From the NCBI RefSeq assembly GCF_009914755.1, contig NC_060935.1: a stretch of 64,000 nucleotides of DNA; one strand, written 5' to 3'. Origin of the DNA: the human T2T-CHM13v2.0 reference genome, Homo sapiens. Positions 1-64,000 of this stretch are shown here, piece after piece. The notes beneath the pieces were generated by a model. The model searched no databases. It saw only the letters and a program-made list of their open reading frames with translations, and was not told the origin of the DNA. Position numbers and translations under genes: made by a program. Each line of letters opens with the position of its first letter. Positions within the stretch are counted from its first letter, which is position 1.

Positions 1-474
1 TAGCACTAAGGGCTCTAACTAACCCTCAACATCCTTATCTGTCAAATGGGATTAATGATATCTGCTTGACAGGTGGATGAGAGGCTCTAATTAGATAATA
101 AGGAAATACGTGGTAGAGGACAAGCCTTTTAATCTCCATTGTGGGGCCTACCCACCTCACAGCCTTTGGAGTTAGGGCTGAAAGAGGAGGTGAGTGTCCC
201 AAGTTCCAGTGCAGAAGAGTCTTCTTTGCAGCCCTCTTGGTTTCCCTTCTAAGAGTATACCCAGGGCAGCTGTGCTACTTACCAAGCCCTTCTTATACCT
301 TGCCTTTTGGGTGGATTTTATTAGCTTTCAGAAGGTGCAGCAAAATTAAAGGCAGCCTAGAATGAGGGAAAGTGTATAGGCCTTGGTATGAGACTATCTA
401 GGTTAAGTTTCTGCATTACCAGTCACCTGTTAAACTTTGGTTATGTTATTTAATGTCTTGGAGCCTCAGTTTTC

Positions 475-536
475 TCACCCATAATATAGAAAGGATCCAT
501 AGTATTCACCCATAATATAGAGAGGATCCATGGTGC
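475..536. repeat. 31-bp tandem duplication (2 copies)
   Basis: tcacccataatatagaaaggatccatagtat / tcacccataatatagagaggatccatggtgc. Confidence 0.85.
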
Positions 537-651
537 AGCAAGAAGGGATGTTGATGACTTTGGCCCCTTTGCCTGAAGTTCTAGGTTAAATCGGTTTCTC
601 TGCCTTAAACTTTCCCTCCCAGCAGATTGAATTAAACACCCTCACCTTCTG
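535..651 (+). repeat. About 115-bp direct repeat, copy A (copy B at about 3922-4039)
   Basis: Shared ttgatgactt..ggcccctttgcctgaagttctag..gtttctctgccttaaac..cccagcagattgaattaaac. Confidence 0.85.
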
Positions 652-837
652 CAGAGCTGTTCCCAGATTAGAGATAATATTTATACAGATGGCACTGTAT
701 AGTTTCTGTCATTTTGTAGGTGCTCAATAATCTATGTTCATATTATAAAAACAACAAAATCAGGGTTAAAGGTGACCTCATTGTTCTCTTGGGTCAGAAG
801 AGATAGGGCTAATAGGCTAATGGTACACCTTTGGAGT

Positions 838-1638
838 ACCATCTCACTAAGTTCTAATTACTAACAGCTGCTCAAGCTGGAAGGCCATCTGGAAGTCTTC
901 TGTCCCTCTGCCTGTCTTGTGGAGGGACTATGGAACATTGGGATGCTTCAGGGCTGGCCAGTCTGAAGGGTGGCACTTGGGCCCTCTGGCTGGCTTCCTC
1001 TCCATCCCTTCATTTCTCTCCTGCTGTCTGGTTTATCTCTCTGACTGCTTTTTCACGGGTCTATGAGAAGGAGTTCTAGGGAAGAATGTGAGGATGGGCT
1101 GGTGAGGGGGGCTGGGCTGGCATTAGGAGACAGAGTTCTGAAGCCCGAGGGAAGGAAGGGAGAGGACTGAAGGCCTCCACGTGGATTTCCAGTCTTTACA
1201 GCTGGGAGCTCCTGTTCCCCTATTCCTGAGAAAAGGTTAAGATGTCCTTCATAGTTCCTGAAGAAACATTCCTGGAACTTGCTAAGATAGTTCAACTTAT
1301 TCACAGAAAATCTCAGCACAGGGCTATTCCTTGGGGATTAGAGCAGTGTGTGAGCTTTCTAAAAAAAAAATGCTTTGTTAGTTTATTTTTTCTTGATTGT
1401 GCCTTATTTTCAAAATAATTTAGTTCCAAGTTCCTCCAGAGCTCAAAACCATCTCACTGAGTTTTAATTACTAACAGCTGCTCAAGCTGGAAGGCCACCT
1501 GGAAGTCATCTGGTCACTCTGCCTGTCTCGTGGAGGGACTGTTGAACATTGGGACGCTTCAGGGCTGGCCAGTCTGAACGGTGGCACTTGAGCTCTCTGG
1601 CTGGCTCCTTCTCCATCCATTCATTTCTCTCCTGCTGT
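838..1638 (+). repeat. About 190-bp direct repeat pair (838-1027 and 1448-1638)
   Basis: Hand alignment gives about 15 mismatches and 1 gap (about 90% identity). Confidence 0.9.
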
Positions 1639-3299
1639 AGTCTTCTGGGGTCCAGGCTGATATTTTAGCCCCAGCGATAGCTGCCCATTTTATACTGCCT
1701 AGGCACCTCCTTCCCAGGCCAGCTAAATCTTCCTTTTGTTGATTTCTGGTATCTTTGTATCAGTGCCCAGTCTTGCTATTGTGAGAAATTGACTGCTAGT
1801 AAATATGTGTGTGTATGAGTGTGTACATACAGGCCAAGTGGTGATTAAGGTGACAAATTTGGGGAATTGAAAAGTATATGAAATTTCATACATTTTCAGA
1901 GACCTTGTTGCCCATTTTTGTGGAAAACAATGCACTATGTGTACTCCGATTTGGTTTTTACAATTTCTTTAGACATGCCTTATCTCATACAATTTCACAG
2001 CAGCACTATGCAGTTATTATTATTCACTGCATTTATTTAGCGCCAAGACTTGTGTTCTAAGCCCCAGGATTCTGCTCACCACATCACTCTACCTTCAGAG
2101 GCAATAGTGTTGCATATGCCCAGCCAGAGTTCTTTCCCAGTGTGTTTCCTAAGACAGCACATTTTTTAAATCCTGAGTATCAACCTGCTCTGCCATATCT
2201 GTTTATGTAAAACTGATGGATAGCATGGATATCTGACCCTCTGGAGTACCAGAACCTTCTTGCCAGTGTTTCCAGGTGAGGGATCTTAGGTCTATCCTGC
2301 TCTTAGGCACAAATTGTGCTGCATGTCCACTTTGCATTTATTAGGACCAAGACCTTGCAGCTGCTCTGTTTTTTTTAATACATATTTCTCTGGCCCTCCA
2401 GCTCCTTTGGTAAGAAAGGACTTTTCTGTTTGACCCTAAAGATTATTTTTACAAAATTAAAATTACTCTGCACTGACCTTCCAAACATCATCTCATCCTT
2501 CTCAAAAGTCTCTCTAGTACAGATAACAGGCAGTCTTAACTATGCCCTTGGCTGTGTTACCCTCACTAGATGTATACTAAGAGACTCTCCTGTTGATAAA
2601 ACTCATTTTCATCTTCCAAAACATTAACTAAACAATTAATAAATATAATAAGGTTCCTGGTGTTCAGGAGCTCATAATTCAGGGGAAAATATAGCAATAA
2701 TTATAGTTACTATTATCAAGAGGGTAAATACTTTAAAAAGACCTAAATAATGTTCTTTTTGAGCACAGAACAGTAAGCATTTAATTATGCCTAGGTAAAA
2801 AAGGCTTAGGAAAAATAGTATAGGAGAGAGACAGTAAGCCAGGATGTGAACAATGAGTGTGGGAAGTCAAGGAGGAAGATCTGGGAGGAACAGTTTTTCT
2901 TGACAAGGGGATGAGAAGTAAAAAAAGACAGAAAGACACAGAGTCATGGGAATCAAGGCTATGTTTGTGAAATAGCATGAACTTCAATGTGGCTAGATCA
3001 TAGGGATCATGGTGAGGAGTGGTGAGGGAGGAACCCAGGCCCGGATGATGAAAGTCAGATCTTTAGCCATGTCATAAGAAGTTTAGTCTTTATTCTAGAA
3101 TCAATTTGGAGTTTCAAGGGTATTTTTTAAAATAATAGGGAGCGAGCTGGTTTCATCTGGTTAGATTGTTGGGACTTTGTGGATGAGGAAGGTTACCCTA
3201 GAGACGTGGCAGTCAGGATCAGAGAACCTGGCTTGTATGATGGTTCACGCCACCATAACAGAAAAAAAGAAACACTGGAGGAAAATGGTTAACAGCAAC

Positions 3300-3553
3300 A
3301 GATATTATTTTTGGCATACTTACTATGTGTGAGGTATTGTGTTAAGTGCTTTACATTTATCATCTCATTTAATCTTCACACTGACCCCCTATTAGCCAGG
3401 GACTCTTATAATCATTTTAATGATGAGGATGCTGAGGCTTAGAAAGGTTAAATGATTTACCCCAGATCATACAGCTCTAGAGGTTTTAGACTGGGTTTAG
3501 AATGCATGATTGATTTCAAAGATCATAGTTTCAATGGCTATATAATACTGCCT
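3300..3553 (-). mobile_element. MIR SINE
   Basis: tactatgtgtgaggtattgtgttaagtgctttaca..atctcatttaatcttcaca..gctgaggcttagaaaggttaaatgattta. Confidence 0.75.
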
Positions 3554-4294
3554 CTGAAAGAGTTTGTTTTTTGAACATGGAGAGTTTGATGTAGTTGAAA
3601 GACAATTAGGTGAACCCTTTTAGTAAGTCTTCCGAATTATGAACCTGGATTACAAAAGAGAATTCAGGGTTCATTAACTAGGTTTGGGGATCAATTGTTT
3701 GTATAACAAAAATGGATTTACTGAAGGGGATGAGATGGCCCAGGAAGAGAATATAGAACAGGAAGAGCACTGAAGATGCAATTTTGGAGAGGAGAGTGAA
3801 GATCCAGAAACGAAACCAATAATTAGTGATTAGAGAGAGCCGAGGAACAGCAGAAAGGAGAGGGAGAAGCTCTAAGAAGGAGGAAAGTGCTCCTGGTGCC
3901 ACATGCTGCAGAGAAGCTGCAGCAGCGAGAAGGGACATTGATGACTTCGGCCCTTTGCCTGAAGTTCTAGCTTAAATATGGTTTCTCTGCCTTAAACCTT
4001 CCCTTCCCAGCAGATTGAATTAAACTCTCTCACCCTCTGTTCTACTATTCATGCTCCCATTGTTTTCCCACTAATTTCTATCTGGTCTGAGGAAACCTCT
4101 GGGTGACCGCTTGATGCTGGTACAAAGATTTGTGACACACCCTGAGCCCATGGGACCTCTTCTGATGCTGGCCATGAATTCTGACTTATGCTCAGCTGCT
4201 TTCTGGTAACCAGTGCAGAAACCCCTATCCCAGCTCTCAAACATTCAAGGGCCAAATCTATGTAAAAACTACAATACACATGATCTAATAAATA

Positions 4295-4520
4295 CAGGTT
4301 GAGTACCCCTAATCCAAACATCCAAAATCTGAAATGCTCCAAAATCTGAAACTTTTGGAGCACCAACATGATGCTCAAAGAGAATGCTCACTGCAGCATT
4401 TCAAATTTCAGATTTTTGCATTAGGGATGCTGATCTGGGTATGTATAATGCAAATATTCAAAAAAAAAAATCCCAAATCGGAAACACTTCTGGTTTCAAG
4501 CATTGAAGATAAGGGCTACC
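4295..4520 (+). mobile_element. Tigger4a/MER46-like Tc1-mariner MITE
   Basis: TA|caggttgagta terminal repeat; aaatctgaaatgctccaaaatctgaaactttt; aaacacttctggtttcaagcatt. Confidence 0.75.
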
Positions 4521-4784
4521 CTATAGTAGGAGCACATGAATATTTGTCGATGGAGGAAAGAAAGGGAGGGAGGGAGGGAATCAGTTCACTCTTAACAGAC
4601 ACATACAATCTGAGATGACCCAAGTCTGACATTTTCCACCTCAGTAATATCAAATCATTTTTATAGTCAGATTCAGTTTGTTTGCAGACTGAATTCTGCT
4701 ATAGGATTGATTATGCCTCCAGTGCTTCTAATGCCATCACCCCTCAGGGTTAGTATTCTAGTTGTATCAATCTCACTTTCTTAG

Positions 4785-5240
4785 ATTGGGTGGGTCTCCT
4801 AGAAGCAGAACCTGAGGTGGGGGTTCTTGTCCAAATGACATATTGAGGGAGTACATGGCCATGAGAAGAAGAAGGAGGGAATCCTGGTAGGGCAGGGGAA
4901 GAAAGCTAAGCAGGGCTGTGGTCTCAGCTGGAGACAAGCCTCAGGCTGGTTCCTTGGGAAGCTCTGAAGTACAAATTGCATCAAAGTGTTTGTTGCACCC
5001 AGAGGCAATGGGGCTCACCTTTGGTACCCCTTATGTCAGGCAGCCACTGGCCTCTAGATGTGCATCATGGGGGCACAGTGTAACCTTCCTGGGTGAGGTG
5101 CCTCCCATTTGACCAAGGACAATCCTCTGGAAAGAAGGGGAGCTGTGAGCCCTTAGCACTCAATGCTCAGTGCAGATGGGAGATGGTTACATTGGCTTTG
5201 TGAATGGGGTCTGGCTGGGATACCAACGGTATCCACTAGA
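4785..5240 (-). mobile_element. Old ERVL-type solo LTR (LTR16/LTR33-like)
   Basis: gggtctcctagaagcagaacctgaggtgg terminal motif; subfamily assigned by eye. Confidence 0.55.
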
Positions 5241-5984
5241 GCCATCATTCTTTATTTGAAATAAACTGAGTAGTCTGGACAAGTGTAAAGCTTTCGGTGG
5301 TCATTTGGACAAGAAGGTAATGTAGAGTTAGAGTTCAGGATTAATTTAGTGTCAGTTTTTTATTGGATTACGGTTTATCATAATAAAATAGAACATGAAT
5401 TGTGACTTGAATATCATCAATTCGATCTTTAAGATTGAAATGGTTATTAAAAGGTCAAATATTAAGTTATGTTAAAGTTAGGGTTAAGTCTAGAATTGGG
5501 GAGATCATTAGATTAATGCTGGGGTTAGGTTTCAGTATTAATCTGTTACTACTAGTGTTGTTACACTTGGACTGGAATTTTTTCTTAAAGATAGTCTAAT
5601 GATATGCTTAGAATTGCAGTTAGTATTAAGCATAGGGAAGCATAAAGGTAAGCTAGGATAGAGGAAATGGTGAGATATTTTTATCACCTAAGATTCTTTT
5701 ATATTCAGCCAGTAGCCTTTCTTTGGAGAACTAAATGGTTTGGCATATGCTTAAAATTTTTGTCTTAGTCTTTCACTTGCTGTCAGGATTAACAATACAG
5801 ATGGGGTTAGTAAGTAGGACTGGATGAATTTGTGTCTGGTTCTTGAATTATGTTAGATTATGTGAGATTGCATTTAGAATATGATTAGAATTTGCATAAG
5901 GAATGGATTTAGAGTTTGAGTTAGAGAACAGTACGTCAGGATAGAGTCAGGTGTTAGGTATTGGGATGCTTATGGATCTGACAG

Positions 5985-6006
5985 TGGCTTATCTTTGCAT
6001 TCCAGC
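5985..6006 (+). promoter_or_regulatory. OR51E1: Splice acceptor of the OR51E1 coding exon (exon starts 6006); 1-6005 is probably intron with exon 1 outside the window
   Basis: cttatctttgcattccag|cctct, 39 nt upstream of the ATG, typical OR layout. Confidence 0.75.
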
Positions 6007-6044
6007 CTCTACCTGCCTGGTGCTGGTCACAGTTCAGCTTCTTC

Positions 6045-7001
6045 ATGATGGTGGATCCCAATGGCAATGAATCCAGTGCTACATACTTCATCCTAATAGG
6101 CCTCCCTGGTTTAGAAGAGGCTCAGTTCTGGTTGGCCTTCCCATTGTGCTCCCTCTACCTTATTGCTGTGCTAGGTAACTTGACAATCATCTACATTGTG
6201 CGGACTGAGCACAGCCTGCATGAGCCCATGTATATATTTCTTTGCATGCTTTCAGGCATTGACATCCTCATCTCCACCTCATCCATGCCCAAAATGCTGG
6301 CCATCTTCTGGTTCAATTCCACTACCATCCAGTTTGATGCTTGTCTGCTACAGATGTTTGCCATCCACTCCTTATCTGGCATGGAATCCACAGTGCTGCT
6401 GGCCATGGCTTTTGACCGCTATGTGGCCATCTGTCACCCACTGCGCCATGCCACAGTACTTACGTTGCCTCGTGTCACCAAAATTGGTGTGGCTGCTGTG
6501 GTGCGGGGGGCTGCACTGATGGCACCCCTTCCTGTCTTCATCAAGCAGCTGCCCTTCTGCCGCTCCAATATCCTTTCCCATTCCTACTGCCTACACCAAG
6601 ATGTCATGAAGCTGGCCTGTGATGATATCCGGGTCAATGTCGTCTATGGCCTTATCGTCATCATCTCCGCCATTGGCCTGGACTCACTTCTCATCTCCTT
6701 CTCATATCTGCTTATTCTTAAGACTGTGTTGGGCTTGACACGTGAAGCCCAGGCCAAGGCATTTGGCACTTGCGTCTCTCATGTGTGTGCTGTGTTCATA
6801 TTCTATGTACCTTTCATTGGATTGTCCATGGTGCATCGCTTTAGCAAGCGGCGTGACTCTCCACTGCCCGTCATCTTGGCCAATATCTATCTGCTGGTTC
6901 CTCCTGTGCTCAACCCAATTGTCTATGGAGTGAAGACAAAGGAGATTCGACAGCGCATCCTTCGACTTTTCCATGTGGCCACACACGCTTCAGAGCCCTA
7001 G
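6045..7001 (+). CDS. OR51E1: Olfactory receptor 51E1 (PSGR2/D-GPCR), 318 aa, class I OR, single coding exon
   Basis: Intact ORF MMVDPNGNESSATYF...HASEP with OR motifs LHEPMY, MAFDRYVAICHPLRH, SHSYCLHQD, KAFGTC, HRF and PPVLNPIVY; sequence recognised as OR51E1. Confidence 0.97.
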   Translation: MMVDPNGNESSATYFILIGLPGLEEAQFWLAFPLCSLYLIAVLGNLTIIYIVRTEHSLHEPMYIFLCMLSGIDILISTSSMPKMLAIFWFNSTTIQFDACLLQMFAIHSLSGMESTVLLAMAFDRYVAICHPLRHATVLTLPRVTKIGVAAVVRGAALMAPLPVFIKQLPFCRSNILSHSYCLHQDVMKLACDDIRVNVVYGLIVIISAIGLDSLLISFSYLLILKTVLGLTREAQAKAFGTCVSHVCAVFIFYVPFIGLSMVHRFSKRRDSPLPVILANIYLLVPPVLNPIVYGVKTKEIRQRILRLFHVATHASEP

Positions 7002-8974
7002 GTGTCAGTGATCAAACTTCTTTTCCATTCAGAGTCCTCTGATTCAGATTTTAATGTTAACATTTTGGAAGACAGTATTCAGAAAAAAAATTTCCTTAAT
7101 AAAAATACAACTCAGATCCTTCAAATATGAAACTGGTTGGGGAATCTCCATTTTTTCAATATTATTTTCTTCTTTGTTTTCTTGCTACATATAATTATTA
7201 ATACCCTGACTAGGTTGTGGTTGGAGGGTTATTACTTTTCATTTTACCATGCAGTCCAAATCTAAACTGCTTCTACTGATGGTTTACAGCATTCTGAGAT
7301 AAGAATGGTACATCTAGAGAACATTTGCCAAAGGCCTAAGCACAGCAAAGGAAAATAAACACAGAATATAATAAAATGAGATAATCTAGCTTAAAACTAT
7401 AACTTCCTCTTCAGAACTCCCAACCACATTGGATCTCAGAAAAATACTGTCTTCAAAATGACTTCTACAGAGAAGAAATAATTTTTCCTCTGGACACTAG
7501 CACTTAAGGGGAAGATTGGAAGTAAAGCCTTGAAAAGAGTACATTTACCTACGTTAATGAAAGTTGACACACTGTTCTGAGAGTTTTCACAGCATATGGA
7601 CCCTGTTTTTCCTATTTAATTTTCTTATCAACCCTTTAATTAGGCAAAGATATTATTAGTACCCTCATTGTAGCCATGGGAAAATTGATGTTCAGTGGGG
7701 ATCAGTGAATTAAATGGGGTCATACAAGTATAAAAATTAAAAAAAAAAGACTTCATGCCCAATCTCATATGATGTGGAAGAACTGTTAGAGAGACCAACA
7801 GGGTAGTGGGTTAGAGATTTCCAGAGTCTTACATTTTCTAGAGGAGGTATTTAATTTCTTCTCACTCATCCAGTGTTGTATTTAGGAATTTCCTGGCAAC
7901 AGAACTCATGGCTTTAATCCCACTAGCTATTGCTTATTGTCCTGGTCCAATTGCCAATTACCTGTGTCTTGGAAGAAGTGATTTCTAGGTTCACCATTAT
8001 GGAAGATTCTTATTCAGAAAGTCTGCATAGGGCTTATAGCAAGTTATTTATTTTTAAAAGTTCCATAGGTGTTTCTGATAGGCAGTGAGGTTAGGGAGCC
8101 ACCAGTTATGATGGGAAGTATGGAATGGCAGGTGTTGAAGATAACATTGGCCTTTTGAGTGTGACTCGTAGCTGGAAAGTGAGGGAATCTTCAGGACCAT
8201 GCTTTATTTGGGGCTTTGTGCAGTATGGAACAGGGACTTTGAGACCGGGAAAGCAATCTGACTTAGGCATGGGAATCAGGCATTTTTGCTTCTGAGGGGC
8301 TATTACCAAGGGTTAATAGGTTTCATCTTCAACAGGATATGACAACAGTCTTAACCAAGAAACTCAAATTACAAATACTAAAACATGTGATCATATATGT
8401 GGTAAGTTTCATTTTCTTTTTCAATCCTCAGGTTCCCTGATATGGATTCCTATAACATGCTTTCATCCCCTTTTGTAATGGATATCATATTTGGAAATGC
8501 CTATTTAATACTTGTATTTGCTGCTGGACTGTAAGCCCATGAGGGCACTGTTTATTATTGAATGTCATCTCTGTTCATCATTGACTGCTCTTTGCTCATC
8601 ATTGAATCCCCCAGCAAAGTGCCTAGAACATAATAGTGCTTATGCTTGACACCGGTTATTTTTCATCAAACCTGATTCCTTCTGTGCTGAACACATAGCC
8701 AGGCAATTTTCCAGCCTTCTTTGAGTTGGGTATTATTAAATTCTAGCCATTACTTCCAATGTGAGTGGAAGTGACATGTGCAATTTCTATACCTGGCTCA
8801 TAAAACCCTCCCATGTGCAGCCTTTCATGTTGACATTAAATGTGACTTGGGAAGCTATGTGTTACACAGAGTAAATCACCAGAAGCCTGGATTTCTGAAA
8901 AAACTGTGCAGAGCCAAACCTCTGTCATTTGCAACTCCCACTTGTATTTGTACGAGGCAGTTGGATAAGTGAAA

Positions 8975-9005
8975 AATAAAGTACTATTGTGTCAAGTCTC
9001 TGAAA
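8975..9005 (+). terminator. OR51E1: Likely main poly(A) signal of OR51E1 (about 2 kb 3'UTR)
   Basis: AATAAA at 8975-8980 followed by a GT/T-rich element (gattttgttgttc) about 30 nt downstream. Confidence 0.65.
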
Positions 9006-9299
9006 ATGATTTTGTTGTTCTTAAAGCATTCTAGCCTTGTAAATAAAACACTAATTTCATAGTTGTTGAATAAATAGATTGAAAACTAAAGGAAATAATA
9101 ACTGAAAACTGAAGGGCTCAGAAAAGTCTGCTCTTCATCCTATATGCTTACATAAGAGGTATATTTATACCTACATAAGAGGTATAAATTTATCAAAGAA
9201 GGAAATATTTCCTTATGCTAGCATAAGTATCACAAAGTCCTTATTAACCATTATGACATCAAGCTGTGTCTCATACAGGTTTCTATTAATTTGCTTTGG

Positions 9300-11145
<1,846 letters not shown>

Positions 11146-11184
11146 AGAACCATCTATTCTTAATTCACTTATTTAGTCATTTTC

Positions 11185-11772
11185 ATAGGCAGAATTCTAA
11201 AATGGCCCTACAGAAATGTCCTGCTCTGGTTCCCAGAACCTTTGAATATTATGAGATATCACTTCTGGGATTGTGTTATATGCTGTATTGCACAACTGGA
11301 TCTTCATATAGGGAGATTACAGCCTCGTGGGCCTGATCTAATCACATGAGACCTTAAAAACAAGACATTTCTCTAGCTGGTGACAGAAGAAATCAGAGAT
11401 ATTCAAAGCATGGCAAGGATGTGATGTGCTGTTGCTGGCTTGATGATGGAGGAGTGCGGGAGAAGGAATGTGGGCAGCCTAGGGAACTGAGAGAGGCCAA
11501 TGGAGAACAATGGAAAAGTGATCCCAGTGGCACGGCTTCAAGGAACTAGATTCTGTTAATAACCAAAATGAAGGTGGAAGCAGTTTCTTCCCCAAGGCTC
11601 CCAAATTAGAACCCAGTCCGCTGAAACTAATTTTAGCCTTATGAGAACCCAGCTATACTTCTCATAAGGCTAAGAAGCTCACCCATACTTCTGACCTTCA
11701 AAATATGAACTAATAAATGGGTATTGTTTTAAGCTGCTTTTTTTTTTCTCTGCAGCAATGGGAAACTAATGT
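11185..11772 (+). mobile_element. MLT1 (MaLR) solo LTR, MLT1E/F-like
   Basis: ggcagaattctaaaatggccc start, gggcctgatctaatcacatga, and aataaatgggtattgttttaagc end. Confidence 0.7.
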
Positions 11773-12264
11773 AGTCACCAAATACATTCTTAGTGCTATT
11801 AAAATAAGTGTGAACCCAGCACTGAGAATGCAATGGAGAAAAAAGTGGTTTAAATTCTTCCCTCATGGAGTGCACAGTCTCCTGGTGGAAGAAAAGCCTA
11901 AATGGATATTGCTTAATGCTATTGCAAATTTATATTTCTTTGTAAACATATTTAATTAATGTGTATTCCTTCCACAAGGATCAAGTCTGGTTTTGGTAGC
12001 ATTGTGTTCTTGTCCATCATGTAACAGAGTGTCTGGCTCACAGGAGTCACTAAAGAAAAAATAAAAGAACTATTTGTTAATACATGAAGAATAAAATGCT
12101 TCAAGTCAGATCGCTGATACAAATGAGACAGTTGTGATGGAGTTTGAGTAAGGTTTGTTTTCCTGACTCTTAAGCTTGTGTTCTTAAACACTGTAACATA
12201 AAATCTTAATTACCCAATTCAGACACTACATACTGAGATCCTGTGAAATTGACCTCACACTTAG

Positions 12265-12772
12265 TGTTGTGGGACAATCAGAGATAGGAGAGACCCAACA
12301 GAGTGAGTTCAGGAAAGGACTTTATTAAAAGGTGGTCACCTGGCTCAGTAGGACTAGTGTCCAGGAAAGTATGAGTCCTGGACAAAGAAAGGAGCCACCT
12401 TTTAAGCAGTCGGTGGTCAGGAGTTACGTGATGCAGAAAGCATACTTACAGAAGCGAGTACAAAGGCAGTTGATCAGTTTTTTACATTTATCTATACTAC
12501 ATGTTCTACATCCTTGGGAAACCATGTTTCTGTATCAACCTTGTAACTCTGCAGCTGTGCTAAGGAGGTGAAGCAGGAACTTGCTGAGCCTCAAGGAATG
12601 TGAAACTGGTGAGTACAGATAAGGCTGGCTGAGCACAGAAGGAAAAACAGGCAGTTAGTATTCTTCTCTAACTTAGACTACGGGGGGGATACACTACACT
12701 TAGCTTTTAAAGGAAAAAGTAAAAATTTCTCAGTTGTCTTTGTACTTGTAAAATGCATGAATTCCTTCTTCA
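12265..12772 (-). mobile_element. ERV solo LTR (about 508 bp), family unassigned
   Basis: TG...CA termini, minus-strand AATAAA about 55 nt from the end (tttatt 12321), flanks ttag/gtag as an imperfect 4-bp TSD. Confidence 0.55.
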
Positions 12773-14345
12773 GTAGTAGGAAGGGTAGTGGCACAGGTGA
12801 AGAGAAAGATACACATGTCCTTACAACTTCACCTTGTAAGAAGGTGCATTCCAGCAGACACACGTAAACAAATCTTAGTATTGTATGCCCCAAAGCCCTT
12901 TTTCATTTCTTTTTTTCAACAAGAACCCTTTATGGAGCCAAAGTACTTATATCACTGAGGTGTGAAGGTCATCACTTCCAACAAAAAGGCCCAGGAGACC
13001 TCCTAGGGTGAGAAAATAGGGAACTTTTCTTTACCAAGAGAGAATACTTAATTTAGTCAGTCAGTAGTATTGCATCTCTTACACTTCCAGTTTGTCTACC
13101 CAACGTAGTTGAAAACCTTCTCACAAATGTTTACAATTATTTACATGTATTCTTTTCTCTGAAGGACCAAAAGCTCCCTAGAGGAAAACATCTCCAAATT
13201 ACATCTTAAATTAAACAACTCATTGCCTTATCTCCTATTCAAAATAATTTATCATTAAATCTTCAAAATAATTATTGAGTATCTGCTATTCCACCAACAG
13301 TACTAGGCACTGAGTATATGTTGGCCCCCTCGGGGCTTACCATCTAGTTGAATGACAAACTATTGTATATATGCAGGAAGCAAACATAGTACCTTGAATA
13401 ATCTGGAAAGGAGAATTAATGAGACAGGATTTTCTGAGAAATTAGGTTTATACTTTATTTGAAATGAGACACAGGCATGGGGGGAATGAGAATGTTCCAG
13501 GCAGTGTAAAAGGTATGTGGGAAAACTGAGGCCAGATAAGAGGTTAAACTGATTAGTCTTTCTGGTTCTAGTTTTGTTCATATGTCCAACACACTTCTAA
13601 TCTGCAATTTATACTACTAACTTATAGTAAAAATATAATGATTTGTAGGTACTAGATACAAACCAAACAACTTAGCATAGTATGCACAGTCCTATACAAT
13701 TTGGTCACCTACTTCTTCATCCCCTACCATTCCCTCTTCTTACCCTATGCTGCAGCCACGCCTATAAAGACATAAGCGGTAGAGACATAAAGAAGTACAG
13801 GAATGCAAACCTTTTCACAAACACTTTTCCTTTTTCAAAACGTGGAGTCTTTTTTTCACGTTGCTCTTTTTTTTCTAGATTTTTCTGTTTCTTATTTAAT
13901 TCCTACTTAGCCTAGAAAAATTCTAAGTTTTTCAAGGTGAAATAAAAATTATTCTCTTCTTTGTGGAAGCTTGCCACACTTTCCCAGGAATGTTCTGTCA
14001 ATGACCAATTTGTAGTCTCTAGCAATCTTTTGAGAGGAACGTTATTATGGCACTTATTGGTTTATAGTCTGGCTGTGTCTTTACTTGCCTTTCTCCTGGC
14101 ACAAGTTTGTGAGCTTTCAGAGACAAAGGAACACATTTCATTTATTTCTCAGTCTTTCATCCTCATCACTACTTTCTTACAAAGTAAATCTGAACGTAAA
14201 TTTGTAACATAAATAAGCCTTATGGGCTTCCCACTATCTTAGCACAGATTAGGGATTTTCAGTGCTAGCTGGGTCTAACAGGTTTCTGTAAGGCTATAGC
14301 AGTCTCTTTAATGTTACCCAGACCCTATAATATTTTGTAATTTCA

Positions 14346-15304
14346 TCAGCCTTGGCTTCTCCCCATCAGCATCCTGAGGATGGCCTCTCTGATGGGCTTG
14401 GACTTCATACTGTAAATGATGGGGTGGAGCACAGAAGGCATCACCAGGTACACATAGGTAACAAGAGCATGTACAATGTGGGGCAGGTGCCTCCCAAAAT
14501 GGTGGATCATGGACACGGTGATACCTGGAATAAAGAAGACAAAGACAGCCAGAATGTGGGAAACGCAGGTGTTGAGGGCCCAGATGCGCTCCCTGGGAGC
14601 AGCCAGACCCATGACTGTGTGCAGGATGAAGGTATAGGACAGAAAGATGAGCAGCGAGTCTACGCCCCCTGTAGAAACAACCACGTAGAGCCCATAGCAT
14701 ATATTGATCGTGATGTCCGCACAGGCCCGCCTCATTACATCAGGGTGGAAACAGAACGAGTGGGATGGGATGTTATCACCAGGGCAGAAATTTAGACTCT
14801 TAACCAGAAATGGCACAGGAAGAGGCACAAGGTAACTTGAGCCACAATGGCCAGCCCAATCCTGATGATGACACTATTTGTGAGGACAGCTGCATAGTGC
14901 AGGGGGTTGGAGATGGCCACAAAGTGGTCAAAGGATATGGCCAGGAGCACTGAGGACTCCACCACAGAGGAGTGCAGGAAGAACATCTGGACCAGGCAGG
15001 CATTGAAGCCCATGAGCCGATGGTCAAACCAGAGCACAGCCAAGGTGATGGGCAGTGTGGACAAGGTGAGGCCCGCTTTGGGGAGCGCCAGCATGGACAG
15101 GAAGTAGCACATGGGCTGGTGCAGGCTGGGGTTCCTCTTCACAGCCAGGAGGATCAGGCAGTTCCCAGTGAGGGCCACAGTGTACATGGAGGAGAAGGGG
15201 ATGGCGAGCCAGCCATGAACCGCCTCCAGCCCTGGGATGCCAATCATGAGAAGAGCAGGCGGTTGGAAGAAGGAGATGTTGACATAGGTCTGGGAAGGGA
15301 GCAT
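14346..15304 (-). pseudogene. OR51A9P: Family 51 OR pseudogene with a 1-nt deletion frameshift in TM4
   Basis: Two overlapping ORFs (15304-14792 and 14828-14346) join into one OR if a base is restored at about 14817-14819 (TTC C[C]T GTG CCA = F-P-V-P). It also lacks a codon in TM3 (FFLHS-SVVES) and has MAFDRY changed to ISFDHF, HRF to HHF and NP to HP. The symbol comes from remembered gene order. Confidence 0.88.
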
Positions 15305-15772
15305 CCTAGGGAGGCAGCCGAAGGCTCTGGAGAGATGTGAGTTCTTCAGTCTGAGTAGATAGGAGGACTTTGCCAGGATGCCTGTCAGTAGAAAGACATT
15401 TATTTATGCTGTGTAGGCTTTTTCATTAATTGTTTTCCATTGTTCCTAGCCCTTGGTCTGTTATTATTAACTGTTCCAGGAACGTGCAGACATTAACTAA
15501 TAAGCCCTCAAATGAAATTCAAGTCTTAAGGGATAGCGTAACTCTTCCCTAGTTAACAAGACATGAATGATAATGGTAGATATAGAATTTGTTTTTTTCT
15601 CATGTTTATTTCTTTAAATTGACATAAAAATGTATGTATTTATCCTGTACAACATGAAGTTTTCCAGTACACTGTGGAATGGTGAAATCTAGCTATTTAA
15701 CACAAGCATTACCTCATACATTTATGATTTTTGTGGGGAATATCAGTTAAAATTCACTCTCTTAGCATTTTC

Positions 15773-16181
15773 TTTCCCTCCCTCCCTCCCTCCCTCTCCT
15801 TCCTCTCTTCCTCTTTCTTTTTCTCTTTCTCTCTCTCTCTCTCTTTCTCTTTTCTTTTCCTTTGTTTACTTTTCTTTTCTTTCCTCTTTTTTGAGATAGG
15901 GTCTTGCTTTGTTGCTCAGGCTAGAGCGCAGTGCCAAGATCATAGCTCACTGCAGCCTCAAACTCCTGGGGTCAAGCGATCCTCCTGCCTTAGACTCCTG
16001 AGTAGGTGGGACTACAGGTCTGTGCCACCATGCCTAGCTAATTATTTATTTTTTAAATTTTTGTAGAGACAGGGTATCACAGTGTTGTCCAGTCTGGTCT
16101 TGAACTCCTGGGATTAAGCAATTCTCCCACCCCAGCCTCTGAAAGTGCTGGCATTATAGGTATGAGCCACCATACCTGACC
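15773..16181 (-). mobile_element. AluJ with tail expanded into a (CCCT)/(CT)/(CTTT) microsatellite, inserted in an L1MA 3' fragment
   Basis: TSD ttagcattttc on both sides; J-type gagatagggtcttgct and atagctcactgcagcctcaaactcctgg. Confidence 0.9.
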
Positions 16182-16586
16182 TTAGCATTTTCAAGAATAA
16201 AAGATGATATGTTGTATTATAGAATTTAGTTGCTGTTAACTATACAGTTTATACTGCTTTCACTTTAACATACAGTGTCTTCACTAAATGAAAGTGTTTG
16301 CTAATTTTATTTCAGATGTAAAACACACTATCAATACTCATAATTATCATCATCACATTGTTGTTTTTGTCCTGGTCCTTATTGTTATTCCACTGATAGT
16401 ATATTTTTTGCAGTATTCTAAGTGCTTTCACAGTAATTATGTCATTGGAGTCTCACAATTACTTTGCCAGGTATACAAAGAAGGAAAACAGTTTTACTAA
16501 AGTGAGTGGAGAGAAATGCTTAAATCTATCAAAGAAAGATGAAAACTGCAGCCTTCCCCATAAAACAGCTATTAAAACTCCACTGT

Positions 16587-16979
<393 letters not shown>

Positions 16980-19900
16980 TTTGAGGGCAAAATCCTGACA
17001 TTCTCTAGTAATCAAGTCCCACCAATGAGAAAGTTTCAGGGTAAGGATGAAAATAGGTAGTAGGAATGTTTTGGTAAATGAAGTGATGATTTGATTCTTA
17101 CCAGGTCACTAAGAACTGTCAAAGATGTGGGGTCTTTCTGTGTCTTGCCCAGAGAATATTGACTGGGTCATTGGATGCCCTTGCAATTCAGGCTGCAAAT
17201 TACAAGAATCATTTCTGCACCCCATTGACTCAACATTTCCCAGAATTTAGGAATGTCAGACAAATATTTCCTTCAGCCCCTTAGCATATCCTTCCTAAAG
17301 TCTTTTGTCCTTGAATGTGCCTCCCCCTAAATCACTTAACATTGTCTTTCCTCGTCGGGAGGGCCAAAGCTGCAGGCCCAAGGAGCCTGAGGTTCTCCCC
17401 TAAAGTTAGAATTTCCAAAGACACCTGTTAAAACATGAATAAAAAACATAAATTTAGGCTAGTTTCAATGTTCTGTGGAGTTTGTTCTACTAATGCTACT
17501 AATGTTATTGTCTGATGCTGGGCAAATAAATTTACTAATGGATCAATCATTCAGTATGCTATGTTCCAGATATTAGACTTTTCACATTTCTGATTGTACA
17601 TAATACCTCTCTGCTTATAAAACAATCATGCAAGGTAGATATTATCATCTTCTTAAAAAAGATAGCTATAACAACAATAATAATAATATTATTTTAAAAC
17701 AAATAAAACTAGAGAGAGAGGTTGAGTTCCTCCAGGCCAGTCTAGATGTGACTGTACAAATTCAAATTCACGTCTACTTCACTTAAACCTTTCAACAGTC
17801 TCAAACTGTCTGCATTATACTAGATGCTAGAGATTGGTAAAATGTGGGCCGCTTGGAGCAGATTAGCTGGAAGTCCCTATTTTCTTCTAATGTTTCATGG
17901 TGACATGATTTAGGGCTCTGCAGATGCAGTGTTTTCCTATTTCTTTAAAACTGTCTTTACTCAGTATAACCCTTTTGGTTCTTCATACTATTTGCCGTTT
18001 ATTATGCTAATTGCCTCTCCATTTTTTATTTTCTTTTTACTAATTCAAGTGACATTTCTTCAGAAACCTCATTCAATCCTAATGTTCTGATTTTGATGAT
18101 TTCCAAATCTCTGCTCTTTTTTTTTTTCAGGGACAATCAATGGATGAGCAAGTGAATACATTATTGAATAATGATTTCTTTATTTATATAATCCACTCCT
18201 CTTTACCCCAAGCCTTAATAAAGCCTCCTCTAGTGCACAAGTTCACAACTTTTACTGTATAGTTTGCATACAGAAAAGATCAATGACTCCTTCAGATTAA
18301 TTAAATTAATTGTTATTTTCAGTCAGTCTTATTTAAAGTTAGGTAAGGTCAATCCAGAAAATAGTCTCTTTGTCATTGGTAACATAAATCAGAATACAGG
18401 GTAAGTTCTGGATTCTCCATTTAACTTTCGGCAATCTGAGGATAAATCTTGCTGAAGTTAATGTGACATTTCCCTTTCTTCCAGCCTGGATTGATTTATC
18501 TGTTCTCCAGTGACTCACAAATGCGTTATCCTAGAACTCTCAGTTGTCTCCTAGTTGAAACGCAGGTCCTCCGTAACTCTGGGTATTTGTCTGATCTATT
18601 TCTCCTGGATGTGGTAGAAGGATCAAAATGCTAAGTTTGGTTCCATATTACAAGAAGCTGAACACTTAAAGATGTGACTATACAGTACCTCTTAGGACAA
18701 GTTGCCAAAAATTTGTGGCACTTTGTACAATCAAACTAAGTTTTCTCATCTCCAGATAATTGTCTTTTCATCCATTTTCATGTATTGTAAATATTACAGT
18801 GATATGAGAGGTCTGACATGAGGGATGAATTCTGTGTATTTAAATGAAAATTTTTGCTTTTGTTTTCTTTCTTTTCTATAAATACCCATTCTAGTAGACA
18901 GCTTGGATTACCATGTTTCTTAGTTCCCATGGACTCAGAAAGTTTAAAGTTAAATCTCTCAACTCTGGAAATTAGACCAGGTTTGGTTTTCTGCTATTAT
19001 ATCTAGGACATAAAAGAGTCAAACCTATTTAAAAATCATAACTCTTCCCAGAAGAAGGAGGAAAAATGTGGATGATTTCTAACTTATGTTTATTTTAATA
19101 CTCTAAGAATGTTCCATGACTGTACGTTGTCTGTGGGAGTCAAAAGGAGTGATTCAACATGTTTGCTTTCCTCTACCTCCAAGTCAAGTGCTTTCCTTAA
19201 AGGCTCTTCTTATCCAAGAGAATATGAAGAACAATCTCATGGCGAAAGGTGACATCTCAAGCAAACATTCAGATCATCCCCAGGATGCTACCTGAGATGG
19301 GATCTTAAGATACCCTCACAGAGTTGCCCTACTTAGAGAAACCAAAGAGTATGAATCCCCTTGGTCACAGAGTCTAGGTTTCTGAATAATGATCTGAATT
19401 GAGAAATCTCTGTGTTCAGGAACGTTGCCTCTTTCCTTACTCTCCCTCATCTAGGGGCATGTTCTTGCCATCTATGGAAGTCCAGGCCTCCTCACTCCTT
19501 TCCTGCTTCTGACACCTTCTCATCTCTCATCCCACTGATTCCTCCTTTTGGTGGTAGCTGACAGAGTGGGGAACTCAGACTCATTGAGCAGGCCCCTTCC
19601 CTTCTAAATAGTGCAGAAGGGATTGTGTCCAGGCCCTGTGTTACTCACCCTGCTTGTTGTCAAAGCCTTCTTTACCTCTCCACATCCTGAAGGAGCCCAG
19701 GAAGGCTCTGGAACTGACGTCCCGTCTTTACACCCTTGGCTAGATGCCCTGGTGAGATGCTGTTCCCCAGGGATCCCTGGGGCCCAGGCCACCCAGAAGA
19801 TTCTCTGCTAACTTGTTCCTGGGCAATAGAAAATGACTGGGGTGTGTGTGTTGGGAAGGAGAGCTACATTTAAGCAACTGAGCTGTGGAGGAGACGAGAG

Positions 19901-20469
19901 AGCTAGAATCATCATGTCTCTCTCTGTGCTCAATACCTTGAGCTCAATGAGTCTGAGTTCCCCACTCTGTCAGTGTTTCCACTCTGCCACACCTGCAGGA
20001 AGCTTCACTGGGCACTTCAATCACTTCCTTTACTGTGCTCCTCAGTGACATCAGCTTTTCCATTTGGAGTCACAGAGACCACTTTGTAGCCTCTCTCAGT
20101 GACAGCCTTTTAGGTTGTCAGGGTCAGTGGTGTCTTCCCTCCACTCCATCTTAGCCCCCAGGGATGGACATCCAGGGGAAGCAGCCCCACTTCCTGTGTC
20201 TACTCCTCATGGACATTGTGGGAGCTCCATTTTCTTCAACAGAAGATATGAATCAAGCAATCTGAGGGCCTAGATGGGGAGAAAAGGGCCCTGAAACAGG
20301 GAGAGATGAATGTAGCCACCAGCTCTCTGTTTTTTTCTTTAGAGGGGCAGGGAGTCATTCAACCTAAGAATTTTTCCTTGCTGTCTTGCATATCCCAACA
20401 GGCCTCCCTTCATTCTTACAGTGTGACTGACCTAAATTGAAAATATGAAGAGGACCCATGGGCTAAAAG

Positions 20470-20872
20470 GTATTTGAAAAGATGTTTATCATCAATAATC
20501 GTTAGTGAAATGCAAATCAAAACCACATTATCAGCTCGTATTTGTTAGAATGGTTATTATCAAAAATGAAAAAAATGGTAAGTGTTGGTGAGGAAAGGGG
20601 GACCCTTGTATACTATTGGTCAAAATGTAAATCAATATAGTCATTATGGAAAATAATACGGAGGTTCCTCAAAAAATAAAACTAGAACTACCATAAGATC
20701 CAGCAATCCCTTTTCTGGATACATATCCCAAAAAATGAAATTAGTATCTCAAAGAGATATCTGTATGCCCATGTTCTTTGCAATATTATTCACAAGAGCC
20801 AAGATATGGAATTAACCCAAATCCCCATCAACAGATAAAGGGAAAATGAAAAGGTGATGCACACACACACGT

Positions 20873-20906
<34 letters not shown>

Positions 20907-21670
20907 ACACTACTCAGCCTTAATAAAGAAGGAAACCCTGTCATTTGCAACAACATGGATGAACCTGGAGGACATTATGTTGAGTAAAATAAGTCAGGCA
21001 CAGAAAGACAAGTACTACATGATCTCACTTATAAGTGGAATCTAAAAAAGTCAAACTCATGGAAGCAGAGAGTAGAATGATGGTTTCCAATGATTGGGGC
21101 TGCTGGGTGGGAAAAATGGGGAGGTGTTTAAAGGGTACAAAATTTCAGTTATGTGGGATGAATAAAATCTGATCTAATGTACAGCATGGTGACTACAATT
21201 AATTATATCCGATTGTATACTTTAAATTTGCTAAGAGATCTTGAAAGTTCTCAACACACACAGACACACAAGGGAACTATGTGAGGTGATTAGCATGTTA
21301 ATTAGCTCGATTGTGGTAATCACTTCACAATGTATACATATATCAAAACATTATGTTGTTAGGGTAAACGTGGACATAAAGATGGCAACAATAGACACTG
21401 GAGACTACTAGAGGAGTGAGGGTGGGAAGGGGGTGTGGGCTGAGAAACTACCCACTGGATACTATCCTCGCTATCTGGGTGATGGGATCATTCATACACC
21501 AAAACCCAGCCAGATGCATTTTTCCCATGTAACAAATGTGCACGTGTACCCTCTGAATCTAAAATAAAAGTTGAAACAAAAACAAAAATAAAATCGCCAT
21601 ACTGTATGCTGTAAACATATACAATTTTTATTTGTCAATTATACCTCAATAAATCTGGAAAAAATAAAGT
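20470..21670 (+). mobile_element. L1MA-type 3' end with (CA)n at 20860-20910 and a nested L1PA/PB 3' end (about 21361-21592)
   Basis: ORF2 C-terminus ..LSFATTWMNLEDIMLSKISQAQKDKYYMISLISG; nested atagacactggagactactagag..gtaccctctgaatctaaaataaaagttgaaa. Confidence 0.85.
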
Positions 21671-21689
21671 CACTTGCAAAATAAAACAG

Positions 21690-25210
<3,521 letters not shown>

Positions 25211-26931
25211 AGGAGTCTCCTTTAAGATTTTTAATTCATCTATTCAGCCTTGGCTCCTGAGATAATTGTAAATCATTTAAAATCCCTGCAACTTCAATTC
25301 CCATTTCAGCCACTGCTATGGCTACCAGTTCTGTGCAGGTGCAGCCTGTCACAGGCTCATCTGGACCCTGGGGTTTCTCCTCTGAAGCTCTGTCGTGGGG
25401 GCCCATGGGACCCCACTGAATACTCAAGCATAGGCAGTCTGCCAGTTTTGGGAGTTAATGCTCTGTGGAGCAATTCTTAACTAATTGAATACAGGAGGAA
25501 TAATTACTTTTCATTTACTTCCCCCAGGAAGAAGATTATGGGCAAGTACTGCAAGAACTGGCAACAGTCTCATATTATGTGGACAACTCTACAATGCATG
25601 TTTGTTTGGGCTCTCCCTTTTCGCTGCTCCAAACTCCCTGTCCCTGACTTTTGCTTACTGGGTCCAGTCCCCAGTAGAGTAGCTGCTCTTAGGCTTTTGT
25701 CTTAGGAGAACTCAGGGGAACACGTGGCCTATGCTCTGGCAATAAAATCTTCTTGCATTGTCAGAAGTCACCTCACTATTTGATGTCTCCGTATACTCCC
25801 TCTGCTTTAATCTCACTTACTTCCCCCAAACCTCAATCTGGCCCCTGTTTAAATGTCACCTGTTCATGAAGCTTTCCTTCATCTCCACAACAAAGCTGGT
25901 TTCTCCCTTCTCTGTGGCTGCTGTACCTTGTTTATTCCTCCATGGGCGCACTGAGGGCTCTCAATACATTTGGTTTTATATCTGATACTCATTGTAATAT
26001 CCACTATTTTTTTTTTGTTTCTTTTATATTTTAGGTCCTCAAACATTGCCAAACATTGTCAATCATTCTTGAAGGTTTAACATTAAATGATATTAAGAAA
26101 CGGACACTGGGCAATAACTTTAGCACCAGCTGGGAGAATTGGTGATGATTATAGTCGGAAAGAATCCCAAATATGTGATGCTGGTAATCTCTGGTCATAA
26201 ATACATATTGAGTGTAAATCTTTTCTTACAATAATAAAATGCCTAAGGAAATATCTATCCCCAGACACAAACACATTTACGTTCTTCTCTTATTTCTTAT
26301 CAATCTAGTCTGGGATAGATGATGTGCTGCTCAGAGATGGGGGCTAGATGAAATTACTGGGGGATGGGAGCTGTCCTATTTATTGGGCAACCTCAGACTG
26401 TGGCTCTCCGGGGGAATTGGCCACCTAAACTGGTACCCTCCACTGACCAGGCCAACATAAACATGGCTGGGAAAAGGGCAATGTTTTTATGGTCCTTAGT
26501 CCCTGGAGACCCTGTTTCACTGGGAAAGATACTCTCACTATAGTGACCACTTGCCTGAGACTCCCAATTCTGGAAGCCTCTCACGGAAGAAGCTGTCTAG
26601 GACCACCTCAGTGAATTGATTCAGCTCCCAAAACACCCAGGAAGCCCTTCCAGATTAATGAGAACAGGAAGGCAAACACACTCCCAGGACGCTGATCCTT
26701 GTGAACAAGAAATAAGCAGTGGCCATAACCCCTCCCTTTTAATTCACCACCTTTTAAACTTCAATCATATTTTCCTGAGACAACATTGGAAACTGGCCTT
26801 TCTGTTGGCATTCCTTCTTCAGTGCATAGATCAGTCATTTTAGGCTCACTTCAAACCTATTTGAATCCCACGTCCCCTGCTCACCATGCTACCTTTCTTT
26901 TTACTGTCCTCCAATCTTAGTCTTGGTACTA

Positions 26932-26932
26932 C

Positions 26933-26966
<34 letters not shown>

Positions 26967-27072
26967 AAAAAAAAAGAAAGAAAGAAAGAACAGAGACAGC
27001 AAGAGAGAGAGAGAAGAGAGACAGTGAGAGAGAGAGAGAGAGAGAAGAGAGACAGCAAGAGAGAGAGAGAAC
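26932..27072. repeat. (TG)n-(GA)n/(GAAA)n purine-rich compound microsatellite
   Basis: Seen directly. Confidence 0.95.
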
Positions 27073-27999
27073 GAGAACCCAGTTCTTAAGCTTCAAGTTT
27101 CTAGGCAGATGTGACCAAGTGAGTGTTTTAAGAAAATCTGTGACTTGCTTGTCACACATACCAATGCACATTCTTATCCCCTCCATTTTCCTGTGAGGCA
27201 GATATTATTACCTATCCCGTTTCCATGGTAATAATAATGAGTATTTGTTGAGTTTATACTATGTATTAATACTATCCTGGGCATTGTCTGTGGATCACTG
27301 CACATAATTTTCACAAAAGCACTGAGCGTAGACAGCATTATCATCCCTAGCAAACAGATGAAAGCCAGCCCACAAAGAGTGAATTGAGTTGATGAGTAAG
27401 ATAACTATCTGTTCTTTTTATTGGACTATGTTTCCTTATAGGAAACCTGTGAATATCTCTTGGGGTAGAAAGTCCACAATATGTGGGAACAGGTTTGATT
27501 TTTGAAGAGTCATAATTGGCAGGAACAAGAGGTAGGAGATCAAGTGGAGAAATGCCATGTTTGGGCAAAGAGGTGGCCACAGGGAAGGGGGCTGGCTTTC
27601 TCGTGTGGGTCAGAGAATAGTTTCCAAGGACACCACAGAGAGTGTCAGCCTTTGCAGGCCTTTTGGAATTGCCTGTGACTTCTTAGTGGTGTCCAGGGAA
27701 TGTAATATTTAGAATGGGGGCAGGATTTAGAGATTTCCTAATTCAATCACCATGTTTTATAGTTAATCCCAAGAGATTATATGAATTAAGTAAGGTCATC
27801 CTCCTAGCGGCAGAACATGAGATGTAGCTCAGAGCTCCAAATTCCATTCCAGGGCTCTGTCCTTCCCTCAATATAGGACCCAGGGCAGGCTATTCTTGTG
27901 TTTTACCCCTGCCCCCAGGTTCTCTCTGGACCTGCTCCTTGGGAACGTAGTATGGAGCACAAGGGAAGGCATCTCTTTAAAAGCAACCCAACATAGGGC

Positions 28000-28285
28000 C
28001 TGTGATTAACACTACTGTATTGTACACTTAAAAATGTGTTAAGAGTTTAGCTCTTACGTTAAGTGCTCTTACCACAGAACGAAAAACAATAGCAACAACA
28101 ACAACAATAAAGGAGGTGAGAGGAAACTTTTGGAGGTGATGGATAAGTTTACCACATTAGTTACGGTGATTGTTTTAAGGGTATATCACTTATGTTCAAA
28201 TATATCAAGTTGTATACATTAAAAATCTATAACTTTTTGTATGTCAATCAGACTTCAATGAAGTGGCTTAAAAAAAAAAAAAGAA
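28000..28285 (+). mobile_element. L1M 3' end fragment
   Basis: actgtattgtacacttaaaa..gaaacttttggaggtgatggataagttt..ttgtatacattaaa plus A tail. Confidence 0.7.
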
Positions 28286-28760
28286 AAAGAAAATCTCACA
28301 TCACTCTCGTGGGTAGAACCTGTGGGAACTGGGACAGATTGGCTTACACTTCTAATGCTCTTTTTCCTTGCAGAAGAGATGCAGAAACATTGAAAGCAAA
28401 TGATCCTGTGCCTGTGACTGAACCCTCCTTGATCTCCGAAGGGCAAGTGTTACACTGTTGCCCGTGTTTCATCTGGAAAAAACAGAAGTACACAGAAGAA
28501 TGTGATTTGTCCAAAGTCACCTCCTGTCAGGGAAGTCTTTTCCCAGTATCAGTCATCACTTTGCTGGGCCGGTCCATGCCAGTCCATGCTGGTCCATGCC
28601 TGCCTGGTCAGGCTACAATCTTCATTCACAAAGAGTACACTGGGAAGTCAGAGAGACCTGGGTTCAAGTCTGAAGTATTGAGTGACTCAGAAAATTATAT
28701 AACTCCCAGCTGTGCCTCAGTTTCCTAGTCTGAACAGTGGCCATCAACACAGATGTTTGT

Positions 28761-29077
<317 letters not shown>

Positions 29078-29379
29078 CCAGATGCTTGTTTTGAGGATTA
29101 TGTAAGTAAGGTATTATTTTATTGGAGGATGAACAGTAAGCCCTCAGTATGCGGTAATATTAAATGCAATAGAAATACATGAATCCAAGATTTCTCAAAC
29201 CTTTACCACCCTCCACTCCCCACAACCAGGTGGAACAGATGCTCTGTGTCTAATGTCATACCGCCTTGGCCCACTTCTGACTTTCACGGGGACTGTGAGA
29301 GACATTTTAATTCATTCTGAGTATTTCTCCCACTTTAAATTGGTGCCATTTCTCCACGTTTTTCTGCTTTTGTGCTTTC

Positions 29380-29690
29380 TTCAAAGCCATAGAAGTAGGC
29401 AAAGCCCAGCGGGCAACCTTGGGTCAAATGAGGAAGACAGTCGACTGCAAATGCCCTAGTCCAGCCTTCGGATAGAAATTCTCCAAGTCTTTCTGAACAG
29501 AGTCCTAGCAGAGTTGAGTGCTCATTGTCCACAGCAGCAACCTTGGTAATAACTCTGTGTTGAATTTTCTTCTGCCTTGTCTCACTGTCTCTGTTCCCTC
29601 ACTCCTATTTTCTAGAAACATGTCTTAATTACACTACCTTCACCCAAGTCCCTGTCTCAGGCACTGCTTTTAGGACCCCCAAATAAATAT
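29380..29690 (+). mobile_element. ERVL LTR33/LTR16-like fragment
   Basis: cacccaagtccctgtctcaggcactgcttttaggacccccaaa terminal motif. Confidence 0.5.
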
Positions 29691-29743
29691 TTCAGGCATT
29701 TCTTATATAACTCTCTGCCTCGTGCTTAAGAATTCTCATGTTT

Positions 29744-30039
<296 letters not shown>

Positions 30040-30372
30040 CCAGAATTCTTATGTTTATAAATTTTGCTAAAACCCAGTAGCTAAAGAACACTAGGGCCAT
30101 ACCTGTAGTCAAACAATGTTAGATTATTAACTTGCTGCAGTTAAGAAGAACAATTCAATGGAAGAAAGTATTTCAAAAGGAGAGAGTTAGGGAAGCCTAT
30201 TTATGGAGTGTGGGGGATCTAGGGTTAGTCATAGGATGGTTTTCACATGGATTGTTCAGGGATTTTGTCTTTAGAACATGTGAGTTCATGCAGAGTTATG
30301 GTTAGATCAGTTTATCTTTGATCTGCAATCACATGGTCTGAACAAACTGTTACTAAAAGAATTTAAGCTTGG

Positions 30373-30811
<439 letters not shown>

Positions 30812-30859
30812 TTAGCTGCTCACAGGGACAATTTTTCCCCCTTTTATAACTTTTAGGTT

Positions 30860-31319
30860 TGTATTTGTCAGAGTTCTCCAGAGAAGCAGAATCAAAAGGA
30901 GATATGTAGATAGATAGACACATAGATAGATAGATAATATGTAGAGATAGAGAAATAGAGATATTTATGTTGAGGAATCAGCTCACGCAATGGAGACTAG
31001 TGAATCCAGTATCTGCAGGGTAAGTCAGTAGACTGCAGAGCCAACGTGGAACCAACATGGCAATTAAGTCCTCAGGCCATGTCTGTTGGGATAATTCTTG
31101 TTGCCCAGGGGCGGTCATTCTGGCCTATTAAGGCCTTCAACTAATTGGATGAGGCCCACCCCCATTATGGAGGACAATCTCCTTTACTCGAAGTCCTCTG
31201 ATTAAAACATTAATCTCATCTGGAAAAAAACACCCTTACAGGAAAATCCAGAAAACATGTGTGACTAAGTATCTGGGTACTGTGGTCCAGCCAGTGGACA
31301 CATAATATTAACCATCACA
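30860..31319 (-). mobile_element. MLT2 (ERVL) solo LTR
   Basis: gtcagagttctccagagaagcagaa..(GATA)n..aggccttcaactaattggatgaggcccacc..taaccatcaca. Confidence 0.8.
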
Positions 31320-31999
31320 AGGTCATATGATTTTTTTCTCAGCCACATGATCACAACTTTATTATTCCAATCAGTAAGGTATTGCTAAATTATTACTTGA
31401 CAGTCATAGAAGGATAATTGAAAGTATAATTATACTTACATAATTATAATTGAATTGTATAATTCAATTACACAAAGTATAATTGAAGGATCTTTTTTCT
31501 ATTTCTGTACTGCTGTCTGAGAAATGAAACCTACAATAAGGTTATAGGTAGAAAAATGGAGAAGAGAAAGTTGACTTACCTAAGTGTGCACAGTGCCAGG
31601 AAGCCTGGTCTCCCGCCTTCTGTTTGCTCAGCCTTAGGCTAGGTGACCAGATGTACATACAGCTGGTATCCTTCAGGATGGGATTTGAAGGCTATAAAAA
31701 TTGCCACTATAAATAATGGCCCTGTTACAACCTTGGTAGTCCTACTATTAAAACTTTATTACTTTGAACTAAATATCATCCTCTTCAAGCTACTCTTGAA
31801 CTCCTGGGCTGAAACGATCCTCCTACCTCAGCTTCCCACAGTGCTGGGATTACAGGCGTGAGCCACAGCACCTGGCAACACATTTTGAAAAAAGAAAAAA
31901 AAAAAACAATAATATATTTTAAACCTAACATCTAAAATATAATCATTTCAACATATTCTTAAGATAAAATTGATAATGAGAGTTTTACATTATTTTTGC

Positions 32000-32490
32000 A
32001 ATTTTTATTGTGATAAACATACATAAAATAAAATTTAACATTTTAAACATTAAGTGTACAATTCAGTAACATTAAGCAGATTCATATTGTTGTACAACCA
32101 TAACCACTATCTATTTCCAGAACTTTTTTTATCATCCCAAACTGAACCTCTGCACCCATAAACAATAACTCTCCATCCTCCCCTCCCCCAGCCCCTGGTA
32201 ACCTGTATTCTACTTTCTTTCTTTATGAATTTGCCTATTCTAGATACCTTATATGAGTGGAATCATATATTATTTGTCCTTTTATCATCTCGCTTATTTT
32301 ATTTAGCATAATGTTTTCAAGTTTCATCCATGTTGTAGCAGGTACCAGATTTTTAAGAATGAATAATATTCCACTGTATATATAAACCACATTCTGTTTA
32401 TCCATTCATCTGTTGATGGACATTTGGGTTATTTCCACCTTTTGGTTATTGTGGATAATGCTGCTATGAACATTGGCACAGAAGTCTTTG
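32000..32490 (-). mobile_element. L1MB 3' end fragment
   Basis: aagtgtacaattcagt..gagtggaatcata..ccattcatctgttgatggacatttgggtt. Confidence 0.75.
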
Positions 32491-32496
32491 GCCTAC

Positions 32497-32806
32497 TTTT
32501 TTTTTTTTTTTTTTTTTTTGAGAAGGAGTGTCACTCTGTCGCCCAGGCTGGAGTGCAGTGGTGGTGATCTGGACTCACTGCAAGCTCCGCCTCCCTGGTT
32601 CAAGTGATTCTTCTGCCTCAGCCTCCAGAGTAGCTGGGATTACAGGTACCCACCATCATACCTGGCTAATTTTTGTATTTTTAGTGGAGATGGGATTTTA
32701 CCATATTGGCCAGACTGGTCTTAAACTACTGGCCTCAGGTGATACACCTTCCTCAGTCTCCCAAAGTGCTGGGAATACAAGCGTGAGCCACCGTGCCCAG
32801 CCTGGG
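32497..32806 (-). mobile_element. AluS
   Basis: Poly-T plus dimer; TSD ctactttt. Confidence 0.92.
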
Positions 32807-33674
32807 CTACTTTTAAAAGTTAAAAATCTTAGGACAGAGGAAAGGGGAGAGGAGATAGTAAGAATATATAAACAACCTATCATAGTGGGAGACAGTAAGG
32901 GATTAGCTATTCACAGAAGAGAGAGAAAGAAATCCACTATTCATTAAATTGTCAATATGGCTATGTTGTTAGGCATATGGAAGTAGGCTGGAGGATCCAA
33001 ATTGCGGTAAAGCAACGGACAGGAAGGTAGAAGAGGACTGAGATTGTGGGGAGAGACATAACAGAGTTTAACCTCATAAAATGAGGCACCTGACCTCATT
33101 ATTTGAGGGTGGGGCCCAACACCTGAATCTCCACTTTACAGAGCATGGGTACACTTTCATTTCTTTAGAGAAATCACCCATTTCTTCCATTGTGTTTTCT
33201 CCCCTTAGCCCTGGCCTATGCACATTGATTAACTGCATGACTTTGGAAGCCACTTTACTGCCTCTGAACAATGAAGCACAGTTGAATGCTCACAGATCTA
33301 TATGCTAGCAGAATCTGTCATCAGTACACATCAAGTATCTGTGGTTCCCTCCTCCTAAGAGAGAGCCTACAGTATAGAGTCTCCCTCATGGTTTATCTAC
33401 CCAAGTCCTGCACCCAAGACTTGTTTAGTGAAGCTACAGAGGGAACATATAGGCCCAATGATTGTATTCAGATCTCAGCTGCTCACTGGATCTGCTCAAA
33501 AGTACAGTGGGAATACCCTACCTTGAAATAAGATGCATTCAGCATCCTTACTAACGTGTGAACCATTCCAGTCAGGATTCCTGCACTGGTGAGAAAGAAG
33601 ACTAGGAAATCACTCACATCTCCAATTCTGATTTATAGGATTCTATAAATGTAAAATCAATAGGCATAACACTC

Positions 33675-33700
33675 AGCAAAATTTAAAATAAAATTTTATT
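33675..33700 (-). terminator. OR51E2: Poly(A) signal of OR51E2 (3'UTR about 33675-35255)
   Basis: tttatt at 33695-33700 is AATAAA on the minus strand, followed by a GT-rich tract (gagtgttatgcc). Confidence 0.7.
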
Positions 33701-34395
33701 TTATCTTATACTCAAGTTCAGACAATAGCATGTGGTGTACATTCAAAATTTTTGACAGGTACAGAGCACATTAAAAAATGAAGACATGATCAAGGAGATG
33801 TAAGAGACAAATAGACAACAACATTCTCCCTGAATCTGGAAAAAAGCAAGCAATAAGATCACGAAAGGCAGCTGTAAAACAGGATTATTCTGCATGTGTT
33901 GCCCACAACTAGGGCAAGGTTATCTCTCATCACAAGTACAAAGCCATTGATGTTAGTGTGTAACAGAGAGAAAACAGAGGATTTGTACAGCTGAGGAAAT
34001 AAATGGCAGATGTTACACAGGAAGCAATATAACATGGTCATTAAGTAACTGTATTCAACCATCAAATTTAATTTTAAATCTTGGCACAGTGCCCACAAGC
34101 CGTGTGACTTTAGTCCCCTTGATAATATAAACTTCATTTCTCTCACTTATAATAAAGAGACACAAATGGTACCTACTCCATAAAGTTACGAAGAACACAT
34201 AAAACCTGTGAAGCACTTATAATAGTGCCAGAACATTGTGAGCACACATGAGATGTTCATTGGCATTATTATTAAGGGCTTATATAAATTCCCAGGTAAT
34301 GCATAATAACAGTAGAGACTGTGACAAGCCCTGGCTTCCATAAATTGTCAGCTTCATTTTCCCTGTTTCATTTGATATGTTATTCCATTTTATGC

Positions 34396-34545
34396 TTTGA
34401 GACAGGGTCTTGCTCTGTTGCCCAGGCTGGAGTGTAGTGGTACGATCGTGGATCACTGTAACCTCAAACTCCTGGACTCAAGCGATTCTCCCACCTCAGC
34501 TTTCCAGGCAGTGGGGGCTATAGGTGCACACCACCATGCGAAGCT
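34396..34545 (-). mobile_element. AluJ right arm / FRAM in the OR51E2 3'UTR
   Basis: ttgagacagggtcttgctctgttgcccaggctggagtg..caccaccatg. Confidence 0.85.
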
Positions 34546-34576
34546 ATCATATTCCCTATTTAAAAAGTTGTACACA

Positions 34577-34943
<367 letters not shown>

Positions 34944-35255
34944 TCATTAGTAATTTGAGCACATTTCCTCCAAGGCATATGCTATTTTTCAACTTGGTTT
35001 CAATCATGTATCTTTATTGTTTTTCTTAATGTTATAAGCATGTTTGGTTTTATTGTAGTCTTTAAATCATGTAATACTTCATTAGTATGTATTATTCCAC
35101 ATAATAGTCCTTTAGGTAGATGTACCATACTTTAGTTTACTATTCCAGCCAGAGAAAAGTACTGATGTGCTTATGGGCAACTGGAAATAAGCTAGTGTTA
35201 GAAATAATTATGTTTATCAAGCCAATAAAGATAAGGAGAAGTGTAGTGTTAAGGG

Positions 35256-36218
35256 TCACTTGCCTCCCACAGCCTGCAAGTCCTTGTCACAGCTGATCTT
35301 GAACATAGCCAGCACCCGTGTTCTGATCTGTTTGGTTTTGGCACCATAGATGATGGGATTGATGACAGGAGGCAGCAGCAGGTAGATGTCACCCATGACA
35401 ACACGCACAATGGGATGAAGGCTGTTTCCAAAGCGGTGTACAACTGAGAGGCCAATAAGTGGCACATAGAAGGCGAGTACCACACCAATGTGTGACACAC
35501 AGGTTCCAAAGGCCTTGGCCCGCTCTGACTTGGAAGGCAGTTGCAGAACCGTTCGTATTATCAGAAAATAGGACAAGGAGATGAACATTACGTCCACGCC
35601 CATGACCAGCAGAATGGCAGTAAGACCATATACCACATTGGGCAAAGTGTCTGCATAGGCCAACTTCATTACATCCTGGTGGACACAATAGGAGTGCGAG
35701 AGGACATTGGAGTGGCAGAAGGCCAGCCGCTTGATCAGCAGAGGCAGTGGGAAAAAAAAGAGGGATCCGCGGACCACAGCCACGATGCCAATCTGGGCTG
35801 TTACTGTATTGTTGAGCACTGCAGCATGGCGCAGTGGGTGGCAGATGGCCACATAACGGTCAAAGGCCATGGCCAGCAGGATGGTGGATTCAATGGCTGA
35901 GAGGGCATGAATAAAGAACATCTGGGTAAGACAGGCCTCAAAGCTAATCTCTCGGGAATCAAACCAGAAAAGGGCAAGGATCTTAGGCATGGTGGATGTG
36001 GATAAGGCCAGGTCAATGGCTGCAAGCATGCAGAGAAAGAGGTACATCGGAGCGTGCAGGCTGCGTTCCGTCCTTACGATGAAGACCACGATGCAGTTTC
36101 CAAACATTGCCACTACATACATGGAAAGGAGGGGGAAGCCAACCCAGAAATGGGCTTTCTCTAATCCTGGGATACCAATAAGCACAAAGGTGGCATGTGT
36201 GAAGTTGCAGGAACTCAT
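35256..36218 (-). CDS. OR51E2: Olfactory receptor 51E2 (PSGR, short-chain fatty acid receptor), 320 aa
   Basis: ATG at 36218-36216, MSSCNFTHATF...DKDLQAVGGK, 963 nt, all OR motifs intact; H104, F155, L158, H180, Q181, S258 and R262 fall at the expected positions. Confidence 0.98.
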   Translation of the reverse strand: MSSCNFTHATFVLIGIPGLEKAHFWVGFPLLSMYVVAMFGNCIVVFIVRTERSLHAPMYLFLCMLAAIDLALSTSTMPKILALFWFDSREISFEACLTQMFFIHALSAIESTILLAMAFDRYVAICHPLRHAAVLNNTVTAQIGIVAVVRGSLFFFPLPLLIKRLAFCHSNVLSHSYCVHQDVMKLAYADTLPNVVYGLTAILLVMGVDVMFISLSYFLIIRTVLQLPSKSERAKAFGTCVSHIGVVLAFYVPLIGLSVVHRFGNSLHPIVRVVMGDIYLLLPPVINPIIYGAKTKQIRTRVLAMFKISCDKDLQAVGGK

Positions 36219-36267
36219 AGCTGGAACTGAGGAGGGGTGACTGGAGAGGGTGAGGTCACACTGGCAG

Positions 36268-36290
36268 TCTGCAGGGACATAGAGCACAAT
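36268..36290 (-). promoter_or_regulatory. OR51E2: Splice acceptor of the OR51E2 coding exon (exon starts 36268)
   Basis: Minus strand attgtgctctatgtccctgcag|ACTGCCAG, 50 nt before the ATG. Confidence 0.85.
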
Positions 36291-38564
36291 CAGAGAATGC
36301 CCTGGAAACTTGAAACTGACATCCCACCCCTTTTGTCTTCTCCCACCCCCACTTAGGGTCTTTCATAAGCTCTGAGGCCCTCTTCCAAAGGCGGGACTGT
36401 GACAGATCAAATTCATTTATGCATCACTACTCTCAAGGTTTATTTAAATTTTTAAAAGGGAATCTTGGGAGAGCAATGCTTTTTCCAAAATGTAATTCCC
36501 TCAGATTCTTCCTACTGGTCCATACCTTCGTTGCCTGGATATTTGTTGGCCCTTTTTTTTCTGATAGGTGTTAAGAGATACACTTTTGGGAGCTCCTTCC
36601 AGATAAGGCTGCCTTTCTCATTTTACTTTCCCTGCTTCCCTCCCCCCACTTTCTTTCTTTCTATTATTCATTCATTCCAGAAGCATTACTAGCATAATAT
36701 ATGCATTTAATTCATGAGAAAGGGAGAGGCATGATCACAGAGGAATCTTCCTGTTTAGACTTGAAACATGAGTAGAAATTAGACAGAGTGGAATAATGGG
36801 TGTTCCAAGGCAGTGAGGATAGGAGATAACTTTGCAAATTTTCAGGATTCCCAGTCCTCAATTCTAAAGTCAGCCAGAGGAATAAGAAGCACAGCAATGA
36901 CACTTTTTTTTAAAGCTTAAAAGAATATAAATAAACAAAAACTAAGAAAAAAATGCCAAAAGTCAATCTCTTTCGGATTAAAGGAAACTCATCTGTGGTC
37001 ATAAAATCAAGGTAGTGGCTCCCTCCGATGACTTCTTCAGAGATGAAGGTGCTGGCAGGACACTGGTGAGTACCTCCGCACCTGAAAGCTTCTTCCAAGG
37101 CCATTTTAATTGCATCCAAGGATAGTTTGAGTTGAGTCCTTACTTTGGAGAAGTATTATTAATTTTACAATGATATTTTTAGAGCTTTGTCTTTCCTGAA
37201 ACTTGTGCCAACAAGTCATTCATCTCAGGGGAGACATTTCTTTTTTAGAAGCCCAGTGTTGCTTTGCCCCAACTCCCTACCCTCACCCAAACACCTGGGC
37301 TCTGACTTCATGAAACTTCTTCTCTGCTAGGTTGCCTAGGTGCCCTGGTCTTTAGAGCTAATTTTCTCTAAAAAGCCAAAGCCTTGGCTGCAAGGCCTAA
37401 CTTTTGGAAACAAATGATGCAGTGTCTTCATTGATCATCTGTTTCATTGAAACAGGTTAGCTTGCTTATATTGCACTCCCCCAACCCCAGAATTCTTCAC
37501 TCATCATCTGAGTTCTTACTGCAGCTGGGAGATGCCCTTCAGTTTGGCCTTAATGTAGAGGGGTTAGATACCAGTGATCTTAAAGTACAATATGATAAAA
37601 TTAGTACAAAGAGATTTGAACTGGATTCTCCCCATCTTGGATAAGCAAAGAAGGACAGATTTGGGGTTTGAAGGTTACAAAACCCATACTTCTGCCTGTA
37701 TTTTCTCTTCTCCACCTTCAGAACTTGTGCAGACAAAACAGCTAAGCTCCTTGACAAATATTAAATCCCATATTTGGCTCCCAGTTGCTATCAGAACATG
37801 AAAAGCCCTTTTCAGAAGCAGATGATTGCATCCTTTAGTGAGATACAAGATAGTTTGCATCTTGCATCCATCCATCCATTTCTGTATCCGTCATAGCTTG
37901 GGGAAGGGGATATAGAAATTTAAACAAATCATACTGAAATATATGGGACAGAACTAAGGAACCTTCCCTGAAGAGAGGTCAGATCACTAGACCACTGTGT
38001 TCCAGAGAAATGGGACCCAGGGTGAAGAAAAGAGCAGGCATGGAGGGAGAGCAAGGGGAACACAGGGACGTATATTTACTTTCTTAATGCCTTTTGCCCA
38101 TGCTACCACATGCAGTGCTGACAGATAACAAGAGTCTTTATTGGACCCAGAGCTGGGTACTTTCTTAAGCCCTCTCTCTGCAGAGCATATTTTCTGCCTT
38201 GCTGGTACCTGCACATGCTTACTCGAGTATAGGACTTTAGGCTATCATCTCATTTCCCAAAATACCTGTCCTGAAAGACCTCACGTCACCTTCCCATGTT
38301 GCCTGGCATCCTGCCTAAAGTAGACTCCCTGCTAAACCCAATTTCAGTTTCTCTTTGGGTCCGAATGTGACTGTTGCATTCATTCTCACTTGCCTTTCCT
38401 GATTGTTAGCTAAGACTCTGGGACATTTCTTCCCAGCCCATAAAGCTGTGGATGGGACACAAGGGCTTCTCCCTGCCCTGACTTGAAACAGTATGTGGGG
38501 TCTTCAAGGTCCCTTAGGATGGCAGGAGCTAAGGCTGCCTGACCCCAGGTAAGGGTGCACTCAC

Positions 38565-38760
38565 CTGAGAATGGTACAGTCCTACTTAGAAAGAGCAGCT
38601 GGAGCTGGTTTTGCTTTCTGGTTCAGGCCTTTTTAATAATGCCACTCAGAAAGCCCATGGGAACAGGCAGTGAGAGTATGAACTGAGGCCCCAGGGACTT
38701 GGCAGACAGAGGAAAAACATCTCCATGTCCACTTGTGTGCCATTCCCATGGGCTTCCCAC
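38565..38760 (-). promoter_or_regulatory. Candidate proximal OR51E2 promoter and short first exon
   Basis: Donor CAG|GTGAGT at 38565/38564, TATTAAAAA at 38638-38630, and three O/E (EBF)-like CCCNNGGG sites at 38653-38662, 38688-38697 and 38744-38753. Confidence 0.5.
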
Positions 38761-41559
38761 TGTTCCTGTCCAGGGAGAGCAACCTCAAAGCACCCACTGC
38801 CTCTTCCATCACTTCCACACTCACATATACAGGGCTCTCGACAATCTGCTCCCACTTCTCCAAGCTAAACCAAGCACACACAGTCAGCCACAGGATTAGT
38901 GTGTTTCTTCATGTGCCACTCTGCTAGACGCAGCAGACATCATATGTGACTAGGCATGGTCCTTGGGCTTTAGGAGTTTGCATCCTCTCTAAAAATACAA
39001 AAGTATAGTTCCATAATTCAAAATAGGGGCATGCAATTCTCCATATCTTTCCCTAACCTTTCTTCTGGTTAACAAAACAGCCCTTAATGTATCAAAGCTG
39101 CTCTTCATTGCTCCTAGATTACAGATAAAGCCCAGATGATATGACAGCTTTTTGTCCTAGGTCATATAGTTAATTAGTGATAATATTGGTTGGAGAACCA
39201 GGTATTCCGACTGTTTATTCACATTAAACAAATGTTTGTCAAAGGCTTACAATGTTATAAGCAAAATAGATAAAAAAAACTCACCCCAACTACCTTCTCC
39301 AGGATATTGAGGTATCCTCAGTACCTCATGATGCTTGATGGCTGTCTTCCAGTGACGTGTCCCCTACGTCATACCCAGCAGGGTTACCTTCATACTTTAT
39401 TAATATTTAACACTAACCTGTTCTATCTGCCATCCTTTCTAAGTATGCCTCACACATGAGTCTTGCTTTGTCATTGTCACTGTAATCTTTGAACACAGAA
39501 ACAGAAGTACTTCCATCAGCCATTAAGTATTTATTGGTCATCTATATCTGGCAATGGAGTTAATTAATTCATTCATTGTGTAATAAGCACATTCTCAAGG
39601 CTAGTTTTGTGCAGGCACTGTGCTGAGTTTAGGGTGCCAGAGGTGAATAAGACAAAGTCCTTGCCTTCAGGGTGGTCATACACACCTACCCAAACAAACC
39701 TGAAATGGTATGAAAGAGCAGTGAATGCCACAGATTTTTATAGGAACTTGAGAAGGGTATTTATTTAGTCATTGGGTGGGTCCAAAAAGAGGGTATTTCA
39801 GCAGGCAGAAAATCATGAAAGAAACAGAATTTTCTATAGAAGAATTACGAAGAGTTGTAGCTTGGCTGAAGCATAGAGTCAACCAAAAAGGAAAGAGAAA
39901 CTGGAGAGGTCAATGGATGTGAACTGATGATATGCTGTGAACTCAAGGACTTCATCCTGTAGGAATTGGGAGGTGAATAAATGGTTTTAAGCAGGGACAT
40001 CACAACTAGACATGTGTTTCAGATTGCTATTACAGAAGCTGTTGGGAGGGTGAATTTGAGGAGGACGAAGTGGAAGTGCTTATGAATTTAGTCATGTGAG
40101 ACAGGAACTTAAGATACATAGCATTTCCTCATCCTTCACATCCAATTATTCAACCGATCTTGTCTATTTTTCCTTCTAAAAATCTTTTGCATGTTTCCTC
40201 TTATTTCCATCTTCACCACCACTACCATGTTCACGTAGCTACAACAGTGGCCATGTGACTACTAGTGCTCTGGCTTTTAGGAAAGTCCCCAACTCATTGT
40301 GAGCTTATCCATCTTGGTCAGAGCATGACATTTGTTCTGCAACCCACCCAGTCTCGGTGTCTACATTACCAATTTCCTATAGATGGAAGCTTATAAGCTG
40401 CCAGGACTGTTGGACAGGAGGACTGTCCACAGGTTAGCATTTGTGAGGTGAGGTGGGGGACGAGAATCTGCAGAAGTTCTGTGAACATCTCAGTTGTCCT
40501 TGAGGTTGACATTCCCTTTTCTCCTTTCCATTTTTAGGACTTTGAGTATCTCCATCCTTTTCCTTCAGCTCTATTTGCTATCCTTTGTAGTAGTAGTGTA
40601 CAGAAACAAATAAACAAAAAATCTAGTCTGTAGGCCTGTATCATCTGAGCTTTTCCATCTTTCCACTTTGGACCTGCCTGTAGCTTCTCTGGATTTTTGT
40701 TTTTGCTTCATTGTGAGTTATAGATATGAAAAGATGATCTGCAGGGGTACGTATTAGGGAATAGAAGGGGAAAGAAATATGTAGAAATAAACTGGCAGTT
40801 TATTCAAAATATAAAACACCTCTTTAAAGTGGCCTCCTAATTTTTACTCTTACCTACATTCATTCACTAGACAAAGCAAGTTTTATGTTGGGAAGTGGAA
40901 ATAAAGCTTCACAAGATTAGGATCAGGGTATACTAGGTCATATGAAAAGGAGCAAACGTTTTATACTAAATGGCAGTACTTGGCACAGTATTCTCCAAAA
41001 TGTGAAATTTCATGAAAGTATATTTGTAGATATGAAGAACTTTCTGGTATAAAAGAACTTTGTTATCTTCTTGTGTGCCATCCGAATCCTTACACATCAA
41101 AGATAGTATTTCTTCATTAATTCAATGAAGAGTAAAAGTTACAATGGACCAGACACTATAGATAGAAATGTGGAAACAGCAGTGAACAGACCCAGTGCCT
41201 GGCCCCGAGAAGTGAGCTCAGAGTTTGTTGTGGGGAGAATGGTGACAAGAGAGTTTGGAAAGAGTTGTCTTGAGAGAGAAGAACAAGGTGCTGTAGGAGC
41301 ACCTGGAAAGGGCACCAGGCAGACCAGAGAGGTCAGGAAAAGTCCCTGAAGGAGAGCCCCTTCTATTCTAAGTCAGGAGAAGGAAGGGAGTGAGAATATT
41401 CTAGGTGGAGGTAGGCTTAAAAGGGTCAGGGGATTCTTTGCTGGGACTTAGGACATGCAGGTTGTTTGTTGTCTCTGGGGCATTGTACAGAGGGGAAGCA
41501 ATGAAGCTTAAGAGGTAAACAGAGCCAGATCATTAAGACATTTTACTATTTTTACTATG

Positions 41560-42700
41560 TGGCAGGCAGGCCCTGTTTTAGGGCTGGGAGATAGCATAAA
41601 TGGAACAAATTCTTTATTCTCAAAAACATCATGTTGTAGTAATGAAACTAGAAAATAAATAACATATATGTGATATACTGGGGTATAAAAATGCTAAAAA
41701 TTAAAAATAAGGCAGATAAAGATGAGAGTGAATTCAGGAGGAATTGAGGGAGAGGTGTTGTTGTTGTTATTATTATAACATCAAGGGCCCTGTAATGGGG
41801 TGCACTTGAGCAGAGATCTGTCTAAAGTGAGGTGTAAGTCACGTGGGTCTCTGGAGGACGAACATTCCAGGTTGTGAGAATAGCATGTGTGAACTCTGAT
41901 GTTGAAGCATGCTTGATGAGTTTAAGAAAATATTTGGAAGCTAGTGTGGGTGACATAGAGTGAATCACTGGCAGAGTAGTAGAAGATGATATTGGGCTGA
42001 TGGAGGAAATATAGATCATATAGATATTTATATGCTTTTATAGTGACTGTGAATTTTTCCTGGGTAAGACAGGATGCCCTTGGGGTATATTGAACTTGAT
42101 CTGCCTTGTGCATTAAACTAATCAGTCTAACTTCACTGTGGGGGGAAATAGACTGTAAAGCAAACGTGGATGAAGGAAGGACCACCAGAAAGCTGTTATA
42201 ATAATTCAGGTCCAAGATGATGGCTTGCATCACAGTGGTAGCAGTAGAGATGGTATAAATTGACTTGATTTTAGACATCAATATCAGAGAGATCTAGAAG
42301 AAAGGGTCACCAGGATTTACTAAAAGGTTAGATGTAGCATCGGGGTGATAGAAAGGCATCAGGGATAACTCCAAGTGCTTTGTCTCAACACATTGGAAGG
42401 TAGAGTTACTGAGTTAGAGAAGACTGTGGGTGAGCATGCTTTTTCCTTGATGGGGATATTAGTATATATTAGACGTTGATTCTAAGATGATTATGAAACA
42501 TTCAAGTAGTGATATTGATACACAGGCAGTGGGATAAGTCTGAACTACAAATATTAATTTGGACTTTGTCAGCATAGAGATGGTACTTAAAGACATGATA
42601 CTGGATGGGATGACCAAGGAAGGGATTATGACAAAGCAAAAAGGTCTGAGAACAAAGTCCCAGGACATTGCAACATATAAAGATGAAGAGTAACAATAAT
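41560..42700 (-). mobile_element. L2 LINE fragment
   Basis: Purine-rich antisense L2: ggaccaccagaaagctgttataataattcagg..agagatggtacttaaagacatgatactggatg. Confidence 0.6.
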
Positions 42701-42993
42701 TGAAACTGAAATGTTGTTGTCAAACAGGCTGAGGATTTGACATAATTCTTACAGTACTATAAATACTATAGTCACTTAATAAATTTCCTACAGGGAATGA
42801 TGAGGAAACCAGAAAAGAAACAGCCTATATGTAATATGTTGGGGAATAAAAATGCTAAAAATTAAAAATAAGGCAGGTAAGGATGAGAGTGAATACAGGA
42901 AGAAACTGAGGGAGAGGTATTGCTATTATAATTATTATAACATCAAGGGCCCTGTAATAAGGTGCAGTTGGCAGAGATCTCCATAAAGCGAGG
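41665..42993 (+). repeat. About 168-bp direct repeat pair (41665-41832 and 42826-42993)
   Basis: Shared ataaaaatgctaaaaattaaaaataaggcag and attattataacatcaagggccctgtaat. Confidence 0.9.
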
Positions 42994-43464
42994 GGGCAAG
43001 CCTGTAGATACGAATGATTACTTCTACTTCCTTTCTGGACCTGATACCAACTATACAGCCCATCTTAAATTAGTGATATTAGTGTGGCATTGAAATATAT
43101 GCTTTAAAAATTTTGAGAATTAATGGACACACCCAGGGTGGAATGAATTATCTTTCTGAATTGAGCCATTACATGACCATTATGACACAAATTTAAAAAT
43201 TCATAAGTAAATGACCATAATTCATTTGTAGTCACTTTCCATTTCTGCTGGGGCAGAATGTTGATGGAGGGTTGACAGAAATGCTGAAATATGCTTGAGT
43301 CAGGAAAGATCATCAGGTAGAAATATATCTGTAAGGTATGAAGATTTGATTTGGGCTTTTTCTCCCTAATTTGACTGAAAATTTCTAGAGGATAGAGTTG
43401 TGGTTTTTTTTAATTAATTTTTTTACTTCTTTATGTTTCCTAGTAAAAATTGCCTGAACTTCTC

Positions 43465-43605
43465 TCTATATTTATATTTATAAATATAAATATAATTTAC
43501 ACATATAAGTACATAATTTATAAATATAAGTTTATATATATAAGTTCATATAATTTTTACAAATATAAATTATATATAAATTATATACCTATATATTATA
43601 TTATA
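43465..43605. repeat. AT-rich low-complexity (TA)n-like tract
   Basis: Seen directly. Confidence 0.85.
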
Positions 43606-44264
43606 GGTAGCAATATAACATTAAAATTAAGAGTGTGGGGGACTCTGGAGTCAGTCTGCATGGATGTGCTCTGCCATCAGCAACACCAGTTACTAGCTGT
43701 TTAAGCAAGCTACTTAACATTTCATGCCTCAATTTTCTTATTGATAATTAAAGTGATTATCTTATAACATTGTTTTAGATATAAAATATGTTAATACATA
43801 CAAAAAACACTTAGAACCATGACTTGTCAGAGCAAATAATAAATGGCAATCGAAATTACTAGAACAGTTGGAAAATACTACCTATTTCTCACAAAGGAGT
43901 GACTTTTCTGTAATGTGTCATTCTAAAGGCTATGAAGTAGATGAGATAATAACAGAAAGGGTGTTGGCAGGGACAGAAGGCAACAACAGTTTGGACCCAA
44001 CAGTGGTGTGAGAAGGAGAAATTTTATATATAAGGCTAATTTTAGGCTGTTCATCTCTTCCATCCCATGTCTTCACCTCCTCATCTGGAAAATAAAGTAG
44101 TCAAACTAGCTGATGTTCTAGATACATTCCAGCTTTGACTTTAAATGATTATGTGCTTAGCTTCAATGGGCACCAGTTCTTTGGTTGTTTTTTGTTTTTA
44201 ATTGGAAACATGACCTGAAGTATACCATCTTGAGGGGTCCATCTAGTGCTAGAATTCTACAATT

Positions 44265-45194
44265 TTATGTTTCTTTGGAATGGAGAATTTTTATCACAGC
44301 TCTACGTATCTGTTTGGTTTTCACACTGTAGATGACAGGGTTCATCAAAGGGGAGGTCAGCAGGTAGGTGTTAGCAATCATAGTATGTACATAGGCTGGG
44401 GCTTGTTTCCCAAATCTGTGAACAATGGACAGACTGATCAATGGAATGTAATATATAGCAAAAGCCACAATGTGGGAGACACATGTACTGAAGGTTTCCT
44501 TCCTCTCTTCTGGGGAAGCAACGCTAAGGACAGTCCTAATGATCAAAACATAAGAAAGGAGGATGAGAAGTAAGTCTACACCAACAGTAGAGAACATGGC
44601 AGTCAGCCCAACTGCACTGTTGATTCTGGTGTCTGTGCATGAGAGCTTCATCACATCAGGGTGGTAGCAGTAGGAGTGGTGGAGTACTTGGCTGTGGCAG
44701 TAGGAAAGTCTTATAAGAAGTGCTACCATTGGTGTCAGCATTAGGAGCCCCCTGATGACACTTGCCACTCCAATTTGAGCTATTCTGGAGTCAGTTAAAA
44801 TCATGGCATACCTAAGGGGATTAGAGACGGCCACAAAACGATCAAAAGCCATGGCCAACAGCACTGAGGATTCCATGACAGTGAAGAATTTAATAAAGAA
44901 CATGTGGGACAAGCAGGCATTAAAGCTGATTTCCCTCACATTGAACCAGAATATACTCAGCATGGTGACCAGAGTGGATATGGACAGGCCGAGGTCAGTG
45001 GCGGACAGCATGGAGAGGAAATAGTACATTGGTTCGTGGAGGCTGGGCTGAGTGATGGTAGCGAAGAGGATCAGGCTGTTTCCCAAGAGAGCAGTTACAG
45101 AGAGGAAGCAGAAGGGAATGGAGATCCAGGTGTGGAAGGCTTCCAGCCCAGGAACACCAGTGAGCAGGAAAATGATGGAAGTGGAGGTGATATT
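44265..45194 (-). CDS. OR51C1P: Nested family 51 OR in the OR51E2 intron; main coding exon (309 codons plus stop) of a predicted 312-aa split-exon receptor; historically a pseudogene
   Basis: Uninterrupted 7TM frame (LHEPMY, MAFDRF, HSYCYHPD, HRFG, MNPVIYSVKTKQIR). There is no ATG before TM2; ACG at 45209-45207 sits at the expected start; in-frame acceptor ttgcag|AAT at 45194. The symbol comes from remembered gene order. Confidence 0.8.
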   Translation of the reverse strand, partial: NITSTSIIFLLTGVPGLEAFHTWISIPFCFLSVTALLGNSLILFATITQPSLHEPMYYFLSMLSATDLGLSISTLVTMLSIFWFNVREISFNACLSHMFFIKFFTVMESSVLLAMAFDRFVAVSNPLRYAMILTDSRIAQIGVASVIRGLLMLTPMVALLIRLSYCHSQVLHHSYCYHPDVMKLSCTDTRINSAVGLTAMFSTVGVDLLLILLSYVLIIRTVLSVASPEERKETFSTCVSHIVAFAIYYIPLISLSIVHRFGKQAPAYVHTMIANTYLLTSPLMNPVIYSVKTKQIRRAVIKILHSKET

Positions 45195-46529
45195 CTGCAA
45201 AGTTGACGTGATGAATTAAAAGTACAGAACGAGATGAGAGCTTAAACAAAAAAAAGCTACATTCATTTGTGTATTGATCGAATTAAAATAATTTTATTGT
45301 ACAGAAAACTGATGAGTATTTATATAATATGAAACTATGAATGGCTCATTTAAATTGATTAAAAAATGTCAGATTTCAACTGCTGTAGTGGGCACTTTGG
45401 TTTGTTTTTGAATTTGCCTTAGTGTACAATCTTTCTTCTCTAGGGCCCTTTGCTGGCAGCTATGTTTATATCATGTGACCACTCCTCTGATCGTTCTAGC
45501 CATAGATAACCAAACTAAGAATAAACACTTTACCCTGAGTTTGCCAATCATATTTCATTCTTTATGGCATGTTTAAATTGTGCTAAAGAGGTAGTGCATT
45601 ATTTTTCCTCTATGGTTGGCACCAGAGAAAAATACACTGGGGCTGTGGAACAGCAATATTACATTGGTCATAAGTGTGGAAAGCAGAGAAGCTTACAGAC
45701 AATTTGGGAAGCCAGAAAATATGAAGAAAGAGATCATTATAATACAAAGTAACACATAGGAAGTGACAAATAAATGGCTTCAGCATCTAACCATTAAAGA
45801 AACCCTTACAATATGATACCCGGCATCATATTTGGAAGAGATGGTTAGAACACAGACCTCCCACCAGGCTTAGGAAGACAGGAGGCTGCCCCCACCTGAT
45901 ATAATGTGCTGCCACGTTCCAACACAGCTCTCTCTTCAGTCTGCTGGAAGACTAGTTCTCCAGAACAGAATCTCTCTATTTTGTTAAGACATACTTCTTA
46001 GGAGATACCTAATTGAATGTTACTGTTTTGTTTCGGAGGGAAAAATATAACTTTATTGCAAACATCACATTTCTTTTTTCATAGAGTGGAGAATTGCAGA
46101 AAGGTAGATAGATGGGTATGGTTGAGTTGAAGACGGGGGTCTAGGGAAAAACAGAGATTAGGGTTGTGGCTGCAGAGGGCTCAATCAATGAGAGAGAGCC
46201 AGTTGCAGGGTAACTTCTTCAGAGGAAAAGAAAGGGTGCTGGGTGGCTGACAGTAAGTGTTGACAAAAGAGAGGATGGAGAGGAACCTCAACGTATCCAG
46301 ACTCACACATTCACCCTGATAAAGTGTCACCTCAAGGATCACCGGAAGAAGTCTTAGTGAAAAAAAAAGGGGGGGTGGGGGTGTGATTTAACTAAAATTA
46401 ACAGAAAACTAGATGAAAAACAAGAAATTATAGATTACACGATTTGGCCAAATAATGAAACTATAGCTTTAGATTCTGAAATTTACAGTAATGACAGTGT
46501 CCTCAGGCGAGTGATGAAAATATCTAAAA

Positions 46530-46780
46530 TGTATGATCAAACCTCTTAGAGAAATAAGAATTATAGTTAATGTATAGTATATTTCAAAAAAACTAAAAGA
46601 GAGAATTTTAAATGTTCACAGCACAAAGAAATGATAAATATTTGAGGTGATGGATATGATAATTAGCTTGATTTGGTCATTCCACAATGCATACATGTAT
46701 AACAACATCACATTTTACCCCACAAATATATACCATATTATTTGTCAACTAGAAATAAGATAAAATGATTTTGAAAAACC
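46530..46780 (+). mobile_element. L1MA 3' end fragment
   Basis: cacaaagaaatgataaatatttgaggtgatggatat..acatcacattttaccccacaaatatata. Confidence 0.75.
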
Positions 46781-46946
46781 AAAACACACTAAAAAGGAAT
46801 TACCAGAAAGAGAGCATTCAGTAGGTTTGTAGTATTTGGAGAAGGCTTTCTAGAAAAAGCAGTGCTTGAAAGATTTCTGTGTTTTATATAAGTTGAGACG
46901 AAGAATTCCCAGGCTTTCAGAACGGCATGTGTAAAAGTGTTGAGCA

Positions 46947-47249
46947 GGCTGGGCGCGGTGGCTCACGCCTGTAGTCCCAGCACTTTGGGAGGCCGAGGTG
47001 GGCGGATCACGAGGTCAGGAGATCGAGACCATCCTGGCTAACATGGTGAAACCTCGTCTCTACTAAAAATACAAAAAATTAGCCGGGCGTGGTGGCGGGC
47101 GCCTGTAGTTCCAGCTACTGGGGAGGCTGAGGCAGGAGAATGGAGTGAACCTGGAAGGCGGAGCTTCCAGGTGAACCGAGATGGCGCCATTGCACTCCAA
47201 CCTGGGCGACAGAGCGAGACTCCGTTTCAAAAAACAAACAAACAAACAA
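46947..47249 (+). mobile_element. AluY
   Basis: gagaccatcctggctaaca and gagaatgg; TSD aaaa(g/c)tgttgagca. Confidence 0.93.
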
Positions 47250-47977
47250 AAAACTGTTGAGCAACAGTGCACTTGTAACACTTCTCTTGATCTTGCTTTA
47301 CTATCTCAGGGACATTAACTGAGTATCTGGATCTTACATAGTGCTATTTTAGAAGCTAAAGGACAACACAAATAAAACCCCACTTAGAGAGTTTATAATC
47401 CAGTGAGGCAGAAAGAGCAGAACCGTTTTTCAATAATTTCAATATCTCATATACAGCGATGAATAATAAAAATGGTTATGAAAGTACAGAGGGGCTCCAT
47501 TTATGTCAATTAATTCTGGCTTTCATGATTTTTAGTTCCTACGCAATATCTGAGTTGTAATTTTTGTCATTGTGTTGTAGGACATTTTATGTAACCACTT
47601 AAAAAAATTAAATTGCTATTTGAATAATTTCTCTTTCATCCTAACTTCTTCATATCTCCCATTACCTCATTTCAACAATTTATTCATTGCCTATTTTCAT
47701 TCTTCTTGGTAGTTTTTTTCCTCCTTCTTGCCAAGAGATCATAAACAAAACAAAAGAAAACCATAGTGTATATATTTTGACCTGATCTGTGTTGGGCCTA
47801 GCAAAAAAAAAATGACTTCTCTCCTTTCCATCACTTTACAAGCATATCTTCCTGCATCCTTCCTACGTTCACGCTGGGCTCAGAGACAGAGGGTACCTTA
47901 TTCTTTTTCCTAGCCAATAACTCCACTTTAGCTCCTATCAACCAGAAACACTTAGTTCAGTTCAAACTGAACTAAAC

Positions 47978-48072
47978 TATACATATATATACGTGTATAT
48001 ATATATATACACACACATATATATATACACACACACATATATATACGTATATATATATACACACACACATAC

Positions 48073-48107
<35 letters not shown>

Positions 48108-48110
48108 TAT
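47978..48110. repeat. (TA)n/(CA)n compound microsatellite
   Basis: Seen directly; alternating purine-pyrimidine tract of about 130 bp. Confidence 0.95.
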
Positions 48111-51100
48111 GCAGGGAGCTGAGCTTGCTGTGTCAAGAGTCTAGGGACTCTTACTGAAAATAAAAAATGACTAATTTTAAATATCTACTACATGCCAGAC
48201 AGCGTCTATCAGCAGTAACAGAGACAAACAGATAAATGCTACTAGTTGTAGAGTGTATAAGGATAGGATGTATCTAATTGATAAGGCAGAAGAGATAATA
48301 GTGTGGAGTGGCAGATTTGGAGTGTGTGCATACATGAATGTGCCTGTGTGTGTCAAGAAGAACTAGTTCCAAGAATGTTAACAGAATGTATGCTTTATAA
48401 CTGTGTGAAGTTTTGATGGGTAGATGTGAGTTTATAAGGATGAAAAACAGGGGAAGTGTGCTTTTGCAGTGCCATTGATAAAATGAGGAGAGACATGAAT
48501 GAAAGAATAACATAAGCCAGTTTGTTGGATAACTACAAGAGAAGGGGTATATCGAAGTCTTAAATGTGAGGCTAGGTGCTGTGGGAAATGAAGCTAGAGA
48601 AAGCACCAGAGGTCAAATCATGAAAATCTTGAATTCCATGGACAGTGTAATGAACTTAAATTTTTGCAGAGCATCAAGAGCCAGACATTTCTAACATTTT
48701 ATTCACCTTTTATTGACCACTGGAAGCAAGGAGCTTTGCTTTTAATAAATAAATCATTTTCCATCTCTTCTCATTTAATGCCAACAAAATTCCTTTCCCT
48801 CTTTAGTATCTTGTTTAGTGCCATTGGTTGCTTTTTTGAAGTCTGCAATACTCAAGTTTTACTCTAACTCAACAATAAAAGCTTCCCACAGTTTTGTATA
48901 GATATTTCCAAACAATTCATTTCAACCAGGATATATTGAATAGTTTTCATAATTAGCCTTGTGCTTTGATAGTGAGGGATACAAGACATAAGCCCTGTTT
49001 CTCTCTCAATTTCCTGCTGTATCTTTTATAAGGATAAAAATTCCTTTGGAGAACAGTCTGCTTTTGTTTATTATTCCTTCACCTTCAGTAACAATCTGAA
49101 TTCTTTCCCTAATGACTCTGAAAATCCTCCAAATGATGTCACCCGTGATTTTCTACATGCCAAGTCCAAAAGTTTAATCTCAGATTTGTTTTTCTCTCCC
49201 TCATCTCAACTTTCAGCAATGTTTACCTCCTCCTCCTTGAAACTTTCTCCTTCATTAGCTTCAGTGATGGTTATTCTGTGAGGTTTTTTTTTTCCTGTTT
49301 GTTAAACAATGGTTTTGTTCTCTGCCTTATAAATTGTGGGATTCTAGAGGAGTCTGCTTTTCTCCCAAGAAGTACCTCTTCTTTTCTTGCTTTTCATATG
49401 CTCTCCTTGAGATATCTTGGTTATTCTCATGGCTTTAAATAGCACTTATATCCAGAAGACTCATAAATCTGCAATCTAATTATGGCATCTCCAGAGTTCT
49501 GTATTTTAAAAGTTAGCAGAATCTTTAACGCTGTGGCAAAGTTTCTGGTTTTAAGCGTAAAGGTAGTAATGAGACATGAAAATACAGTGAAGCAATCAAA
49601 CCTGTAATTTAGAAAAATAATTGACAGCATTTTGGAGAACAAAGCTCCTTGCTGCATGTGGTGAATAAAAAGTAAATAAAATACTGTGGCTACCCCTGAG
49701 GGACATCTCTACCCATCATCACTCAGTTACTTCAACTTCTATATGAGACAAATGGAACTCATTCTCTCGTCCCCTCCAAACCTGGCTCTTCCTCCTGCTT
49801 CATTTATCAGCAAACGACATCGAACTCTAGTAAATCATTGAATTAAAATTACTACCCACCACACACACACACATGTGTGCACACACATACCCTCCTCTTT
49901 CTCTCTCTCATCCCTTACATATAAAGATTAGTTTTTAACTGATTCTACTCCTGAAATGTAAAAGATGAGAACCTCGGGAGGTCTATATAAGAAGGCCAAG
50001 CAATTGTTAGTAGTGGGTATTTGCAGCTATTATTTCATTGCATTTTTCTTACATTGAAAAAATCTTAAGTGTTTATATTCAAGACAAGAGGGGGACTAAT
50101 GAATATCCTTAGAAGGAGGCACTAAATTTCCCCCAAGCTTCTCTTTTGTGCTGCCTTCACTCTAGAATCTTTCCGACCCATCCTCTCCAATCCATATATA
50201 CTTTCATTTTCTCTCTTGTGAAATAAGCTATATTCTCTCAACTAATTTTTCTGCCCACTCGGATTACAATGATGCTCCTCTTTCATTGCACTATTATAAG
50301 CTATAGCTTGTGGCTGTCTTAATCTGCTGAACTAGACCTTATAGTGTCATCAGTATTCTCCATGCTATTGTCAATGGTATGGCTATCATGTGTGACTGAC
50401 CTGGGTTCAGATTCTTGCTCAAACACTAACTAGTTTTGAGACCATGTACACCATTAATAAAAATATTACTCATAGAAATAGCTACCATTTACTGGACACG
50501 TGTTCTGTGAACATTATTGTCCTCAGTGCTTTATAAGCATTATTTTAATTCTTACTATATCATCATGTGACAAGTATTATTAGATTCACTTTAAATTCAT
50601 TTTTCTGGTAAAGACACTGAGTATCAGAAGTCTGAAACATATTTGAAATCACATACAACTGGTGAAAGTCAGAGCTGAATTTTTAACTCAGGTCTTTTTA
50701 ATTCCAAAGCTCGTGCTCTCAAAAACAATTGTTTTACTGAAATCTACAAGTAATATAAACTTTCTGTGACCCAGTTTCCTCATCTATAAGACAGGATATG
50801 CGCTGTGTCTAATACCAGTAGCTGGCAGGCAATGCGTTCGAAATTGGTAACTTTTCATTTTTAGTAATAGTTATTGGGCATAGAAATGAGATTCACTGAC
50901 TGTGATAAATATATCAGCACACTGATTAAACCATTTGACTAAAAACAAGTTATCTAACCTATATCAGGCAGAACGAAATACCCATTCTCTACGTATTTCC
51001 TGGGAATAAATAATTCTGAAATTCTACCGTCCTCCTCAGCCCACCATACCAACATCTAATCTAATTCTGCACATTGTGAGGAAATTACTCCCTGTGGGTG

Positions 51101-51158
51101 AGAAAGTCCAATTCATCTAGAGTCAAGCATTTTCACTGAACAAAACAGTTTTACTTAC

Positions 51159-51167
51159 AGAGCCCAT
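51159..51167 (-). CDS. OR51C1P: 9-nt coding micro-segment ATG GGC TCT (M-G-S): start of the nested OR and of the OR51E2 uORF
   Basis: Only ATG in exon 1, exactly three codons before a phase-0 donor, in frame with the 45194 acceptor. Confidence 0.65.
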
Positions 51168-51352
51168 ACAGCAGTTCGGCCTGTTCCTTTCAGGCTGACT
51201 CAGAAGGCTGAGGAGGCTTTAGATTCCAGGGGAGGGCCGAGCTTGCAAATATGAGGAGACTTATTCCAGCCTGACTGGAGACAGGCACAGAGCTGAAAGG
51301 CCAATTCCTGGTGGTGGTGCTAACTCACTGTGTCTTCAGGGTGTGGAGATTC
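51159..51352 (-). other. OR51E2: Distal first exon of OR51E2 (5'UTR), probably shared with the nested OR
   Basis: Matches my recollection of the OR51E2 mRNA 5' end (GAATCTCCACACCCTGAAG...GTATGGGCTCT). It ends at a strong donor TCT|GTAAGT (51158) and has a TATA box about 30 nt upstream. Confidence 0.85.
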
Positions 51353-51382
51353 CCAGAAGACTTCTTTTGCCTCATACAGTCC

Positions 51383-51389
51383 TTTTATA
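51383..51389 (-). promoter_or_regulatory. TATA box of the distal OR51E2/OR51C1 promoter
   Basis: ttttata on + reads TATAAAA on -, about 30 nt upstream of the inferred TSS. Confidence 0.7.
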
Positions 51390-52776
51390 TCTGTTCCATT
51401 ATGCAATTACTTACGGTGGCTATGTGCTTTATGGGCTGATGTAACCTTTTTTTCATGTGTCATTTCACTCAAAAGCTTTTTTATTTAACAGCTTTATTGT
51501 TATATCATTCACATACTATAAAATTCACCCATTTATAGTGTATGATTCAATTGTTTTTAGTAAAGTCACAGAACTGTGCAAGAACCATCATCACAATTCA
51601 ATTTTAGAACATTTTTTATTACCCTTAAAAGGAACCTCATAATCACTAGCAGTCACTCTGAAGGAGATTTTAAAAAACGAAATATTGTAGCAAATTGCTA
51701 AATGACATCTCCCATTATGAGTGAGAGTCCAACTCCACCCCTTAACTCCTCAGTATCTATGATTATTCACAGCAGTATGGTTTCATTAGCCCACCTGTGG
51801 TTCTTTGCAGCAGCAGTCTTTCTCTTACAGATAAAAAATAATTCATTTACTCATCCATACATATATCCAGTAAATATTTCATAAGAATGTCCCATATTCT
51901 AAACATTATACTCAGTGATAGAGTTTTTTTTTTAAGAATACACCATAATTCTTACTGTTTAGGATTTTAGTGTAGAAGATAGACAGGTTAACCAATAATT
52001 ACATGTTAACCAATGATAAGGTTATCCTAGAGGCATGAACCAAATGCTTGGTGAATACAGTAGGTAAAAATCTTGGTTCACAACTTACTTGTGTATAAAA
52101 TACGGTTTCATTTACTTTTTTATAATTTGACCTATTTCGTATTTTGAAGTCCCAACCTACCAGGTTGAAGAGAATTAGTCACAATAATTTGGGGTTCTCT
52201 CTACTTATAGTCAAATTTTGAAAATCTTGTATTATACCAAGAAAAATTGCAGGTAGGTGGGTGATTGACTTGGCCAATGATGTCACCTTCTGTCAGTTTA
52301 CTATCACTCTCATTAGTCTTTAATAAATAGAATGCATAGATTGCTATAAGTTGTCCATCTTTTCTCCTTATGGCCTCTTTAGATCCTTAGATATTCCCAC
52401 CAATTTGGACCACACTTGGGCATATGGGTCTTTGATTCATTCTCAGTTTCTGTCTCTTACACCCTGCATTTAATCCATTGGTAAATTATGTCAATCTCTT
52501 TGAAAAATACAATCAGAAATTGATCACTGTTTATCATCTCCAGAAATGTCACCTTTATTTAAGTCACAATTATCTCTCACTTGGGTAACTTCAGTAGTTT
52601 CCTAACCATTCTCCCTGCTTCCGATATTATCTCCTCTCCACTATCAAATCTGTTTCACTACTGAAAATGTCATGGCCTGAGATATTTTCTTCTTCATAAT
52701 GTAATAAAAACAATAAATAACAAGAACAATAATATTTTATTATGCATTCTACATCCATGATACTAGGCCAAGTGTT

Positions 52777-53190
52777 TGTGGTAGACAGGATAATGGCCCC
52801 TAAAGATACCTATGTCTTAATGCCTGGAACCTGTGAATATGTCACCTTACATTGCAAAGGGACTTTGCAGATGTGATTAAAGTTAAATAACTTGAGATGG
52901 CAAGATTAGATGGATTAGCTGGGTGGATCCAATATAGTCACACGGGTCTTTAAAAGTAGAGAACCAGAGAGATGGCAGCATGAGAAGGATTTGATCCACT
53001 GTTGCTGGCTTTGAAGATGGCAGAAGGAGGCTACAAGCCAAGGAATGTGGAAAGCCTCCAGAAGGAGAAAAGAAGATAATTGATTTTTCCCTAGCCCCTC
53101 CATAAAGAAATGCAGCCTGGTGATTCCTTGATTTTAGCTCAGTGAGATCCATGTCAACTTTTGACTTACACAACTCTACAATAATAAATT
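52777..53190 (+). mobile_element. MLT1C/D (MaLR) solo LTR
   Basis: tgtggtagacaggataatggccc..cctggaacctgtgaatatgtcacctta..gggactttgcagatgtgattaa. Confidence 0.8.
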
Positions 53191-54684
53191 CAGTAGAAGA
53201 ATCCATTATTAGTTTGATTTATGTCTTAAACTATGTTTAAACCAAAAATTAGAGTGTAAGTAACTTACCTAAGTTTCTCAGTTATAAATGGCACAAGTAG
53301 TATTCAAAGCCTCGGCTATCTGACACCCTCTCAGTTTTCAAAACTCATTTTCTAAACAGTCTTCACATGACTATCCATTCACCACTACTTTCAATTTGAG
53401 TCATCTACACCCAAAAGCCTGCATGCATGCTGATGTGCCAAACTGAATGTTAACAGGTTGTCACTTGTGCATGCTTATACCTTGCACATAAAGGTATTTT
53501 ATTGTTGTGTTTCCGCACAGGAAACTTCTTGAGACCTTTGAAAACACTTTCTCTACCAAGTTGGGCAAATTGTAGGGCTGTGACTCTTTTCCCATTAGTC
53601 TCAGAAACTATTTGGGAATAGTCACATATTTTTATTCTTATGGTTGAAAGAATGTTACTCTTATAAGAAAAATAAAGTTACTATAGTGGTACCATGTAAA
53701 TTCTGTGCCAGAGCTTAGTACATGAAAATGAAACTAGTGTGTGTACTGGTTAAAGCACCAATACACACACTGGCACACTACGTCAAAATATGGCTCTTCT
53801 CACTGCCCTATTCTCATGCCAGCCTAGCAGAACAGTAGCTGGTAATTTAACTAAACTTTCTGAAAATTTGAGTTCAATGTTCCTCCATGAAATCACACAG
53901 CAACACATCTTATTAATACATTAATATTAACACCATTGAGTCCAGGAAACATATCATAGTCTGTGATGTCATTTGACTTCATATTAATGTTTCTGAAACT
54001 TGGTAATCCAAACAGGAAGTACCAAATTGGACATAGGAAAACTCTGCACTAGGAACTTGAAGTAAGTCTTATTTATTGACTGTCAACATTTACTACGGTA
54101 AACAGTAAAATATTCTTGGCTATCAAATCAGCAAATGTTTTTTAAAACACATAATACATAGTGTTGTGTTGCTGTGTTACAGTGGACTAAGCATTGTTTT
54201 ACAATGTTTGCATGAACTTTCTGGAAGCATATTTTCCAGTATATTGTTGTCTTAAAATGTCCATAATATTCCATTTCTAAGAATTTATTGAAAGGAAGAT
54301 ATCAGAGATGCAGGCCATATTTTATGTACAGGAAAATTTATTGCCCCATTATTTACAGTGGTAAAAAATATAGATAAAAATTCTCAATGATACAGAATAT
54401 ATAAAGCATTTATATCGAGTCCTGGGATGTTATGCAACCTTTAAAATTTGTGCATATACCAGCTCAAGTGGATGGTCATGCTTGATCAGGAAATAGAAAA
54501 ACAAGTTTCAGGGCTAAGACTAGCACAAGGAGCAAACAGTTTAAGATATAAAAGAAACAGGGTTTGATACAGGAGCAAGAGGCCAGAGGCAAAACAGGTA
54601 ATCCAGGGTTAATGCATTGAAATTGTAGAAATAAACTTAAAAGAGAACAAACAATAACAACAGCAACGAAAACGGGTTGCTGTG

Positions 54685-55030
54685 TGTTACTGTTTGAATA
54701 TGTCTCCCATGTTGGAAATTTAATTCCCAAAGTCATATCTTGATTAGATATGAAGACTTTGGGAGATAAGTTGGATCAGATAAGGTCATCATGATGGGAC
54801 TGGTGGATTTATAAGAAGAAAAAGAGATCTGGGCTGACACAAATGCCCTTGCCCTTTTGCCATGTGATGCCCTCCACCATGTAATGGCAGCACAAAACCT
54901 CTCTCCAGAGGCTGGCACCATGCTTTTGAATTTCCTAGCCTCCAGAACTGTGAGCTAAATATACTTCTTTCCTTCACAAATTACCTAGTATTTGGTATTC
55001 TGTTATAGCAAGAGGAAATAGATTAAGACA
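54685..55030 (+). mobile_element. MST (MaLR) solo LTR
   Basis: ttgccatgtgatgccc..agcctccagaactgtgagc..ggtattctgttatagca..taagaca. Confidence 0.8.
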
Positions 55031-55519
55031 CTAAGTCAAAAACCATTTTGTTTATACTACTGTTCAGAAAAATTATTAGAACTCCATATGGCCTACTAGC
55101 CCTCCATGGTCTGATGAAAGCCTCACTCACCTCTTTTCCTGGATCCAGCCATGTTGGATTTAGCAGTTTTCCTACCCCGTTGATATGGCTAACACTGACC
55201 ATTCAATTTTGGTGTATATAGAAATGTCACTCCTCCTTACCTCTCCCTGTGAACTTCTAGCTATTCCTAATATTCCTATTTATTCCATTCTTCTCTGCTC
55301 CCACTATATCTTGTTGCACATGCTTTCATTAAAGTTCTTAATTGATTTATTAAGAGAAATATTGTATAGATACTCTACATATATCTGGTATTGAACAAGA
55401 TCCTGAGGGTATAACAGTGAACACGATAGATATCAACCCAAATATTACACAGTTCGAAGTCTAATGGGGGATACAAATAAGTAAATGGGAAATTAAAATA
55501 CTGTATTATAATTACTCTA

Positions 55520-55685
55520 CAAGTGGTATTCACAGAGATCTTTGCTATTGAAGGACCAATAATGTTAGCATCGCCTGGAAACTTGTTGGAAATGAAAAGA
55601 AAATTAGATCTTCTGAATTAGAACCTGCGCTTTTGCAAGATACCTAGCGCATTAATGTGCCATTCATATTTGTGAAGTGCTGGTA
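55520..55685. mobile_element. MER5-like hAT DNA transposon remnant
   Basis: agcatcgcctggaaacttgttggaaatg..ctgaattagaacctgc..aacaag-like core. Confidence 0.5.
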
Positions 55686-58260
55686 TAGATCACCTAGGTG
55701 CTGGGACAAGTTAGCCTGTGTGATCAAGGGAGGCTAACCAAATGTAATTGATAATATGAGATCCGAGTGAGTGAAAAGGGTTTTGACAGGGGAGCTAGTA
55801 ATGAGGGCAGGAGAGTAGAGTAGGGTGAGGAGATGACAGAAGGTTAAGGAAATGTTCCAGGCATGGTCAGCTGCTGTGGTGTTTCATCTGCTTGGCGGAC
55901 TGAGGACCAAATTAGGGCACTGCAAAGTAGGGAAACTAAAAAGAAAAATTAAAAAAGGATAAAAAACCCCCACATAATTAAGCTTCCATTAATTTATCCA
56001 CAATCTGCAATCAGAAAATGTAGGATAAAAAGTTATTTTAATTTTAATATAAATAAAAAATAAAACTGTTTTGAATTATATTTGAAACAGAGTTTAGGAA
56101 TCAGTAAACATCATAATACTGCCTCAGAGAATAGAATGAGAGAAGGCTCAGACCTGAGCCAAACCATGCCATGTTTAGGAAACTGAAAATGAGCTCTGTA
56201 TGACTGAAGGGGAGAGAGTAGAAATAAATGTTTCTCCACCTAAAGCAGTCGCAAGGCCAGATTTCTGAGGACCTGGGAAGCCAAAGAATTGAAAGCAGGA
56301 TAATGTCCTGACCAGATTTGTGTTATAATGGTTGTCTATCTATCTGTCTGATATATGAGTTCCTTGAGAGTAGATACTACACCTTCTCATCTCAACATTG
56401 GAACATAGTATCTGACACATACTAGGCACTAAATGATAATTTAATAAAATTGCTATATTAATGAGAACAATAGTAATCATGATAAATAATAAAAATAAAT
56501 TATTACAATGATTAATAACACATTTTGAGTGAGTGCAAATGTGCTAAGACCTTTTTATGGATCAATACTGGGTTATCTTATTTTACAACATAGACTTATA
56601 AAGCAGTATAACGATTTTCTCCACATTAAAAGCAAAAAACAGAGGTGATGTAGTCTAAGGTCACACGATTGGTGACAGAGCTGAGCTTTGGACCAAGGTT
56701 GTCTGGTTGTCTGGTTGGACCAAGGTTGTCTGGTTCCAAATACTTTCAGTTGAACCAATGCTATGTTGACTCTTAATGGACAGGTAGATGTAGGCAAGTG
56801 TGTAACATACTTAAGTCCTGGGACAGTACAATTAGAATAGACAACCAGTCAAAATGAGCATTGATCATTATGCCCTTCTTGTATCCACTGATTGTTAAGC
56901 CTTGGCTGGTGAATGGTTTAAATGTCTGGAGTGTGCACTAAAAAAGAGTCCGAAGCTCTTCTGTGTTCCATTTTCTGCAGCTGTGTGTAGAAGATCAGCC
57001 TGCACTTGTGTCTGTGAGCATGAACCAGTGCCCCTCAGACTGGAATTCCTAGCATGGATAGTAAGATTTTCACATTTATTTCCCTGTAACAGCCTGGACG
57101 TCTGTTTTTGCTTCTGTATCTTGAAAGCTTCTATTTAAATTGTGCATTTTTTCCCACGGAGTCTCATACATTATGTGGCACATTTATCTGGGACTGTTAA
57201 GATTTCCCCCCTAACCCATTGAGGTATTTATGGGGGAAGATTATGCTTCTATTAGTCCAGAAAATACCTAAAAAGAGAGCATATTTTCTCAGGTTCTTTA
57301 TGAACTTCTGGGAAAAAATGCATCTTTCCAGATTTTCCTAGGGATCTAGAATCTTGTGACATGAGAAGAAGAAAAAAATTAAACAGGATAATTAAATTTT
57401 CTGCTCTGTAGCAACTCTAACGGGAATAGTTAACTCGTCCCCTTCTTCCATACAGCAGGACTTTGTAAGGTAATGGCCTCTTGATACAGCCTCTTATGCC
57501 AAGAAACATGTTTAAATAGTTGTCCTTGAAATTTACCAAGCTTCCAAGCTCACCATTAATTGTGAAACGCTGTATTAATGACAAAGCTGAAAGCCATTTA
57601 TGAGTGTCCACAGCTTAAATAGAAGCTGTCTGTCAAACATGGTTAATTCTCCACCACAGTGGTAAACATGCTGGTAGCAGTTTTAGGACAGAGCAGACTA
57701 GTATCTCTGTAAGCTAGCAAGGGACACACAAGGGACTCATAAAGTTTTGTAGTCTTCCTTTAGTCACTTCCTCTTAAGTTGTCATTTTCTGTGACTATGC
57801 ACAGGTTAGCAACAGCTCCCAGGAAATTCAGGGGAGGGCCTGGGCCCTCAATCAGAAAACCACTGCACTACCTTCAGTGAATGTAGTAACTCAGCAACCC
57901 CTTTCCTATTTGGGTTCCGTGTCTCGTGATTGCTGTGAAACCGGCAAATGGCAGCTGAGCAAACTCAGCTGTTAATGATCCGTTAACAACAACACTTCTT
58001 CCTTACTCTGGCTCTATGCAAAGTTGTCCTACAGCTGTTTAGGGCTCAAATTGCTCTTGAATGAGAATTGAAATTGCAGTTCATCTATAGAATTATCTTT
58101 TGGGGAAGAAAGAGTGAAGATAGACTGAAAATATGTTGCCTTTTACAATTTGTTATTTGGAGCACAAAGGGTTAACAGGACACAGCTGTAGGGAGTTCTC
58201 CCCTAGGAATTTGCTTTTCTGCTGGGTAAATGACTCTCACCAGGTGACTTCTAGGCTCCT

Positions 58261-58550
58261 TATAAAGGCTGTTTTTCTCAAATCTGGTAGTTCTCCTATT
58301 CCTGAATTTTTTCCCTATGTTTTCTCCTGGCAGAAGAGGACCTCTTTGTCCAGGGGCAGGGCTGATCAGGGGCTGATTCCGCAGCTATAGTAGTACAGAA
58401 CCTTTCTGCAAGTAAGTTAGTGAGGTTGAGATAACTCTCTCTCACTTGCTTTGCATTAATAGATTCTCTGCTGTGTGGGATGATCCTTCAAATAGCAGGG
58501 GGCAGGATCAAATAACCTCACCTTCCAGACCCAAGAATTCTGTGCACAAG
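58261..58550 (+). promoter_or_regulatory. MMP26: TATA promoter plus non-coding first exon; candidate 5' exon of OR51F5P and, as I recall, the far-distal first exon annotated for MMP26
   Basis: TATAAA at 58261-58266; donors CAA|GTAAGT (58411) and AAG|GTCAGT (58550); O/E-like TCCCCTAGGA at 58199-58208. The MMP26 link is from memory of the locus and cannot be seen in the window. Confidence 0.45.
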
Positions 58551-59212
58551 GTCAGTGTTGTAGTGCATTGAAGACAGTTATAAATAAATTAGGTACTGTA
58601 TAACCTTCAGATAGTATATGAAACAAACGCGGAAGTATTCAGAGTAAATGTGAGCATGAACTCAGTAGTGTATTTTCATACGTTATGTCAACTCAAAAAT
58701 ATCGTTGTAGCGTTCAAAATAGTTATTCCAAATATAGACTACAGTCATCAGCATGTGTTTGTTCATGCCACAGTAAAAAAAGAAAAAAAAATTTAAATAA
58801 GGAGTTTGCGAGAGCATGGCGTTTGGAGTAAGAACAGAGCTCAATTCCTGAATCTGCCATTGGCTTGTTGGGTGAATTTGAGAACGTCGTATGTTTCCTC
58901 TGAGACTCGATTATCTAATCTTACCCTGCTTTCTCACCCATAAAGGGGAGTTATTAATACCCAATAATGGTGTTGTGATAGTAATGAATGTGAAGCATTG
59001 TTGTGAGGGCTGTCTATTTAGATGTTCCTGGTAGTCTGGTAATAGGGATGTTTAAGTTATAGGCTCTGTCATGGAAGAATTCTCAGTGGGGGAGAAAGAG
59101 ACACTTAAAGAGAACTGTTTAAGAAGAGTTTAATATTTGCTCATTAGTTTTAGCGCAGGACAACTCAAGACTGGTTTAAGAATCACAGAATTTTTTTTAA
59201 AAAGCTATTATT

Positions 59213-59452
59213 GGCCGGGAGCAGTGGCTCACGCCTGTAATCCCAGCACTTTGGGAGGCTGAAGTGGGCAGATCACGAGGTCAGGAGATCGAGACCATCC
59301 TGGCCAACATGGTGAAACCCCATCTCTACTAAAATACAAAAAATTAGCTGGGTGTGGTGGCATGTACCTGTAGTCCTAGCTACTCGGGAGGCTGAGGCAA
59401 GGGAATTGCTTGAACCTGGGAGGAGTAGGTGATTGTGCCATTGCACTCCAGC
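59213..59452 (+). mobile_element. AluSc-like, 3'-truncated, no poly(A) tail
   Basis: The dimer ends at gcactccagc and runs into a G-rich tract. Confidence 0.88.
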
Positions 59453-59799
59453 TCCAGGAGCAGGGATGGTGGGGGCGGGTGGTGGTGGTGGTGGTGGGGG
59501 GAGCTGTTCTTGGACCCATGTTTGCTAATAGAGTTCCCTCTGTTACAAGAATCCTATTACGTTTCGCTTTGATTGCAGGAGTTGAAGAAAGATTCTATGA
59601 GCTATGTACAGTGGAAAGGGGGACTCAGATTCAGTGAAGTAAATTGTTTGGCACGTAGAAGGCATTAAATACATTACCACTAATTTTATTAGAGAGAAAT
59701 ATAGCCAAGTACTTAATCTGTTGGGTTTTTCTTTTATGTTTTATTTTTATTTTTGCTGTTTACAATATAGCTATTCTATTTATTTTTATTGTGATAAAA

Positions 59800-60130
<331 letters not shown>

Positions 60131-63074
60131 GAACACTTAACATGAGATTTACTCTAACTTTTAATAGCACAATACAGTATTGTTAACTATAAGTAAAATG
60201 TTGTATATCAGATCTCTGGAACTAATTCTTCTTTAGTAACTGAAACTTTATACCTGTTTAACAGCATCTCCCCCATTTTTCCCTCTCCCTAGTCTGTTGC
60301 AATCACCATTCTAGTTTCTGTTTCTATGAGTTTGGCTAAGAGATACTTCACATATAAGTGGAATCATGAAGTATTTCATTTCAGGTTCATCCATGTTGTA
60401 GCATGTGTCAGAATATTACTGCTTTTAAGGTTGAATAGTATTCTATTACATGTATGTCTTGTGCTTTCTTTATGCATTCATTTGTTGATGGACATTTAGG
60501 TTGTTTCCATATGTTGGCTATTGTGACTAATTCTGCAATGAATATGGAAGTGCAGATACCTCTTTGACTAACTGATTTCCTTTCCTTTGGATATATACTC
60601 AGAGTGGATGTGCTGTTTTTCACAGTGGTTGCATGATTTTACATTCTCTCCAACTGTGTACAATAGGTCCAATTTCTTCTCATTCTTGTCAACACTTGCT
60701 ATTGTTTTTTATAATAAGTATTTTCATAGCTATGAGGTTATATCTCACTGTGATTTTGATGATTTTGATTCACATTTATGTGATTAGTAATGTTGAGCAT
60801 CTTTTTATATTTGTTGGCCATTTGTATGTTTTGTTTGGAGAAATCTCTATTCAAGTCCTTTGTCCCTTTTTAAATTGAGTTATTTGTGTTTTTGCTACTG
60901 AGTTGTAGGAGTTCCTTATATATTTTGAATATTAACCCCTAATCAGGTATTTGGTTTGCAAATTGGGTTTATTTACTATAATAAAAAGAACATTAAATTG
61001 AGAGGCTGCTTCCTCATTTTTAAAATAAAGAGTGTATGACCTTGAGGTCATTACTTGCTCTCCACTTCAACTGGGAAAATAAATGTTTTTATCACTAGGT
61101 CCAAATCTGAGCAAAGTCCTTGTCTCAAAGATAAATATCAGATTATTGAGAAAACTGCTTGTTTTCCTCCTATGTTGAAATATGTTTTTATGATTGCATG
61201 AATTTAACTTATAATTTGAGGGGGCCACATATCGGGAATCACACATATGTGGAAATATTAAGCACTGGGGTTTATCACTATTTTCAGAAGCAGTTCATTC
61301 ATTCATTTAATAGATACTTTTAGATGCTGTTGTGCTAGCCATTTTTTCTGGCTCTGAGATCGTAGGTCTGAGAAAAAATGGTCCTTATATTTTCCTGGGA
61401 GTCATTTTTGCCTTAGTGGCCATGTCTCCTCAGTTTCATCAGAGGACGCTTCTTCTGGTCTTTTCTTTAAATACTGCTGTTCCCCAGCACTCTGTCCTCA
61501 GACTTCATTTCCCTTAGATTTATTACTCTAAGATATTTTTCACTGATCCTGTGACTTCAACCATAGACATTAGTTTCACAACTCTCAAGCCCTATTATCA
61601 GGGCAGGAGTCATTTTCCCTAGGATGCAGAAGTAGGTACATGTCCCGATTCTCGTATGTAAAGTCACAGGTGAAAAAGTGAAGCTTATCTTCCAACTGAG
61701 ATCCAAGGCTTGACTCGAAGATCCATAGCTTTTGTTTTGTCTTGCATTGCCTCTCAATTCAAAATTTCCAGCCACTATCTTTCTTTGTGTGTGTGTGAGA
61801 ACTCAAAGAGGCTTCCTGTATTGAACATTTTTCCTTCTTCTCAAATACCTAGAGAAATGCCCTCTTGAACACACTTCCTGTAACCAGTTATTCTTACTGA
61901 TGTCTAAGCTCCTGTCTTTTCATTCAGGGGGTTGCAATGAAGATAACTAAGTTAACCTATACTCAAATATTTTCTTTCTCAGGGTCAGACCTTCTTAAAG
62001 TAGCAAGTCTAATTCTAATGCACACACTAACACTGTAGGTATTTAATTTTTTTGAGTAAATACATGCATGAGTAAGTAAAAGGGGAACATAAATATGTTA
62101 AAAACCAAACATTCTTTCTATAGATAAAAACAGTGTCAGAAAACTTAAGACAAGAAGCAATATACAGAAACATTTTCAATCCTACAGATTTATGGATCTG
62201 GGTGAGCATACACTTAGATCTCCAGAGAAAACCTCCTTCCCCCAGCCAATCTATTCTCAATGCCCTTTTGCAGAAATGGAAAATCAAGAAACTTGCTCAG
62301 GTAAATACTCCAGTTATTATCCATGACTTTCCAATGAATTCCTTTGTTCTTGTTAAGGTTATTTAAGCCATCTTTTTTCAGGCAGAATATCCTTTGAACA
62401 TAATCAACTTCTCAATTATTACATGTATAAACAAACCTTTTTTCTACTGTCACCCACTGTGGTCCATTTAGATTTAATTGTTTCTTTCCTGGTACTTAGT
62501 TTTATTTATTTATTTTTTTCACTCAACAGCTATTGTGTATTCATTTGATCAGGAGTATTTTACTAGAAAATGTTTAATATTATCTTATTCTCTTACTTTC
62601 ATTGGGTCACATGGACTTATAAACTTTAATGCACCTTAGGGTTTTTGCCGCAGAAACTGAGAAGTGAAGAAAAGCAGGGTGAATTTCCTGTTGTGTTTCT
62701 TATGGCTGTCCGGAAATATCCCATCTGCCCGTGTACATACAGTCATAGAAATGGGAAACATTTTCTATTATTGAAACTAATCTCCTGTTTTATATATGTA
62801 TATATAAGTATCCTGAAGCCTAGATGTAATATAATGGGAATCTTGCTAAAAACCAGGTTTCTTTACACATTTTAGTGTCTGTGTCCTCTCCTAGTTCATT
62901 CAAGAACACATATAAGAAAACAGTAAGTGGCTATGCATTTTCATTGAAGAATAGGATGTGGTTCTCTAGTGATCACAAATTGTATGGTGTATAGAAGAAA
63001 GTCAAAATGCTTTTCTTCTCCATTATTACAGGACATAGTTCTTTTCCTCAAAGACATCTGCTTCTTCGCTCATC

Positions 63075-64000
63075 ATGCCATCCTTCAACCAGAGTATTTT
63101 CCACCCTGCAGTCTTCTTCCTTACTGGCATCCCTGGCCTTGAAACCCGTCAGATCTGGACCTCCATCCCATTCTGTTGTCTCTATGTCATTGCTATCTCT
63201 GGGAATGGCATGATCCTGTTTGTCATCATCACTGAGTCAAGCCTCCATGAACCCATGTATTATTTTCTCTCCATGCTATCCTTCATGGACCTAGGTCTGT
63301 GTCTTTCTACATTGACCACCATGCTGGGTATTTTCTGGTTCAATGCTCGAGAAATCAGTTTTGATGCCTGCATTGGCCAAATGTTCTTTATCCATGGCTT
63401 CACATTCATGGAGTCCTCAGTACTTTTGGCAATGGCCTTTGACCGCTTTATTGCCATCTGTAACCCACTGAGATATGCCACAATCTTAACCAATTCACGG
63501 ATTATTAAAGTGGGCTTTGCAATTGTTCTTAGGGGAACAACAGCTCTAGTGCCTCTACTCCTGCTCCTTAAGCGCCTCTCCTTCTGCCGTAGTCATGTGC
63601 TCCACCATTCCTACTGCTTCCACCCTGATGCGATGAAGCTCTCATGCACAGACACATGGATCAACAGTGCATTTGGCCTGGCCATTGTTATCTCTACTGC
63701 TGGCTTAGACTCTGTCTTGATCCTCATCTCCTATGTTCTGATCATCCGCTCTGTGCTCTGCATTGCCTCCCCAGAGGAGCAGAAAAAGGCTTTTGGTACC
63801 TGTGTCTCTCACATCAGTGCAGTTGCCATCTTCTACATCCCCATGATCAGTTTGTCACTAGTGCACAGATTTGGAAAGCATGCCCCTCCCCTTGTGCACA
63901 TGCTCATTGCCAATGTTTATCTGCTTATCCCTCCTGTAATGAATCCCATAATCTACAGTGTAAAGACCAAGTAAATTCGCAAGGCTGTGCTCAAAGCATT
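63075..64000 (+). pseudogene. OR51F5P: OR51F-like gene with a premature stop after TM7; 299-aa ORF, ancestral frame runs off the window
   Basis: Seven TMs intact, then ...SVKTK-TAA-IRKAVLKA, where paralogues read KTKQIR or KTKEIR (likely CAA>TAA at 63972). Acceptor ttttcttctccattattacag| at 63031. The symbol comes from remembered gene order. Confidence 0.85.

What the first reader, a model, noticed from the sequence alone, without database searches (positions are those of the whole stretch)
36215..51167. The same ATG opens a 20-codon uORF whose stop overlaps the OR51E2 start codon (ATGA)
Seen: splicing exon 1 to 36268 reads ATG GGC TCT ACT GCC AGT GTG ACC TCA CCC TCT CCA GTC ACC CCT CCT CAG TTC CAG CTA TGA = MGSTASVTSPSPVTPPQFQL*. 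The A of CTA plus TG of TGA is the OR51E2 ATG. The uATG context is intermediate (-3 T, +4 G) and the OR51E2 ATG has -3 G. Inference: OR51E2 protein from the distal promoter needs leaky scanning or stop-start re-initiation, so one ATG starts one receptor and dampens the other. This could uncouple abundant PSGR mRNA from protein level.
Basis: partly seen in the sequence, partly recalled or inferred. Interest (0 to 1): 0.8.

Follow-up and report, generated by a model that had tools for sequence, protein, structure and literature searches.

The report
Ordinary uORF ending on OR51E2 start
The prostate form of the OR51E2 (PSGR) mRNA really does carry a 20-codon upstream reading frame that starts at the neighbouring receptor's start codon and stops on top of the OR51E2 start, but this looks like an ordinary, probably mild brake on translation and not a special coupling device.

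Summary
On the minus strand, the only ATG of shared exon 1 (51167-51165), spliced 51159>36268, reads MGSTASVTSPSPVTPPQFQL*. Its TGA (36217-36215) overlaps the OR51E2 ATG (36218-36216) as ATGA.

It is not more than chance gives. About 20% of dinucleotide shuffles of the 5'UTR produce a uORF ending on that stop, and 54.5% of human OR genes have uORFs (Barnes 2020).

The uATG is kept in mouse as the Olfr560 start. However, annotated mouse Olfr78 isoforms put it 193 or 1062 nt from the main ATG, in the wrong frame, so the ATGA arrangement is not conserved there.

Measured start-site strengths (Noderer 2014) are 53 for the uATG context and 93 for the OR51E2 ATG (consensus = 100). I expect roughly a third to a half of scanning ribosomes to be diverted, with OR51E2 made by leaky scanning. 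Stop-start re-initiation is unlikely: the upstream ORF is short and I found no TURBS-like motif nearby.

The uORF is tied to the distal promoter, which is the prostate one (Olender 2016). In a 3-exon isoform the same ATG is in frame with OR51E2. No translation data were found.

Verdict: a new member of a known kind, of low to moderate interest.

The parts
51159..51359 (-). Shared first exon of OR51E2 (NM_030774.4) and OR51C1 (NM_001396051.1). It is 201 nt long and contains a single ATG.
   Evidence: Hub annotation. Sequence read. One ATG counted in the 251-nt 5'UTR. The stretch is unique in the window's own genome: 1 match, itself.
51382..51389 (-). TATAAAAG, 30 nt upstream of the annotated transcription start at 51359. 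This is a TATA-type distal promoter.
   Evidence: Read directly. That it acts as a promoter is inferred.
51165..51167 (-). The uATG. It is the OR51C1 start codon and the start of the 20-codon uORF in the 2-exon OR51E2 mRNA. Context: tgctgtATGgg.
   Evidence: Measured context strength is 53 (95% CI 49-57) with the consensus set to 100 (Noderer 2014, Table S2).
51157..51158 (-). GT splice donor after codon 3 (phase 0).
36219..36268 (-). 50-nt leader of the OR51E2 coding exon. It is C-rich (23 C of 50) and carries uORF codons 4-19 plus the first two bases of codon 20.
36215..36217 (-). uORF stop codon TGA, which overlaps the OR51E2 ATG to form ATGA.
35256..36218 (-). OR51E2 coding sequence, 320 aa. 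Start context: ccagctATGag.
   Evidence: Context strength is 93 (86-101).
44265..45194 (-). OR51C1 second coding part. With the exon-1 ATG it gives 312 aa.
   Evidence: Barnes 2020 Supplementary File 3 lists OR51C1P as a split OR with 3 residues in exon 1, as in mouse Olfr560.
39285..39363 (-). 79-nt alternative middle exon (ENST00000532598). When it is included, the exon-1 ATG is in frame with OR51E2 and the frame is open, giving 366 aa.
   Evidence: hg38 coordinates come from the Barnes 2020 GTF. The exon was located in the window by its AG...GT borders and translated.
38565..38599 (-). Proximal alternative first exon (ENST00000641638, annotated as partial). As annotated it has no ATG.
   Evidence: Upstream ATGs appear if the exon really begins 60 nt or more further upstream.
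36278..36280 (-). Intronic ATG 12 nt before the acceptor, in the uORF frame. Read-in or unspliced RNA would give a 21-codon uORF that ends on the same ATGA.

Best explanation
This is a real but incidental uORF. It arises because OR51E2 borrows the TATA-driven first exon of its neighbour OR51C1, and that exon carries OR51C1's start codon. On the 2-exon mRNA, the form reported for prostate, a minority of scanning 43S complexes start at the weak-context uATG. My rough estimate is 30-46%. Those ribosomes make a 20-residue peptide and terminate on top of the OR51E2 AUG. The rest scan past the uATG and start at the stronger OR51E2 AUG. The net effect is a constitutive, modest reduction of OR51E2 translation, about 1.4- to 1.9-fold at most, specific to distal-promoter transcripts. 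Ribosomes that finish the uORF mostly do not restart at the overlapped AUG. If they resume scanning, they first meet an 11-codon frame at CDS +22 and later Met33. The exact ATGA overlap is a by-product of exon and leader lengths and not a selected coupling device. What is shown: the sequence anatomy, the chance level, the published context strengths, the tissue-specific promoters, and the frame mismatch in mouse. What is inferred: that the uATG is used at all, and the size of the effect.
For: Anatomy. Chance: 13861 of 20000 leader shuffles keep the frame open, and 1017 of 5000 dinucleotide shuffles of the 5'UTR give a uORF ending on the ATGA stop. Base rate: 212 of 389 (54.5%) human protein-coding OR genes have a uORF (Barnes 2020 Table 1, PMC7055050, passages). 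In mouse, 67% of 805 Olfr mRNAs have one against 38% of controls (Shum 2015, PMC4627058, passages). Context strengths are 53 against 93 (Noderer 2014 Table S2). That paper gives k = 0.86 for converting relative efficiency into probability. Rule for overlapping uORFs: the main ORF is reached by leaky scanning, and translation of the two ORFs is mutually exclusive (PMC10275272 section 13). Exon sharing with OR51C1P is published for human and mouse (Barnes 2020 Fig. 4 legend). The distal promoter is assigned to prostate and the proximal one to olfactory epithelium (Olender 2016, PMC4982115, passages). Mouse: the uATG is kept as the Olfr560 split start, with 3 residues in exon 1. But the distances from uATG to the Olfr78 ATG are 9+133+51 = 193 (mod 3 = 1) and 9+869+133+51 = 1062 (mod 3 = 0) in the two annotated distal coding isoforms. 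The ATGA arrangement needs mod 3 = 2. The 5'UTR fold is unremarkable (z = -1.05 against 200 shuffles).
Against: There is no direct evidence that the uATG is used on this mRNA. No held paper mentions OR51E2 together with Ribo-seq. The two uORF/Ribo-seq catalogues I tried could not be read. The 30-46% figure is my own bracket (0.86 x 53/150 to 0.86 x 53/100). The paper's equation was not visible in the text I saw, so the scaling is uncertain. Conservation was judged only from mouse annotation coordinates, not from sequence, and primates and other mammals could not be examined with these tools, so lineage-specific selection is not excluded. The 5'UTR has only one ATG where shuffles have a mode of two, but one or none occurs in 31% of shuffles, so this is not significant. 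Overexpressed OR51E2 is cytostatic or toxic in LNCaP cells (PMC8024707, passages). That would give a selective reason for a brake and argues mildly against 'incidental'.
Confidence: 0.6

Rival explanations
1. The uATG is essentially skipped on this mRNA. Its context is weak (-3 T), so the uORF has no measurable effect on OR51E2 output, and OR51C1 is likewise poorly translated.
For: The context scores 53 of 100, roughly 85% of the way down the table of 65,536 contexts sorted from strongest to weakest (near part 120 of 141). No translation evidence was found.
Against: A value of 53 is still about half the consensus, not zero. GENCODE and RefSeq accept this same ATG as the OR51C1 initiator, on the ground that the initiator and splice junction are conserved in orthologues. 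It is the first AUG met by scanning ribosomes, 192 nt from the cap, in a leader without strong structure.
Confidence: 0.2
2. Stop-start coupling: ribosomes that finish the uORF re-initiate at the overlapped OR51E2 AUG by stepping back 1 nt. On this reading the uORF delivers ribosomes to OR51E2 instead of diverting them.
For: The ATGA overlap is exact. The uORF is short (20 codons), which in general favours retention of initiation factors (PMC10275272).
Against: For uORF-type re-initiation the restart codon is described as always downstream of the stop, with efficiency rising with distance. Overlapping or upstream restarts are described only for TURBS-dependent viral cases after long ORFs. The recalled TURBS core TGGGA occurs only at mRNA position 5, 247 nt upstream. 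The arrangement is not kept in annotated mouse isoforms.
Confidence: 0.07
3. A regulated stalling uORF: the peptide tail (…VTPPQFQL) or slow termination pauses ribosomes over the OR51E2 AUG. Queued ribosomes then block leaky scanners and enhance uATG use. This would resemble AZIN1 or AMD1 uORFs, and the brake would respond to eIF5A, polyamines or termination factors.
For: There is a Pro-Pro pair at codons 15-16. A terminating ribosome necessarily covers the main AUG. The uATG lies 57-60 nt upstream of the termination site, about two ribosome lengths (my arithmetic).
Against: There is no evidence that the peptide is conserved. The frame is not kept in mouse isoforms. A single PP pair is common by chance in a C-rich leader (23 C of 50). 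The comparison with AZIN1 and AMD1 is recalled, not tested.
Confidence: 0.05
4. The uORF mainly lowers the mRNA level, by triggering nonsense-mediated decay after early termination.
For: uORFs can trigger NMD (Shum 2015). After the uORF stop about 2.5 kb of mRNA follows.
Against: The stop lies in the last exon, 54 nt downstream of the only exon junction, so no exon-junction complex remains downstream (with the 50-55 nt rule recalled). Shum 2015 argues that most Olfr uORFs are not NMD targets, and uORF-bearing Olfr mRNAs are more highly expressed. The OR51E2 mRNA is abundant in prostate (8.5 FPKM; PMC3566163).
Confidence: 0.05

Closest known systems
uORFs of olfactory receptor mRNAs (Shum et al. 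2015, PMC4627058; Barnes et al. 2020, PMC7055050)
   Same: It is an AUG-initiated short ORF in the spliced 5' leader of an OR mRNA. It meets Shum's criteria: at least 30 nt, and a purine at -3 or a G at +4. Such uORFs occur in 54.5% of human and 86.4% of mouse protein-coding OR genes.
   Different: Here the uATG is also the annotated start codon of a second OR gene, and the stop shares three bases with the main start. In the passages I read, neither paper describes this particular uORF.
Shared 5' exons and split-CDS OR genes (Barnes et al. 2020, Fig. 4 and Supplementary File 3)
   Same: OR51E2/OR51C1P, and their mouse orthologues (Olfr78/Olfr560 in the supplementary GTF and File 3), are the paper's own example of 5' exon sharing. 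OR51C1P and Olfr560 are listed as split ORs with 3 residues in the upstream exon.
   Different: In the sections and passages I read, the paper does not draw out what this means for OR51E2, namely that the shared exon brings a start codon into its leader.
Out-of-frame overlapping uORFs that repress the main ORF (for example mouse Adipoq, PMC10501164; ATF4 uORF2, cited there)
   Same: The upstream frame is out of frame and runs past the main AUG, so the main ORF is reached only by bypassing the uATG.
   Different: The overlap here is only 3 nt (ATGA), not tens of nucleotides. The uATG context is weak. No stress-responsive arrangement with a second uORF is present, since the leader has a single ATG.
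Promoter switching that adds a uORF-bearing leader (TP53BP1 V3 transcript, PMC10193022)
   Same: An alternative promoter yields a leader with a short uORF, and this changes where ribosomes start on the same coding exon. In OR51E2 the distal promoter is used in prostate and the proximal one in olfactory epithelium.
   Different: For TP53BP1 the effect was measured. Here it is only inferred, and the proximal OR51E2 exon is annotated only in part.
Viral termination-reinitiation at AUGA/UAAUG with TURBS (caliciviruses, influenza B; review PMC10275272)
   Same: The stop and the start share nucleotides (ATGA).
   Different: In the viruses the upstream ORF is long and a TURBS element complementary to 18S rRNA is required. 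Here the ORF has 20 codons and no such motif lies nearby. This does not qualify as a member.

Membership tests
AUG-initiated upstream ORF (overlapping type) | An AUG in the annotated 5' leader, upstream of the main AUG, on a transcript supported by evidence | tested here: met
   The transcript is the RefSeq-selected model and GENCODE ENST00000396950. Exon 1-to-coding-exon junction reads were seen in prostate RNA-seq (PMC3566163) and the remote OR51C1P exon is reported for prostate (PMC4982115).
AUG-initiated upstream ORF (overlapping type) | An in-frame stop, with the frame different from the main ORF | tested here: met
   The distance is 59 nt (mod 3 = 2), and the TGA at 36217-36215 overlaps the ATG.
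AUG-initiated upstream ORF (overlapping type) | Ribosomes initiate at the uATG (Ribo-seq, harringtonine) | not testable with these tools
   No held paper mentions OR51E2 together with Ribo-seq. The catalogues could not be read.
AUG-initiated upstream ORF (overlapping type) | Represses the main ORF when present | not testable with these tools
   There is only a model estimate from context strengths of 53 and 93.
Conserved (selected) regulatory uORF | Start, frame and stop position kept in orthologues | tested here: not met
   The start is kept in mouse, as the Olfr560 initiator. The frame to the Olfr78 ATG is 193 (mod 3 = 1) or 1062 (mod 3 = 0) in the two annotated distal coding isoforms. The mouse leader in the coding exon is 51 nt against 50 nt in human. 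This rests on coordinates only; no mouse sequence was seen and other mammals were not examined.
Termination-reinitiation with TURBS (calicivirus / influenza B type) | Stop and restart codons within a few nucleotides of each other | tested here: met
   ATGA.
Termination-reinitiation with TURBS (calicivirus / influenza B type) | An upstream element complementary to 18S rRNA close to the overlap | tested here: not met
   TGGGA (the motif is recalled, not taken from a call) occurs only at mRNA position 5. The requirement for such an element is stated in PMC10275272.
Termination-reinitiation with TURBS (calicivirus / influenza B type) | Restart follows a long upstream ORF | tested here: not met
   The ORF has 20 codons.
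Split-CDS OR gene sharing a 5' exon (Barnes 2020) | The initiator lies in the upstream exon, the splice junction is conserved, and the joined ORF is intact at about 310-320 aa | tested here: met
   The joined ORF is 312 aa. An in-frame TAA at 45218-45216, with no ATG between it and the acceptor, makes the exon-1 ATG necessary. Supplementary File 3 lists OR51C1P and Olfr560. This applies to OR51C1, not to the uORF itself.

The most novel reading that the evidence does not exclude
One start codon has three fates set by promoter and splice choice. The single ATG of the TATA-driven distal exon can be (i) the initiator of OR51C1, (ii) the initiator of a 20-codon uORF that terminates on the OR51E2 AUG in the 2-exon prostate mRNA, or (iii) an in-frame initiator of a 366-aa, N-terminally extended OR51E2 when the 79-nt exon is included. 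The olfactory proximal-promoter mRNA, as annotated, lacks the ATG altogether. If the uATG is used efficiently in vivo, non-olfactory tissues would make much less functional OR51E2 per mRNA than olfactory neurons. That would be a built-in safeguard for a receptor whose overexpression is cytostatic in LNCaP cells.
Probability: 0.15. Interest if true: 0.5.

Novelty: new member of a known kind. Interest (0 to 1): 0.3.

Why it matters
OR51E2/PSGR is a widely used prostate-cancer marker and a candidate target, and its endogenous protein is notoriously hard to detect (PMC8024707). If the prostate-type leader diverts a third to a half of ribosomes, protein would be somewhat lower than mRNA suggests. 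Expression constructs or reporters built with and without exon 1 would then behave differently. The case also illustrates a general cost of OR genes sharing 5' exons with split-CDS neighbours: the neighbour's start codon becomes a uATG. The expected effect is small, and this kind of element is common and already described for the OR family.

Tried and rejected

(2) Cross-species sequence conservation could not be run, because none of the collections on hand holds mammalian genomes. As a substitute I used mouse annotation coordinates from the Barnes 2020 supplementary GTF and File 3. These give frames but not sequence.

(3) Ribo-seq and uORF catalogues gave nothing. The GENCODE Ribo-seq ORF paper is not held under the DOI or under the PMC id I recalled. 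The McGillivray 2018 supplementary zip yielded only 60 characters. These supplements may list the uORF, and I could not see them.

(4) One search was too loose: it asked for any 2 of 4 terms, and none of the 15 listed papers mentioned OR51E2. It was replaced, which returned 0 papers.

(5) The hits for 'AUGA' in PMC10193022 were 'AUG^a^' labels, not stop-start overlaps. I kept that paper only as a promoter-switch analogue.

(6) RNA structure as a modulator was rejected: the 5'UTR plus 60 nt has an MFE of -82.7 kcal/mol against a shuffled mean of -77.2, z = -1.05.

(7) A repeat or paralogue origin for exon 1 was rejected: it has a single match in the window's own genome.

(8) I looked for near-cognate starts with a purine at -3 and G at +4 in the leader. 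Three were found, none in the OR51E2 frame and none with a frame longer than 34 codons.

(9) uATG depletion of the leader as a sign of selection was rejected: one uATG or none occurs in 31% of shuffles.
Full report
OBSERVATION.

Reading the minus strand and joining the annotated exons by coordinates confirms the finding exactly.
- Exon 1 (51359-51159) contains a single ATG at 51167-51165, in the context tgctgtATGgg. Two more codons follow (GGC TCT), then a GT donor at 51158.
- Joined to the OR51E2 coding exon at 36268, the frame reads MGSTASVTSPSPVTPPQFQL and stops at TGA 36217-36215.
- The OR51E2 ATG is 36218-36216, in the context ccagctATGag, so the four bases ATGA hold both signals.
- The uATG is 59 nt upstream of the main ATG, and 59 mod 3 = 2, which is the frame needed for this overlap.
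- Joined instead to 45194, the same ATG opens the 312-aa OR51C1 frame.
- In the genome the OR51C1 frame has a TAA at 45218-45216 and no ATG between it and the acceptor. Human OR51C1 therefore depends on the exon-1 ATG.
- A TATAAAAG lies 30 nt upstream of the annotated start of exon 1.
- Exon 1 is unique in the window's own genome (1 match, itself).

IS IT MORE THAN CHANCE?

No. Once the position of the ATG and the 50-nt leader length are given, the only thing left to chance is the absence of a stop in the leader. The leader is C-rich (23 C of 50).
- 13861 of 20000 mononucleotide shuffles of the leader keep the frame open up to the ATGA stop.
- 1017 of 5000 dinucleotide-preserving shuffles of the whole 251-nt 5'UTR produce some uORF that ends on that stop.
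- The number of uATGs in those shuffles has a mode of two. One or none, as observed, occurs in 31%.
- The fold of the leader is unremarkable (z = -1.05).

WHAT IS ALREADY IN PRINT.
- Barnes et al. 2020 (PMC7055050; I read passages, section 7 and parts of supplementary files 1, 3, 4 and 5) use OR51E2/OR51C1P and their mouse orthologues as their example of OR genes sharing a 5' exon (Fig. 4 legend). The supplementary GTF and File 3 identify those orthologues as Olfr78 and Olfr560.
- They list OR51C1P and Olfr560 as split-CDS ORs with 3 residues in the upstream exon.
- They report uORFs in 212 of 389 (54.5%) human and 986 of 1141 (86.4%) mouse protein-coding OR genes, and remark that uORFs down-regulate translation.
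- Shum et al. 2015 (PMC4627058, passages) found uORFs in 67% of 805 mouse Olfr mRNAs against 38% of controls.
- Olender et al. 2016 (PMC4982115, passages) state that OR51E2 uses a proximal promoter in olfactory epithelium and the remote OR51C1P exon in prostate.
- None of the passages I saw describes this particular uORF.
- In the full-text library, only Barnes 2020 (journal and preprint versions) holds both 'OR51E2' and 'uORF'. No paper holds 'OR51E2' and 'Ribo-seq'.

CONSERVATION, AS FAR AS IT COULD BE TESTED.

No mammalian genomes are on hand, so I used the mouse annotation coordinates in the Barnes supplementary GTF.
- The mouse shared exon ends at 102759310. Olfr560's split isoform has 3 residues there. 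The arithmetic 3 + 927/3 = 312 aa, with an intron of 5397 nt, fits this. So the uATG is kept, as a start codon for the neighbour.
- The annotated distal Olfr78 coding isoforms include a 133-nt exon, with or without an 869-nt exon, before a 51-nt leader.
- The distances from uATG to main ATG are therefore 193 nt (mod 3 = 1) and 1062 nt (mod 3 = 0). Neither can end on an ATGA overlap.
- Even a direct, unannotated splice would give 60 nt, which is in frame.
The caveat is that I saw coordinates and not sequence, and no other species.

HOW STRONG ARE THE TWO START SITES?

The FACS-seq reference table of Noderer et al. 2014 (PMC4299517, Supplementary Table S2) sets GCCACCAUGGG to 100 and has a maximum of 150.
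- The uATG context scores 53 (95% CI 49-57).
- The OR51E2 context scores 93 (86-101).
- The table is sorted from strongest to weakest. These entries fall near part 120 and part 37 of 141, so the uATG is roughly 85% of the way down and the main ATG about a quarter of the way down.
- The paper gives k = 0.86 to turn relative efficiency into a probability, but the equation itself was not visible to me.
- Scaling to 100 or to the maximum of 150 gives my own bracket of 0.46 or 0.30 for capture at the uATG.
- That corresponds to a 1.4- to 1.9-fold loss for OR51E2 if none of the captured ribosomes restart at it.

MECHANISM.

The review of termination-reinitiation (PMC10275272; passages and section 13) states three relevant points.
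- With out-of-frame overlapping uORFs, the main ORF is reached by leaky scanning, and the two translations are mutually exclusive.
- After short uORFs, the restart codon lies downstream of the stop.
- Restart at or upstream of the stop is known for TURBS-dependent viral cases after long ORFs.

Here the upstream ORF has 20 codons. The TURBS core as I recall it (TGGGA) occurs only at mRNA position 5.

I therefore commit to leaky scanning as the route to OR51E2, with the uORF acting as a constitutive, mild diverter. Ribosomes that finish the uORF and resume scanning would first meet an ATG at CDS +22. It is in the same frame as the uORF and opens 11 codons. After that they would meet Met33. Neither gives a full receptor. 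EJC-dependent NMD is not expected, because the stop lies in the last exon, 54 nt past the only junction (the rule is recalled).

ISOFORM DEPENDENCE (new here).
- The annotated proximal first exon (38599-38565, flagged as partial in GENCODE) has no ATG, so the olfactory form as annotated lacks the uORF. ATGs would appear if that exon really begins 60 nt or more further upstream.
- With the 79-nt exon 39363-39285 (ENST00000532598) the distance becomes 138 nt. The exon-1 ATG is then in frame with OR51E2 with no stop, giving a 366-aa protein with a 46-residue N-terminal extension. An open frame of that length is expected by chance about once in eight; this is my estimate, (61/64)^43. That isoform also gains a 3-codon uORF.
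- An intronic ATG at 36280-36278 is in the uORF frame, so read-in RNA would carry a 21-codon version ending on the same ATGA.

COMPARISON AND MEMBERSHIP.

It meets the sequence definition of an AUG uORF of the overlapping type. It is a further example of the uORF-rich OR leaders and of the shared-exon arrangement already published. It does not meet the tested features of TURBS-type stop-start coupling. It fails the one conservation test I could make for a selected regulatory uORF. Use by ribosomes and a repressive effect could not be tested.

VERDICT.

The feature is real and its logic is neat: one ATG starts one receptor and taxes the other. But it is ordinary by base rate and by chance, probably mild in effect, and not conserved in its special detail in mouse. 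Overexpressed OR51E2 is cytostatic in LNCaP cells and the endogenous protein is hard to detect (PMC8024707, passages). This leaves room for a useful brake. I give 0.15 to the bolder reading, in which promoter and splice choice set tissue-specific OR51E2 translation through this ATG.

Novelty: a new member of a known kind. Interest: 0.3.

Noticed in passing
window 39285-39363 (-), with 51165-51167 and 36216-36218: In the 3-exon isoform (ENST00000532598) the exon-1 ATG is in frame with OR51E2 and the frame is open. The result is a 366-aa protein with a 46-residue, rather basic N-terminal extension. GENCODE annotates the CDS from the canonical ATG only. A 3-codon uORF (MRY*) also appears in the 79-nt exon.
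   Followed up: partly
window 36278-36280 (-): An intronic ATG lies 12 nt before the OR51E2 acceptor, in the same frame as the uORF. Unspliced or read-in transcripts would carry a 21-codon uORF (MSLQ plus the same tail) ending on the same ATGA.
   Followed up: partly
window 45207-45218 (-): Human has ACG at 45209-45207, 15 nt before the OR51C1 acceptor. By coordinate arithmetic this is exactly where mouse Olfr560's single-exon isoform places its ATG. An in-frame TAA lies at 45218-45216. Human OR51C1 has apparently lost the local start and relies on the exon-1 ATG.
   Followed up: partly
window 51382-51389 (-): TATAAAAG lies 30 nt upstream of the annotated start of the shared exon 1. It is a TATA-type promoter, which suggests a focused start and a well-defined leader.
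   Followed up: no
window 38600-38830 (-): Upstream of the 35-nt, partially annotated proximal first exon there are seven ATGs within 265 nt. Whether the olfactory isoform is really free of uORFs depends on its true 5' end.
   Followed up: partly
window 36197-36195 (-) and CDS codon 33: The first ATG after the uORF stop is at CDS offset +22. It is in the uORF frame and opens 11 codons. The next in-frame Met is codon 33, inside TM1. Any ribosomes that restart would make products that are not a full receptor.
   Followed up: no
uORF peptide and OR51C1 N-terminus (51159-51167 plus the following codons): Both products of the shared ATG begin Met-Gly and have Ser or Thr at position 6 (MGSTAS, MGSNIT). 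This resembles the N-myristoylation consensus as I recall it. It was not tested and may be meaningless for a receptor N-terminus that faces outward.
   Followed up: no

What the first reader, a model, noticed from the sequence alone, without database searches (positions are those of the whole stretch)
38510..38760. Candidate native olfactory promoter of OR51E2 inside the intron, suggesting promoter capture
Seen, 2.3 kb upstream of the coding exon in apparently repeat-free DNA: a consensus minus-strand donor CAG|GTGAGT (38565), a TATA-like TATTAAAAA (38638-38630), and three O/E (EBF)-like sites. Two of the sites form an exact 13-bp inverted pair (aagcccatgggaa 38651-38663 and ttcccatgggctt 38743-38755). 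The predicted exon of about 45 nt has no ATG. Established: O/E sites are typical of OR promoters. Inference: this is OR51E2's own promoter, and the distal exon at 51.2 kb originally belonged to the adjacent OR51C1-like gene. OR51E2 would use it by skipping that gene's damaged exon, which explains the nesting. Proximal transcripts would lack the uORF.
Basis: partly seen in the sequence, partly recalled or inferred. Interest (0 to 1): 0.72.

Follow-up and report, generated by a model that had tools for sequence, protein, structure and literature searches.

The report
Known olfactory first exon of OR51E2

Summary
The decisive result comes from print. The HAVANA/GENCODE gene models published with Barnes et al. 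2020 contain an OR51E2 transcript (ENST00000641638). Its first exon, hg38 chr11:4685058-4685092, maps to window 38565-38599, and it splices to the coding exon at 36268. That is exactly the predicted 38565>36268 junction. Olender et al. 2016 state that a proximal OR51E2 promoter is active in olfactory epithelium and that the distal one, an exon of OR51C1P, is active in prostate. Mouse Olfr78 has the same layout. In mouse olfactory mucosa the sharing of the distal exon is not seen. Four O/E-like sites fall within 250 bp, which 0 of 300 shuffles reach. The proximal 5'UTR has no ATG. The distal exon carries the OR51C1 start codon, which gives OR51E2 mRNA a 20-codon uORF. Two corrections apply. The OR51C1 exon is not damaged: it is an intact 312-aa split ORF that is conserved in mouse. 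The exon sharing predates the human-mouse split. The exact transcription start (38599 or further upstream) is not settled. RefSeq lacks this isoform. Verdict: already known, low interest.

The parts
38565..38599 (-). Proximal non-coding first exon of OR51E2 (35 nt as annotated; the 5' end is a minimum)
   Evidence: The HAVANA GTF gives OTTHUMT00000493219 / ENST00000641638 exon 1 at hg38 4685058-4685092. The offset 4646493 was taken from the shared coding exon. The exon has no ATG and is followed by GT.
38559..38567 (-). 5' splice site CAG|GTGAGT, last exon base 38565
   Evidence: It is the only exact match in the window. It lies in an 11-bp local hairpin, but the 76-nt fold is not unusual (z -0.46).
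36269..38564 (-). Intron of the proximal isoform, 2296 nt
   Evidence: The mouse counterpart is 2965 nt.
33678..36268 (-). OR51E2 coding exon. The acceptor is at 36268, the 5'UTR part is 50 nt, and the ATG is at 36218.
   Evidence: Hub table. The acceptor context is ...TGTCCCTGCAG|ACTGC. The mouse 5'UTR part is 51 nt.
38630..38638 (-). TATA-like TATTAAAAA, 31-39 nt upstream of the annotated 5' end. It also holds the only TAAT cores near the start.
   Evidence: It does not match TATAWAW or TAATKR.
38651..38663 (.). O/E (EBF)-like site, one arm of the exact 13-nt inverted pair. Its centre is 58 nt upstream of 38599.
38688..38697 (.). O/E-like site (one mismatch), centre 94 nt upstream of 38599
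38743..38755 (.). O/E-like site, second arm of the inverted pair. Its centre is 150 nt upstream of 38599.
38510..38519 (.). Fourth O/E-like site (one mismatch), in the intron 84 nt downstream of 38599
38698..38719 (-). Acceptor-like site (pyrimidine tract plus AAG). It would make a 133-nt exon 38697-38565, the same length as the internal-exon form of the mouse Olfr78 exon.
   Evidence: Seven sites of this quality occur in the 14,890-nt intron. It is not annotated as used in human.
39285..39363 (-). Cassette 5'UTR exon of ENST00000532598 (distal exon > this exon > coding exon)
   Evidence: hg38 4685778-4685856. AG and GT flanks were verified.
51159..51359 (-). Distal first exon shared by OR51E2 and OR51C1. 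The ATG at 51167-51165 is the OR51C1 start codon and a uATG for OR51E2.
   Evidence: Hub table. The uORF is 20 codons, and its TGA overlaps the OR51E2 ATG (ATGA).
51383..51389 (-). Canonical TATAAAA of the distal promoter, 30 nt upstream of 51359
   Evidence: The 500 bp upstream have GC 0.334 and 4 TAATKR sites.
44265..45194 (-). Second coding exon part of OR51C1, nested in the OR51E2 distal intron. The ORF is intact.

Best explanation
Window 38565-38599 (minus strand) is the proximal, non-coding first exon of OR51E2. The few hundred bases upstream of it form the gene's own olfactory-type promoter.

Shown or published:
- Transcripts that start here splice from 38565 to the coding exon at 36268.
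- Published RNA-seq of human olfactory mucosa assigns this isoform to olfactory tissue.
- The RefSeq isoform starts about 15 kb upstream, in the first coding exon of the nested neighbour OR51C1, and is the prostate and other non-olfactory form.

Inferred mechanism:
- In the olfactory neurons that choose OR51E2, EBF (O/E) dimers bind the cluster of three O/E-like sites at about -58, -94 and -150.
- Together with the class I OR enhancer machinery, they recruit the transcription apparatus to a start near 38600-38610, about 30 nt downstream of a weak TATA-like box.
- The resulting 5'UTR of about 85-95 nt has no upstream ATG. The distal isoform carries the OR51C1 start codon as a 20-codon uORF that ends on the OR51E2 ATG. 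Promoter choice may therefore also set how well the mRNA is translated.
For: - Exon and junction: the HAVANA GTF of Barnes et al. 2020 gives OR51E2 transcript -004 (ENST00000641638) with exon 1 at hg38 4685058-4685092 and exon 2 at 4680171-4682761. With the exon-2 offset this maps to window 38565-38599. The exon is followed by the GT of CAG|GTGAGT. The same offset gives correct AG and GT flanks for a second annotated exon at 39285-39363.
- Tissue assignment: Olender et al. 2016 describe a proximal promoter in olfactory epithelium and a distal one in prostate.
- Mouse: the Olfr78 model -004 has a first exon 2965 nt upstream of the coding exon. Distal transcripts share the first exon of Olfr560. 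The legend of Barnes Fig. 4d says this sharing is seen only in non-olfactory ESTs and mRNAs, not in olfactory mucosa RNA-seq.
- Exon geometry: an acceptor-like site in human would give a 133-nt exon, equal to the mouse internal-exon form.
- Motifs: 4 O/E-like sites lie in 250 bp, and 0 of 300 shuffles reach 4. Local GC is 0.52 within DNA of about 0.40 GC, with 1 CpG in 501 bp. This matches the review's description of OR promoters (PMC12547500 section 3.1, passage).
- uORF.
Against: - The transcription start is not mapped at nucleotide resolution. The model is tagged RNA_Seq_supported_partial, and Barnes et al. warn that models can be 5'-incomplete.
- The mouse first exon is 153 nt. By exon geometry this would put a human start near 38717, upstream of two of the three O/E sites and of the TATA-like box. 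It would also add a uATG at 38658 with an 11-codon uORF.
- No homeodomain site (TAATKR) and no TATAWAW match occur within 38400-39100.
- The distal promoter has a canonical TATA box, 4 TAATKR sites and GC 0.334, so by those criteria it looks more like a textbook OR promoter.
- All three upstream O/E sites carry one mismatch.
- I could not see Olender's Figure S18 or GTF, nor the read counts in Barnes Fig. 4b.
- No sequence alignment with another mammal was possible with these tools.
- EBF binding is untested.
Confidence: 0.88

Rival explanations
1. The exon is real, but the true start lies about 110 nt further upstream (near 38717, as the mouse model suggests). The TATA-like box and two of the three O/E-like sites would then be transcribed 5'UTR rather than promoter elements. 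Only the site at 38743-38755 would be upstream.
For: - The mouse Olfr78 first exon is 153 nt, and its internal form is 133 nt.
- Human has an acceptor-like site that gives exactly 133 nt, which suggests collinear exons.
- The human model is only partially supported, and the authors say human models are often 5'-incomplete.
Against: - The curators ended the human exon at 38599 although they had 13 aggregated samples (legend of Fig. 4b).
- A TATA-like box 31-39 nt upstream fits a start near 38600-38610.
- A start at 38717 has no TATA-like element in front of it.
Confidence: 0.3
2. The O/E cluster is mainly an intronic enhancer or a chance motif cluster. The 38565 junction would then be low-level cryptic initiation without a role of its own.
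For: - Every O/E site has a mismatch, there is no homeodomain site, and the TATA box is weak.
- The inverted 13-mer pair alone is not beyond chance (13 of 100 shuffles).
- The donor alone is not beyond chance.
Against: - Two independent studies of human olfactory tissue report the proximal isoform.
- In mouse olfactory mucosa the proximal form is the one seen.
- The cluster is beyond chance (0 of 300 shuffles).
- The acceptor position is conserved, 50 versus 51 nt before the ATG.
Confidence: 0.07
3. The direction of capture is the reverse. The distal exon and promoter were originally OR51E2's non-olfactory promoter. An OR51C1-like copy inserted into the long intron and later came to depend on that exon and its ATG.
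For: - The distal exon is used by OR51E2/Olfr78 in non-olfactory tissues in both human and mouse.
- No O/E-like site with up to 1 mismatch lies in the 500 bp upstream of 51359.
Against: - The OR51C1/Olfr560 start codon and first 3 residues lie in the distal exon in both species, while for OR51E2 the exon is non-coding.
- The distal promoter is AT-rich with a TATA box and 4 homeodomain sites, as OR promoters typically are.
- Both published accounts call it the OR51C1P exon.
Confidence: 0.2

Closest known systems
GENCODE transcript ENST00000641638 (HAVANA OTTHUMT00000493219, OR51E2-004), from Barnes et al. 2020, BMC Genomics 21:196
   Same: It is the same object. The first exon ends at the same donor (window 38565), is spliced to the same acceptor (36268), and is tagged alternative_5_UTR.
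   Different: The annotation gives only exon coordinates and a 5' end at 38599. It says nothing about the O/E cluster, the TATA-like box or the uORF contrast. RefSeq, as shown in the hub's table, lacks the isoform.
Tissue-specific promoters of OR51E2, from Olender et al. 2016, BMC Genomics 17:619
   Same: It makes the same biological claim. A proximal promoter acts in olfactory epithelium. In prostate a distal exon of the neighbouring OR51C1P is used, giving a chimeric transcript.
   Different: Its coordinates (Figure S18 and the GTF) could not be read here. That its proximal exon is the one at 38565 is therefore inferred through Barnes et al., who re-used those 4 samples.
Mouse Olfr78 (Or51e2) gene models
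   Same: - A proximal first exon lies 2965 nt upstream of the coding exon, against 2296 nt in human.
- The 5'UTR part of the coding exon is 51 nt, against 50 nt in human.
- A distal exon is shared with Olfr560, the orthologue of OR51C1.
   Different: - In mouse the proximal exon is 153 nt as a first exon. It is also used as a 133-nt internal exon of distal transcripts.
- In human it is annotated only as a 35-nt first exon.
- Sequence-level orthology was not testable here.
Generic odorant-receptor promoter (O/E plus homeodomain sites, AT-rich, TATA), as summarised in PMC12547500 from Clowney 2011 and Plessy 2012
   Same: O/E motifs lie within a few hundred bp upstream of the start. There is a GC peak at the start within AT-rich DNA. 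A short non-coding first exon is spliced to a single coding exon.
   Different: There is no consensus homeodomain site and no consensus TATA box. It has several O/E sites rather than one, two of them forming an exact inverted 13-mer pair.
Weng et al. [quoted passage not shown]
   Same: [quoted passage not shown]
   Different: The paper is not held. I do not know whether its second promoter is the one at 38.6 kb.

Membership tests
Annotated alternative first exon of OR51E2 (ENST00000641638) | The exon's 3' end coincides with a GT donor and maps to the published hg38 coordinates | tested here: met
   hg38 4685058 minus the offset 4646493 gives 38565, followed by GTGAGT. The offset was cross-checked on exon 39285-39363.
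Annotated alternative first exon of OR51E2 (ENST00000641638) | RNA evidence for the 38565>36268 junction | not testable with these tools
   This rests on the published tag RNA_Seq_supported_partial and on the Fig. 4b legend. Read counts are in a figure that is not held.
Odorant-receptor promoter (O/E + HD type) | O/E (EBF) motif within a few hundred bp upstream of the start | tested here: met
   Three one-mismatch sites lie at -58, -94 and -150 from 38599. For the cluster, 0 of 300 shuffles reach 4 in 250 bp.
Odorant-receptor promoter (O/E + HD type) | Homeodomain (Lhx2-type) site, using TAATKR as defined in the legend of Iwata 2017 Fig. 6 | tested here: not met
   There are 0 TAATKR matches in 38400-39100, against a window density of 3.2 per kb. 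Only two TAAT cores occur, inside the TATA-like box.
Odorant-receptor promoter (O/E + HD type) | TATA/TBP motif about 30 nt upstream of the start | tested here: inconclusive
   TATTAAAAA lies 31-39 nt upstream of 38599, but there is no TATAWAW match.
Odorant-receptor promoter (O/E + HD type) | AT-rich, CpG-poor surroundings with a GC peak at the start | tested here: met
   GC is 0.52 over 38400-38900 against 0.34-0.42 in the flanks and 0.397 for the window. There is 1 CpG in 501 bp.
Odorant-receptor promoter (O/E + HD type) | Activity in olfactory sensory neurons; EBF occupancy | not testable with these tools
   Only published bulk RNA-seq statements on olfactory mucosa are available.
OR loci sharing 5' exons with a neighbour (Barnes 2020 Table 1: 7 human, 7 mouse) | A splice junction joins the first exon of the upstream OR gene to the coding exon of the downstream one | tested here: met
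   The RefSeq and HAVANA models use 51159>36268, and OR51C1 uses 51159>45194. The split ORF reads through intact.

The most novel reading that the evidence does not exclude
Promoter choice at OR51E2 may work as a two-level switch that has not been described.

- The proximal promoter would be an EBF-only design: three O/E sites, two of them an exact inverted 13-mer pair, with no homeodomain or TATA consensus. It would give a uATG-free leader in olfactory neurons.
- The distal OR51C1 promoter would give a leader whose 20-codon uORF stops on the OR51E2 start codon (ATGA). This would damp or condition translation in prostate, gut and other non-olfactory cells.
- The unusual promoter could also explain why mouse Olfr78 was the only class I OR not pushed down by a competing strong OR transgene (preprint 10.1101/2022.05.05.489571, passages).
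Probability: 0.15. Interest if true: 0.4.

Novelty: already known. Interest (0 to 1): 0.15.

Why it matters
OR51E2 (PSGR) is studied as a prostate-cancer marker and as a short-chain fatty-acid sensor in the gut. Knowing that the olfactory and non-olfactory transcripts start at different promoters matters for three things: reporter design, reading eQTL and GWAS signals at the locus, and isoform-specific assays.

All of this is already in GENCODE and in two papers. The practical value of this report is small:
- It shows that RefSeq lacks the isoform.
- It lists the candidate EBF sites.
- It points out the uORF contrast.
- It flags that the exact human start site is still open.

Tried and rejected
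- Repeat or transposon origin: there is no extended inverted or direct repeat around the 13-mer pair, and the stretch is single copy in its own genome. Rejected.
- Structured RNA or hidden coding exon: no Rfam match was found in 37500-40000. Stop-to-stop ORFs are short and featureless, 6 of 70-91 aa. Rejected.
- Hairpin masking the donor: an 11-bp local stem exists, but the 76-nt fold has z -0.46, and 63 of 200 shuffles fold as well. Not pursued.
- GWAS link: the gut-microbiome lead variant rs10836441 (hg19 11:4689742) maps to about window 22.0 kb, not to this promoter.
- Flegel 2013 (passages): it says only that the known 5'UTRs were joined to the ORF exons in 16 non-olfactory tissues. It gives no information on the proximal exon.
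- Not readable: Olender 2016 Figure S18 (pptx) and the transcript GTF, Barnes supplementary PDF figures, and Weng 2005. These may hold start-site detail that bears on the open question of the transcription start.
- Earlier findings of this scan were not open to the session.
- No mammalian genome other than the window's own could be searched, so sequence conservation of the O/E sites was not tested.

Full report
**Observation**

Reading 38300-39000 on both strands confirms each element at the stated place.

- The donor CAG|GTGAGT lies on the minus strand, with the last exon base at 38565.
- TATTAAAAA lies at 38638-38630.
- The exact 13-nt inverted pair lies at 38651-38663 and 38743-38755, with 79 nt between the arms.
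- The donor is the only CAGGTGAGT in the window. One is expected by chance: the shuffle mean is 0.83, and 59 of 100 shuffles have at least one.
- O/E-like sites (TCCCNNGGGA, up to 1 mismatch) number 23 in the window against about 19 expected. Four of the 23 lie at 38510, 38653, 38688 and 38744.
- In my own shuffle test, 0 of 300 dinucleotide shuffles had 4 such sites in any 250 bp, and 16 of 300 had 3.
- The inverted 13-mer pair by itself is weaker evidence. Eight exact inverted pairs of 13 nt or more with a gap of 100 or less exist in the window, and 6 of them are in TA-rich low-complexity DNA. Thirteen of 100 shuffles have at least one.
- The stretch 38400-38900 is single copy in its genome. 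It has no Rfam match and no notable ORF.

**What it is**

The answer came from the literature.

- Olender et al. [quoted passage not shown] They add that in prostate the coding exon is spliced to a remote 5' exon of the neighbouring pseudogene OR51C1P.
- Barnes et al. 2020 (PMC7055050) devote Fig. 4 to this locus (legend read). They also deposited the HAVANA gene models as a text file.
- In that file (supplementary file 4, part 61; first seen), OR51E2 transcript -004 (OTTHUMT00000493219, listed as ENST00000641638 in supplementary file 1) has exon 1 at hg38 chr11:4685058-4685092 and exon 2 at 4680171-4682761. It is tagged alternative_5_UTR and RNA_Seq_supported_partial.
- Exon 2 is the window's 33678-36268, so the offset is 4646493 and exon 1 maps to 38565-38599.
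- That interval is 35 nt, has no ATG and is followed by GTGAGT.
- The same offset places a second annotated exon (ENST00000532598 exon 2) at 39285-39363 with correct AG and GT flanks. An offset one base different fails for it.
- The distal exon needs an offset of 4646494. The one-base difference between the assemblies lies in the OR51C1 intron, which is 5965 nt in Barnes supplementary file 3 and 5964 nt here. It does not affect the mapping.

**Mouse**

- The mouse GTF (supplementary file 5, part 223) gives Olfr78 transcript -004 a first exon at mm10 chr7:102746018-102746170. It is spliced to the coding exon at 102743052.
- The intron is 2965 nt, against 2296 nt in human. The untranslated part of the coding exon is 51 nt, against 50 nt in human.
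- Other Olfr78 transcripts start at about 102759395 in the first exon of Olfr560.
- Barnes supplementary file 3 pairs Olfr560 with OR51C1P. Each is 312 aa, with 3 residues encoded in the first exon.
- The legend of Fig. [quoted passage not shown]
A junction at 38565 exists, and the mouse orthologue has a proximal first exon as well as the distal one.
- On geometry alone, the human gene strand has a pyrimidine tract plus AAG ending at 38698. This would make a 133-nt exon, exactly the length of the mouse exon when it is used internally.
- Only 7 sites of that quality occur in the 14,890-nt intron. I take this as circumstantial evidence that the exons are orthologous. No alignment was possible.

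**Corrections to the interpretation**

- The OR51C1 exon is not damaged. Positions 51167-51159 joined to 45194-44265 read as 312 codons plus a stop.
- The split coding structure is conserved in mouse.
- A Barnes supplementary table whose header I did not read shows non-zero values for OR51C1P in 11 of 12 columns and for OR51E2 in 12 of 12.
- Because the sharing is annotated in both species, any capture predates their divergence.
- Which gene first owned the distal exon remains an inference.

**How it probably works**

According to a 2025 review (PMC12547500, passages), OR promoters have the following traits:
- They are AT-rich, with a GC peak at the start.
- They usually have an O/E motif within a few hundred bp upstream.
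- They often have homeodomain, MEF2A and TBP motifs.

The proximal promoter compares as follows:
- It shows a GC peak (0.52 against about 0.40) and 1 CpG in 501 bp.
- It has O/E-like sites centred 58, 94 and 150 nt upstream of 38599.
- It has no TAATKR homeodomain site in 38400-39100 and no TATAWAW match. It has only the TATA-like TATTAAAAA, 31-39 nt upstream of the annotated end.

The distal promoter differs. It has a canonical TATAAAA 30 nt upstream of 51359, four TAATKR sites and GC 0.334 in its 500 upstream bases. It has no O/E-like site upstream at this threshold. Motifs alone would therefore not have told which promoter is the olfactory one. The published expression data do that.

As a loose positive control, a perfect O/E site lies about 94 nt upstream of the upstream-most GENCODE start of OR51E1, just outside the window. 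That mapping uses the hg38 offset and is approximate.

**Open point**

- The human 5' end at 38599 is a minimum. The authors warn that models may be 5'-incomplete.
- The mouse first exon is 153 nt. By collinearity this corresponds to a human start near 38717.
- With that start, the TATA-like box and two O/E sites would be transcribed, and a uATG at 38658 would open an 11-codon uORF.
- I give this rival about 0.3. The curated human end, together with the TATA-like box, favours 38600-38610.

**uORF**

- The distal exon has one ATG (51167-51165), which is the OR51C1 start codon.
- In OR51E2 mRNA it opens a 20-codon uORF, out of frame, whose TGA overlaps the OR51E2 ATG (ATGA).
- Its context is TGCTGTATGG. 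The context of the main start is CCAGCTATGA.
- The proximal leader has no ATG for any start up to 38620.
- Barnes et al. note in general that uORFs are common in OR genes and can lower translation. I found no statement about this particular contrast in the passages I read. I did not search for it specifically.

**Verdict**

The remaining open items are the exact start site, whether the O/E sites are functional, and a possible translational difference between the isoforms. Weng et al. 2005, 'two distinct promoters', could not be read. Only its title and one citing sentence were seen.

Noticed in passing
window 19766-19783: An 18-bp perfect palindrome, CCCCAGGGATCCCTGGGG, is made of two abutting O/E-like sites, one of which is the window's only perfect TCCCNNGGGA match. 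It lies about 330 bp upstream of the annotated start of lncRNA LOC105376528 (20098). A further O/E-like site is at 20155. It could be an EBF-bound element or a relic OR promoter.
   Followed up: no
window about 22.0 kb (hg19 chr11:4689742, mapped by an approximate offset): The lead variant rs10836441 for gut microbial richness is reported as an eQTL for OR51E1 and OR51E2 (PMC12987725). It falls in the first intron of the lncRNA between the two genes, not in either OR51E2 promoter.
   Followed up: partly
window 38698-38719 (minus strand): An unused acceptor-like site would give a 133-nt exon, identical in length to the mouse Olfr78 internal exon. Its -3 base is A (AAG), which may be why human distal transcripts skip it.
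   Followed up: partly
window 36216-36219 and 51165-51167: The stop codon of the distal-isoform uORF overlaps the OR51E2 start codon (ATGA). This is a termination-reinitiation type arrangement.
   Followed up: partly
window 39285-39363 (minus strand): A GENCODE cassette 5'UTR exon (ENST00000532598) is absent from the RefSeq table. Its AG and GT flanks were verified. It contains an ATG followed three codons later by a stop.
   Followed up: partly
L002, window coordinates -3171 to -3162: A perfect O/E site, TCCCTGGGGA, lies about 94 nt upstream of the upstream-most GENCODE start of OR51E1 (hg38 4643420, approximate mapping).
   Followed up: no
window 11633-11673: This is the only other exact inverted pair in complex sequence. 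It has 15-nt arms (TTAGCCTTATGAGAA) with an 11-nt loop, about 600 bp before the RefSeq cis-regulatory region at 12258-12803.
   Followed up: no
window 45195-51158: The OR51C1 intron is one base shorter in this assembly (5964 nt) than in hg38 (5965 nt in Barnes supplementary file 3).
   Followed up: no
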